A DNA stretch of 57,367 nucleotides, counting the filler, from Dugesia japonica (taxonomy: Eukaryota): assembly GCA_001938525.1 (NCBI GenBank). It is 6 parts of 6 records of this genome, joined end to end, with 100 filler letters (N's around TTAATTAATTAA, not from the genome) between each part and the next. Parts side by side here need not be neighbours in the genome. Positions count along the whole stretch, not along the records: positions 30,489 to 39,215 come from MQRL01634962.1; 5 more parts are not named here. One strand, written 5' to 3'. Positions 1 to 57,367 of the stretch are shown here, piece by piece (within the stretch, counting starts at the first letter, position 1; the number at the start of each line of letters is the position of its first letter). The translations under genes were made by a program, and so were the position numbers. Under the pieces are notes generated by a model. That model was not told the origin of the DNA and ran no database searches. It was given only the letters and a program-made list of their open reading frames with translations.

Positions 1-197
1 GCACATCCAAACTTCAGAAAAATCGAAACTATACTTTTTCATATCCCTTCTTTTCACTTTCTAATAAAATAAAGCACACCTCGAAAAATCGGTTTCCGTG
101 TACCTATACTAATTACAAACCAAAACTTTGAAAAGTAAATTAATATTCCGTCAAATTACCTCAAAACCTGTATCATCAAATGGTACAACACTTTCTC

Positions 198-888
198 TTT
201 CCAACAACATTTAATCCATCCAAATCTGGCAAGTATTCACAACACTAGATGGATTTTAAGTTAAGTGCGCGATAACTCATTGTCCTGTGAACACTCGCAC
301 AGAAAAAAGATTTGAGACAAATTTATTTTTTTCATCATATACACAAACATCAGATCACTATAAAAATTAAACCTAAATGTACATCTACACTTTCCANNNN
401 NNNNNNNNNNNNNNNNNNNNNNNNNNNNNNNNNNNNNNNNNNNNNNNNNNNNNNNNNNNNNNNNNNNNNNNAAAAAAAACAAAAAAATTCAGAAAAACAT
501 AAAACAAATCTTAAAATTCGTAGAAAATTTCCACATTAATTAAATCATAAAAGAAAATTTTAAAAATAAATTTACCTATACAAACCCCTCTAAATACAAT
601 TTTTTTTAAAAATTCATATACACATTGGAAAAACATACCTTTTTCTTATTAAATCAACCTTCTTCTTTCTTAAAAAAATAATTTCAACTCGGAAAAACAA
701 TATTTTCATCAAAATATATTATTTACTAACCTTTAACCTTTAACCATCAAAAAATTAATCAATAATCCTCCAACTCGACCAAAAACCGGTACCATCATCT
801 GTATCAACATCCAAACTTTCCAACGACATCAAATCCAACCAAATCACAACACCAGACCGATTTTAAGCAAAAGTGTGCGATAAGTCAT
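198..888. repeat. Diverged direct repeat pair (~198-280 and ~817-888) in a G-poor putative retroelement leader
   Basis: ttccaacaacatttaatccatccaaat..cacaacactagatggattttaagttaagtgcgcgataactcat aligns with ttccaacgacatcaaatccaaccaaatcacaacaccagaccgattttaagcaaaagtgtgcgataagtcat, with one ~11-nt indel. Confidence 0.75.
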
Positions 889-902
889 CAGCTATTCCAG
901 TG

Positions 903-913
903 CGCTACCACCA
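903..913 (-). promoter_or_regulatory. Putative primer-binding site TGGTGGTAGCG (tRNA-Leu-like)
   Basis: Minus strand reads ...CTAGCCA aaa TGGTGGTAGCG. The same 11-mer is the PBS of the gypsy element at 17848-17858. Confidence 0.6.
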
Positions 914-916
914 TTT

Positions 917-1400
917 TGGCTAGAATGAGGCGTTTACACCAAAGTATAAACAGAATTTTGGTCTCATCACAACTATACCATTTCCACCTCAAAAAGTAAA
1001 AGGTCAAACACACCATTTGAGTCCACTTTATCTTTTTACACAATATCTTTACACACACACACTACACACGCAAACAATATGATAACATACACACACTTTT
1101 TCCACACACATACATGCTCAATACCATAAGCCATCAATACCTGTAAAAAATATTTTTAAAAATAAAAAAANNNNNNNNNNNNNNNNNNNNNNNNNNNNNN
1201 NNNNNNNNNNNNNNNNNNNNNNNNNNNNNNNNNNNNNNAAAAATTTTTGATCCGTTCAAAAATCCTACATTTCAAAATCCTCATTATCTGGTAACATACT
1301 TTGCTCACTGTGTCGTGTTCTCGTTAAGGGGAGGGGAGGCCTGTGCTGGTGCGCTTACATCTACATACTTACGTGATATATCATTATACTGGCCACCACA
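917..1400 (-). mobile_element. Putative 5' LTR of an LTR retrotransposon (contains a gap)
   Basis: Ends in CA 3 nt before the PBS. Candidate TG start (TGTGGTGG) at 1400; the outer boundary is uncertain. Confidence 0.4.
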
Positions 1401-3850
1401 ATGAAATAAAAAAAATTAGCATTTTTATTAATTTTCTTTTAAAAATATAACTTTTTTAATTAAAATATTTTTGTGGTGAAATAACAAACAAGTACCAAAA
1501 TTTTACTTTAAAATTACTAAAATAAATAATTTTAATCAATTCGAATCAACTATTTCTTTTTATTACTAATACCAACTGTACTTTTAATTTTCCTTATTCT
1601 ACCGGTTTATTTTGTCTACCATATTTTTTCCGAATAATCTTGCATTTTAAATAAACAATCTATCAAAAATAATAATTTATGTTTTGTGAATTAAATTTTG
1701 ATTATTAATATAAATAGTAGAAATGTAAAATTTTATAAACAAAATCATTGTATTAATATTTTTTAAAATTTATTAATAAATTAAACCACAAAACAAAAAA
1801 AACATTAATGATTCATGCTTTAGGATTTATTTGATAAGTACTTTAATTCAATATTTATGAAAATATTAACGAATTATGACAAATTTCAGCAATCACTGCC
1901 ATTGAGTAAATAATATCAAATCTGAAATAACAGTAAAATTTGTGGCGATAGAATATGACAAAATAAGTTTTTTTATTTTGATAATGCTCACATTACAAAA
2001 TCTACTAATAGTACATTTAATATTAAATCAAATTTCAATATTTATTTGATAACACGATAATAATTTAATTCTGACTGACCAATCATTCGAAATTATAATT
2101 TATTAATTCAATTTTTACGTAAATTTTCTAATAAAATTTTTATTATATTAAATATTCGTTTTAAATATTAGTTGAAGACATTTTATATGAAATTGTTTTA
2201 CAGAAATAATTAAAACATTGATTTAACAATTTACATTTAAATTTATTAGTTTATTTTGCATTTTTTCTTTTCATTTGATTTAGCTTTACTTTTTATATTA
2301 AAAACTTTGTGCAAAAAAATTATTTACGAAATTTGTTTGAAAATTTAGAATTTCTAGTAAAAACTTAAATCACATTATTTTTATAATTTCAGATTTTGTT
2401 CGAATGTTTTTTTGTCTACTGTTTTTAATTTTCTTGTTTACTTTTTCAAATTGTACGACATTCAAATAATACGAGATATTTAAATTTCTCTAAATTCCTG
2501 CAAATGTGTTCATAAATAGGCATAACTTTATTTAATCAATTACACCGTACGAGTATATGTAAATTATCAATATAAATCGCAAAACGTTTTTGTTAATCGC
2601 GTTAATATCATATCAAAGAAATGGAATAATAGATCAAAAGAATTTTGCTAAAGATTTTGAAATCACTAAAAAATTAATTAGTTTATCGTTTTCAATGTTT
2701 GTAGTTGCTTTTTCTATTTTGTTTTCGTGATTCCTGGGTTATCAGACAATTTCCGAGAAAATCCAATGAAATTTCATTCATCCGTTCAGTAGGTATTTAA
2801 CCTACGATTTGGATGCTTCTTGTAAATAATCAAGGAATATAGAGTTCATAAGTCGCATGTTACTAACTACAATCCAGATTATTGATTGATTTTTGACTAA
2901 TTTTATTTCTCCACATGATTTAACAATATAAAAAAAATTATGGCACACTTCATCAATCGATTCTAGGGGAATCAGGTTAATGCTCGACCCATTCATGTTC
3001 AACCATCTTTCGTCTCGTTCTTTTACGGTTGAATACAGTAAAGAAGTTTTGCCTCATAGTTACTCATTTCAAAGTTTATCTTCAGAAATACTCATTGTAA
3101 CTATTAGCAGATTTATGGTAGATTTCAGACATTATGGTAATTTACTACCAACATGAAGAACAAAGTATAAAATTTAATGATGGAGGTTTTTTTAGTATAA
3201 ATAAACTAATTTAAAATAAATCATACTAGATCAACAGGAAAAAAATTGTATTTTTAAACGATTAATTANAAAATTAAGTTGTCAATTGAAAGAAAAATGC
3301 TATTTTTTCCAATGATTCATTTTCCCCAAAGTAATTTTATTGCTTATTTTTCTTTCATTTCATTTTGAGTATCTCGTTATCTTTAAATGAATTGTTTTTT
3401 CCTTCGACATTTTATCGGTCAATGAGCATTAGAAGCATGTCATGCTTTTTGTATGCTCACACTTGAACTTGAATTCAGTCGATCTGAAAAAATAATTCTA
3501 TTAATTGATCTTTATTTGATTTAATTTGATTATAAAAACCTAGAATTTTGTTTTCTGCATCATTTTCTATAGATGTCGAGTTTTGATATTATGACTTACA
3601 TTTTTTCTTGTCCACTACAAACAAAAAATAATAATACTTGCAAGAAGATTAAAAAATCAACAAGTGTAGAACCTTCAAATTGTTGAGATCACACACCCTG
3701 CAAAACAAATTACAGCCACACAAAACAAGTAAATAAATAACAAGCATAACATAAATACAATCAATCTTCAAAGAACAAAGTTTTTCAATCAACAATCAAG
3801 TGGATGCTCAGATCGTATATCGTTGATCAGACTTTATATCAATAATGACT

Positions 3851-4016
3851 ATTATATTTGATCGAATTTTGAGTTGACATTGATATTCAATTTATTTTGT
3901 TTTATGTGTACTGCGCTTTTATTTATTTGATTTATTATTGATTATTATATTTGATCAAACTCTTAGGTGGCATTGGTATTCAATTTATTCGTACTGCACT
4001 TTTATTTATTTGATTT
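3851..4016. repeat. Two-copy diverged tandem repeat, ~93-bp period, possibly within a solo LTR
   Basis: attatatttgatc...cattg(a/g)tattcaattt...gtactgc(g/a)cttttatttatttgattt occurs at 3851 and 3944. Confidence 0.8.
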
Positions 4017-6169
4017 CTTATTTAATTTGTATTCGTTGTGAGAGAAATAAATCAATATGTAAATAAATTTCATTTGGAAATAAGGTCATAGTTATTTTCA
4101 TTTTTTAACTAAATCAAAATATGTATATAAATAAGATCATTGTTATTTTATTTTAGTTTGGTGAGAAAAATTCACACATAAATATTATTTCATAATATTT
4201 TCATGTCATGGTTATTTATTTTGGCCTTATTTTGATAATAAATAAATCAATTTTGGGAAGAAAATTCATGCATACATATTATTTTTATGATATTTTAATA
4301 NCTTATGTAGATAAGCATGTGTTGTNTGCATGATCAAATCAGTATAAATACTGATCATTTTTAGTTAATTTTCAGACTATTTTGATCAGCTAGAATCCAA
4401 CCTCTCTGGGCGGCATCTCTAGCTTGATATAAAATTTTGCGAATAAGGTTTAAGACTTTTATTAAGCTGTATTATTTGTATACATCAAAAATAAATTGTT
4501 AAAAGGTACTTATTGGTTATTTATATAGGACAAATACACTATATAACTATATCTATAATTTTCAATAAAATATTATTTATATAATATCGTATTGACATAT
4601 CAAGGGAAAATAAACACCCATAAATATACAAACGTACTTTTAGTCAATAGTTTTAAAATAATGAGCCATAAATTAACTTGTTGAGTAGAAATACCCAACA
4701 CTATGAAAGTTCAAGAATCAACTTGGAAGATATCATTGAAATAAAGATGTACTGATACCGGATACCCAGTGGCATTAGTTATTAACTATTACTGAAGATA
4801 TTAACACCAAAACTGTTTTAAAAAAGCTAAACAAGGATTAGAGACCAAAGATAATTAGAAAATTAACGGAAAGCAAGACAAAAAATATGATCTAAAAAAT
4901 ATCTGAATAGTACTGAATTCCTAGGACGTCATTTATCTAGTGAAAAAACAGCATTGATATTATTATAAAAAGTACTTCTAGGAAAATTTAAAAGTCGATG
5001 TGAAAAATGGTACCAAGCTCGAGTAACATGTTCAACAAGGAAAATGGAAGAATCAAAAACACCAATCAAGAATCATATCAGCAAAGCAAAAATGAAAAAA
5101 TTATTTCATTTTAAATTTAAATTTAACTTACTTAAAATTAATTTTAAATAATTATTTTTAAAATTACAATAGAAAAAAATCCAATCAAACTAAACAATAA
5201 TTCGACTTATCCTCGAAAATATTTGTCTTGTATTTAAAACAAATAAATATTTTATCCTCAAAAAACATTCAAATTTAAATTGCACACAAAAATTAAAACT
5301 AACATGCTATTTGTATTTCCCATTCATAAATTTTTAACCAATGAAATTCTTAGCCACTTTTACGTCGGAAGAATGCACTATGAGACGAAAGAGTTTTTGG
5401 ATAATAGTCCTCTAAGCAGTGTATAGGCAGTTTTTAATTCTTAGTTGAATTGTACCAAAATGTTCTAAGGATCATTATAATATTTAATAATTATTATAAT
5501 TACTAGTGGTTAGGTGCTGCACACCATAGAGAACGAAACATATATTGGTAGTAGTGATTTAGATAATTTATTGACTACTTTTCATTCTGAGTTGAATGGT
5601 TCCTAATTTAAAATCATACATACACATATAAGAAGAAAAAGATGTGTTTTTATTGGTTAAAACATAGCCATTTGCAAAAAGTACTAAAAAACTATCTTCC
5701 CGGAAAGGAGGGAAGTGGTTTATTGCTGATTTATCTACCTACTGTTAAATAAATGTCTTTTTAATAAGGGCATAGAATTTGACAATTAAGTCGTTCGAAA
5801 ATAATAGTTTCTAACTGCTGAAAGCGTGGATTGCCAACAACAAATTTGCACAAAGAGATAACAAATACTGATATGATAGAGTAGTTTGTCTACGAACATT
5901 ATTTAGGTGGGCGTCATATTTCCAAAATGGTTTCCACGACATCAATGACGTAGACCACTCTTTGAGGCTCTCATACAACCGGGATCAGAAGATTAATCAG
6001 GTATCACGTGAAAATGGACATGCAACCATAAAGATTATTGCCAAGAACATCAGTAAATGACTTATGGCTCGAGAAAGATTTTTAAAACAGATTCGCTGCA
6101 TCTTTATTCAATATTTTTATGTTAAAAAAATTATTTAAAATTATGTTTATATTATTGACTTACCTAAAG

Positions 6170-7110
6170 TTATGCCCGTAGAAAGAACCAAAAACTAAAG
6201 GAATGCGGACATCTACTCTGTAAACTTAGAGGCACTGGTTTTCTTCTGAAAATGTATATGAGAAGACAATAAAAAAATTTTTCAGGTTCCATGGAGAAGA
6301 CTAGAGCCAGAACAAAATCTTCATAGAATCCGAACATTTTCATTTCTCCAGTTCCTTTCTTTTCTCGTCCCTTCAGTATTATTTTTATTTTGAATATTCC
6401 ACCGCTGAATGTAGTTATGTTGCCATTTTCAGAATTTTGAATTGGAATGTAATAAGTACATGTTTGTTTGAGCATAGTTCCTTTTAAAAAATGCTGTTGG
6501 GATTTGTTTCTGAAATTAGAAAAATTCACAAGATAATTATTTCTTAACGAAAATTATGATAATTATATTTGTTTCAAATTTCTTGAAATATTTGAGAAAA
6601 ATATAACAAGGATTTTAAAGCAATTTTATTCCAAATATGAGATCAGGAAAATTGTTTGATGTTCCTTTTGAATTAGTAACGGCTAGTTTCTGTTCAAATT
6701 TGAGATCAACGAATTTACTTAAGTTATTTTTGAATTGATGACAGCTATTCTCGTTGAACGTCACTGGGCAAAAAATAATTTGATAGATTAGAAAAATAAA
6801 TTTAATAATTGATGAGTTGTTGGAGAAATAAAATCGACTAATTACCTCTTGGAACTTAGATTTCTTGGCTATTTCGCTTAAAATTGACTTCTTGAAATGG
6901 CTTAATAACTGGTAAAATTTTCTATTGATTAATAGGTAGAAGTGGCGGACTGTTCCCTCCTACCCTGCCGGCAAAGTGATATAGATTTTCAGTGGTATTA
7001 TTGGTTGAAAGAATGTTACTAAAAATAAATGATACAGTATCTTGTGATCTTATTGATCAACATTATTCAGTAGAAAATTTCAATAATACGGTATCCTACA
7101 TAACAATAGA
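6170..7110 (+). pseudogene. Possible heavily decayed TRAF-like gene (RING, zinc finger and MATH traces)
   Basis: Collinear weak motifs in different frames: KEPK-LKECGHLLC (RING-like), VVMLPFSEF* (TRAF Zn finger CPFxxFGC-like), AK*YRFSV and VSCDLIDQ (MATH-like). Confidence 0.25.
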
Positions 7111-7544
7111 AAAATATTTTCTTTTAATTATTTCAATTATTTAATTTTGAAATTTTTTTCTTTTTTTTGAATTCTAAATTCTTTTTAATTTTTTAAAAAT
7201 TTATTTCTCTTATATTTTGGGTGCAAGTTTAGTATCATTCGTTGCGCAATGAAAAGACGAGCAATATTCTGCGGTTATGTTTTTATTTGGACAAGTAGTC
7301 CAAAAATTATTAAAAATTTGGAAAGTCGTGTTCTACATTACCTTTTGAATCTCAACCAGTGGTAAAGGAAAGGAAATAAAAAGTAAGATAGGATTGTCTC
7401 ATGAACTTGTATTGTTAAATACTTTCTTCATTATGAAAATCGAGTTCAAAATACGTGAATTTTTAAATTTTTAGAAATGATTAAAAGACAAGTTAAAAAA
7501 TAGCTATGATGACAAACATTATGGTATTTTTAAATTTACTATAA

Positions 7545-8380
7545 GATGTAAGGGTAAAAAGTTATCAGAGATTTTAACTTTTAAAACCGCTTACAGCTGC
7601 CATTTTTAAATTTTTAAAATTGAATCTTATACTCCTCGATAGAAATAAAAAATTATCTATACATTGCCTTTGATTTAATATATACGATAACTATCGTAAA
7701 GTGCTTTGTTTCTGCACAATTCTTAAAATAGAGAAGAAAAACTCACCATAGCAATCAAAATAAAGTTGCTATGAAAATAGGACTTTTGCATTCTGAGGAA
7801 GAATTTTATGATGAACACGATGGCGTTGTTTAACGTTGTAACTGATGTAAGAGTAAAAAGTTGTTAAAGTTTTGAAATTTTAAAACCACTTGCTACCACA
7901 ATATTAAAAGTTAAACCATTCGATAGAAAATTATAAACTACAAATACATTGCCTAAATATACATTGTCTATCGTAAAGTGCTTCATTTCTAAGCCATTCC
8001 AAACATAGAGAACAAAGACCCCCAGCCCAAAAGAAAGACGCTTTAAAGTCAAAGTTGATACCGTTAGACGCGGAATTTTATTTTAAGAATTACTGTTGAG
8101 TTCAACTTTTGGTTTGACATATCAGCGGCAAAATTATTTCCTTTTGAAGATTTTATAACAATCTAGAAGCTCCATTTTTAAAGATGTCACTTTGAACCCT
8201 ATTTAACTTTTAACATTTTATATTCACATTGTTTCCATTGAAAAACGATTTCTTTTTTTATTATATTTGGTTATTTTTAAAATTCTGACTCCATCGATTT
8301 GCCTTTAAAATTTTTCAACTTTAAATATATATCATTGAATTCAGAATAAAAATTTTTTTATACATTGCCTAAAGATCTAC
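7545..8380. repeat. Diverged ~300-400 bp repeat units (2 full, 1 partial), probably a non-autonomous DNA element
   Basis: gatgtaag(g/a)gtaaaaagtt...ttttaaaacc...cgatagaaa...tacattgcct...ctatcgtaaagtgctt...atagagaa at ~7545 and ~7844; tacattgcct recurs at ~8360. Confidence 0.7.
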
Positions 8381-8434
8381 TATCCAAAAACTCTTCTTTC
8401 ATGGGTAAAAGCGGTCCAGTCAAAGTAGGTAGAT

Positions 8435-8870
8435 AGTAGAGCATTACAACACTTAACCCTTGCTGTTAAATAAAAAATTATTATGATGGAAAACTTGTTA
8501 TCGCTGGGCTCGGAACTTTATGGCGGACATTACTGAATCATTTAAATTTCAATCAGATAAGTCAGAATTATATGTCTTAATGGGTTAACTGTGTATATTA
8601 AATTACTCTATTAAGCTCATTGTGTGTATTATATGACTTTAATTGATTAAATAAAAAGCTTGAAAATGTTTCCCAACTAAAAACAAAAATTTTAGCCCAA
8701 AATCAGCCCATTTATATATAAAATCCAATATAACTTAATCCGATTTCGTAACTTCTGTGCAAAATATTTTCCCCCAGTAAATACACAGGAAAAATTAGCC
8801 CAATTACTTGATATTACCTAATATGATGTAATTTTTAAATTTCCAACTAAATACACATGGATTAAATATC
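8435..8870 (+). repeat. Putative Maverick/Polinton terminal inverted repeat (left)
   Basis: Starts AGTAGA and is collinear in inverted orientation with 9322-9621 (aaccctt..gctgt; caactaaaaa; ttccaactaaatacacatggattaaata). Lies just downstream of the integrase remnant. Confidence 0.4.
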
Positions 8871-8984
8871 ATAACATCACTAATCATTGAGGAGGGGATT
8901 GGGTTTTGATCTAGTCTGCTACTATCGATCTACTAGATTATTTGATCTCATCTGAATTTTCTTCTTCTTGTCAAACTATTGGTG

Positions 8985-9221
8985 ATCCAAATATCCAACT
9001 AAGTTTTTCATATTCATGTCACTTTACATAATATATTATTTTTTCTTACCACTTCCCTTTGATTTGAGAATTTTTTGTAATCTAAATATCTCTGGCGGTG
9101 GAATAACTTGGATTCCCTGTTCATAGAATTTTCCTTGCACGATATTATCTTCAAAATCTTTATTCACATAAATGACTGGATTTTATTTCGTGTTGATTTT
9201 TGTTATTTGAAACACTTCATT
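8985..9221 (-). mobile_element. Maverick/Polinton-type integrase C-terminus with chromodomain (pseudogenised)
   Basis: Translation NEVFQITKINTK*NPVIYVNKDFEDNIVQGKFYEQGIQVIPPPEIFRLQKILKSKGSGKKK / YYVK*HEYEKLSWI matches the c-integrase pattern GxFYExELQ...IEKIL..RG.G...YLVKWxGY...SW. Confidence 0.8.
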
Positions 9222-9321
9222 NNNNNNNNNNNNNNNNNNNNNNNNNNNNNNNNNNNNNNNNNNNNTTAATTAATTAANNNNNNNNNNNNNNNNNNNNNNN
9301 NNNNNNNNNNNNNNNNNNNNN
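9222..9321. other. Artificial assembly spacer N44-TTAATTAATTAA-N44
   Basis: Exactly 100 bp, with stops in all six frames; occurs identically five times in the window. Confidence 0.97.
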
Positions 9322-9621
9322 TTCATTGACAATAATTGACTGCCCTCACTATAGTAACAATTTATGTATCGAATAATTTATTAAATTTATTTAATTACAT
9401 ATGTATTTAGTGGGAAAAAAATAACAAGCTATTAAAAAATGAATTTTTTAGTTGAAAGTTCGGGTAAAGTTTTTAATTAAAATAGTCAATATTTATTTTT
9501 GAAATAATTGTTAGCAAGTACATTTACAANNNNNNNNNNNNNNNNNNNNNNNNNNNNNNNNNNNNNNNNNNNNNNNNNNATTAAATTGTTGTATTACAGC
9601 TGGAAGGGTTTGCGCACTACT
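9322..9621 (-). repeat. Putative Maverick/Polinton terminus (TIR ending ACTACT)
   Basis: Reverse complement begins AGTAGTGCGCAAACCCTT; AGTAGT is a typical Polinton end. Homologous to 8435-8870. Confidence 0.5.
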
Positions 9622-10779
9622 GACTCATCAATCAAATAATAAAAAATCTTTACATTAAATAACATTATTAAATATAATGTTAAAAAGCACAAATAAATTT
9701 TATTCAACTAATTTCTAGTTTATAAAAATACTTTTAAAAAAATTATCCTTTTTGTTTTAAAACTTCTACGGAACATTTATTTATAGAATGCTTATTTGAA
9801 TGAAATTCAACTTTGTTAATTAAGCATTAACTACAATCATTTACGTAAATTAAATAACCAAAACTTGGTAAATTTATGGGGTAATTAATAAAATAATTTA
9901 ATGTTAATTATTAAGTATACATATTATTAATTAAAAATTAATTAACTAATTATTAATTAGTTTATTATTAGTTTATTACCAAAAATAACTAAATGTCTTA
10001 AAATATATGTTATTTGATTTAGTAGAAAATATATAAATTCTTTTTTGTGAATTCTTTTATTTCAAATTTAATTAAAAATATTCTTTTAACTCAAAAATGA
10101 AAGCAAATATCAAAACAAATAANNNNNNNNNNNNNNNNNNNNNNNNNNNNNNNNNNNNNNNNNNNNNNNNNNNNNNNNNNNNNNNNNNNNNNNNNNNNNN
10201 NNNNNNNNNNNNNNNNNNNNNNNNNNNNAATTAAATCAAAAATAAATTATCTATTAATTTTGTTAAATGATTGAAAATTCACAACAGTCTAAAAATTGGA
10301 ATTTGCAATTTGTTAATTTTTAGTTATAATGAAAAAAAAATATTTGTTTAAAATTTTCATTACTTCGAAAAGTGTTTTTTCTCTAATTTTATCATCAACC
10401 GATCTATTAATAGGGAATTTTACGTTGATCAAGAATATTAGGATTAAAGGTTACCAAAATTCTTTCTTAATGAAGAAAATTTATAAAAATTTTAATAAAA
10501 AAAGAAATATTTATATTTACTGTGTACGCGCAAAGTGCGTAAACATCTTGCGCGAACGCAGTTCAGTTGGCAAAATAACAGTTGTATTTATAAACTTTCT
10601 TCGACAGTATTAATATAATAAACTCCCCTGGTGGATATTAAAATTAGAATACTTCCCTGTGTACATTACTATTACATTTCCTCGACCAATATTAACTTCT
10701 ATTAATAATAAGGGAAATAGAAAGTAACTAAACAAATATATTTTTGTTCAAATTTTTACTATTGGAGAATAACTGACAC

Positions 10780-11423
10780 TGAGGTTTTTGAGATAATAAA
10801 GCTCAAAACTATACAAAATAATTCTAATGCGAAAAATTACTACATGTCAAGAAATCAATCGAAATAATGTCCATATTTTTATTTAAACGGTAATGATTTT
10901 CTTTAATAGTNNNNNNNNNNNNNNNNNNNNNNNNNNNNNNNNNNNNNNNNNNNNNNNNNNNNNNNNNNNNNNNNNNNNNNNNNNNNNNNNNNNNNNNNNN
11001 NNNNNNNNNNNNNNNNNNNNNNNNNNNNNNNNNNNNNNNNNNNNNNNNNNNNNNNNNNNNNNNNNNNNNNNNNNNNNNNNNNNNNNNNNNNNNNNNNNNN
11101 NNNNNNNNNNNNNNNNNNNNNNNNNNNNNNNNNNNNNNNNAAACCTCTGTAACATAAAGATTTACAGTAAAATATCGAAAGCATTCAATGTCTACAGTTG
11201 CTTACAGCTGTAGACAATTTCTGAATTACGATTTAATTACATGAATTATCAAAGGAAATCAAAGGTTGGTATGAACCAAAACTATTTCCAGAATTTAGAA
11301 TTTCAAAATATGATCCCTTATTTGTCACTATTTTTATCAGGAAAAGTTTTTCTAGTTGGTCTAAAGACATTAAATTATCAACCAATAGTTGATCAAATAT
11401 TAAAAGATTTTAAAATTCATTGA
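10780..11423 (+). pseudogene. Divergent TATA-binding protein (TBP)-like pseudogene spanning an N gap
   Basis: After the gap: DNF*ITI*LHELSKEIKGWYEPKLFPEFRISKYDPLFVTIF / SGKVFLVGLK (cf. TBP repeat 2, YEPELFPGL...LIFVSGKVVLTGAK). Before the gap: IKLKTI...TVMIFFNS (cf. repeat 1, LDLKTI...TALIFSSGK). Contains stops and a frameshift near 11335. Confidence 0.75.
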
Positions 11424-12222
11424 AAATATTAACAATTTAAACAATTTAATTAAATAAAGTGTTCAGTAGATTTATTGTTTTTTGAAATATTAACATTAAA
11501 TTTAATGTTTTTTTATAAAGAAAAATTGAATCCACGTAAGAAAATTTAAATTAAAAATTTAACTTAAGCAATTCTACAATAAATTTAGATCAAGTGGAAC
11601 AATTAATAAAATGTTTAATTTTTATGGAGACTAAAAATTGAATTTTACTATTCCACTTTGAATGAAAAATATTGCTAACATGGTTTTTTTTGAGATTCAA
11701 CTTCAATAATCTAATTCGTAGATTAAAAAAGTGTTAGAATTCATCAAGAAATTGATGAAATAATTTTTCAAAAATTAGTAGAGAAACAATGTTTAAAGAC
11801 AAATTTAGACATTCAATATCATATTTCTTCTTAATAAAAAAATTTTATTTTAAAAAGTTCAAAATCAAACTATTGACGATTTTTCATTCAAGAACAAATT
11901 TGCTTATTAAAAATTAATTTAAAATTTGTTTTTTGGATATTGAAAACAATTCTATATTTCGATTTCGTCTTCTTCAGGAATTAACTTTGGGTCAGAATCA
12001 TTCTTCCACGAATTCTACGTTATAGTGGCTAGCTCAGCACCGATCAATAAGAAATAATTTAATGTGTTTTAATTTTGACGTGGAGAAGGAGTAGATTAAT
12101 TAATTCTCTCGGAGCAAAATTTGAAAAAGTGTACAAATTTATTCTTTCTTCTCTAAAAGCCATTTATCATTGTCAACGCTTTTCAAATTTATAAATTTTT
12201 GAATTTGTTTATAATTTAATTT

Positions 12223-12443
12223 ATGGAAGGAATAAAAGTTAATAAGGAAAGGTTAGATAAACTGAATAAGTTATCTGATAATGTTAGAATTGGTGGGAAA
12301 GGTTTGGCTAGACGTAAGAAGAAGGTAGTTATGAAAAATAATGTTAGTGATGAGCTACAAAGCTACAAACTATATTGAAAATGCTAGGTGTTAATCCTAT
12401 TCCAACAATCGAAGAAGTGAACATGTTTAAATATAATGGCATT
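12223..12443 (+). pseudogene. BTF3: BTF3 / NAC-beta N-terminal fragment, intronless and frameshifted
   Basis: MEGIKVNKERLDKLNKLSDNVRIGGKGLARRKKKVVMKNNVSDE / KLQTILKMLGVNPIPTIEEVNMFKYNG matches the BTF3 signature VRIGGKGTARRKKK...IEEVNMF. Truncated in the middle of the NAC domain. Confidence 0.9.
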
Positions 12444-13077
12444 AAACTGAATATACTTTTGAAAGATATTAAACATGAATGTGGCATTGAATTTAATGGT
12501 AACAGTTTNTTAAATTGACATAGTCTTTGTAGTGAAGTTTGCGAGGAACGGTTGGTGGATGACCTTATTGAAATGAATGGCACAGTAAATTTTATCATCA
12601 AAGACACTGATGTGGCTAGTGAATTTAAGGACATTGGATATTTGGTGGATTGGGACTTGCTAGTAGCAAGATCTTTTTTGTTGATACATTAAATCAGCAG
12701 ATACATTACTTGCATTGGTACAGCGATTTATTCTACCAGGCAGCNTCATAGTATCAGATTGTTGATGTGGTTATCATAACATTGTCAATCTGGATAATGG
12801 AATTTATACGCATGATGTTTTAAACCACTACTGTTATTTTGTTGATTCAAATGATTTAGATGTTCATTGAAAACCTTTGGATGCAGAGTAAACTAAAATT
12901 TCGACAACAATTTAGCACGTCTGAAGATCTATTTCCATCATACATGAAAGTATTTATTTGGCGAAATTATTATAAGCACACTAACATTTTATCACATTTC
13001 ATTAACGCCATTAATAGTCTGTAGAATATAAATTGTCATTTTGCTCTTCATGATTTTTTGATATTACGCCGATTACC
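12444..13077 (+). mobile_element. Merlin (IS1016/IS1595-like DDE) transposon remnant, 5'-truncated, with candidate right TIR
   Basis: HECGI...N*HSLCSEVCE; GHWIFGGL; SADTLLALVQRFILPGSxIVSDC*CGY; HDVLNHYCYFVD; IENLWMQSK; YMKVFIWR; stop at 13022-13024. Terminus reads GGTAATCGGCGTAA on the minus strand from 13077. Confidence 0.85.
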
Positions 13078-14191
13078 AAATTTAATGACGGCTTTTCTAC
13101 AAATTAAATCAAAAGGTCTTTTTTGTTTATATGTTTTAATATAGGATTTAAACATCGTTGAATATAATACATATGACATGTCAAATGGTATTTTTAGCAT
13201 TATAGAAGAAACATAATTCTTAATTAATACTGATCAAATTTTCAATTATTTTGATAATTTTCTATAATGCAAACAATCTAAAACCAATTATTCTTAGCGG
13301 TATCATATTTACGATATTTAAAAGAAAATCTTTGTTATTTGATATTATTTAAATAAAAATAATCATGATCTAATCCTGATACGTTTCGAAATAAATCCAA
13401 ATATATATATTTATCTATAGGTAATGTTGCAATACCAGTTGATGTGTCAGTAATGATCAGGATGGAATTAATTGTGAAAAATCCAAATTATGCTCATTAT
13501 AGCAGAATTTACAAAGAAATAAAATCTCATTGCAATTAATTGTAGAAAAGAAATGAAGAGAATACCGGTAAAGAAATATACAACTAATTAGCTCACACGA
13601 CAACCGAATCATTAGAAATTGTTTGCATCGATGGATAAATGGCATTTTGTCTCATTTATAATTACAAAATACAACGAAAAAATATAAAAATTAAATCTTG
13701 TTGATAGAAAATATTTTATATAAATTAAAATTTATTTATATAACTTAATAATTTTATTGNNNNNNNNNNNNNNNNNNNNNNNNNNNNNNNNNNNNNNNNN
13801 NNNNNNNNNNNNNNNNNNNNNNNNNNNNNNNNNNNNNNNNNNNNNNNNNNNNNNNNNNNNNNNNNNNNNNNNNNNNNNNNNNNNNNNNTAACAAATAGAA
13901 ACAAAATTTGATTCATATCGTCTGTTTTCAATTGTTTTTATGTCTGAAAATATACGATTGGAATTGTGTTATCTTTTAAAATTAAAAAAGACAGAAAAAG
14001 AACTGAAAGTAGAATTTCAAACATTTTCATAAATTAATTTAAAAAAATTATTTCTTTATAATATTGAACGTTAAAATGAATCTAAAATAAATTGAATAAT
14101 ATAAATAAAGTGTTTAAATAAATAAGATAAATAAATTATTAATTTGAATATTTTTTCGTTAGTAATTTTTAAATCCAAGAACAAATTTACA

Positions 14192-14193
<2 letters not shown>

Positions 14194-14234
<41 letters not shown>
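14194..14234. repeat. (AAT)n microsatellite running into a gap
   Basis: Direct reading of the sequence. Confidence 0.95.
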
Positions 14235-16825
14235 NNNNNNNNNNNNNNNNNNNNNNNNNNNNNNNNNNNNNNNNNNNNNNNNNNNNNNNNNNNNNNNNNN
14301 NNNNNNNNNNNNNNNNNNNNNNNNNNNNNNNNNNNNNNNNNNNNNNNNNNNNNNNTTATTTCTTGTTTCTATCTTAATGAGTACAAAATCGCCCACTTTG
14401 AATTCTCTATTTGTATTCTCATCTAAAGTAGTTTTTTAGTTTTACCGGAAACGTCTGACTCATACCATTTTTCTCTGCTAATCTACTTTCCAAATACAAT
14501 CCGAGTTGGGCTCACTTCAGTCGTCTTCTGCTTTGTTGCATTGTAAATTCTATTTCCAGTAAAAGATCTGCCTAATCTGTTGTCTTTCTTTCCTGAAGTG
14601 TTGCATTAATCAAATCTCGAATTTTCCTGAACTGTCTTTCAATTTATTTGTTTTTATTATGATGATATGGACTCGAAAAGCAAAGTTTAATATCTAACTT
14701 CAGTGAAAACTCTCTCATAACTTTAGATTCAAANGCTTTTCCACAATCTAATCTTATTTCTCTTGGACATCCAAATCTCAATATCCAATTTTCAAAAATA
14801 GCTTTTTGTATGGTTTCCTCGTCTTGTCTAGGCAATGCTACAAGAACCAGATATTTACTGTTCTGATCAATTATTCCAAGAATGTATTTTTTCGTCCACT
14901 TGTTTACCGCATTGGCTCACATATATCTGTGAATATCACTTCAAATAAATTTGTAGCTTCTTATCTCTTTGTCTACTCTTTAGTTGAAATTGCGATGTAA
15001 TTGCTTTCTTCGTCGTCATCATGAAGTTTAAAGCTTTATGATCTGTTCTAAGAGTAAATCTTCTATCGTACAAATAGTGTTTGAAGTGCAGGCAGAAATA
15101 ATAAAAAGCCAATAATTCTTTTCGTGTGATTCAGTATCCCTTTTCATGACTTGTCATTGAGTGTGATCCATGGTCAACAACTCTTTCTCTTCCTTTCTTA
15201 TCTTTCTGTGACAATACTGTTCCAATCCTATCAAAACTGGCATCTATATATAATATAAATTCTTTGTTTATGTCTAGAAAACACAATATTGGTGCAGTTA
15301 TTAGAGAATTTTTTAAACCTTTAAAGGTATCGTTTATTTCATCTGTCCATCTAATTTTTTGTAGCCCGGCCCGCTACACAAGTGCTCTAAGATCATTGAT
15401 TTTCTTGGGTAGTTTTCTATAAACTTTCTGTAATAATTACATATTCCTAAGACACTTCGTAATTTCTTTACATAGTTAGGTTTGCCAAATGTTCTTATAG
15501 CTTCTATTTTAAAGGGATCAGTTCTGAAACACTCCTTGCTAATTATGTGTCCAAGAAACTTGATTTTGCTTTAAAGAAACTGATACTTTTCTGGATTAAT
15601 TCTTATACCAACCTTCATTGTTTCCGTCAATACTTTTTTGATTACTTCAAAGTGTTGATATCTCTATATCAGGTGGCTCTATTGGTTTTGCCTACCACTT
15701 TTGTCATCATCTCTTGAAATGTCCTTAGTGCCGCTGCAATGCCAAATGGCCTTCTATTAAAACAATATTGTTGAAAATGCCGTTTTCTATGATATTCTTT
15801 TTTGAGCTCTACCTGATAGTATGCATTTCCCAAATCTATTGAACTGAAATAATTGGCTCCATCTAACTTGTCCAGCATTTCATCGACATTAGGCATAGGA
15901 AAGGCTTGTCTTTTTGTTACTGCATTCAAATGTCTGAAGTCCAAACATATTCTTATGTCCTTTTTTCCTTTTTCTAAACACAGATCAGTGANNTATTCCC
16001 NTTGAGAGTTGCATTTCCGGATAATATTATTCTCGAAAAGGTTTTGGATAGCTTCTTTAATTTTAGATTCTAAGTTTATTTGTTGTATATACGGTTTTAT
16101 ATTGATTAGTTCACCACTTATGATTATTTTGTGTCTTATCAGATGTGTGCGTCCTACATCTCATTTATCTGCCATAAAAGAATCTTCATTACTTTCAATT
16201 ATTTTCAATAACCGTTGATCTTCTTTAATCTTCTACATATTTAAGTCTCTTGTCAGTTGCTCTCTTGTTTTAATTTGTCTTCTAAATTTCGCTTCAATAT
16301 TGCAAACGTAATTTTCAACTTTTTCATCCGTTTTGCTGTCGACATTTCCCATAAGCTGATATCCAAAAATCTTCTGAATATCTATTTTTCCTATCAGATC
16401 TGGTGTCACTCTTTCAGAAACTAAGAAAGTAATCTCTTTGCAAACTTCATCCATTATCACTCCAATTTTAACTTTTCCAACAATTTCAATTGTACTATTA
16501 TTTGCACAGCGCAATCTTTCATCACTCATTTCTAAATGCATTTCTCGTAATTTATTAAAACAACTCAAACTCATCACGTTAATTCGAGCCCCTGTATCTA
16601 ATAGACATTCGACTTTATTTTCTTGAATTGCTACCGTAACACTTGGTCTGGCTTGCAATTTATGGTACGAAATATTTGTTTTCTTTTCTGCTTCAACTGT
16701 TCTAACCCATTCTTCTTTTCTATTATCCTCAAAATTATCCCTCTTTAAGAACCTGTAACTTTCTCGATATCATCCCACTTTTCGACTTCTTGAGGATAAT
16801 TATTCACATCATTTAACAATGAATG

Positions 16826-16865
16826 GCTCCAACCTACTTCAACTGGTGGAGCTCTGCCTTTTGGG
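16826..16865 (-). promoter_or_regulatory. Putative -1 ribosomal frameshift signal at gag/pol junction of element A
   Basis: C CCA AAA in the gag frame, then a 6-nt spacer and stem GCTCCACC...GG(T)TGGAGC. Confidence 0.65.
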
Positions 16866-17845
16866 TACTGCTTTTCAAAATCACTTTCATATACTTCCTT
16901 ATATCCATTGCTTATACTGACATCTTCATCTGCAATCGTATGTACTTGATTATATCAGTTTTTTGATCTTTCTGCATTGATAAATTTATAACTTGCTCTT
17001 TTTATTTTTAAATTTGTGTAGCACTTGTCTGTTCTATGTTTACTATTACCACATCTTTTACACCTCACTTCTTGAAATAACCTTTTAATATGAACAACCT
17101 TTTCACATCCAAAACATTTTGTTGGTTTTTTATTTGGACAATCTCGACTTATATGTCCGGTTTTATGACAAGTTCAACAATTGGTCGGACAATTTGCTTT
17201 AGTATGATCGATCTTATGACATAATTAACATTCGATATTTTGTTTTTCCTTTCTTTGCTTCTCATGTCTATTTATTGTATGATTTACTGGTTTCTGATAA
17301 TTTTGATTTGTAACTCTCGTGTTACTTCTAACTGCGTCAATTCGATCTCTATTTTTCTCTACTCAATTTACTAACGTCATTGTTTCTTCAATGTCTTCAA
17401 TATTCTCTCGTTTGTTCAAAGTCACTTCTTTTTAAACGTTTTTGTTATCTGAACAATATACTAGCATCTTTGCTACATTTTTTTTTGTAAAATCTTTATT
17501 TGTAAATAATCTTTCCACTAAATCTTTAACATTTTTAAAATAAATTTGAATCTCTTCATTTTCACGCCTGTAGTTAATCAAATGTTTAAGTCTTTGATAA
17601 CATATTTCTCTTTCTCAAATGCCATACGTAAACGGCCCTGAAATCTTACAACTTTTTTCAACGTCTTTGCACATTCTTTTAACAAATCTTTATCTAACAT
17701 GCAAGAGATTAATCTCTCCTCTTGTTTCACATGGGTGATGTTTTTAGCTTCAGAATATCATTCACACCGCTTGATGAACTTCTCAATATCATCTTCTCTG
17801 CAGAAAACCTTCGGCAATAACCTCTTTGTAATGGACTAGGTATTT

Positions 17846-17858
17846 ACCGCTACCACCA
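17846..17858 (-). promoter_or_regulatory. Primer-binding site TGGTGGTAGCGGT (tRNA-Leu-like)
   Basis: Immediately follows the LTR end ...CCTAACA and precedes gag. Confidence 0.75.
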
Positions 17859-18072
17859 TGTTAGGTAAATCTTCAATTGGTAATTAATTTTGCAAATCAA
17901 AACTACTATTTTGGGATATCATTTATTTTATTAGTTTAAATTTTTTAATGTAAACAATTAGTAAAAAATGTTAATAATTAAAATTTATTGCTTTATTTTG
18001 TAAATTACTGTAAATTCGAAGTTTTAGATTTAAAAAATATATTTTTAATAAATATAATAAATTTGTTTAAAT

Positions 18073-18172
18073 NNNNNNNNNNNNNNNNNNNNNNNNNNNN
18101 NNNNNNNNNNNNNNNNTTAATTAATTAANNNNNNNNNNNNNNNNNNNNNNNNNNNNNNNNNNNNNNNNNNNN
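18073..18172. other. Artificial assembly spacer
   Basis: N44-TTAATTAATTAA-N44. Confidence 0.97.
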
Positions 18173-18966
18173 TTATTCCATTACAAATGCATTTAGACTA
18201 TATATATATATATATAGTTTCGATTTTTTTAATTGGCTACTTAAAGGTGCTTGCAATTTGAATGTAACTCTTGGATTATGTTTTAGTTTCGAATTTTTTA
18301 TTACATTTTGCATGATTTGACTGCATTCTTCATTGTTAAAAAGTCAGTTAATTATTGTGTTTGTCTTTTGTTTGATTTTATTACATTTTGTATTCGAGGA
18401 TAAATATTTAGATAAAATTTTATTTGCAAATCCATTATTTAGGAATTTATATTTTATCAATTTGAGATAAGTCAGTTTCATTTCTTCATTTGAAAATAGT
18501 CTTTCAGCTCTTATTCTTTCACCCTTGATTACTCCAGTTTTCTATATGATGGTAGTATTTCAATTTAAGTCTTATATGGAGATTGATCATTATCAATTCC
18601 AACAGGCCTCCCAAAATAGTTAAATAGTCTTTGAAAGAAAAAACGAATTATTAATTATGATTTATTAACAAAATTAAAGTAATTAAAGAACAGAAAATGT
18701 ATTGAAAGTTTCAGCAGTGTAAAATAAAAATGTTATATAGCATCATATAACAAAAATAAAATAGTAAAAATAACAAAATACAGAAAAGATAATCCACGAG
18801 AAATTTTATAAAAATAGAAAACTAACATCCATTTTTTTATTCACGATGGAATTATTTTCAAAATGTTTATCAAGTGAAATCTGACCAATAGTCAATAAAT
18901 GTTGTAGAATGCATTTTCAATATGTGGTGTGAGTAAGATATATTATGATAATCAAATATTGTTTTA

Positions 18967-19036
18967 ACCCGTATGTATGTTGCGATTGATGTGACCCGTA
19001 TGTATGTTGAGATTGATACGACTCGTATAAACATTG
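18967..19036. repeat. 27-bp tandem repeat (~2.5 copies) inside the putative LTR
   Basis: acccgtatgtatgttg(c/a)gattgat at 18967 and 18994; degenerate third copy at 19021. Confidence 0.9.
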
Positions 19037-20174
19037 TTAATTATATAATATATTTCTCGAATCATTGTATCATTTATATTCCTCATATTTAGGAATTCAA
19101 TTAGTGTGTAATTGCCACTTTTATTATAATATAATTTTATTAAATTGGATTTAGTTCTCGATACTAATATGACGACTATGTTAAATACAAGCGAATTATT
19201 CCGCACCCTAAAATGTTCTCCGGAAATATGGATGTAGAAGATTTCATTGTGGAAATAAGGAATTATTTTGATTTAAACTAATCAATAGAGAACAGAGAAA
19301 TATCTTAATTCGAGCTTTTATGGACAAAGATTCTAGAAGACAATTAGAGAAGCTCAATAGTTCAGATAATTATTAAGAAAATCCAGTAATCTTGCAGAAG
19401 ACTTACAAAATGCTTTGCAATATCGATATGGTTATAATTCAATCGAAGAACTTATCCAACAAGTTGAAAAAAATGTAAAAAAGTAATTCGACACAAGTTG
19501 ATGTCGATGAAACTTACCGCATTTTTATCAAAGTATTGTTTGGATGATAAAACAATGAAAGAAGAAGAAACAAAATCGCTTCTCAAATTAAAATAGGCTA
19601 AAGAGAAAAGTGAAGAAAATGCAGATCAACGAGGACCAACTCTAGTGAAATATATAAAAGAAATTTTAAAATCAGCCGAGGAAAGAAATCTCAATGCAGA
19701 TATTGCGGTTCTCAATAAACCAGGTAATGCCCAAGCTACAAGACAAAAGTTTAATGCGTATCCATATCATCAAAGAAATTTTCAAAGTGAGATGATTGTA
19801 AAAAAGAATTACTTTCAAGAATCAAGAAATCAAAATGAAACCAACAATGAAAGACAATTCCAAATAAGATCGATCCATACAAAACCAATGAATTCTGAAA
19901 ATTATCAGAAAACTATTCAATGTTATGGATGCAAATACTTCGGCCATATCAGAAGGAATTGTCCAAATTTGCGTTGTTTAACGTGTCAAATGAGAGGACA
20001 TTTAAGCAGAAATTGTTTTCAATCAAGGAACAATCACAGAGAGAAGAATATTGCCAAACAGAAAAAATTATAAGAGAACCCAGAATTTAAAAGAGAAGAG
20101 ATTTCCCAATCGGTATGATCGAGTAGCTGCACTAGATGATGAATGTTCTCAAAATGGCAATGCTTAGATAATAA

Positions 20175-20216
20175 CGGAAAACTACAAAGCTTCGACCAAT
20201 TGGAAATGATCGGAGT
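20175..20216 (+). promoter_or_regulatory. Decayed gag/pol frameshift signal of element B
   Basis: GGAAAAC followed by stem GCTTCGACCA...TGATCGGAGT; encodes EMIGVIH, like the gag ends of elements A and F. Confidence 0.45.
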
Positions 20217-21149
20217 TATTCATATGGAATAATTGTTGTCTTCGATTCGAGATTTATTAAATATGAATGTAGTGCTGTAAATGTATGTGACTTATGTCTG
20301 TTTATAATGTATGTGTAAATGAATGTTCTGAAAATTATATAGATATTTTTGTTAATTCAAATAATTCTTTTAATAATTTTGATAATTATTTTAATAATAT
20401 ATTTGATGTAATAGATACAGATTTAAATTTTGAAAATAATGAAAATAATTATTTAACTGTTAATAGAAATAATGTAATTATAGGAAATTTGATAGTAAAG
20501 AGATAGTAAAATTTGAATATCAAAATGGAACTATTTCTAAGAATAATAAAAATTATGTTCCTAAAGATAAACAAAGTTACACCATTACGGTAACGCACAA
20601 AAAATATGCCACGCTGGATTTCAGAAGGTGTACGATTTTATTAAACAAAAATATTATTTGGAAAACTTTGAAGAATTTGTAAAGAAAAATATACAGAATT
20701 GCAGAATATGTCATCGAGGTAAAGTGTATACAATGAAAACGAAAGAGAAATGTCTAAAATTAGCATCAATTATTAAGTAAAGAGAATTCATTTAATGCAA
20801 AATAATGAGAAAGAATGTTCCAAAAATGACTATGAAATACGAAAAACGAACAGAAAATTCTAAAATTTAATAAGACTGGACCAGGAAAATGAATTACTAT
20901 TAGTGTTATTATCATTATTATTATGTAATTATTGTTATTATAATTATTTTAGCCTCGTTATAAAATATCGAAAAAAATGAAAATCGAACACAGATATGAA
21001 AATTTTATGTACAAGGAGCAAATGAAGAGTTTAATAGTAAAAATAAAATGCAATAATAAAATATTATATTAGAAGGGTCTCTACAACCCGTTTTATTTAT
21101 TATAGTAACGCTAATTAGCGTTTGATATTATTATAACTGCGTTAATTAA

Positions 21150-21480
21150 ACTGGTCCAGCCACCAGTGCCTTGTCAGCTTGAGGTAAAATAAATTGAAAA
21201 TTTGTCAACAAAATAGCTTAGTCACCTAACGCTAGACAAGGACTTTGCATAGAAACAAAACCGATTATTCAGAGGTCATATGACCGGCTGAATATTTTAG
21301 AAAATGTAAGTTGGTGTGTTGAATGAAATCACACCTAATAAGGAGAGAGAAGCACAACAAGCAAACATAGACTGGCTTCCAATCAGCGGTAGTAAAAGGT
21401 GAATAAACCGTTCTGATTGGCTGACCAGCCAGCAGTTCATTTTGTCCATCTTTCTGTTCGCCAGTTTCAATAAAACTGGG
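21150..21480 (+). repeat. Dispersed repeat with inverted CCAAT pair (copy 1), probably part of a long LTR
   Basis: Homologous to the reverse complement of 31630-31960 (gtcacct..agacaa.gactt..catag.aacaa.acc.att..tcagaggtca; ccaatcagcgg...accgttctgattgg.tgac.a.ccagca). Confidence 0.85.
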
Positions 21481-22294
21481 CGACGCGTGAGGAAATCGGC
21501 ACAATGTTTTGAAAAAATCTTATTTCAACTTTTATTTGAACAAATTGCTAACTTTAATTTTTTGAACACAATTACTAATTTTTAAGTAGTAGCTAAATTT
21601 TGGAAAAAGGAAAATGAAAGTTGGAATATTTATTGGTGAGAGATCGAGGATTGTCGACGTCAGATAAGGAGAATACTAAATCGCAAAACGTCTTGAATTG
21701 CTCACCAGAAAATGAGGATAGTAATCCACCAAATGATATGAGTGGTTATTTGAGAAAGCGAGAATGTTATTTTGTAAATTTATCAAGAATGGTTGGTAGG
21801 AGAAAACGATAATGGGTGAAACTAACACGAATTGGTGATTTTAGTAAATGGTAATAACAAGCGATAGAAGTAACAAAAATTGTTGAGAAAACTAGAATAA
21901 TATGTAATGAGTGACTCCTAATGTGTTCGAAAGAACAAAAGTACTAATTGGCCAAAGCAATGTGAATTGTTTAAGAAGACTAGAACATAAATTGGCCAGA
22001 TTAATATATTACTTTCTGCAGATCAATACAGTGAAACTGAAAATAAAGTGATAAATTTGGAATTTTGGTGTTTTATAAGTCTGTGATTGAGACAACAGAT
22101 AAGATAAGAGAATAATTGTTTTCTGGGAGCTCGGCTATCTCGCATAACTAACCTTCTATGTTAGGGTGTTTATCTTGGTTCGGTTATTGGATAACATGAT
22201 TTTTTTAAAGTGATTCTACATAGAATATTATGCTTATATCAATTTATAGTTATTTTCTTTTGGTTTTCATTAATTAGNCATTGTTTAAATTATN

Positions 22295-23143
22295 TAATAA
22301 AATTATCGGTGAAAAGTTAATTTAACATTCTTAAATTACGATTTATGTCCAACGTCTCAAAATAAAACAAGTTGTTAAGGAAATTCTTGAGAGGGCTTTG
22401 TAGTAGCAGAAACCTGAAAAGATGGCGACTTTAGTGGACATCTTCTCTGATCAGTGCTATAGAAGCAAAAGAACCAGAAACGATAGGCCCCAGGCCGAAG
22501 AATCGTTAGGCAATTGTAATATTTCCTGTGAATTTATTTAAATGATTTTTGTTGTTGTTATAAGAAAAATAGATAATTTTATATTAATAGGAAATAGCCT
22601 ACTTTAAACCGCACATCCTATTGGTGCTCACTAGTGATGGAGACGAGGAAACCTTCTGAATCCCATGCCAAAATGCCATGGAACTCTTGGATGAACAGAA
22701 GCTGGGCCACGAAAAAGATATAGGAGAAGTAAAAGCAGGACAACAGGAGGTCGTAAAGCAAAATTTGGAGTTGAGACATAAGTTGAAAACAGCCAGAGAT
22801 GAGAAAAAGAAGTTGGAGATTTAACTAGAAGAGATAAGGCTGGATTTGCGAGTAACTGTACATGACATTGAAATGACCATGCAACAGACGGTTGAGTACC
22901 GAGCATTGATAGAAAAAGTGGAGGATAACATAGAAGCTAATGAATGACACTGGGGTTGTTACCGAGTTACAGGACCCAGTGATCGTCAAGATTGAATCAT
23001 TTTCTTAATAAATGCATTCNNNNNNNNNNNNNNNNNNNNNNNNNNNNNNNNNNNNNNNNNNNNNNNNNNTAATAAAATTATCGGTGAAAAGTTAATTTAA
23101 CATTCTTAAATTACGATTTATGTCCAACGTCTCAAAATAAAAC
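22295..23143. repeat. Exact 74-bp direct repeat (22295-22368 and 23070-23143)
   Basis: Identical sequence; the second copy starts right after a 50-N gap. Confidence 0.95.
22624..22947 (+). pseudogene. Decayed coiled-coil ORF (two in-frame stops), probably retroelement cargo
   Basis: ...MELLDEQKLGHEKDIGEVKAGQQEVVKQNLELRHKLKTARDEKKKLEI*LEEIRLDL...; GC-richer than the flanks. Confidence 0.55.
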
Positions 23144-23150
23144 TGAATAA

Positions 23151-23336
23151 GTCGTCCAAGTTCGCGTCCATTAGTTGGCTCTTCAGCAGGCGAATCGTCT
23201 CATGGCCAATGTCATCAAGATATACGCGGACAGTGAGGCTACAATGTTCCACACTCTGCGAACATGGCGGTTAAATTATCGTTCGTCAGAAGAGCCCACT
23301 GTTACCGTGGACAAGATAGTGAACCTTGATGCGTAA
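23151..23336 (+). pseudogene. Fragment of an unknown small protein homologous to 32337-32615
   Basis: LALQQANRLMANVIKIYADSEATMFHTLRTW aligns without gaps to LTFIVNNRMMSEIIRSYANREVAMLANVRTL. Confidence 0.65.
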
Positions 23337-23804
23337 TAGCTGGTGGCGAAACTGTAAATATATAAAGAAATAATAATTGATGTTCATTGGGTTGTGCTTG
23401 TGTTCGAAAAAGTAAAATCATAAGTGTTATTTCAAGTCAAATTTTAACTAAGCAAGTGAGATAGATTGCTATAGGGGTTCACAAATCTAGTGAGTAGGAT
23501 TCAATACCACAACGTTGCACTGAACCCGAGGAAAGAGAGGGGCATGGTACAGAAGTACCATAAATGCTTGTGGTTTTTAGATATGCCCCTAGACAATGCA
23601 ATGAATTGTTAAAATGGAAAGCGAGTTACATAAAGAGTGAAATAGATTTTCTGTTAAAAAATAAAATCCTAAAAACCTAACTGATTACAGTGTAATTTTA
23701 CAATTTAAGTAAAATAATCAAACTAACGTAAGCGGCATATCGATCCGGAACAAGCACATGGCGCAATTGAAATCAATATGATAACCCGAATTAATTAATA
23801 TATA

Positions 23805-24180
23805 TGTTTTTCATTACACACTAGCATCGACAAAATTTCTATCTGATTCATTTTATCATATATCTATATTAAACACTCTCGTATCCTTCGTAAGTTTATT
23901 AAATTCCTCAATATCCCATTTATTTATCCTTATTGAACACATAATTTTCTGATTCAGAAACCATTGCAACACTTTTCCAATAAATCACATTTTTCTAGTT
24001 AATATCAATTCAAAAGTGAATTCATTTTGATTATTTTTTTTGAAAATTACAGCAGTATTTATACCCGTTTTCTGGTACACCCCCATTCTTTTTATTGGTT
24101 AATTGGCATAATTTGATTTTTCTATCGTTTTCATTGGCTAAATTATTCAAGTCTTGTTGCCTGATGTCTTCTCATTGGTC
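23805..24180 (-). promoter_or_regulatory. LTR-like Pol II promoter/terminator module
   Basis: Minus strand: four CCAAT boxes (24174, 24134, 24102, 24094), TATAAATA (24056-24063), downstream AATAAA and a ...AAAAACA end at 23805. Confidence 0.55.
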
Positions 24181-24969
24181 AATATTTTGGAATTCNGAAA
24201 GTGCTGGTATTCAATTGACTATCCTTAAAATCCTTGTAATTTCTTTCTTGGTATAGCTATGATTTTCTAGCTTAAATTTTTGAAATCAAGGACGTTTTCT
24301 TGACCATAATCTTTTTGACAACTGGTTTTTCCTTAATTGGAATTCTGTTTTCCTCTATTTTCGTTATCGCGTAAATTTTATTTCTTTTTATAATAAATCA
24401 TTTTAATTTGCATGATTTATTGTATTTAATAAATTCATTGTTTATTTTTGTTTTCTTCTCAATTAATTTATTAATTAGATTGCCCATTTTCGCTTCCAAA
24501 CAGAAATTTAATTTAATTTCATAAATAATTCATTTAATTTATTTTTCCCTCTTTAATTATTAATTTAATTCAATTTTCTTTATTCTTCTTACTGAATTTT
24601 TTGCTCACGTTATTATTTGCCGTTTTCTTTGTTTTCTCACTTTGCTTGTGCCTTCTGTTATTTTCATTCTTCTTTATTTTCCTCGTTTCCAAGTTGTTTC
24701 CTTTTGTTTCAGGATTTTACTGATTATTGACTATGCTTTATTCCCTAATCTTGGTTTTCCCTATATTACTTCTTTCATTAACTGATCTTTGACCTCCTAT
24801 TTTTTGGATTCTTTTTTTCTCTTCCTTATATCTTCTTTTTCGATTTCATCTCTACCTATCACTTTTATTATCTAAGAATTTGAATTTTTCGACTATTATT
24901 TGGACTTAATTATGAAAGTCTTTTACTAATTATACTATTTTTCACGAATCTTCCTTCTATATACTTTTT

Positions 24970-25385
24970 GATATGAAATATATCTTTAATGAGTTCCAAT
25001 TCAGAAATTTCCTTTAAGACAGACTCGATTGTGTAATCTGTACTCTCAGCTGGAATAATAATTTCCGCCAAAACAATATAATTTTAACAATCTTATGCAA
25101 ACTCTTAGCCACTGTTGGATTTGAAAATCTTTCTTTTACCAGCTTAACAATTATTCTATCATCTTTAAAATTGTCAATAATTGTTTTGATCGTCACAAAA
25201 TGCTTAGCATAGTACTTCCCAGCATTCAATCAACTTGCCCATCTTGTGAAAACAGGTTGGAGTGGCATTCCAATATATTTAAACAGTTCATGTCTTGTTT
25301 GGTTCTTTGTTTGAGAAGCTTTTACGGTGGCAGTCAAGCATTCAACATCATTGTAATATGACCTAATTATCAGTAGCACACTGTA
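24970..25385 (-). mobile_element. hAT-superfamily transposase remnant
   Basis: IRSYYNDVECLTATVKAS...RHELFKYIGMPLQPVFTRWAS*LNAGKYYAKHF carries the PxPxxTRW..WL.A..YY motif. Confidence 0.72.
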
Positions 25386-27499
25386 ACAAATACTTTTAAA
25401 TTTAAAAAATTGAATTTAAAAGGAGTATTTACATGCTATAGTGAAAATCTTGGTATCGTTGGACTCGTAATCAGAGGACGGACTTTACTGCTATCTCGGA
25501 ATTTTAATCTGACGCATTAGTGAAGAGTTATTAAGGATTTAAAATTTTAAAATCCTTGTATAGACGCGAAAAGTTCATATCTTTGATAGTATTATGATAC
25601 CACTTGAAAGAGAATTAAAAACTACCTATATATTTTGTAAAGAATTGATATAAAAAATGCATGCTTTATTATAAAATCGAAAAACGAAGAACTTTTAAAT
25701 TTTTTAAAAATGGTTTTTGATATCATTTAACTATCTAAGAATTACTAATGATAATTAATGCTGAGTATATATAAACCAAATGAGTGTATTTAATTAAAAA
25801 TTGTTTATTTTTTATCGTGTGACGTAGATTAATTTGATAATTCGTTGAAACTTTGACTGGTCAAAAATATTTTTGACCTTTTGAAAAGTTTTTGACAATT
25901 TTGACTTTATAAAACTTTAAAAGAAGATAATTTTATGTATTCAAAGATGTTTTTACATATTATTAACAAGTTTTGAATGATTTAAAATGCAATTGTCTTT
26001 ATTGACAAAAATTGACCTAGTGATTAAGTAAAAATTCTGAATGTGATATAAAAATAAAAAAAATTAATAAATTAACGGATATATAGATAAAAATAGTAGC
26101 AAAAGTGTTAAGTTTTATTTATTTTAGAGAAGTTATCAACGACACTGATAAAATTGATATTTAAGTAGGTTAAATTATTTCAGTTTATATAAATAATAAA
26201 TTTAATAAATAATGAAAGTAAATTTTGTTTACGTAAATATTTTCTTTTAAAATAATAATAAATTTACTGTAAATATCCTTGAAATTTGTCTGAATAAAAT
26301 TATTTTGTTAAGATTAGTTATGTAACATAAAAGAATGTTTTTTTTATTATAATAATTTTCATGCAAACAAAAGAGTTTGTATAAATTTAATTAACAATTG
26401 TTTAAATTAATTTATAGTGTTTAATTAAAAAGGAATTTCTAAAATAATAGTTAGTGAAAAATATTCTAAACAAGCTTAATAGAAATAGTTTTTGTCTTAT
26501 TCGTATGTTAATTAAAAACTTTATGGTTAGAAAATAACTGAGATTCATAAATTCATAATTTATATACAATTTTACTTTTTATTTTATATTAATTGAAAAC
26601 TATTAAAATAAAAATTCCGAATAAATTTTACGTAGAAAGATTTTTGGAATTGCTTTTTTCGTTTATTTTCGTGATGATTTTAATTTCAGTTATAAATATT
26701 TCGATGTTTTGCAGTCAAAAATTACTATGAAATTCTGATGAGTAGAAAAATTCATACAAATAAATTTACGTTTATAATGGCCCACAATTTAATAATTGTT
26801 TGGATTTTGAAGAAAAATTTATCACGGTTATCAATCAAATTAATATTTCCTCAAAGCAAAAATCTTTAAACAGGATATCGCAGTCGTCTTGGTGAAGTAT
26901 TAAAAAAACAAGGAAATTTATTAAATAAATAAATTTTTATAACTTTAATTTATTGTTGCCAAAACTTATGAAATTATTATTTTGGTATATTTTACAAAAG
27001 TTTTCACATTTTTGTAATAACTCTGATTTAAACAAAATTTTATTTTGTGTTATAAAGTTATAAGTTAATTACTTTAGATATCATGTTACACAGTTAAAAA
27101 GTTTTAAATCTAAATAGTAAAAAAAATTGACGAAAATATGTAAATTGCAAAAATTATGCATATCAGTATGTTTAGTGATTAATCAATTATAATTAATTTC
27201 AGGGTTGTGATTTAGATCTTATATAAATATAATGTAATTAAAAATAAATGAAAGGAACAAAAGTTATTTTTTAAGATTTTATTTAATCATATTAACAAGT
27301 TTTAATTGAAGTTGTCTTTTAAATGAAATATCATAATGCCAATAATTTCTACTGGCAGATTTTAAAATTTTGTGGCTCAGCCTCAAATAAAAAAAATAGT
27401 AAGATTGTTTTATAAATATGTAAAAAACAATGGTAAATGTTTTATACAAAATAAATCATGCCATTTAAAATAAAATTTTATTGTTATATATTTTGACGG

Positions 27500-28255
27500 A
27501 TCAATGTTCATCATCAGGTTGTCATGGATATTGCTCATTTTCACGAAATACAAACTAAAAGAAAAGATGTTTCAGTCATGATTGACAGATTTAGTAAGTT
27601 AGTTTCTTTTGTAGCATAGAATAAACAAGACGAAAAGTCGGTGGTTGGTGCGATAAAAGAGCAGTGGATATATTGTTTTGAGAAACCAAAGTCATTTTTA
27701 ACTGATAGAGGAAATATTTTTGATGGAAAATTAATGCAATTATTTGCAGATAATTTTGAGACAAAACTAGAAATTGGATTTTGAATAGTTTTACATAAGT
27801 TACCGCAAAAAGAAAATTCATATCATAATAAATGAAGGAAGTAGCAGATAGAAACTTACAAGAAGCGGCTAGAAAGTTAAGCAAATATGAATTTGTCAGA
27901 CAAACATGCAGATAATTTTATGAAGGGTAGGAAGTTGTGATAAAGGCAGAAGAAAGACGGTTTAAGATATGAAGGTCCATATAAAATAACTAGATTCATA
28001 AACCCACACCAGGTGATTATATATTTTATAGGGAAGCTCAAACCCAGAAAATTTGAATGGTCGAAGAAGATTGAAACTTAAAATTAGAAGAGAGAACTCT
28101 TATCTTGTTATAAATTGATATATAGTTTTAGTTTATTAATTTAAAAAATTATTAATATTATTTAATTGTAAAACTTTGTTTAAATATTATCAGTTTTGGA
28201 AATTTTGGATTCTTAATAAATAAATATTTATCGAAGAATCCTGTGTCCTAACTAT
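27500..28255 (+). mobile_element. Gypsy integrase remnant with PPT and short LTR-like tail (related to element E)
   Basis: VVMDIAHF...MIDRFSKLV...QWIYCFEKPKSFLTDRG, then a deletion, then RYEGPYKI; purine tract at ~28086-28096. Confidence 0.82.
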
Positions 28256-28449
28256 CTTAATTCTTAATTTTTAAATTATAAAAATAAAAAAACGTTTTTC
28301 AAATATTAAAAAAAAGATTTTAATTTTAAATTGTATTAAAACTTTTTTGAAAACCTATAAAATAATAAACTTGTCAAATTATTTTGAAAAAACAAAAAAC
28401 AAAAATTTATAAAAATTTCAGAAATTTTAAAACTTTAAATCTAAATTTT

Positions 28450-28755
28450 TTAAATTAATTTAGTCGAAAAGGCTATCTGTACATTAATGCTTGGATTATG
28501 AAATTTAATCCTTAGCGCTTCATACATCACTCTCTCCCAATAATTTTAAAATTGTTTAGACAGAATTTTAAAATTTGAATTTTCAACATTCGCATTGCAT
28601 TTATTTTTATTTTTATGCTCAGCAATGTTACTACCACCACTAAAACGATTATGCTCTCGAACCCTTGTACAGAGATGACGAGTAGTCTCTCCAATTTATC
28701 TGGCATCAAACCCATTACATTTAAATTGATAAACAAGGTTAAATGATGACAGTAT
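28450..28755 (-). mobile_element. Penelope-like element GIY-YIG endonuclease 3' fragment (copy 1)
   Basis: NLVYQFKCNGFDAR*IGETTRHLCTRVREH...SNIAEH...FKILSK...YEALRIKFHNPSINVQ. Confidence 0.85.
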
Positions 28756-29006
28756 CTGTCGAAATATATAACAATAAAATTTTATTTTAAATAGCGTTAT
28801 TTATTGTTTTATAAATTAACTTCATTACAAGAAATACAAGAGATAAAATTGATTTCAATAATAGCTTAGCTCTGTAGGCTATTTAGAAACTATTTTTTTT
28901 GAAAGAACTTAATTTAATGCAAAAATTTATAAAAAACATTTATTTAAACAAAATATAATTTTACCAAAAATCAAGGAATATTAATTTTATTTGATTTATA
29001 ATAAAC

Positions 29007-29151
29007 TTTCAATTAAAATAAAAGTTTTGATCAAACAATTTTTGTTTTTGATTTTATTTCGAAAAAGTCATTTCATGACGAAGACAATGTCGAAAATTCG
29101 AAATACAATCAAAAACAAAAAAAATTGATCGAAGCTTTTATTTTAATGAAA
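29007..29151. repeat. Foldback / MITE-like inverted repeat (~55-bp arms, ~35-bp spacer)
   Basis: 29007-29062 is a near reverse complement of 29098-29151. Confidence 0.85.
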
Positions 29152-29271
29152 TCTAAAAAACGATCGATGGTTACTTCCAACAATTATTCTCGCAATAGTT
29201 GTAATTGTACAATATAATAAACTTGTTTGAATAAAATGAAAAATTATGATTTTAATAAAANTATAATTTAC

Positions 29272-29665
29272 CCAGTGTCTTTTAGTAATGCCAAAGTAAA
29301 TTTCGAGATAACATCGTTAAGACTGTTGGTTTTTGGAGTCATTATTTCATTCTAAAAATATTTTTACTTTATATATTTTTTTAAAAAATTTAAACATGTA
29401 AAAAATATTCATCGAAATGTGTTAGAGCTGATCCCACCCCACCTGCATCTTCCAAATCAACAGCATCAATATCCGGGCAACCGAAATGTTCTTGAGCCGC
29501 TTTCTTCATATTTGTAAAATAATTTAAATTATTTTTTTCATAAATTTAAATCCAACCACAACGTTTTCGAGAACAAATGCATCCATTATTTTATAATATT
29601 TCCCATTTATAGATTCTCTTGTTCTTTTCACTTTTTTCGTTATTTTATCATTCCACAGATAATAC
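29272..29665 (-). pseudogene. LMLN: Leishmanolysin/invadolysin-like (peptidase M8) gene fragment, three spliced exons: 29557-29665, 29396-29503, 29272-29351
   Basis: Splices in frame through GT-AG introns of 53 and 44 nt to YYLWNDKITKKVKR...FVLENVV|KAAQEHFGCPDIDAVDLEDAGGVGSALTHFDEYFLH|NEIMTPK...ISKFTLALLKDTG (third Zn-ligand His and Met-turn). The next exon is decayed and no HExxH exon is seen in the segment. Confidence 0.88.
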
Positions 29666-30361
29666 CTGTAATAATACGTTTTTAAAATTTTATTATAGTT
29701 AGAAAATGCGGATTATTTCAATAATGTAATTTGCTTGTATAAATATATTTTCTTTTTTATCAACAAATAATTTGCCGTAAAATATTCAAGAAATATCAAT
29801 TTCAAATCCCAATTTCTTTGATTGTTTCAATCAAAATACGAAATATTGGATGCAAGCAACAAAATATTTTGCAGTATTTATTCAGATGAAATTTTCTGTA
29901 AAAAGATGATGTAAGACAAGTGGGGCAAAATTTTAATTGTTCTCATGGTTCTATTACCAATGAAGAGATTGGAAAATGATTTTTGGAAACCTTCATTAAT
30001 TCGAAATCTAATTATGATAAAATAAAAGAAATATGAAAGTAGAGAACAGATGAAAAATATAGAAATTTTGAAATTCATGTTTAAAAACGATTTTATATAT
30101 ATTTCAAAAAATTTACAATGAAAGCAATTACATGAGAGTTTTTTCTGCAAGTATTATAGATTAGATGAATCAATGATAAAGTATGAAAAAAGCTTACTAA
30201 TCCTTGTAGTTTTCTTGTCAGTGAAGTGGACTCTATAAATTCGACCAATAAAAGAAATAGAAAAGAAGAAGATAATACGAAAAAAGAAAGATTGAGAATA
30301 TTTATCAATGAAAAGATTATGCCACTTAAATATTTATATTGAATGAATAATAATCATGTCA

Positions 30362-30385
30362 CTCTCTCTCTCTCTCTCTCTCTCT
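30362..30385. repeat. (CT)n microsatellite at segment end
   Basis: Direct reading of the sequence. Confidence 0.95.
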
Positions 30386-30388
30386 ATA

Positions 30389-30488
30389 NNNNNNNNNNNN
30401 NNNNNNNNNNNNNNNNNNNNNNNNNNNNNNNNTTAATTAATTAANNNNNNNNNNNNNNNNNNNNNNNNNNNNNNNNNNNNNNNNNNNN
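30389..30488. other. Artificial assembly spacer
   Basis: N44-TTAATTAATTAA-N44. Confidence 0.97.
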
Positions 30489-31629
30489 TGGATCTTTAAA
30501 TTTGTAATTTTTATTCTTGATGGCATTTTATTTGATAAACATTTTTATTGGTTATTATGCGAAGAGTAGATTGTGCATGCGTGTGTAATACTATTTAAAC
30601 AATTGTAAATAACCATAAAATTCTGTTAAAAGTGCTATAACACGATTAACCCTATGGTAAAGTAATAAATTTATTATTGAGTTAATAAATTTTGTTTGAT
30701 TTGAATTATAATTCAAGAGATTTTAGATATAATCAGAAGCATCAAATGAACCTTTATCTGAGCAAGGATTTAATATAAAGTTAGAATAATTACGTAAATA
30801 GCGAGCTTAAGTATTGGAAACCCCAACAATATTAATAAAATATATTTAAACATCAAAATGAACCAGTAAATAATAAAGCCAAAAAATAAAAGAAATATAT
30901 CGCCAATCATGCAGCATAGTCACTGAGCTTCCGTAACAAAATATTGTTTTCATACCCCACTCTGTTAACTCATTGGTTTCCTTTATCATAAGTTTTTGCT
31001 CCATAGAATTTCACAGTGCGTCGCCTGAACTCATTTATACAGCATTACTTTTTATTGATCTTATTTTTCACCATATCAATTTCCTTTTAGTTCTCATTTA
31101 AAAACCTTAAATTCCTTGATTTCGTTTTGTAGCTTTGATTTCTGTTCTCTCATTTTGCAACACCAATCTACTGAATTCATTTAACCACTTTTTTCTTTGA
31201 CCGTCTCGTTTCGCAATATAAATTTCCAGATTTCATGTTCACCGTATAATATATTTCTATACCACTTTATCACAATATATTTTCTCGATCTATTTTACAG
31301 TAAAATGTTTCTCGTTATAACTTCATCACATCATTTCTACTCGATTTTATTTTACTGGAGCACAATCGGATGGCAGTCGAAACACTCCGTTCATAAAGAA
31401 AAATTTATATAGTTCTTTAAAATTCTATAATAATTATAAATTTTACTTTGGTTATTTGTCAAAACTCGTTCCGGTCTCAGCTGGTTAAAAACTGAAATTA
31501 TGCTGTTCACTTTTAAGAAATGAAATTATTCTATTGTCCCAAAAATGAAAACCTTGCTAAATTTAAAGTTGAAATTAGGTTATCAAACTTTTTGAAATAA
31601 AATTATGATATCCTTCTCTTAAGTCTAAC

Positions 31630-31960
31630 GGTTTTATTGCCACAGATGTCGAGAAAATTGAGCTTGCTGGTTAGTCAACCAATCAGAACGGTGTATTCTC
31701 AATTCACAGCCGCTGATTGGATGCTAGCTCTTTATCACTAGGTGTGCAGACCTCTTCTCTGTCGTGTGAAACTGTTTTCGTGCAAACCATCTCGTTCGCA
31801 CTGGATGTTTTGTTGGTCACTTCTTCTGACCTCTGATTAATTGGTCTTGTTGCTATGATAAGTCTTTGTCTGACTTGAGGTGACTAACTTGTTTTGTTAC
31901 TATTTTTGTGTTTAAGCAAACAAAGAACTAGTAACTGTATCAGAATGGCGTGATTTAATT
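31630..31960 (-). repeat. Dispersed repeat with inverted CCAAT pair (copy 2)
   Basis: Inverted homolog of 21150-21480. Confidence 0.85.
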
Positions 31961-32336
31961 AACTTTATAATAATACTATTGTTGGGCTTCTAGGCTTTTC
32001 GTTGTTATTTATCTTCTCTTCATTTTTCTCTCACTTCCTTGATGTATTAATGCCAGGGGTAGATACCTAGAAGCCAGCAGAAATTCGATCAACACCACAT
32101 GTGTTGAGACCATATANNNNNNNNNNNNNNNNNNNNNNNNNNNNNNNNNNNNNNNNNNNNNNNNNNNNNNNNNNNNNNNNNNNNNNNNNNNNNNNNNNNN
32201 NNNNNNNNNNNNNNNNNNNNNNNNNNNNNNNNNNNNNNNNNNNNNNNNNNNNNNNNNNNNNNNNNNNNNNNNNNNNNNNNNNNNNNNNNNNNNNNNNNNN
32301 NNNNNNNNNNNNNNNNNNNNNNNNNNNNNNNNNNNA

Positions 32337-32615
32337 TTATTTCCATAAAGTTCTCACGTTTGCGAGCATAGCAACCTCTCGATTCGCGTATGATCTGATA
32401 ATCTCTGACATCATCCTGTTGTTCACGATGAATGTGAGTTCACTCCATCGACTCATACTCAATCTCTATCTTAAGATGGACATTTTCCGTTTAGTGAGTC
32501 TGGCAGTATCTCGAAGCTCCTTGTTTTCTTTTCGCAACTTTTTCAATTCTGCGCGTGATACCTGTTGTTCGGATAGTATCTCCTCTCTCGTCGGCTTAGT
32601 TATCCGCATCGACAT
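32337..32615 (-). pseudogene. Small unknown helical/coiled-coil ORF (93 codons, one internal stop)
   Basis: MSMRITKPTREEILSEQQVSRAELKKLRKENKELRDTARLTKRKMSILR*RLSMSRWSELTFIVNNRMMSEIIRSYANREVAMLANVRTLWK; homolog at 23151-23336. Confidence 0.65.
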
Positions 32616-32907
32616 TTCTGTGAATTAAACAATTTCATGATGCAGTTTAATCTATAAAGCGTTGATGTATTTAAAGAATAAATATAAATTTAATTAAGAA
32701 TTATCATATTCACTTCAAGTTTTCACCATTGCATGTTTTCAACTATTTGGGGAGCTTCATTTTAAATGTGATCTGAGATATTATTAAAATTAATTATAAA
32801 TGATCTATATATTTAATCGTTAATTACCCTGCTAAAACATTTGTGAAGAAAATCAACGAAACAAAATATATTATAACTTTTTATGGTCATAGTTACACTG
32901 ATGATTG

Positions 32908-33206
32908 TTATGCTAGCGTCTCTTCAACAACTTCTGCTAGTGGTTCCAGATGCGCCATGAGTATGGGAATTGCTCGCTTGATGTCTTGGTTCAATCTTTT
33001 GCCTGTTTGATTGTATTCTAAAAGGTTTAACTTGAACACTGTATTTGATCGCGTATCTTTATTTCTTTGAGCCGGAATTTATCAGTGGCCATCCACCACG
33101 GTTTCCCGTCAGCACCACCGTCCGTCCACGAATCATTAAGTATGGGCATATTGTTACAAGGACCGGAGGTGAATGACCACCCTTCTAACGACTTCCTTGC
33201 TTCCAT
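32908..33206 (-). pseudogene. Small unknown ORF with one frameshift, probable retroelement cargo
   Basis: MEARKSLEGWSFTSGPCNNMPILNDSWTDGGADGKPWWMATDKFRLKEIK / VFKLNLLEYNQTGKRLNQDIKRAIPILMAHLEPLAEVVEETLA*; GC-richer island. Confidence 0.45.
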
Positions 33207-34466
33207 ATTTCTAAACTTTCTGGAGATTTCTAAACAATTTTATCATTCATTTGACTATTTATATTACAAATGACAATAATTTCGAATATTTCACACTCTG
33301 ATCTTTGTGATCTTTATATGCAAGTAAGAAGGTGAGATTACTCGGTGAGAGCTTCGTCTTTTATTGATCTCAGGAACTGACACATCCCGACTTGTTACGT
33401 ATTAATGATTTAAAGATTTTAAGTCGCGTCAATAATTTTAGACCATTTTGTGTTATTAATTATTACTTAAACGATATCAACACAATAGTTAAAATTTTAA
33501 ATTATATTTCTGGAAATATACAACTACTTGAAATTAATTATTCTAGTTTAATTCAATAAAATAAAAACAATTCCTTCTCATAAACAAAAACATTATCATA
33601 TAGATCTATGAAATCAAAACNNNNCAGCATGATTTTATAAAGGGAAATTAATATTTTCAAGTAAATTCATGTTACCCTCAAAGTTTCTGATACTCATTGA
33701 ATACTCCAAGCACAATATTATCACTTGTGTTTCAGTAATATCAAAATATTTTAATATAATTATTTGTTTTAATCTTTCTTTTTCTCTCACAAATATAATT
33801 TTATTTTTAATACTTGGATACTTTCAACACTTTTATACAAATTATAAATAATAATAGATATTCCTTGTTTTATTGACATTCTTCGTTTCGATCCCTTTGA
33901 CTTATTTTCTGAGCATATTTTACCTTANNNNNNNNNNNNNNNNNNNNNNNNNNNNNNNNNNNNNNNNNNNNNNNNNNNNNNNNNNNNNNNNNNNNNNNNN
34001 NNNNNNNNNNNNNNNNNNNNNNNNNNNNNNNNNNNNNNNNNNNNNNNNNNNNNNNNNNNNNNNNNNNNNNNNNNNNNNNNNNNNNNNNNNNNNNNNNNNN
34101 NNNNNNNNNNNNNNNNNNNNNNNNNNNNNNNNNNNNNNNTCTCATTATTTATTTATTTTTTTAAATTCATTTTCTTATTACTCTTTAATTTATTTCCTTC
34201 TATAATTTTCATACAAATTACTGGGGCCCACAAAAAATTCCGTCCCGGAATTTATCTTGGTTACATAACTCTCTTTACACACGTTTGTTTCCATTTCGTT
34301 ACTCTCGTTTACAATTTTTTGTTGGTGGTGGTGGTTGAAAAGATCCTACAAGGCAAGACACTCATTAGTCATAACAGAAAGAAAACTTAAAAAAAATAAG
34401 CAATTATAAAAAATACTTTTATTCTATATATATTAGCATTATTTCATAGTTAAGGATCACAAAATA

Positions 34467-34800
34467 TTAGGTGACCTAAAAAGTTTCCGCGGTTTTTTAA
34501 GTAAAAAACAAACAATTTTTTTTCATANAACAAATATACTTTATTTAATTAAATATGTTCCATTTTGTTCGATCACCTTTCGCCATTTATCTGGTAAAAT
34601 TATAATACCGTCACTTTAGAATTTCTGAGATTTCTGGTCGATGAACTGTACCAGGTAACTTTCGCAGTCCTCTCTTGAAGCCCTGGTAACTCCATTAAGA
34701 AAATTTGGCAGAGACAAAAACAAATGGTAGTTCGACGTTGCTAGGTCTGGACTATATGCTGGAAGCATCAGAACCTCCGAACCAAGTTCTTTTAATTTAT
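34467..34800 (-). mobile_element. Mariner transposon 3' fragment with TIR
   Basis: KLKELGSEVLMLPAYSPDLATSNYHLF...WRKVIEQNGTYL* (34541-34799); TA followed by TTAGGTGACCTAAAAAGTTTCCGCGG at 34467. Confidence 0.92.
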
Positions 34801-35049
34801 TGTCAACTGAATCACAAAATAGTTATTGTCCACTAGATCACAAAAACAATAAATGTTACTGTTTATCTAAGACTATTGAATTTCAGTCTGTCAAAGATGA
34901 TTATCGCAGATTGATTGGGATGCAGTCAAGATTTGGTTTAGGGATGTTCCGATTGAATAAAATGCAACGTAAAACTGCCAGAATTAAACATGCAATGCAG
35001 CATAGAACTGCCAAAGAAAATGTTCATAAGATATAATGATTTAGTTCAT

Positions 35050-35885
35050 ACTGTACTAAGTACGATGTTGAGTTCATCGACCCCAGAAAATATCTTCATA
35101 TGAGGCCGAGAATAGCCATTCTTTGGATTAATTTGGGACAGGTAACTGAGTTCTTCTGGGTTGAATTGGTTCTTAGACATTGAGCATAGCTGTCGAGATA
35201 TCTGATNTAAATAACTGAGTCAAGGGGAAATAGGTCTTTGGTATTCTCCGCAATGGTATTGAAGGATGCTGATGGAACTGCCAAATTATTGGGGTGATAA
35301 CACTATTGGAATCGGTGCAACATTTAGTCTTTTGTTTTCAATATATAATTCTTCATAATCTCTCTTTAACTTCTCGTATTCATCTTTAAGCTTCTCATCT
35401 TCATTCTTTAATTTAACGCTTTCATTTTTAGCTTCTCATTCTCATAGATGAGATGTTTGTTGCCGTTCTCCGGATTCTGAATGGTTCACAAGCTATCCTC
35501 GTAAACCTCTTTCCTTTTTGACTCTCATATTCGTAACTTTCTTTATCTTGCATTTCTCTGTGGATCCGTTCGAAATGAATCCGCTGAGCCTGGATTCTGG
35601 CTAAATTATTATTTTCGATGGAAGCTTCTAGCATTTTTACCTTTCCTGATTCTATTTTATCTCCGTCTTTCGCTCTTCTAACATCATGTTTAATCTTTTT
35701 TGTTCATTACGTACTTCCTGTATAACTTCTTTTCATTCGCTTTATGCTTGATAACACTGGTTTTTCCAATGTTACGTTTGATGGAATAATTCATCTATTC
35801 TTCTTTGCAGTTCTTCTTCTGGTCTTCAAGTGGTATGTTGGAGCACTGGGTATTTGAATTTCTGCATCGATGACATTTTTGTGAA
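35050..35885 (-). pseudogene. Decayed accessory ORF: long coiled coil followed by a globular tail
   Basis: EEELQRRIDELF...MLEASIENNNLARIQAQ...EKLKDEYEKLKRDYEELYIENKRL...QISRQLCSMSKNQFNPEELSYL...; several stops and frameshifts. Confidence 0.55.
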
Positions 35886-36049
35886 TTATAATTATTAATT
35901 TTAGTTCTCTTTATTGTGATACATAAAAGAAGTTTAAAAGTATAATCAAATTATTTAATCGATTTATTGAGCTGGGCTAGTATTGTGTCTCTTTTGTTTT
36001 AGATAGTTTTAATTTGGGTACTTTATACTTTACTTTTTAATCNNACTGT

Positions 36050-39000
36050 CTTTCATTATTTAATAAATAAGGATTTAGATGTCTGCGATTGTTGCTTCGA
36101 TTTCACTTTATTCTCTTCATTTCACTTTATTCTTCATAAATTCTCTACCATTGAAGTGACACTCCTTCGAGATCATCTTCGCAACTTTTGATAATATTTC
36201 TTTGCTCGCCCTAATCGTAATCGGTTTCTCTGTTACTCCATGTCGTCTCGAACCAGTTTGACCTATCGTTTCAGGTTTTAATTAAATTTTCTCTATCCCT
36301 TTGAGTTTTGAGCCCGTCTGTCGTTTCTGGTTGTTTTATTAATATCAGTTTTTCATAATCGTTCTCACTGTCATCGTCCTCAGATTTAATCTCTGTGCCT
36401 GTATCACACCGTTTCTCTGTTTGTCGCCTTTTATTTTTGTTTATTCGATTTTTTCATTTCCGTCTAGTTGCTCTTTGTTTTTGTCTTCGCTCATTATGCT
36501 CTTTATGATCGCTTTCACTTTTATTCTGTTCAATTTCTAGTTTCTCCATTAACTCCTGACATTCAAATTTTAATGTTTGTAAGAAAAGTAGCGATCCGTC
36601 TCAATTTTCAACTTCTGTAAATGCTTTAAATCGTCTCCAAATTGTCACAATTTTCTGTCCGTCTTCTTCTGCTGTGTTTAGTTCGTTAATTTTTGCATCT
36701 ATGACTTCCATGAAATTCATCACATCCTCGCCTATTTTTGAAGAATCGACGTCCTCGTCGGCATTTGTTTGTAATTCCTTCTTAATTAATCTTTGGTAGC
36801 TCATTGGTTTTTGTGTTTCGTTTTTGAGAATCTCTGTATCTGGCGGATGTGCTTCCTTTGTCTGTTTCACGTCGTGATTCTCGTTTATTGCACCTTTTAC
36901 TTCTTGTTGAACTTGATTTATTAGTGCTTTATCTTGTCTCTCCAAATCACCCTCTCCCTTCGAAAAATCGACGTCCTCGTCGATTCGAGGCTGCCNNNNN
37001 NNNNNNNNNNNNNNNNNNNNNNNNNNNNNNNNNNNNNNNNNNNNNCTTGATACGATAAGATTGCTGTTTCATTTTCCGTTGTGTCATTACTTTATGTAAT
37101 TTGTTAACCGTTTTCTCTAATTGATGTCGCATTATCTCTGTAAACATAATTTCTTGAACACTGTATTTGGTATGGGTAATTCAGTTACTTCATCTTCTGA
37201 TTTACATCTGAGACATCCTTGATTATCTGGTACCGGATGATTNATCAACCAGCTTCTTCGTGCTATTATAATTAGTGAGTCTTTCACCTCGATTTCTGTC
37301 TTTTGGAAACATTTATTACATAAATTCTTTAAGTCTTCCACCACAACTGGACATTTAGTTGGTTTCTTTGATACACATAGGTTACACTTCTGAATTATTC
37401 AGATTTCCACAGAATGATAATAATAATTAAGTATATCTCGTCTATTTTCAATTTTAGTTAGATCATTATTAAGCTGAAACTTTCTCATAATCTCCTCAGT
37501 TGTTAATTCAATATTTACTTTTAGTGGTTTTACTGCTGATAAGCCGGTTAAGTGATTAAAGACACATCTAATTTCACTACTTATTATTCGTCTCGCATTT
37601 GTTATACAATTATTACACCATTGTTTATATTTCTTCTTAGACACGTTTAATTTTAGTACTACTTCCATACATTGTTTACATGCTGATCTTTCAATATCTG
37701 TTTTCTCTTTATACACTTGTAATGATACTCTATTAAGTTCTCTATTTACATGCACGATTTTATTTTGTGTCGTTTTCAAACATTGATAGCACATTTTTAG
37801 CAATTGACTTTTTAACAAAGGTACTGTTTCTCGTCTCGTTTTTTGACCGATTTTACACCGATTAATTTCTTTGTTTGGTTCTTGAATCTCCAAAATTCCT
37901 GTTATTGGTTTTGCTGTTAACATCATCACACGATGTCTTGATCTGATTGGATATCTCTGTTCCTTATCCGGCTTGTCTAATTTAAACCGAACTCTTTTTA
38001 TTTTACTCGTTTTGGGTTCTGTTTCTATTAGGTTTTCTTTATCGGTTTCGATTTCCTTGGTTGGTAATTTACATCTTGATACATGTACGATACATGGTTT
38101 CTTTAGTGGTTTTCCAAATTCTTTTAATTTCAGATTTGTTGCCGTTGTTTCGATCACCATATATGGGCTTTTATTTGGTGTCTTTAATTTATCTGTCTTT
38201 CCAATATCGATTGTCGGTGTATTTACTAACACATGATCCCCCTTTTTAAATGCATGAGCTCCTGCTTTACGATCGTGTAATTCTTTGTAACTTTTTTGAC
38301 TAAATCTTGCATTTGTTTCGGCCAATTTCCACATTTCCTTCATTCGATCTTTCATGCCAGTCACATAATCGTCTTCATCCATGTATTGTGAAATTGGTGG
38401 TTGATATTCTAGATCCATAGGCATATTACATTCTCTTCCATACATTAAACTGAATGGTGTTTTTCTTGTTGTCGGATGGACTCCGATCCTATATGCAAAA
38501 AGACATAAATTCAAATGTTTGTCCCATTTTCTTTGATCCTTTGAAGCCTAACTCAAGAGCATTCTTGTTAAAGTTTGATTGAATCTCTCTGTCATTCCGT
38601 CCATCTGCGGATGATATGCCAATGTCCGTAGTTTGTAAATATTGAAGAAACTTGTAACTTCTTTCATTAACTCGCTCATAAAGTTCTTCTCTTGATCCGC
38701 TAAAATTTTCTTTGGAGGCTCATAACGACTAAATACTTTGTCTACTAACACTTTGCTTCTAGGAATTTTGATAAATAATCTACTACTGTTAAAATATATA
38801 TCTTACCACTGTCCGTTGGTGGTAATGGTCCAATTATATCAATTGCTATTATATCCATCGGTGCTGCTGGCACTGGAATTGGTTGTAGCGGAACTTTGAT
38901 TTTCTTTCCCGTTCCTCTCCTTGCTGCGCATATTTGACATTCTTCTACCTATGTTTTTACACTTGTCGTTATATGTGGCCAATAATATTTTGCTCTCAAT

Positions 39001-39215
39001 TTTGATTCCGTCTTTTTAGCTGACATATGACCTCCTAATATTCCATTATGATATTGCTACAAAATCTTTGCTCGTCTATTTTTAGGTAATACTAACAACA
39101 CTTTTAAGTGCTCCTCGAATGTTGTTGAGAATATCAATAAGTCGTCAACATATACCATACTCTGTGGTATCCCATGTGTCACAAAATTCATCGTTCGTTG
39201 AAATGAATTCGGAGC
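36050..39215 (-). mobile_element. Ty3/gypsy element C: integrase with a long Cys-rich and charged C-terminal extension
   Basis: H...GGH...YYWP...CQIC; IAIDIIGPLP; ILADQEKNF; YHPQMDGMTERFN; ORF 37399-38514 (TPFSLMYGRE, GPY-like SPY) continues into CxxC motifs; further decayed ORFs at 37132-37344 and 36601-36945. Confidence 0.9.
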
Positions 39216-39315
39216 NNNNNNNNNNNNNNNNNNNNNNNNNNNNNNNNNNNNNNNNNNNNTTAATTAATTAANNNNNNNNNNNNNNNNNNNNNNNNNNNNN
39301 NNNNNNNNNNNNNNN
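39216..39315. other. Artificial assembly spacer
   Basis: N44-TTAATTAATTAA-N44. Confidence 0.97.
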
Positions 39316-40940
39316 AAAAGTTATAAATTAAATATACCGGGAAAATGAATAGGAAAAAGAAAAGATATAAATATACGAATAATATTACAGGCTTTGGAAA
39401 GAAACGAGATAACACTTCGTGACGTAGAGGTAAATGAAATACAATTGTATTGGGAGAAAAAGAAAGAACTGTGAATACGAGATGAGATGCTATATTTAGA
39501 AAAGGATGAGAAATATTTTCTTATTGTACCCAGACATAAAAGAGAAGATGTCATTTGGAAATATCATAAGTTATTGGGTTATTCAAGTGTAGAGAAAACA
39601 ACAAAAGTTATCAAAAAATGAATATTATTGGCCGTGTATGGATAAAAACATAAGAGAACAACTATCTAAGTGTAAACAGTGTAATGCGCATAAATATATT
39701 AAAGGAAAAATTAAAGCACCATTGCAGAATATATCCGAAAAATAACCATTTTAAAGTATTGCAATAGATATTACAAGACCATTTAAACCAACGCAATATG
39801 GTTATAAATATATTCTTGGAGTTGTGGATTATTTTTCCAAGTTTATGTTTAATTACATTAAGAACAATAACAACTGAAAATATATGTAAAGCTCTTTGGA
39901 TACATTGGATATCCAAGTTTGAAATATCTAGTTGAATTCACTCGGATTGTGGTAGTAATTTTATTTCACGTGCATTTCAGAAATATTGCAAGCAATTGGG
40001 AATCGTGAAAAAATTTTCATCTCCATATTACTCTTAAGGAAACGGATTAGTAGAAAGATTATTTAGAACCGCAAAACCTATGATTAGTGCAGTACTAGAA
40101 GACAGGCGAATTCAAGATTGGAGTACGATGCTACTAATAATAGAATACGGATTACGAACAACAACACAAAAACGACTAAGTGCACTCCGTGTGAAATAAT
40201 ATTTAGGAGGAAACCTAGAATCAATATTTTGAACGATGGAAGAAGGGAAACGAACATCACAAAGAATTCTGATCAATATGTAGAACAATTAAAAAGAAAT
40301 ATTATGAATATTCATGACCATGTATATTGAAAGAAACATAATATAGAAGAAACAAAATATTGAAGAACATAATGAAGTTACAGCAGCTAAATATGACAAA
40401 TATTGATGGAGAGATGAAATTAAAATTGATGATAAAGTTCTGATAAAAACAATGCACATGATGGTTTTAAAAAGCAATATATTGGACCATTTTAAGTAAT
40501 AAAGAAAATTAATGAATGGACTAACACTTTGCTTGATGAAAATAGAAACACTTTAATTCAACGAAATTACAACCAAATCAAAAGAATAACAAGAGATGAA
40601 CTTTCCTACAAGTCCTGGAGCACACAAATATTACTAAGAACCTAACAGAAAACAGCTTTACCAGTACAACCTGACCTACGATATCAGAAGACGTTATCCA
40701 GAAAGAATAACAAGGAATCCGAATCCTCAATATCGATAAAGCAAAGGAGAAATGTGATATATTTAAATTATGATAATGTTTAAATAGATCTAAATGCAAA
40801 TTATTGAATAATTAAAATTAAATTTAATTAAAATTAATTTGAGTAAAATTAAAATTAAATACTCAAAATATTAAAATGAATTTGATTTGTTTTATTTTTG
40901 TTATTTTATGAAATATAACTTTAACTTGTTTAATATCTTA
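39316..40940 (+). mobile_element. Ty3/gypsy element D 3' part (integrase, PPT, 3' LTR start)
   Basis: YYWPCMDKNI...CKQC; IAIDITRPF; GVVDYFSK; IHSDCGSNF; SSPYYS*GNGLVER; purine tract at 40738-40752, then TGTGAT at 40753. Confidence 0.88.
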
Positions 40941-40949
40941 TTACAAAAT

Positions 40950-43900
40950 CGATTTATGATAAAGTAAAGGAATTGTCTTCAATTAAACAGAGAATAGAAG
41001 ATAAGTACAGAAATTTTGAGATTCGAGTTAAAAAATAGTTACAGACATATTTCAAAAGAAATTAACAATAGAAGAAATTGCAAGATCATTTATTCTGCAA
41101 GGATTACAGAGTGAGAAACTACGTGAATTCTTTGCCATTAACCCATCAATTTCTGACGAAAGAAAAATGAATTTGCAACGAATTTAGAAAACTTGTTTTT
41201 GCATTGAGAAGTTCATGTCATGAAACCAACATATTTGCCAGTGATTAGTAAACATAGATATTATAATAAACGTTCAGAAGGGAAGACACATTTTGAGCAC
41301 CAAAAGAATTCAGGAAATTTTAAATCATCAGAAAATAGAAATAAATCTGAAAAATCAACTACATAAAAAGATCGAAATAAAAATTTTCATAATCGAACAA
41401 TAATGTGAATTTTTCTCATCAAACCAATAGACAACAACAATCAATGAAGATGATTGCAATGAAATTTTACAATCAATGCAGGGGTAAAGCGCCTCCACGT
41501 GAAAAAATCTTACAACAAGGGGTATGCTTTTATTGTGGTATTATGAGTCATAGACTAAATGAGTATCCGTTTACAAGTAAATGTTTAATTTGTAGTAAAA
41601 ATGGTCATTATTTCAAGGACTGTTATTTGGTTATCAACGGCCATCAAAATGGAAGAATATCATGTATTCATGACGAAGAGCAAAGTGTGAACGAGATGAA
41701 TAATTTAGATGAAATGGAAAAAGACTCTTACCAACTCCTTGTAGCTATCTCGTCCGTGGAGTTGAGTCAATAAATTCTATTAATAATAGAGATAGAAAAG
41801 AGGAAGATGAGATGAATTATGAAGAATTTAGTATGTTTCAGAAGTAAGATGGACAGCAATTGAGTATTATGAATTGTAATTGATGTGATATTGAAATATT
41901 GTTGGTTTCTGGAGCATCAATAACAGTGATGAGAGAGGAAAATTGAATCGGAATTGGTGCATCTAGGATGATAAATTCAGAAATTAGATTGTCAAATGTT
42001 TTTTCTTCAAAACATAAAGTATGTCTTGGTAAGATATTTATGCAAATTTTATGGAAAAAGAAATCCTTTGATGAAAAAAACTTTGTTAAAAGTATTTCTC
42101 CTGGTTTTATTGGTGGAATAGATGTGATGAAATTATGTGGAATTTTCTCGGCAGAAGTAAAATTGATTGATTAGTCTGAAGTAAATACAACATATACAGA
42201 TTTTGATGGTGTTAAGACAGCATTAGATTATGTTGCTCCCAAAACTACATTTATTGAAAACCTTATTAAAAAATATGGATCAATTTTTTGGCATCTAAAT
42301 TTGATTTACGAATCACTACATTGATTAAACATCATGTTAATACAAAAGGACCTACAATTTCTCAAAATCCAAAAAGACAACAAATGTATTTAGAAGATAA
42401 AGTTAATAAATTAATTGAAGATTTGTTAGAATCAAAAATTATAAGATCATGTAAAAGCCCATGGAATAAACCTGATATAAACACGTTTTGGGATACCTTA
42501 AATGGATCAACTATATTTTCATCTAAAAACTTAGGACAAGCTTATTATTAAGTTGTATTAGACGAAGATTTACAAATGAAAACAACTTTTAGTATAAAGA
42601 TTGGACAATTCTGTTTTAATTGGTTGCCTTTCGGTTTATGTTCAGCACCGAAAACTTTTCAGAGTTAAATGAATTTGATTTTTAAAGGAATGCTGTATAA
42701 AGATGTAATTGTTTTTTTGGATGACCTTTTAGTTTATTGAAGAACTGTTGATGAACATAATCAAAGATTAGAAAAAGCATTTAAATTAATTAAGGCATTA
42801 AAATTTAAAGTTAATCCAGGAAAATTGTGTATTCCGATCTGATAAATTGAATTTTTTGGGGCACTCAATTAGTAAAAAAGGAATTCAAACTAACGATGAT
42901 AAAATATAAAATAACAGAAGCACCATTCCCAGGTTGTGTCACGCAATTAAGATCATTTTTGGGACTATCTAATTATTATCGTCGATTTATCAAAGATTAT
43001 GCAATTATTACTGTCCCTCTATATGGAATGATATCAAACAATGAAAAAATGACTAAATGGTCCACATATGCTGAAAGTAGCTTTCAAAAGTTAAAGTATG
43101 CATTATCCACATCACCAATATTATCATTTCCTGATCCATAAAAATAAGTTATTTTTGATACTGATACAAGTTTTGGAGGTATTGGAGTTGTTCTAAGCCA
43201 AAAAGATTACAAAGGCGATGAAACAGTCAGGTTTTGTTTCGAGAGTTTCAAATTCTCACGAGATAAGTTATTGTGTAACCAGAAAAAACTTTTGGTTATT
43301 CATGAATTTGTTATGTATTTTAAGCATTATTTAATTTGGAAAATTTTAAAATAAGGACAGACTATAAAGCTTTGACTTATATGAAGAAAACAAATAAACT
43401 AATTAGTCCACAGTTTCAGACTTGGTTTTGCTAGTCTTTCTGGATTTAATTTTGATTTAGAATATTGGAAAGGAACGAATCACAGTAATGCTGACGGCTT
43501 GTCCAGAATAAATGAAACGCTGCGTAGTTAATGTTTAACTAAATACCATAATGGTAAAGGGAATAAATCTAAAATTCGATTTATAAACAGCTTAAATGAA
43601 AATGTATTTTATGACAAAAATATGGAAAAGTTAAAAAATACAAAAATATAAAAAGTGGAATACTAACATCAATATTACGCTAGTTACAAGGATTGGATAA
43701 TCATGTAACTACTGAAGTAAAAAAAATCAAATATTTTAAAAGTATAGATAAATTCAAATTATTTGGCAGCATTGTAATTAAAGATGACCAAGTGAAGAAA
43801 GTAATCGTTATAACAGAAAATTACTCACCAAAATTAGTCAAATACTTGCACGAAGAACTATGTCATTTGGGAAGCAAGAAGTTAGTGGAATATATTTGAG

Positions 43901-44960
43901 AGAGATATACTTCTAGCCTGGTATGAGTAGATAAATCAAACACAAAATTTAAAAATGTAAAATATGTGCCAAAAAAGGTCTACATTGGTCGAACGAAAGA
44001 ACTATTGTTACCTAGAGAAGGATTTGGACCACTAAAAAAAATTATAATAAATGTGGCTAATTTTTCTGAGTATAAGTCTAATCAAAAGTGCTTGCTTGTT
44101 ATTATCGATAGATTTAACAAACTAGCTCGACTGATACCTCTTAGTACACAAGATAAAACAGCAGTATCAGATGCAATAAAGAATTATTGGATTTACCTAT
44201 TTGGAAAACCAAAATCAATCTTATCTGATCGGGGTACAGTTTTGGAAGGTAGTAAAATTAACGAGTTGTGTGGAAGATTTGAAGTTACACAAGAATTTAC
44301 ATCACCTTACCAACATCAAGCCAATGCTTTAGCAGAGCGAGTAATTAGAACAGTCAGAAATATGTTAGTAACTTCAATGAATAGTAATAAAAATAGATTT
44401 TTTTGGAATAAATACATTCCCAAGATTGAATTTTTAATTAATGCAGCATATCAAAGCGCTATAAAGAGATCTCTATTTGGAATTCTATGTGGGTAAAAAG
44501 AGCTGTTACATGAGTTGTTGAGAAATGAGCCCGCTAATCATGAACAAGTGGTTAATGACAAAAAAGTAGAGCTGAAACGAGTTTCGGAGGAAGTTAGAAA
44601 GTACAAATCAGATACAGGAGGTCACCGACAATTTGCAATTGCTGAAAATGGTCTTGTAAAAAAATAATTTCATAATATTCATAAAAGTGGAGACAGATAT
44701 GAAGGTATGTATACAATTGTTAAGTTTTTAAGTCCCACATCAAGTGTTGCTGAATTTTCCAGATAAACCAAAGTCAAGACGAGTTGAATGGCTAAAACGA
44801 GTTTCAATTTCTATGGGGAGGGAAGTTAGAAAATAGTGATACTTTAAACCGTCAATTTTGTTTGAATAATACAAATTATAGTATTTTCAAATAAATTCTT
44901 AATATCAAAGTCTTTTTACTTGGATAAATAACTAAAAAAAATTAATAAATAATAAATAAT
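40950..44960 (+). mobile_element. Ty3/gypsy element E, degenerate and near full internal length (gag, PR, RT, RH, IN, PPT)
   Basis: Knuckles in 41405-41773; decayed protease LLVSGAS; RT SPWN, LPFGLCSAP, VFLDDLLV; LRSFLGLSNYYRRFI; DTDTSFGGIGVVLSQ; IN 43966-44496; PPT GGGGAGGGAA at 44815-44824. Confidence 0.93.
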
Positions 44961-45289
44961 GCAACATTATTTGATTTTCACTTGCTAATAATTTATCTGT
45001 TTTTATCCATAATAAAATGTTTCGAAATTCTGTTTTAATCTATTTTTTTTGTGTTATGAAAATCAACTGAAAACAATTTATTTTCAGTATACAACTTACT
45101 AATTTTAGAATACTAATTATTCTTCTAATTAAGATTATTTTAATTTTATTGGTTAAGATAAATCGGTTAATATAAAAATCAAATTTCATCAAAAAATTTA
45201 AAACTTCTTTTAAAAATTTTTTGAAACATTTTAAAAATAACATTTTACTTTTAAATTTTTCGTATTTTGAAATGCTTATTAGTAGATAC

Positions 45290-45715
45290 TTCCGGAACGT
45301 GTTCTTTATTTCTTATGCATCCAACTCTAGACATTTTTCTCTGAGAATTTCTTTTTAAAATACGATGTCAGTCGGAATATTTCTAGTCGTCTTCTGCTTT
45401 GTGGCGTAAATTTTATTTCAGGTAATAAATCTACCCAATCTAATATTCATCTCTCGACAGGTAGCATTAATTAAAACTCGGAAAGACCTAAACTGTCTTA
45501 CAAAAGACCTGTTTGCACTGTGATAAAACTGTCTCGATAAGTAAAGTTTAATTGTCTAAATTCTGTGCAAATTCTCTCTTAACATTAGAATCAAGGGCTT
45601 TTTTACAAACTAGTTTAATCTTTCTTGATCATTCAAACATTAAAATTCATTTATCAAAAATAGTTTTACTTTTTCGTCTTGTCTTGATAATGCTATAAGA
45701 ACTAGATATTTACTG
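45290..45715 (-). mobile_element. Gypsy integrase fragment of the A/F family
   Basis: Nucleotide similarity to ~14450-14860 (agtcgtcttctgctttgt; tcgtcttgtct...aatgcta.aagaac.agatatttactg). Confidence 0.8.
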
Positions 45716-46014
45716 GAAGATATGGAAGCGTATTTTAAGCAAACTTCATAATTGATTTTCAGCAGTTATCTGAGTTTAGATCAAAATTTTCTGAAAGTTT
45801 TTTTTTAAAAAATATTATTAAATGAAATTATTATTCTTGATGTAAGCCGACTTGATTACAAATAGATATTGTTATAAGTAAGAACCGATTGATTGCAGTG
45901 AATATTTAAATTTTTACATTTTCCCGCAGGCATACTGTCAATGCGAAATATTTCAATGAATTATAAAAAAATTTAATATTTGTACAATTTGTAACACCAG
46001 ACTAACTTTACGTA

Positions 46015-46480
46015 ATTTATAATTCAATTTATAATTTATAATTTATAATTTATAACTTATAATTTATAATTTATAACTTTAATTTATAATTTATAACTTA
46101 TAATTTATAATTTATAATTTATTATTTTAATTTATAATTAATTAATAATTTATAATTTATTATAATTACAATTTATTATAATTATAATTTATTATTATAA
46201 TTAATTATTAATTAATTAATGATTAATTATTATAATTAATCGTCAATTAATTATTAATTAATTATTAATAATTTAATTATTAATTATTATACTTAATTAA
46301 TTATAATTAAATATTATTATTATAATTATAATTAATTATAATTAAAATTTATTATATTTATAATTTATTATTATAATTATTATAATTAATTATTACTTAT
46401 TAATTAATTATTTAAATTATTATTTTAATTAATTATAATTAATTATAATTATTATAGTTAAGTATAATTAATTATAATTA
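46015..46480. repeat. (AATTTAT)n minisatellite grading into nearly pure A/T low-complexity DNA
   Basis: 7-mer array to ~46120, then AATT/ATT-derived degenerate repeats. Confidence 0.92.
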
Positions 46481-47205
46481 ACATTCTGTGAGTTTCTGCA
46501 GCAGAATCTTTTATGTTAAAGTAGAACAGCATTACTTCAAGCAAATATTGCTTATTTGGTATAAACTTCTCCAACTAAAACTGTAAAAATGATTGTTAGA
46601 AATATTAGAAACTTTATTACTGAATATTTTTGGAAAATGCTCAATATAAATAACAGTGGTTAGTTCAGTCAAATAAATCAATTATTTTTATTAATACAGA
46701 TATTTAAAAGAAGGGCACCTTTCAATGCACACACCTAATATTTGAACATAGACATTTAAACAAAAGATATTGATAGAAATTCAAGAACATCTAATCGATA
46801 ATTCTAATAAAAACTTAGAAATTTAATCCTGCGTTTAGATTAGGATCTCAAAAAGAAATAAATTCCATATTTTAATAGATATTAAAAGAATTCCAACAAT
46901 TTTAGTGTATACCAATATAGACAACAATCAATATATATTTAATGACTATTTAATTTTATTACAATTTTATAAATTAAATATTTTTTTTATGAAAATCACA
47001 AATTTCTTTATTAAAATCTTTTTTTCACTTCATTTTTCTTTACAAAGATCCATTACTGTCAAAAATTCGTATTTTTCATCCATACTATACATTTGATTTA
47101 TGATAACAAACCTTTGAGATATTTTTATTTTTTAAATAATGAATTAATTATTGAAATTGTTTAGTAAGTCTAACTGTTGGTTTAATTTTTTCATTAATTT
47201 TAATA

Positions 47206-47922
47206 TTAGGTTGGTAAGAAAATAATTTCGGTTTTATATAATATTACTTTAAAAGTAATTATTTAAAAGAACCGTTTGTTTTAATATATTAATCTATAAG
47301 TCATTTTAAAGCGGATTTTCAATTTGACATTATGCAAGTAATATTTTATTTTTATAACTATTTTAATGTGAAATATTATTTTTCGAAGACATGTTGGATA
47401 AATATCAAATACGAGCAATATTCCTATATGAATTTAAACTGGGATCTAAAGCGGCAGAGACGATTCTGATAGTCAACAGCGCATTTGGCAATGAAACTGC
47501 AAAAGAAAGAACTGTACAATTTGGGTTTAAAAATTTCAGGAGTGGAGATGAGACCCTTAAAGATGGCGAAGGTTGGGACATTCATCAGAAGTTAGCAAAG
47601 ACGATTTGAAGGTAAAGATCGAAGCAATTCCAATGCAACAACTCGGGAGCATGGGAAGAATTTATACCACCTCTATCAACTTGAAAAAGTACGGAAGCTC
47701 GATAAATGGGTTCCGCATGAATTAAACTATTTTCAGAAAAATTCCCGTTACGAGATCTACTTAGCGAATCTGTTTAAAAATAAAACCAATCCATTTCTTG
47801 ATTACATTGTGACTTGAGACAAAAAATGGATTGTATACGACAATAAAAAGTGAGCATTGTCATAATTAAACAAAGGCAAAGCTCCATATCATTTTCCAAA
47901 GCAAAATTGCATCAAAAGAAGT
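47206..47922 (+). mobile_element. Mariner transposon 5' part (cecropia-like), pseudogenised
   Basis: TA plus TTAGGTTGGT TIR; ORF 47391 IRAIFLYEFKLGSKAAET...FRSGD; KLDKWVPHEL; FLDYIVT*DKKWIVYDN. Confidence 0.93.
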
Positions 47923-47957
47923 TCTAATACTTAGAATAATTTCATTATAGTTATTCC

Positions 47958-48057
47958 NNNNNNNNNNNNNNNNNNNNNNNNNNNNNNNNNNNNNNNNNNN
48001 NTTAATTAATTAANNNNNNNNNNNNNNNNNNNNNNNNNNNNNNNNNNNNNNNNNNNN
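47958..48057. other. Artificial assembly spacer
   Basis: N44-TTAATTAATTAA-N44. Confidence 0.97.
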
Positions 48058-48439
48058 CCTCGATAGGATATGACGATTTTCGTATAGGTCAGTCAGGATC
48101 AACGAAAAATTCTTCATCAAAGATAGGTTGATGATGAAATTTGAGATACTTTTTCTATGTCGAAAAACTTTTTTCTTGTCAAAAATGATCCCAATGTGAT
48201 TCTGTTTCGATTGGTGTAAAAAAACCATGTGATAAAAAAATTGGAAAATTTTAAAATACTGACCATTTAAAGAAAATGGACTCTAGCACCGAATTTCCGG
48301 GGAAAAATCACTAATTGCAGTTAATTGAAAGAAAAATCATTATTTTCACTGAATTTAAACAAAAAATTAAATTTTTGCTTAATGATTATGTAATGGGTTA
48401 TTGAAATATATTAAATTACATAAATGTTCATGGCTTTCA

Positions 48440-48745
48440 TATACACCGATTGGTTTGTGATCTAACCTTATTTATCAATTTAAATGTAACATATGTGATG
48501 ACATTTACATTAGAGACTGCATGTCATCTATGTACACGGATTTAAGAGCACAATGGTATTGGTAGTGATAGTAATATTGTCGAGCATAAAAATAAATGTA
48601 ATGCGAATGTTAACATTTCAAATTTGAAAATGTTGTCAAAAAATTTAACATTATTGGGTGTTGAATGATGCGTTAATGATTAGATTTTATAATCCAAGAC
48701 AAATATACAGGCAAACATTTCGACTAAATTAATAAAAAAATTTAG
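48440..48745 (+). mobile_element. Penelope-like GIY-YIG 3' fragment (copy 2)
   Basis: SNLIYQFKCNICDDIYI / ETACHLCTRI*EH...SNIVEHKNKC; homologous to 28450-28755. Confidence 0.83.
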
Positions 48746-48947
48746 ATTTAAATTTGGGTCTATGTTTTTTTTATAGGTTTTTAATTTTCATGAAATTTCA
48801 AAAAATTTGATAAAATTGTAATTTTTTAAAGGGTTTTAAAATTTCAATGTTTTAATTTTATTAAACATCATTATTAGAAAGGTTTAAAAATTTGTGAAAA
48901 TTTAAGTTTTTAGATTCGCAAAACATTTGATTTTTCATTGTAGCCAT

Positions 48948-49134
48948 CTAATATTCAGAAAAATTATTTGAATCTTTGTTTGAATAAAACAGATTGAATA
49001 ATCTCATTTTTTCTTTTTCTTCATTAAATAACGGATTGTCATTTATGGTCTTAATCATAATTCTACAAGTTGGGCATAACGAACTGTGTTCAAACCATGG
49101 CCTTAGGCAAGCATCATGAAAAAAATGATTACAT
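48948..49134 (-). pseudogene. Duplicate of the AMFR RING-H2 exon segment with a new C-terminal tail (5' part lost in gap)
   Basis: 49023-49134 matches 50521-50632 with 5 mismatches in 112 nt; reads [61 protein letters not shown]. Confidence 0.85.
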
Positions 49135-49705
49135 NNNNNNNNNNNNNNNNNNNNNNNNNNNNNNNNNNNNNNNNNNNNNNNNNNNNNNNNNNNNNNNNNN
49201 NNNNNNNNNNNNNNNNNNNNNNNNNNNNNNNNNNNNNNNNNNNNNNNNNNNNNNNNNNNNNNNNNNNNNNNNNNNNNNNNNNNNNNNNNNNNGTTTATTT
49301 TTTATTGTAAAAAACTTTTTTATTCTAAGCAATAACATTTTTATTAATAATAAATAAATTTTATGAAAGAAATTTATAAATAACATCGTATTTAATGTTT
49401 TTTTTAAAAAAAAATGTTATTTTTAAATATTTCCCGCTCACATTAAATTTAAAATAACCACTTTCATAAATATTTCTCAATGTACGAAAATTATTAAAAA
49501 TCTTTAATTATTTATCTATTTAATCGAAAAATAAATTTTACGTCATTCTGTGTAACTTTTGCCTTATGTACCAAAAAGTTAAATTTTCTTTCTCTCTAAT
49601 AGAAATATATTTTCCTTAAAGTTTTAGTGTTGTCGAGTTCATGTGATTTTTTATTTTTTTCATAAGCATATATAAACTATAAATTACTGTCATCTTTTTT
49701 TCCAA

Positions 49706-49775
49706 AATAACTTCTAGAAACCAAGACTTCATTGAACAAAGACCTTGCTCATATAAATAACCCGACTGCTAAGGT
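49706..49775. repeat. Diverged, internally deleted copy of 50035-50133 (AMFR 3' end region)
   Basis: aataacttctagaaac.aagactt...aacaaaga...ccttgctc.tataaataac occurs in both places. Confidence 0.75.
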
Positions 49776-50108
49776 ATAGTTTTGTGTGAAATGAGTGNNN
49801 NNNNNNNNNNNNNNNNNNNNNNNNNNNNNNNNNNNNNNNNNCATTTGGAAAAATATTTAATTTTTTTTAACAAAGAATACTTATGAAAAAAATTATGACT
49901 TTTCAATCTCTTGAATTAATTGAAAAACGAGCTTTCACATGCGGTAGAAGATAACCCAATATCCAGCGACAACAATTTGATGATATTATTTAAAGAAAAA
50001 TTAATTGCAGAATTTTGCATTAGCATTAAATCCGAATAACTTCTAGAAACTAAGACTTTCTAAGAAAACGCTTATGTTTTGTTCTTTAAACAAAGAAAAA
50101 CCTTGCTC

Positions 50109-51875
50109 TTATAAATAACACAACCGCCGAGGGAGCTATTTTTGATGTTTTGTTGTAATTAAAATAATCATATTTACCTGCATTGGCCCGGTTAGAAGTC
50201 GTGGTAATGGTCGCATGATGCGACCTTTCTGTATTCTATCAATAACACTTTCAGCATTTCCATTCATCAATTTCAATTCTTTATATATAATATCAATTGG
50301 AATATTAGGATACATTAAATGAATATCGTTCACTTTTCCAGTTAAACCGGAAGAATTAATAACTCCTTCTTTACAGTAAACATCTGATATTAATGATTTT
50401 AAAATTGTATTTTCATTATTAAATTGATTTGGATGAACATTTGAAATCTATTTAAAATAATTAAAAAAAATTTAGACCGAAAGAATTAACTTCATTAATA
50501 CTGGAATTTTGATTTTCTTTATTAAATAACGGATTGTCATTTATGTTCTTAATTATAACTCTACAAGTTGGGCATAACGAACTGTGTTCAAACCATGGCC
50601 TGAGGCAAGCATCATGAAAGAAATGATTACATGGTAACATACGACACATCATTAAAGATTCCCAGCAAATAGCACATTTCTCATAACCTTTCTAAAAAAT
50701 TTTAAAAATTGAATATGAATCAAAAAATCTATAATTTCTTTAAAAAATTACTAAACATATTCTAACATTTGTAATCAATTTAAGATCTCATACATTTATA
50801 AACAAACATTTAAACAAAAACCTAATAATATTCAACTAACATTTATTAAAGGGAAATGTTTTTCAATGAATTTGACAATGTTAGCATATTTTCTATGCCT
50901 ATAATACCTTTTGGAAATATCATAATATAAATATTGCAAATGCATTCCTATAACCAAACCAGTCATATTTATTTTAATATTATTCCACAAAAGCATGTGT
51001 AAATTATGGACAAAATCAGCTACATTAGCAATTGTGGTATAATATAATTCAGCATAATATTGTGCAACCATTTTGTTGGGCCATTCAGTGTTCTTGTGAC
51101 TTTCAATTAACTTTTTGAATTTGAAATTATGCGAATTCGAAATTATTCTATTTTCACTATTTGCATAAAAATAAATTGCGTAGCTAATTAAAACATAAAC
51201 GGTTATTGCTGATAATTGAAAAACCTCGGCAAGCATGAAAAACATTAAATGATAGGAAAACCGGACACCAACAATAATTGAAATGCAACTGAGAACATTG
51301 CCAAATATAAGTATAATAATCAGTAGTGAAACAATTTTCAAATGAGACTGAACTGATGTATCTGGAGATTGAACAATAAATTCAAACCGGTCCTTAGTCA
51401 AATTTGTCAGTAAATGCAAAAATCCCAATATAGATGACCAACCAGTCCACAATAATAATTCATATAAAGACTGAACATTTAAAATACCGTAGATAAATAC
51501 CAATTTATAGAACACAAAATTCCAAAATTTGTCCAAAATATGACTCTGTTCTGCATGTCTTAATTCACCGAAGAAAATTTGTTGAAAGCATCTTCCTACC
51601 ATTATTAATCCACAATAAGTTAAATTAATAAAACTCCAAAAACACCATGTATCATATAGACAATACTCCATTAATGCAATAATAAACTTTTTTTCTTCAA
51701 AACTCATTTGCATATTTGTAATATTCTGGCTAGAAATAACAGTAAGATTTGTGTATTTGTCATAAATATAATCAATTAATAAATACAAAAAAGAAGTAAC
51801 AAAGGAAAGTATTGAAAAGAAAACATAAGTTGATAATTTTGGTAACGGAATTCGTTCTAAGGATATAGTATACAT
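50109..51875 (-). CDS. AMFR: AMFR/gp78-like E3 ubiquitin ligase; exons 50841-51875, 50491-50691, 50178-50447 and tentative 50109-50135
   Basis: N-terminus [12 protein letters not shown] (cf. gp78 LERFPWPSLRTY); multi-TM region with FGELR..E and [10 protein letters not shown]; RING-H2 CAIC-x10[10 protein letters not shown]10-CPTC; CUE-like [35 protein letters not shown] introns keep the frame; the last exon is uncertain. Confidence 0.92.
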
Positions 51876-52669
51876 ACGCTTTTCTAAAATTAATAAAATG
51901 AATGAAATTATTTTATTTTAACATTAAATAAAACATTAGGATTACTTTTATACTTTTATTAAAATTTAATTGTTTATATTTTTAAAATGACCTAGAATAT
52001 AATGAAACAAAAACATTTTTATGATGGAACTATTATTTTTTAAATAATATTTTTTAATAATCGTTTTTTAAAAAAACAATTTCTGATAAATATTCAATTT
52101 AAATTATAATTAAATATAAATGAGTTGTTTCCATCAATATGATATTTATTTTACTTAAATTATTTTTCAATTAATATCGCGAAATAATTTTATTTTATAA
52201 AACAATGTAATTTAAATGAAAATAATAATTGATGAATTTTTATTTATTGATTAATTATATGAGTAATTGGTTGTATCTTGAGTAATATTGAATGTGTTTT
52301 AGAATCTAGTGACTAAATTATCAAAAATATTTAATTCAATTTAAAATCTTGAATAAAAAAATATAACCAATAATAGTTATGGTAATCAATATTGAATGAC
52401 ATAAATGATGAAATGAAAAGAATCTAAGTAATTTGAAAAGCATGTATTTCAATAAAATAGAGGATATAAACAAAGTATATATTAGAATANNNNNNNNNNN
52501 NNNNNNNNNNNNNNNNNNNNNNNNNNNNNNNNNNNNNNNNNNNNNNNNNNNNNNNNNNNNNNNNNNNNNNNNNNNNNNNTTGTCCTCCTCAAATTACCTC
52601 AATAACTTTACAACCTTCATTTCTTTAAGTTCGTTTTTGATCCATACCAAGTTGCATTTATAAATTCCT

Positions 52670-53350
52670 AATAACTTGAATGTTTCCGTGACTCCATGCG
52701 ATATAAGACAGCTGTTTCAAAATTTGGTTGGAACCATTGTTTGTCCATCAGGGCATGATGATAGAACAATATCACCTGGTACACGTATAGTAGTACCAGA
52801 AACGGTTTGGCATGGTAATAACTTTGAATCTTCTCAGGCGCGTTACGAATTTCTAGCATTTTTAATTTCTAACCAACAATAGAGTATTTTCTATATACCT
52901 ACGGAATCTTTCTATTTCCCCTCACACTGTGGATCGTATGATGTTGTATGCTTATGTCAAATTCCAAAGGATTCTGCAAATTGTTTGGATATAAATTGTC
53001 TATCATTGANNNNNNNNNNNNNNNNNNNNNNNNNNNNNNNNNNNNNNNNNNNNNNNNNNNNNNNNNNNNNNNNNNNNNCATTACTTATGTCAATGAAGTA
53101 TAACGATCAATCATTGTTACTATAAACTATTTTGTTTTAAAAGATTGGTAAAAGACCAATTAAATATCTGTGCAACACTTTGAATTTCTGAGATTTGGAA
53201 TCAATCTTTTGTGAGCCAAAAAATTTAATTGGCTTGATTTAGTTCACAAAATTTGCAACATTTACGAATTTTGTATTTCATGCCTGGTCAAATATAACGA
53301 CTTATCAGTTGCATTTGATCCTTGATACAGATTATGAACATGTTTCGTGT
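52670..53350 (+). pseudogene. Unidentified decayed coding sequence
   Basis: ORF 52676-52882 continues in frame past one TAG for ~42 codons to the gap (SIFYIPTESFYFPSHCGSYDVVCLCQIP...); GC-richer than the flanks; no family recognised. Confidence 0.35.
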
Positions 53351-53664
53351 TTATAAATAATTTCGCAAATCCAAAACACAAAACCTAATATTAAAACAAA
53401 TCTGCTTTTTTCATATTAATAATGTCTTATTAATTTCTTAAATTGCAAAATTAAAAATATTCCATTACTTATAATGACATACCATAATTAAGGTTTAAAT
53501 ACTGAATGATTTTTCATTTTAATCACCCTNAAGTATTACTGCAGTAGCTAATAAGTAGAAAACTCAACGTCTGACTCAATAAAAAAATAACTTTTTCTAA
53601 ATTCATATGTATTTAATTAATTTAAAATTTAATAGCGCAATTGCTGTACAATCAATACATATTT

Positions 53665-56600
53665 TGTCTAACAACTTAAACAAAAATCTCAGAAAGTTGA
53701 CCATTTCTAAACTCAACACTAGCAAATGTTTGAGTTTTTAGATTTCTCTTGAATTTTCCGGTATTCTCGTAATCGTTTCTTGGATTATTTAATTAAACAT
53801 CAAATTAAACATCATTTGCTACTAAAATATTTAATTTTTCATTTCTTGATTACTTTGTGATTTCCAATTCATCAAATAAAAGATTTTTTTAAAAAAGTAA
53901 TTCCCAATCAAGCACAAAAATTTCAACTCCCTTCAAAACCCTTTTAAGTAATTTTTTGATCTTCTCTATATTTCTTTCAAGACTTATTCCGTTTGTATCT
54001 TCCAAGATACATAAATCTTGATTTTATAGGATCCTTTGTAACGATCTTGGTTCTTGTTTTTTGTTACAGCTTTCACTAAGACCTCATCACCGATCTCGAA
54101 TCGTCTTTTCGTTAATATTTCTTCCTCTTGTTCTTTGTGCACTCTTTGAGTATTGGTTTCGTACCATTTTTATCTGCTTATTCTCTTCCCAAATACGATT
54201 TTAGCTGGGCTTTTCCCGATGGTTTTCTGTTTTGTAACATTTAAGGTAAGTTCTATCTCTGGCAATACATCCGACCAATCTGACGTTTTCCTTTCTTTAA
54301 ATGTCACATAAATCATATCCCTTATAGTTCTAAACTGTCTGTCGATTTGTTCATTTGTGTTACGATGATATGGACTCGAAAGCCTGAGGGTAATACCATG
54401 TTCAGCTGCAAAATCTTTCATTGATTTAGACTCAAATGCTCTTCCACAATAAACTCTTATTTCTCCTGGACATCCGAACTTTAATATCCACTTCTCCAAT
54501 ATTGCTTTCCTTGTGGATCTTCATCTTGTCTTGTCATTGCTATCAAGGCAACATACTTACTGCATTGGTCTATTATACGGAGAAAATATTTTTTCCAACC
54601 TCTTGTCTACGACAGTGGTCCATACACATCTATAAATAACAACTCAAACATTTCGGCTGGCTGTGTCTTTTTTTGTTTCTTCCTTCGTTTTTTTTGTCAC
54701 CACTTTAGCTTTCTGGCATGTTATATAGCTTTGCACAACCTCTTGTACTTTGCTCCACATATTTTCCACGTTATATTCATGCTTCATATACACTGCTACT
54801 TTTTCTGCTCCAGCATGATACAAAACATGGTGTATCCTCATTAAAACCTCTTCTACTTTATCATCAGGTATCCATGTTCCCTCATCATTTTCACCAAAAT
54901 TGCCTTGTTTTTGTTAAATATCTACTGTATTTAACATTCTTGTTTTTAAANTTCTACTTTNGGAATCTTAATGTGGCATTAAACATTTCACACATGTACC
55001 GCATTCATTCCTTGACAACATATTCGCATTTCTATGAAGTGATCCTTTTCTATATTCCAATTTTATATCTAAACTGCTCAAATAATTAATCCAAGTTTTA
55101 AATTGTGATGTAATCGGCTTCTTGGTATTTAGCATAAAAGTATGGTCTGTTCTGAGGATAAATCTCCTCCCACATAAGTAATGTTTGAAATGAATACAAA
55201 ATTCATATCTAGAAAACATAGTATTTGAAACATCATTAATGCTTCTTTCATTCCATTGAAAACATCTTCCAATTCCTTCACCCATTGAATTTTCTTGTTA
55301 CTTATCCCACTACTCAGCTGTTCCAGCAATCTAGCTTTCTTTGAATAATCTTTAATAAACTTTTGATAGTAATTGCAATTTCCCAAAAAGCTTCTCATTT
55401 TCTTAAAGCAATTTGGTTTACCANNNNNNNNNNNNNNNNNNNNNNNNNNNNNNNNNNNNNNNNNNNNNNNNNNNNNNNNNNNNNNNNNNNNNNNNNNNNN
55501 NNNNNNNNNNNNNNNNNNNNNNNNNNNNNNNNNNNNNNNNNNNNNNNNNNNNNNNNNNNNNNNNNNNNNNNNNNTGTTGCTCCATTTGTTTAGGTGAATA
55601 TGAGAATATCATCTAGATAAACCATCGCTCCTTTAATTTTTCCGATTACTTTATTCATGATTACCTGGAACGTACCTGGTGCCGCTGCAATTCCAAAAGG
55701 CATTCTATTGAAACCAAATTGCCCTTGTTTGGTCGAAAACGCCGTCTTTTCTTGAGAATCTTCACTGAGTTTCACTTGGTGAAATGCATTTCCCAAGTCT
55801 ATTGAGCTAAAATATTACGTTGCTTTCAAAGCATCTAGCATTTTGTCCACTTTTGGCATAGGAAAAGCTTGGTTTTCTAGTATTGCATTAAGCTGTCTAA
55901 AGTCTAAGCATAATTGTATATCTTTTTTCCTTTTTCCAAAAGCAGATTAATGGCGTATTCCATTGTAAATTACGATTCCGAATTATACCATTATCAAATA
56001 TATTTCTTAATGGCCTCTTCAATCTTGTCCTCTAAATTCATTGGTTAGCGATACGGTTTTATGTTGATTGAAGCCCTTTTAGTGATTATTTGATGGTTTG
56101 TTAAGTGTGTGCATCCAATGTCCTATTTACCTGACATAAATACATCCTCATTATTCTGAATAATCGCAGTCAATCTATGATCTTTGTTAATTTTTGAATC
56201 TCCATTGCATGTCCTAATCATTCACCCGTCTGTATTTGTCTTCCAAATTTTGCCTCGATGTTGCAAACAAATTTTTTTCGATAATTATNGATGTCTTCCT
56301 TGCACTTTNTCTGAAGATGATACCCAAAAGTATTCTGAAATTTCACTCTACCAATTAGATCTGGTATTAATTTTTCTACTATTATAAATGTTACTTCCTT
56401 GCACACCTCTGAAACTACAACTTCGACAAGTATCTTTCCAATCGTTTCCATTGACTTGTTATTCGCGTAATGCTATCGTTTCTCGCTTTTCTTTAACATT
56501 GTTTCTCCGAGTCCATTAAATTCCTTCATGCTCATCACATTTATTCTTGCTCCTATATCCAGCAAAGAATCAAACTGTTCAACCTTAATCATCACTGAAA

Positions 56601-57367
56601 TGCTGGGTCTCCTTTGAATTTTATCATTCGAAATTTTTGCATTCTGTTTTTCTTAAATTATTTCTATCACTTCCGCTTTGTTAACTTCCGCATCATAGAA
56701 ACTTTCTCTTTTTCGGAATCTGTAAACTTTTTCTCTCACTTTACTTGTCTCATTCTATTTCTCGGTCTCTTGAGGATATTCAAACGGTATCTCGTTTAAT
56801 GGATGTCTCCGATCAACTCCTCTACTGACGGAGCCTTGATTTTTGGGCATTCTCTTCTTGGGTCATCATTTTCTATTATGCTTTCAGAAAATCTCTCTTC
56901 ATTCTCGTCATCAAATTCTTCTCGAATGGCATGAATTGGTTTTGTNCAACTCCAATCTTTGGATTGTTGTCTGCTTCTAACATTGTATCTTCTCTCTTCT
57001 AGTCTAGTTTTATTAATGTTCGAATAACATTTTTCTGCTCTGTGACCTGGTCTTTTACATTTATCGCATACAATTTCTGTGCAAATCCTTCTGACATGAC
57101 CAATCTTACCAGACAATTTCTACTTACATACCCTTTTTTGTGACAAGTCCAACATTCCACATGAGAATGTTTTGGACACTCTCTTTTTATATGCTCATAA
57201 CTCTGGCATGTTCAACACTGTGGTACTGTTCTTTTTCTAACTCTCTCAATATTTCGTCTTCTTTCTCCCAAACATTCTCACGTGTTACACTAGCGTAACT
57301 CTTTACTAAGTTAATAGGTTCTCTTCTTTCTATTTTTTCAACCAAAGATAACGTTTCTTTTATGTCT
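53665..57367 (-). mobile_element. Ty3/gypsy element F, degenerate (gag with 4 CCHC, PR, RT, RH, IN, 3' LTR); same family as A; runs off the window
   Basis: Knuckles at ~57025-57220; LLDIGARINVM; MPFGIAAAPGTFQ...VYLDDILIF; RSFLGNCNYYQKFI; FILRTDH; H...HAG...CITC-type Zn site; FGCPGEIR...SSPYHR; LTR-like 53665-53916. Confidence 0.94.
56807..56847 (-). promoter_or_regulatory. Putative -1 ribosomal frameshift signal at gag/pol junction of element F
   Basis: C CCA AAA in the gag frame (tgC CCA AAA), 7-nt spacer, stem CTCCG-TCAG...TTGA(T)CGGAG; gag stop follows at 56796. Confidence 0.72.

Follow-up and report, generated by a model that had tools for sequence, protein, structure and literature searches.

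A decayed Ty3/gypsy copy of Dugesia japonica with a CxxC-rich integrase tail and a possible gene-bearing long terminal repeat

The window analysed is a 57,367-nucleotide stretch of Dugesia japonica DNA, in which the region 30489–39215 lies between two artificial linkers, N44-TTAATTAATTAA-N44, at 30389–30488 (lower limit) and 39216–39315 (upper limit). It had been described preliminarily as a ~8.7-kb segment of one element; both of its ends are artificial, and it is a single assembly scaffold. All of its parts share the minus strand, while no strand is assigned to the linkers, the N gaps and a low-copy flank. The scaffold holds a copy from a high-copy Ty3/gypsy family that has decayed and suffered an internal deletion, with about 7.7 kb of the 3' part of the element present and the 5' half absent.

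A reverse transcriptase (RT) fragment at 39105–39215 carries the YVDD motif (Pfam RVT_1, E 9e-5) and is attached through an internal deletion to a gypsy integrase at 37800–39104, comprising the H2C2, core, C-terminal and linker parts. The RT abuts the integrase, the RT end and RNase H being lost in this copy, and loose contig ends lie at 39104. The integrase is itself interrupted by stops and has lost a short piece near 38755. Its minus-strand location, proposed earlier, was borne out by the Integrase_H2C2 match (Pfam, E 2.6e-17) and by the core, whose top PDB match was Ty3-G Gag-Pol (E 4.5e-9). An RT upstream of an integrase with gypsy-type H2C2 and core identifies the element as Ty3/gypsy. 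When the integrase and its tail were compared with longer proteins, 3 of 1334 matched, all of them distant integrases, and the best database matches showed 29–33% identity across a third of the query. Two of the three have the integrase before the RT, an order that we take to be of the Gmr1 type; since the RT lies before the integrase in this scaffold, the Gmr1-type order was rejected for this element.

The integrase continues in frame into a CxxC-rich tail (37135–37800), which is followed by a charged low-complexity stretch (36049–36993). The tail contains six CxxC motifs against 0.94 expected (P 1.5e-4, 20000 shuffles). Stop depletion was tested on 16 regions against 300 dinucleotide shuffles each; the tail extension, with 1 stop in 321 codons, and the charged stretch, with 7 stops in 314 codons, both reached the floor of the test (p 0.003). 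The charged stretch consists of 39% D/E/K/R. Both the in-frame CxxC-rich extension and the charged region to ~36050 of the preliminary description were thus upheld, and both are clearly coding.

The tail is predicted to form three C4 zinc fingers with spacers of 17, 18 and 19, the last cysteine being absent in this copy. The protein search gave no relatives for it: none of 384 candidates matched, with no match among 1.84 billion representatives. The Atlas gave no usable match and Pfam none, and a weak match to a PINCH LIM domain (E 2.9) was not significant. The single-sequence fold of 37402–37860 had a pLDDT of 41. A GATA or LIM zinc finger was rejected, as no profile or structure match was significant and the resemblance is limited to C4 spacing. 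Chromovirus integrases carry chromodomain tails, and by analogy alone the extra module at the integrase C-terminus recalls them; the tail here differs in having no Pfam match to chromodomain-type domains.

Beyond the charged stretch lie three further reading frames. A decayed coiled-coil ORF (35049–35876, noted earlier at 35885–35050) has several frame breaks, ORF A (32908–33206) has about 99 codons across two frames, and ORF B (32337–32615) has about 93 codons encoding a basic coiled coil, with one internal stop, and enters an N gap. All three are present as previously noted, but none showed significant stop depletion (p 0.26, 0.61 and 0.083, respectively). At 44% and 42% GC, respectively, ORFs A and B stand out as islands from the 23–25% of the spacers around them. 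The coiled-coil ORF, which varies in length in other copies at 35514, 35641, 35828 and 35835, gave a HALZ hit below the cut-off (E 0.009). A minority of copies lack ORF A through a 470-nt skip (32797–33268, depth 67–84), and neither of two candidates matched it in the protein search. The cargo has no assignable family, as had been stated. In the Atlas, ORF A matched eukaryotic clusters without names at 0.92 (144–148 shared features), which serve as a lead only.

Each cargo start sits behind an acceptor-like AT-rich tract. The start contexts of the coiled-coil ORF and ORF B are alike (P 0.005), as are those of ORFs A and B (P 0.001), whereas the coiled-coil ORF and ORF A showed no significant likeness (P 0.78); 7 of 1818 other ATG contexts beat both ORFs when scored against ORF B. 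RNA data were taken from three raw runs of two studies, of which 6, 25 and 26 in 100 were read. They contained no RNA joints at 31300–37000, the 14, 136 and 113 reads there lying mostly on the mariner piece, with a depth below 2.5 elsewhere.

This piece is the 3' fragment of a mariner transposase (34467–34796; SETMAR match, E 7e-11). Other copies have an empty site (depth 1650–1800), which indicates insertion into an otherwise continuous site, and transposase similarity together with insertion identifies a mariner DNA transposon. The fragment had been regarded as the only interruption of the series; it is indeed there, but three internal N gaps interrupt the series too. The gap 36996–37045 is bridged in other copies by 0–3 letters, and 32117–32335 by one contig per DNA run (32113–32350). 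For 33928–34139, across which the start contexts above are alike, no bridge was found among the 15 of 115 and 15 of 22 joints listed from other-copy contigs.

The series ends, as had been described, in a CCAAT module (31523–31975) with two inverted CCAAT boxes, AATAAA at 31638 and a T-rich tract. These are features expected of an LTR R/U5 (PMC3601003, in part), and the module is likely the U3 end, R and U5 of an LTR. A second, diverged module lies on the plus strand of another scaffold (21126–21581). The two are 62% identical over 484 columns (E 5e-31), with the CCAAT boxes, AATAAA and T-rich tract conserved, and no homology to this integrase or the cargo ORFs was detected upstream of 21126–21581.

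In the three DNA runs, 3578–4488 contigs per run lay on the scaffold, the majority less than 99% alike. Depth was 10–31 at 31071–31652, 270–375 at 31653–31943 in the CCAAT module, and 470–36000 in all bins from 31944 upward, the high-copy depth falling about tenfold below 31882, within the module. The low-copy flank (30489–31520) is covered by the single contigs 30766–31882 and 30783–31882 with 2–5 other letters, and this last ~1 kb is probably outside the high-copy family. The depth elsewhere, ~40-fold to >1000-fold over the flank, marks a dispersed multi-copy family, with the reservation that read depth is not copy number and that sister families may raise the tail depth. Depth was 2900–16000 in the tail, 2000–5500 in the coiled-coil ORF and 470–3600 in ORFs A and B. 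A short segment with AATAAA at 33874 (33740–33927, lower limit approximate) was extremely abundant (bin depth 26000–36000; finer bins 31745 and 8292).

Overlapping contigs of other copies unite the integrase, the CxxC tail, the charged region and the coiled-coil ORF, down to ~34213, in one multi-copy family; one copy joins 36963 to 34257. The whole ~8.7 kb had been proposed to be the 3' half of one giant element. The part from the integrase to ~34213 stands as one family, but the claim is not supported for the whole length, which includes the low-copy flank, or for the giant size, since the 5' part is outside the window.

Three hairpins of one pattern occur in the window, all on this scaffold. 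Motif 1 (36943–36984) has a 7-bp stem, a GAGGAC loop, a T run, a 12-nt purine tract and TG; motif 2 (36720–36760) has a 4-bp stem, a GAGGAC loop and a degraded purine tract; motif 3 (34213–34253) has a 7-bp stem, a GGGAC loop, a T run and TGT, without a purine tract. Motifs 1 and 2 overlap the charged stretch. Of the six G-rich purine tracts in the scaffold (at least 11 nt with at least 5 G), only that of motif 1 runs straight into TG. Among the known features of priming is a T run ahead of the polypurine tract (PPT) (PMC10085805, in part). Motif 1 is likely the PPT and LTR start, and motif 3 likely a relic end signal; past 34213, 12 contigs diverge, and a local depth peak lies at 34232. The earlier statement that no PPT or LTR follows the integrase is contradicted by the PPT-type signature at 36984–36943, right after the tail. 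As motif 1 sits within an open frame, coding could preserve it.

The motif was chosen post hoc on the model of a known pattern, and its folds do not stand out from those of shuffled sequences (z -1.8, -0.8 and -0.4). A scan with the hairpin pattern gave two loci in metagenome contigs (L001 and L002) and none in viral contigs. L001, an unrelated element, has the same 16-nt hairpin flanked by a PBS-like site on one side and a purine tract on the other; the TGTAAC...GTTACA repeat unit that comes after this tract marks the LTR start. At L002, hairpin and purine tract are both present. RNA reads in two of the three raw runs (one study) match 36984–36943 alone and differ in their flanks on both sides (12 and 5 reads for one flank, 7 and 5 for the other), the sharing stopping at TG. 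No description of this hairpin or architecture was found in the literature searched; subscription papers, Repbase reports and supplements may contain the family.

Given the PPT-type signature that comes after the integrase tail, our best explanation, held tentatively and with less than even confidence, places the cargo in an LTR: the charged stretch, the small ORFs (all three) and the CCAAT/AATAAA module would fall within a ~5.4-kb 3' LTR (about 36945–31520) of the decayed Ty3/gypsy copy. In its favour are the TG right behind the purine tract of motif 1, the L001 hairpin at an LTR start, the RNA reads that match motif 1 alone, the LTR-like features of the CCAAT module at the far end, the similar ORF start contexts across the gap and the multi-kb LTRs implied for Burro elements. 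The signature is complete at 36984–36943 and weaker at motifs 2 and 3, and any of the three may be the one in use. Motif 1 would prime plus-strand synthesis, and the LTR may have grown by an upstream shift of priming that drew former internal sequence into U3; motifs 2 and 3 would be decayed relics of earlier priming. The small soluble ORFs may be accessory regulators made from sub-genomic RNAs. Against an LTR of ~5.4 kb stand the lack of a depth step-up after motif 1, the gap 33928–34139 unbridged among the joints listed, the second CCAAT module without upstream cargo homology, the depth drop below 31882, the non-significant stop counts of the small ORFs and the lack of inverted ends, no terminal inverted repeat linking five candidate starts to 31300–31700 in this copy (best 7/10).

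The LTR of a single element could instead start at motif 3 (~34215, ~2.7 kb) and carry only ORFs A and B, with the charged stretch and the coiled-coil ORF as an internal 3' cassette and motifs 1 and 2 internal or relic. The depth at 36900–34800 is not higher than that of the tail, the very abundant AATAAA segment comes after the gap, and the 12 contigs diverging after 34213 start, by eye, like the TGTTRNR att consensus (PMC3601003, in part). However, the present copy lacks a purine tract at motif 3, the majority differences listed create none, and the complete signature belongs to motif 1. We consider this arrangement unlikely.

It is likewise doubtful that the scaffold is composite, with the integrase element ending just past motif 3 in an LTR that is short and very abundant, and with the CCAAT module and both ORFs A and B belonging to one or two other repeats adjoined by insertion or scaffolding. 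The unbridged gap, the stepwise depth (the spike, then ~1000–3600, ~300 and ~10–30) and the second CCAAT module in another context point in this direction. Yet all parts lie on a single strand, the ORF start contexts are modestly common across the gap, and the missing bridge over 33928–34139 proves little because the repeat 34140–34171 was skipped in contig mapping.

The organisation of the preliminary description, in which the LTR is limited to the ~450-bp CCAAT module and all that lies between the integrase and ~31980 forms an internal multi-gene cassette, is improbable: homology between the modules is confined to 31975–31523 and a purine-rich stretch lies at ~32040–32012, but the module depth (270–375) is lower, not higher, than that of the internal parts, and hairpin/PPT/TG signatures occur farther upstream and not at the module start. 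Both observations named there as contrary to it were in part made, namely a PPT-type signature after the integrase tail and a CCAAT module elsewhere with no homology to this integrase or cargo detected upstream of it.

Retroviral ORFs overlapping U3 include HIV nef, MMTV sag and foamy-virus bel. A frame that crosses the PPT and enters the ~5.4-kb LTR that we favour would resemble them by analogy alone, and they differ in that no Pfam match to such domains was found here. Burro elements have a total length of >30 kb and an internal length of up to 25 kb, so multi-kb LTRs are implied (PMC6431247, in part). Like Burro/GYPSM1 (>30 kb in total, ~4900-aa ORF1), the present element belongs to an abundant gypsy family of an animal with an AT-rich genome, and it resembles Burro in its extra polyprotein domains, accessory ORFs and putative multi-kb LTRs; section 7 of that report makes no mention of a multi-CxxC tail after the integrase (PMC6431247). 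In the scanned frames of the 3' part, Pfam detected none of the cargo listed for Burro (MATH, BIR, ankyrin, BCL2, env, dUTPase); in Burro, it lies mostly upstream of RT, hence beyond this scaffold (PMC6431247, in part).

The gypsy elements of the MDG1/412 group likewise lack env and carry small accessory ORFs (~70–110 aa), which some Lepidoptera have downstream of pol, but its sORF2 has a transmembrane helix and its sORFs are usually upstream of gag (10.1101/2025.03.14.642691, in part). We found no transmembrane helix (maximum 19-residue mean hydropathy 1.43 over nine cargo frames and 0.97 in the tail), and a carrier of an sORF2/FAST-like fusogen was rejected for the cargo. Cer1 CERV of C. elegans sets a precedent for an accessory regulator of the gypsy class that is produced from spliced RNA (PMC10309623, in part), whereas no spliced reads were seen here in the three raw RNA runs. 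The platyhelminth GAG-ENV-POL errantiviruses are also flatworm gypsy elements with extra coding capacity; their env lies upstream of pol, a region outside this scaffold (PMC13524379, in part), and no env-like or membrane segment was found downstream of the integrase on it.

More broadly, though with considerable doubt, the scaffold may represent a gypsy lineage that enlarges giant gene-bearing LTRs by upstream moves of the plus-strand priming site, trapping coding blocks in U3 and leaving disabled hairpin-PPTs (three in order), which would yield complex-retrovirus-like LTR-encoded regulators together with an undescribed triple zinc-finger integrase tail. Giant planarian gypsy elements themselves have already been described; the stacked PPT-type signatures would provide a model of how LTRs grow that is cheap and can be checked. 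Should the scaffold be composite, the tail alone would stay of interest. This CxxC tail of ~220 residues on an integrase, for which 1.84 billion protein representatives yielded no relative, is a candidate for a new module of targeting or regulation with predicted zinc fingers.

The window joins six unrelated scaffolds through artificial 100-nt linkers (9222–9321, 18073–18172, 30389–30488, 39216–39315 and 47958–48057), so no feature can be read across them. The region 30489–39215 is exactly one scaffold, and its limits are therefore not those of the element; inside it lie the N gaps 32117–32335, 33928–34139 and 36996–37045. Other copies of its gypsy family were studied using public sequencing runs. 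For this, contigs from three DNA-type runs were aligned to the scaffold at 80% and their depths were summed. Joints and loose ends were judged from the 15 of 115 joints and the 24 of 2780 loose ends listed.

An RT piece (RVT_1, E 9e-5) on the minus strand leads directly into the integrase zinc-binding domain (E 2.6e-17). As other copies continue with different sequence at 39104 in the DNA-run contigs, the RT end and RNase H were lost in this copy. The solved structure nearest to the integrase core was Ty3-G (E 4.5e-9). The integrase frame then runs on for ~320 codons interrupted by a single stop (300 shuffles, p 0.003) and is broken near 37135, before the gap 36996–37045. This tail contains six CxxC motifs (P 1.5e-4), whose pairing, together with spacers of 17, 18 and 19 residues, suggests three C4 fingers. 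The sole structural hint, a LIM match, was not significant (E 2.9), and the single-sequence structure model of the tail was poor (pLDDT 41). Targeting modules occupy the same position on other gypsy integrases; the tail may act as a tether for the integrase or, once cleaved from it, as a regulator. Protein searches found no relative of the tail or of the small ORF A (33206–32908). Decayed gypsy gag/pol pieces are also present at 14400–16800 (−), 19150–20070 (+), 39500–40750 (+), 41400–44500 (+) and 54100–57100 (−). The other gypsy pieces in which integrase ends were read end soon past the integrase, with neither a CxxC tail nor the hairpin considered below.

Beyond the gap 36996–37045, a charged stretch keeps an open frame as far as ~36050 (seven stops in 314 codons, p 0.003). 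Contigs of other copies span this gap with 0–3 letters, and the best-supported bridge, judged by length alone, keeps both flanking stretches in register. The cargo comprises a coiled-coil ORF (35876–35049), ORF A and ORF B (32615–32337); none of the three is significant by stop count, both A and B are GC islands, and Pfam-type profile scans of the frames matched no part to any family. From the integrase through the tail and the charged stretch to the coiled-coil ORF, contigs of other copies overlap. Contigs skip the mariner piece (34467–34796) at a depth of 1650–1800, which means that many copies have the sequences on either side of it directly connected, and one contig joins 36963 to 34257. 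Together, these results give good support to the conclusion that the integrase to ~34213 is one family. The gap 32117–32335 is also bridged by contigs, and ORF A is missing from a minority of copies. Elsewhere, 47367–47609 (+) is presumably the N-terminal piece of a second mariner-like transposase, and host gene pieces at ~48950–51917 (−), in which membrane segments and a RING-like motif are seen, resemble a gp78/AMFR-type E3 ligase.

Summed contig depth, which is not equal to copy number, was 470–36000 in all bins from 31944 to 39215, 270–375 at 31653–31943 and 10–31 at 31071–31652; unique contigs end at 31882. The short segment 33740–33927, containing AATAAA, reached 26000–36000, about 10-fold or more relative to its neighbours. 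Purine-rich stretches at 33760–33790 and 32005–32034 (−), 81% alike over 31 nt, are possibly duplicated spacer units.

In the CCAAT module (31975–31523), a T-rich tract and AATAAA accompany two CCAAT boxes in inverted orientation; by motifs such as those in the accessible part of PMC3601003, the module looks like the end of an LTR that carries the promoter and polyadenylation signals. It is 62% identical to 21126–21581 on another scaffold, upstream of which the integrase and cargo of 30489–39215 were not detected. Downstream of that second module, a TGG near 21633 is possibly a PBS-like site, and decayed small ORFs lie at ~22400–22950 (+), among them a coiled coil that Pfam did not match; 21126–22960 (+) possibly represents a 5' LTR and the small ORFs that follow it. 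An exact 75-nt duplication adjoining an N gap (22294–22368 and 23069–23143) is probably an assembly overlap.

The window has just three hairpins whose loop is GAGGAC or GGGAC, at 36978, 36756 and 34246 (motifs 1, 2 and 3). Two such hairpins with stems of at least 6 appeared in 0 of 1000 simulations, though the motif was picked post hoc and the three folds themselves are weak. Behind the hairpin of motif 1 come a T run, 12 nt of purines and TG; none of the other five G-rich tracts has this arrangement. A metagenome scan for the hairpin pattern gave two loci. In one of them, L001, an LTR end and a PBS-like site precede the identical hairpin, and behind it come a purine tract and the start of an LTR with matching inverted ends. 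L001:18–590 is a miniature LTR element made up of an LTR end, a PBS-like site, an internal part of ~170 nt, the hairpin, a PPT and an LTR of ~350 nt. In two of three raw RNA runs, reads matched only the 42 nt of motif 1 with its T run, purine tract and TG, both flanks differing, as expected for a signal common to several families.

We tentatively favour an LTR of ~5.4 kb (~36945–31520), in which motif 1 would prime plus-strand synthesis and three small soluble ORFs would sit in U3 together with the charged stretch. An LTR that extended upstream would have enclosed its former priming sites, and motifs 2 and 3 would be these. Contrary to this reading, depth is not doubled beyond motif 1 and drops tenfold within the CCAAT module. 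Inverted LTR ends were sought in this copy and none was found; no spliced reads were seen in three raw RNA runs, where just 14–136 reads aligned, mostly on the mariner piece. An LTR beginning at motif 3, which is also common to other contigs and is without a purine tract, is less likely. We likewise think it less likely that the scaffold is a composite. In favour of this, 33928–34139 is unbridged among the joints listed (15 of 115), the repeat beside the gap being skipped in alignment. What ties the two sides of this gap together is the scaffolding, their shared strand and modestly alike ORF start contexts (alike for two of three pairs, P 0.005 and 0.001, the third P 0.78; outscored by 7 of 1818 other ATG contexts). 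The preliminary description ran the integrase through to the CCAAT module with no PPT, a claim that fails given the signature of motif 1 as a PPT-type candidate, the L001 parallel and the shared RNA reads, and its layout is the least likely of these readings.

The nearest known system, compared by description, is the Burro elements (PMC6431247); none of the cargo listed for them turned up in this 3' part. MDG1 sORF2 needs a membrane helix, according to the accessible part of bioRxiv 10.1101/2025.03.14.642691, whereas the gypsy cargo here has none; CERV, as far as the accessible part of PMC10309623 goes, is a precedent in function only. The family is not described in the accessible parts of PMC8532177, PMC13524379, PMC10085805, PMC11410931 and PMC13238120, which served as context only, and literature searches, with Repbase and supplements outside their scope, returned no description of it. 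We regard as real an abundant, decayed gypsy family whose integrase carries an undescribed CxxC tail and in which end signals are stacked.
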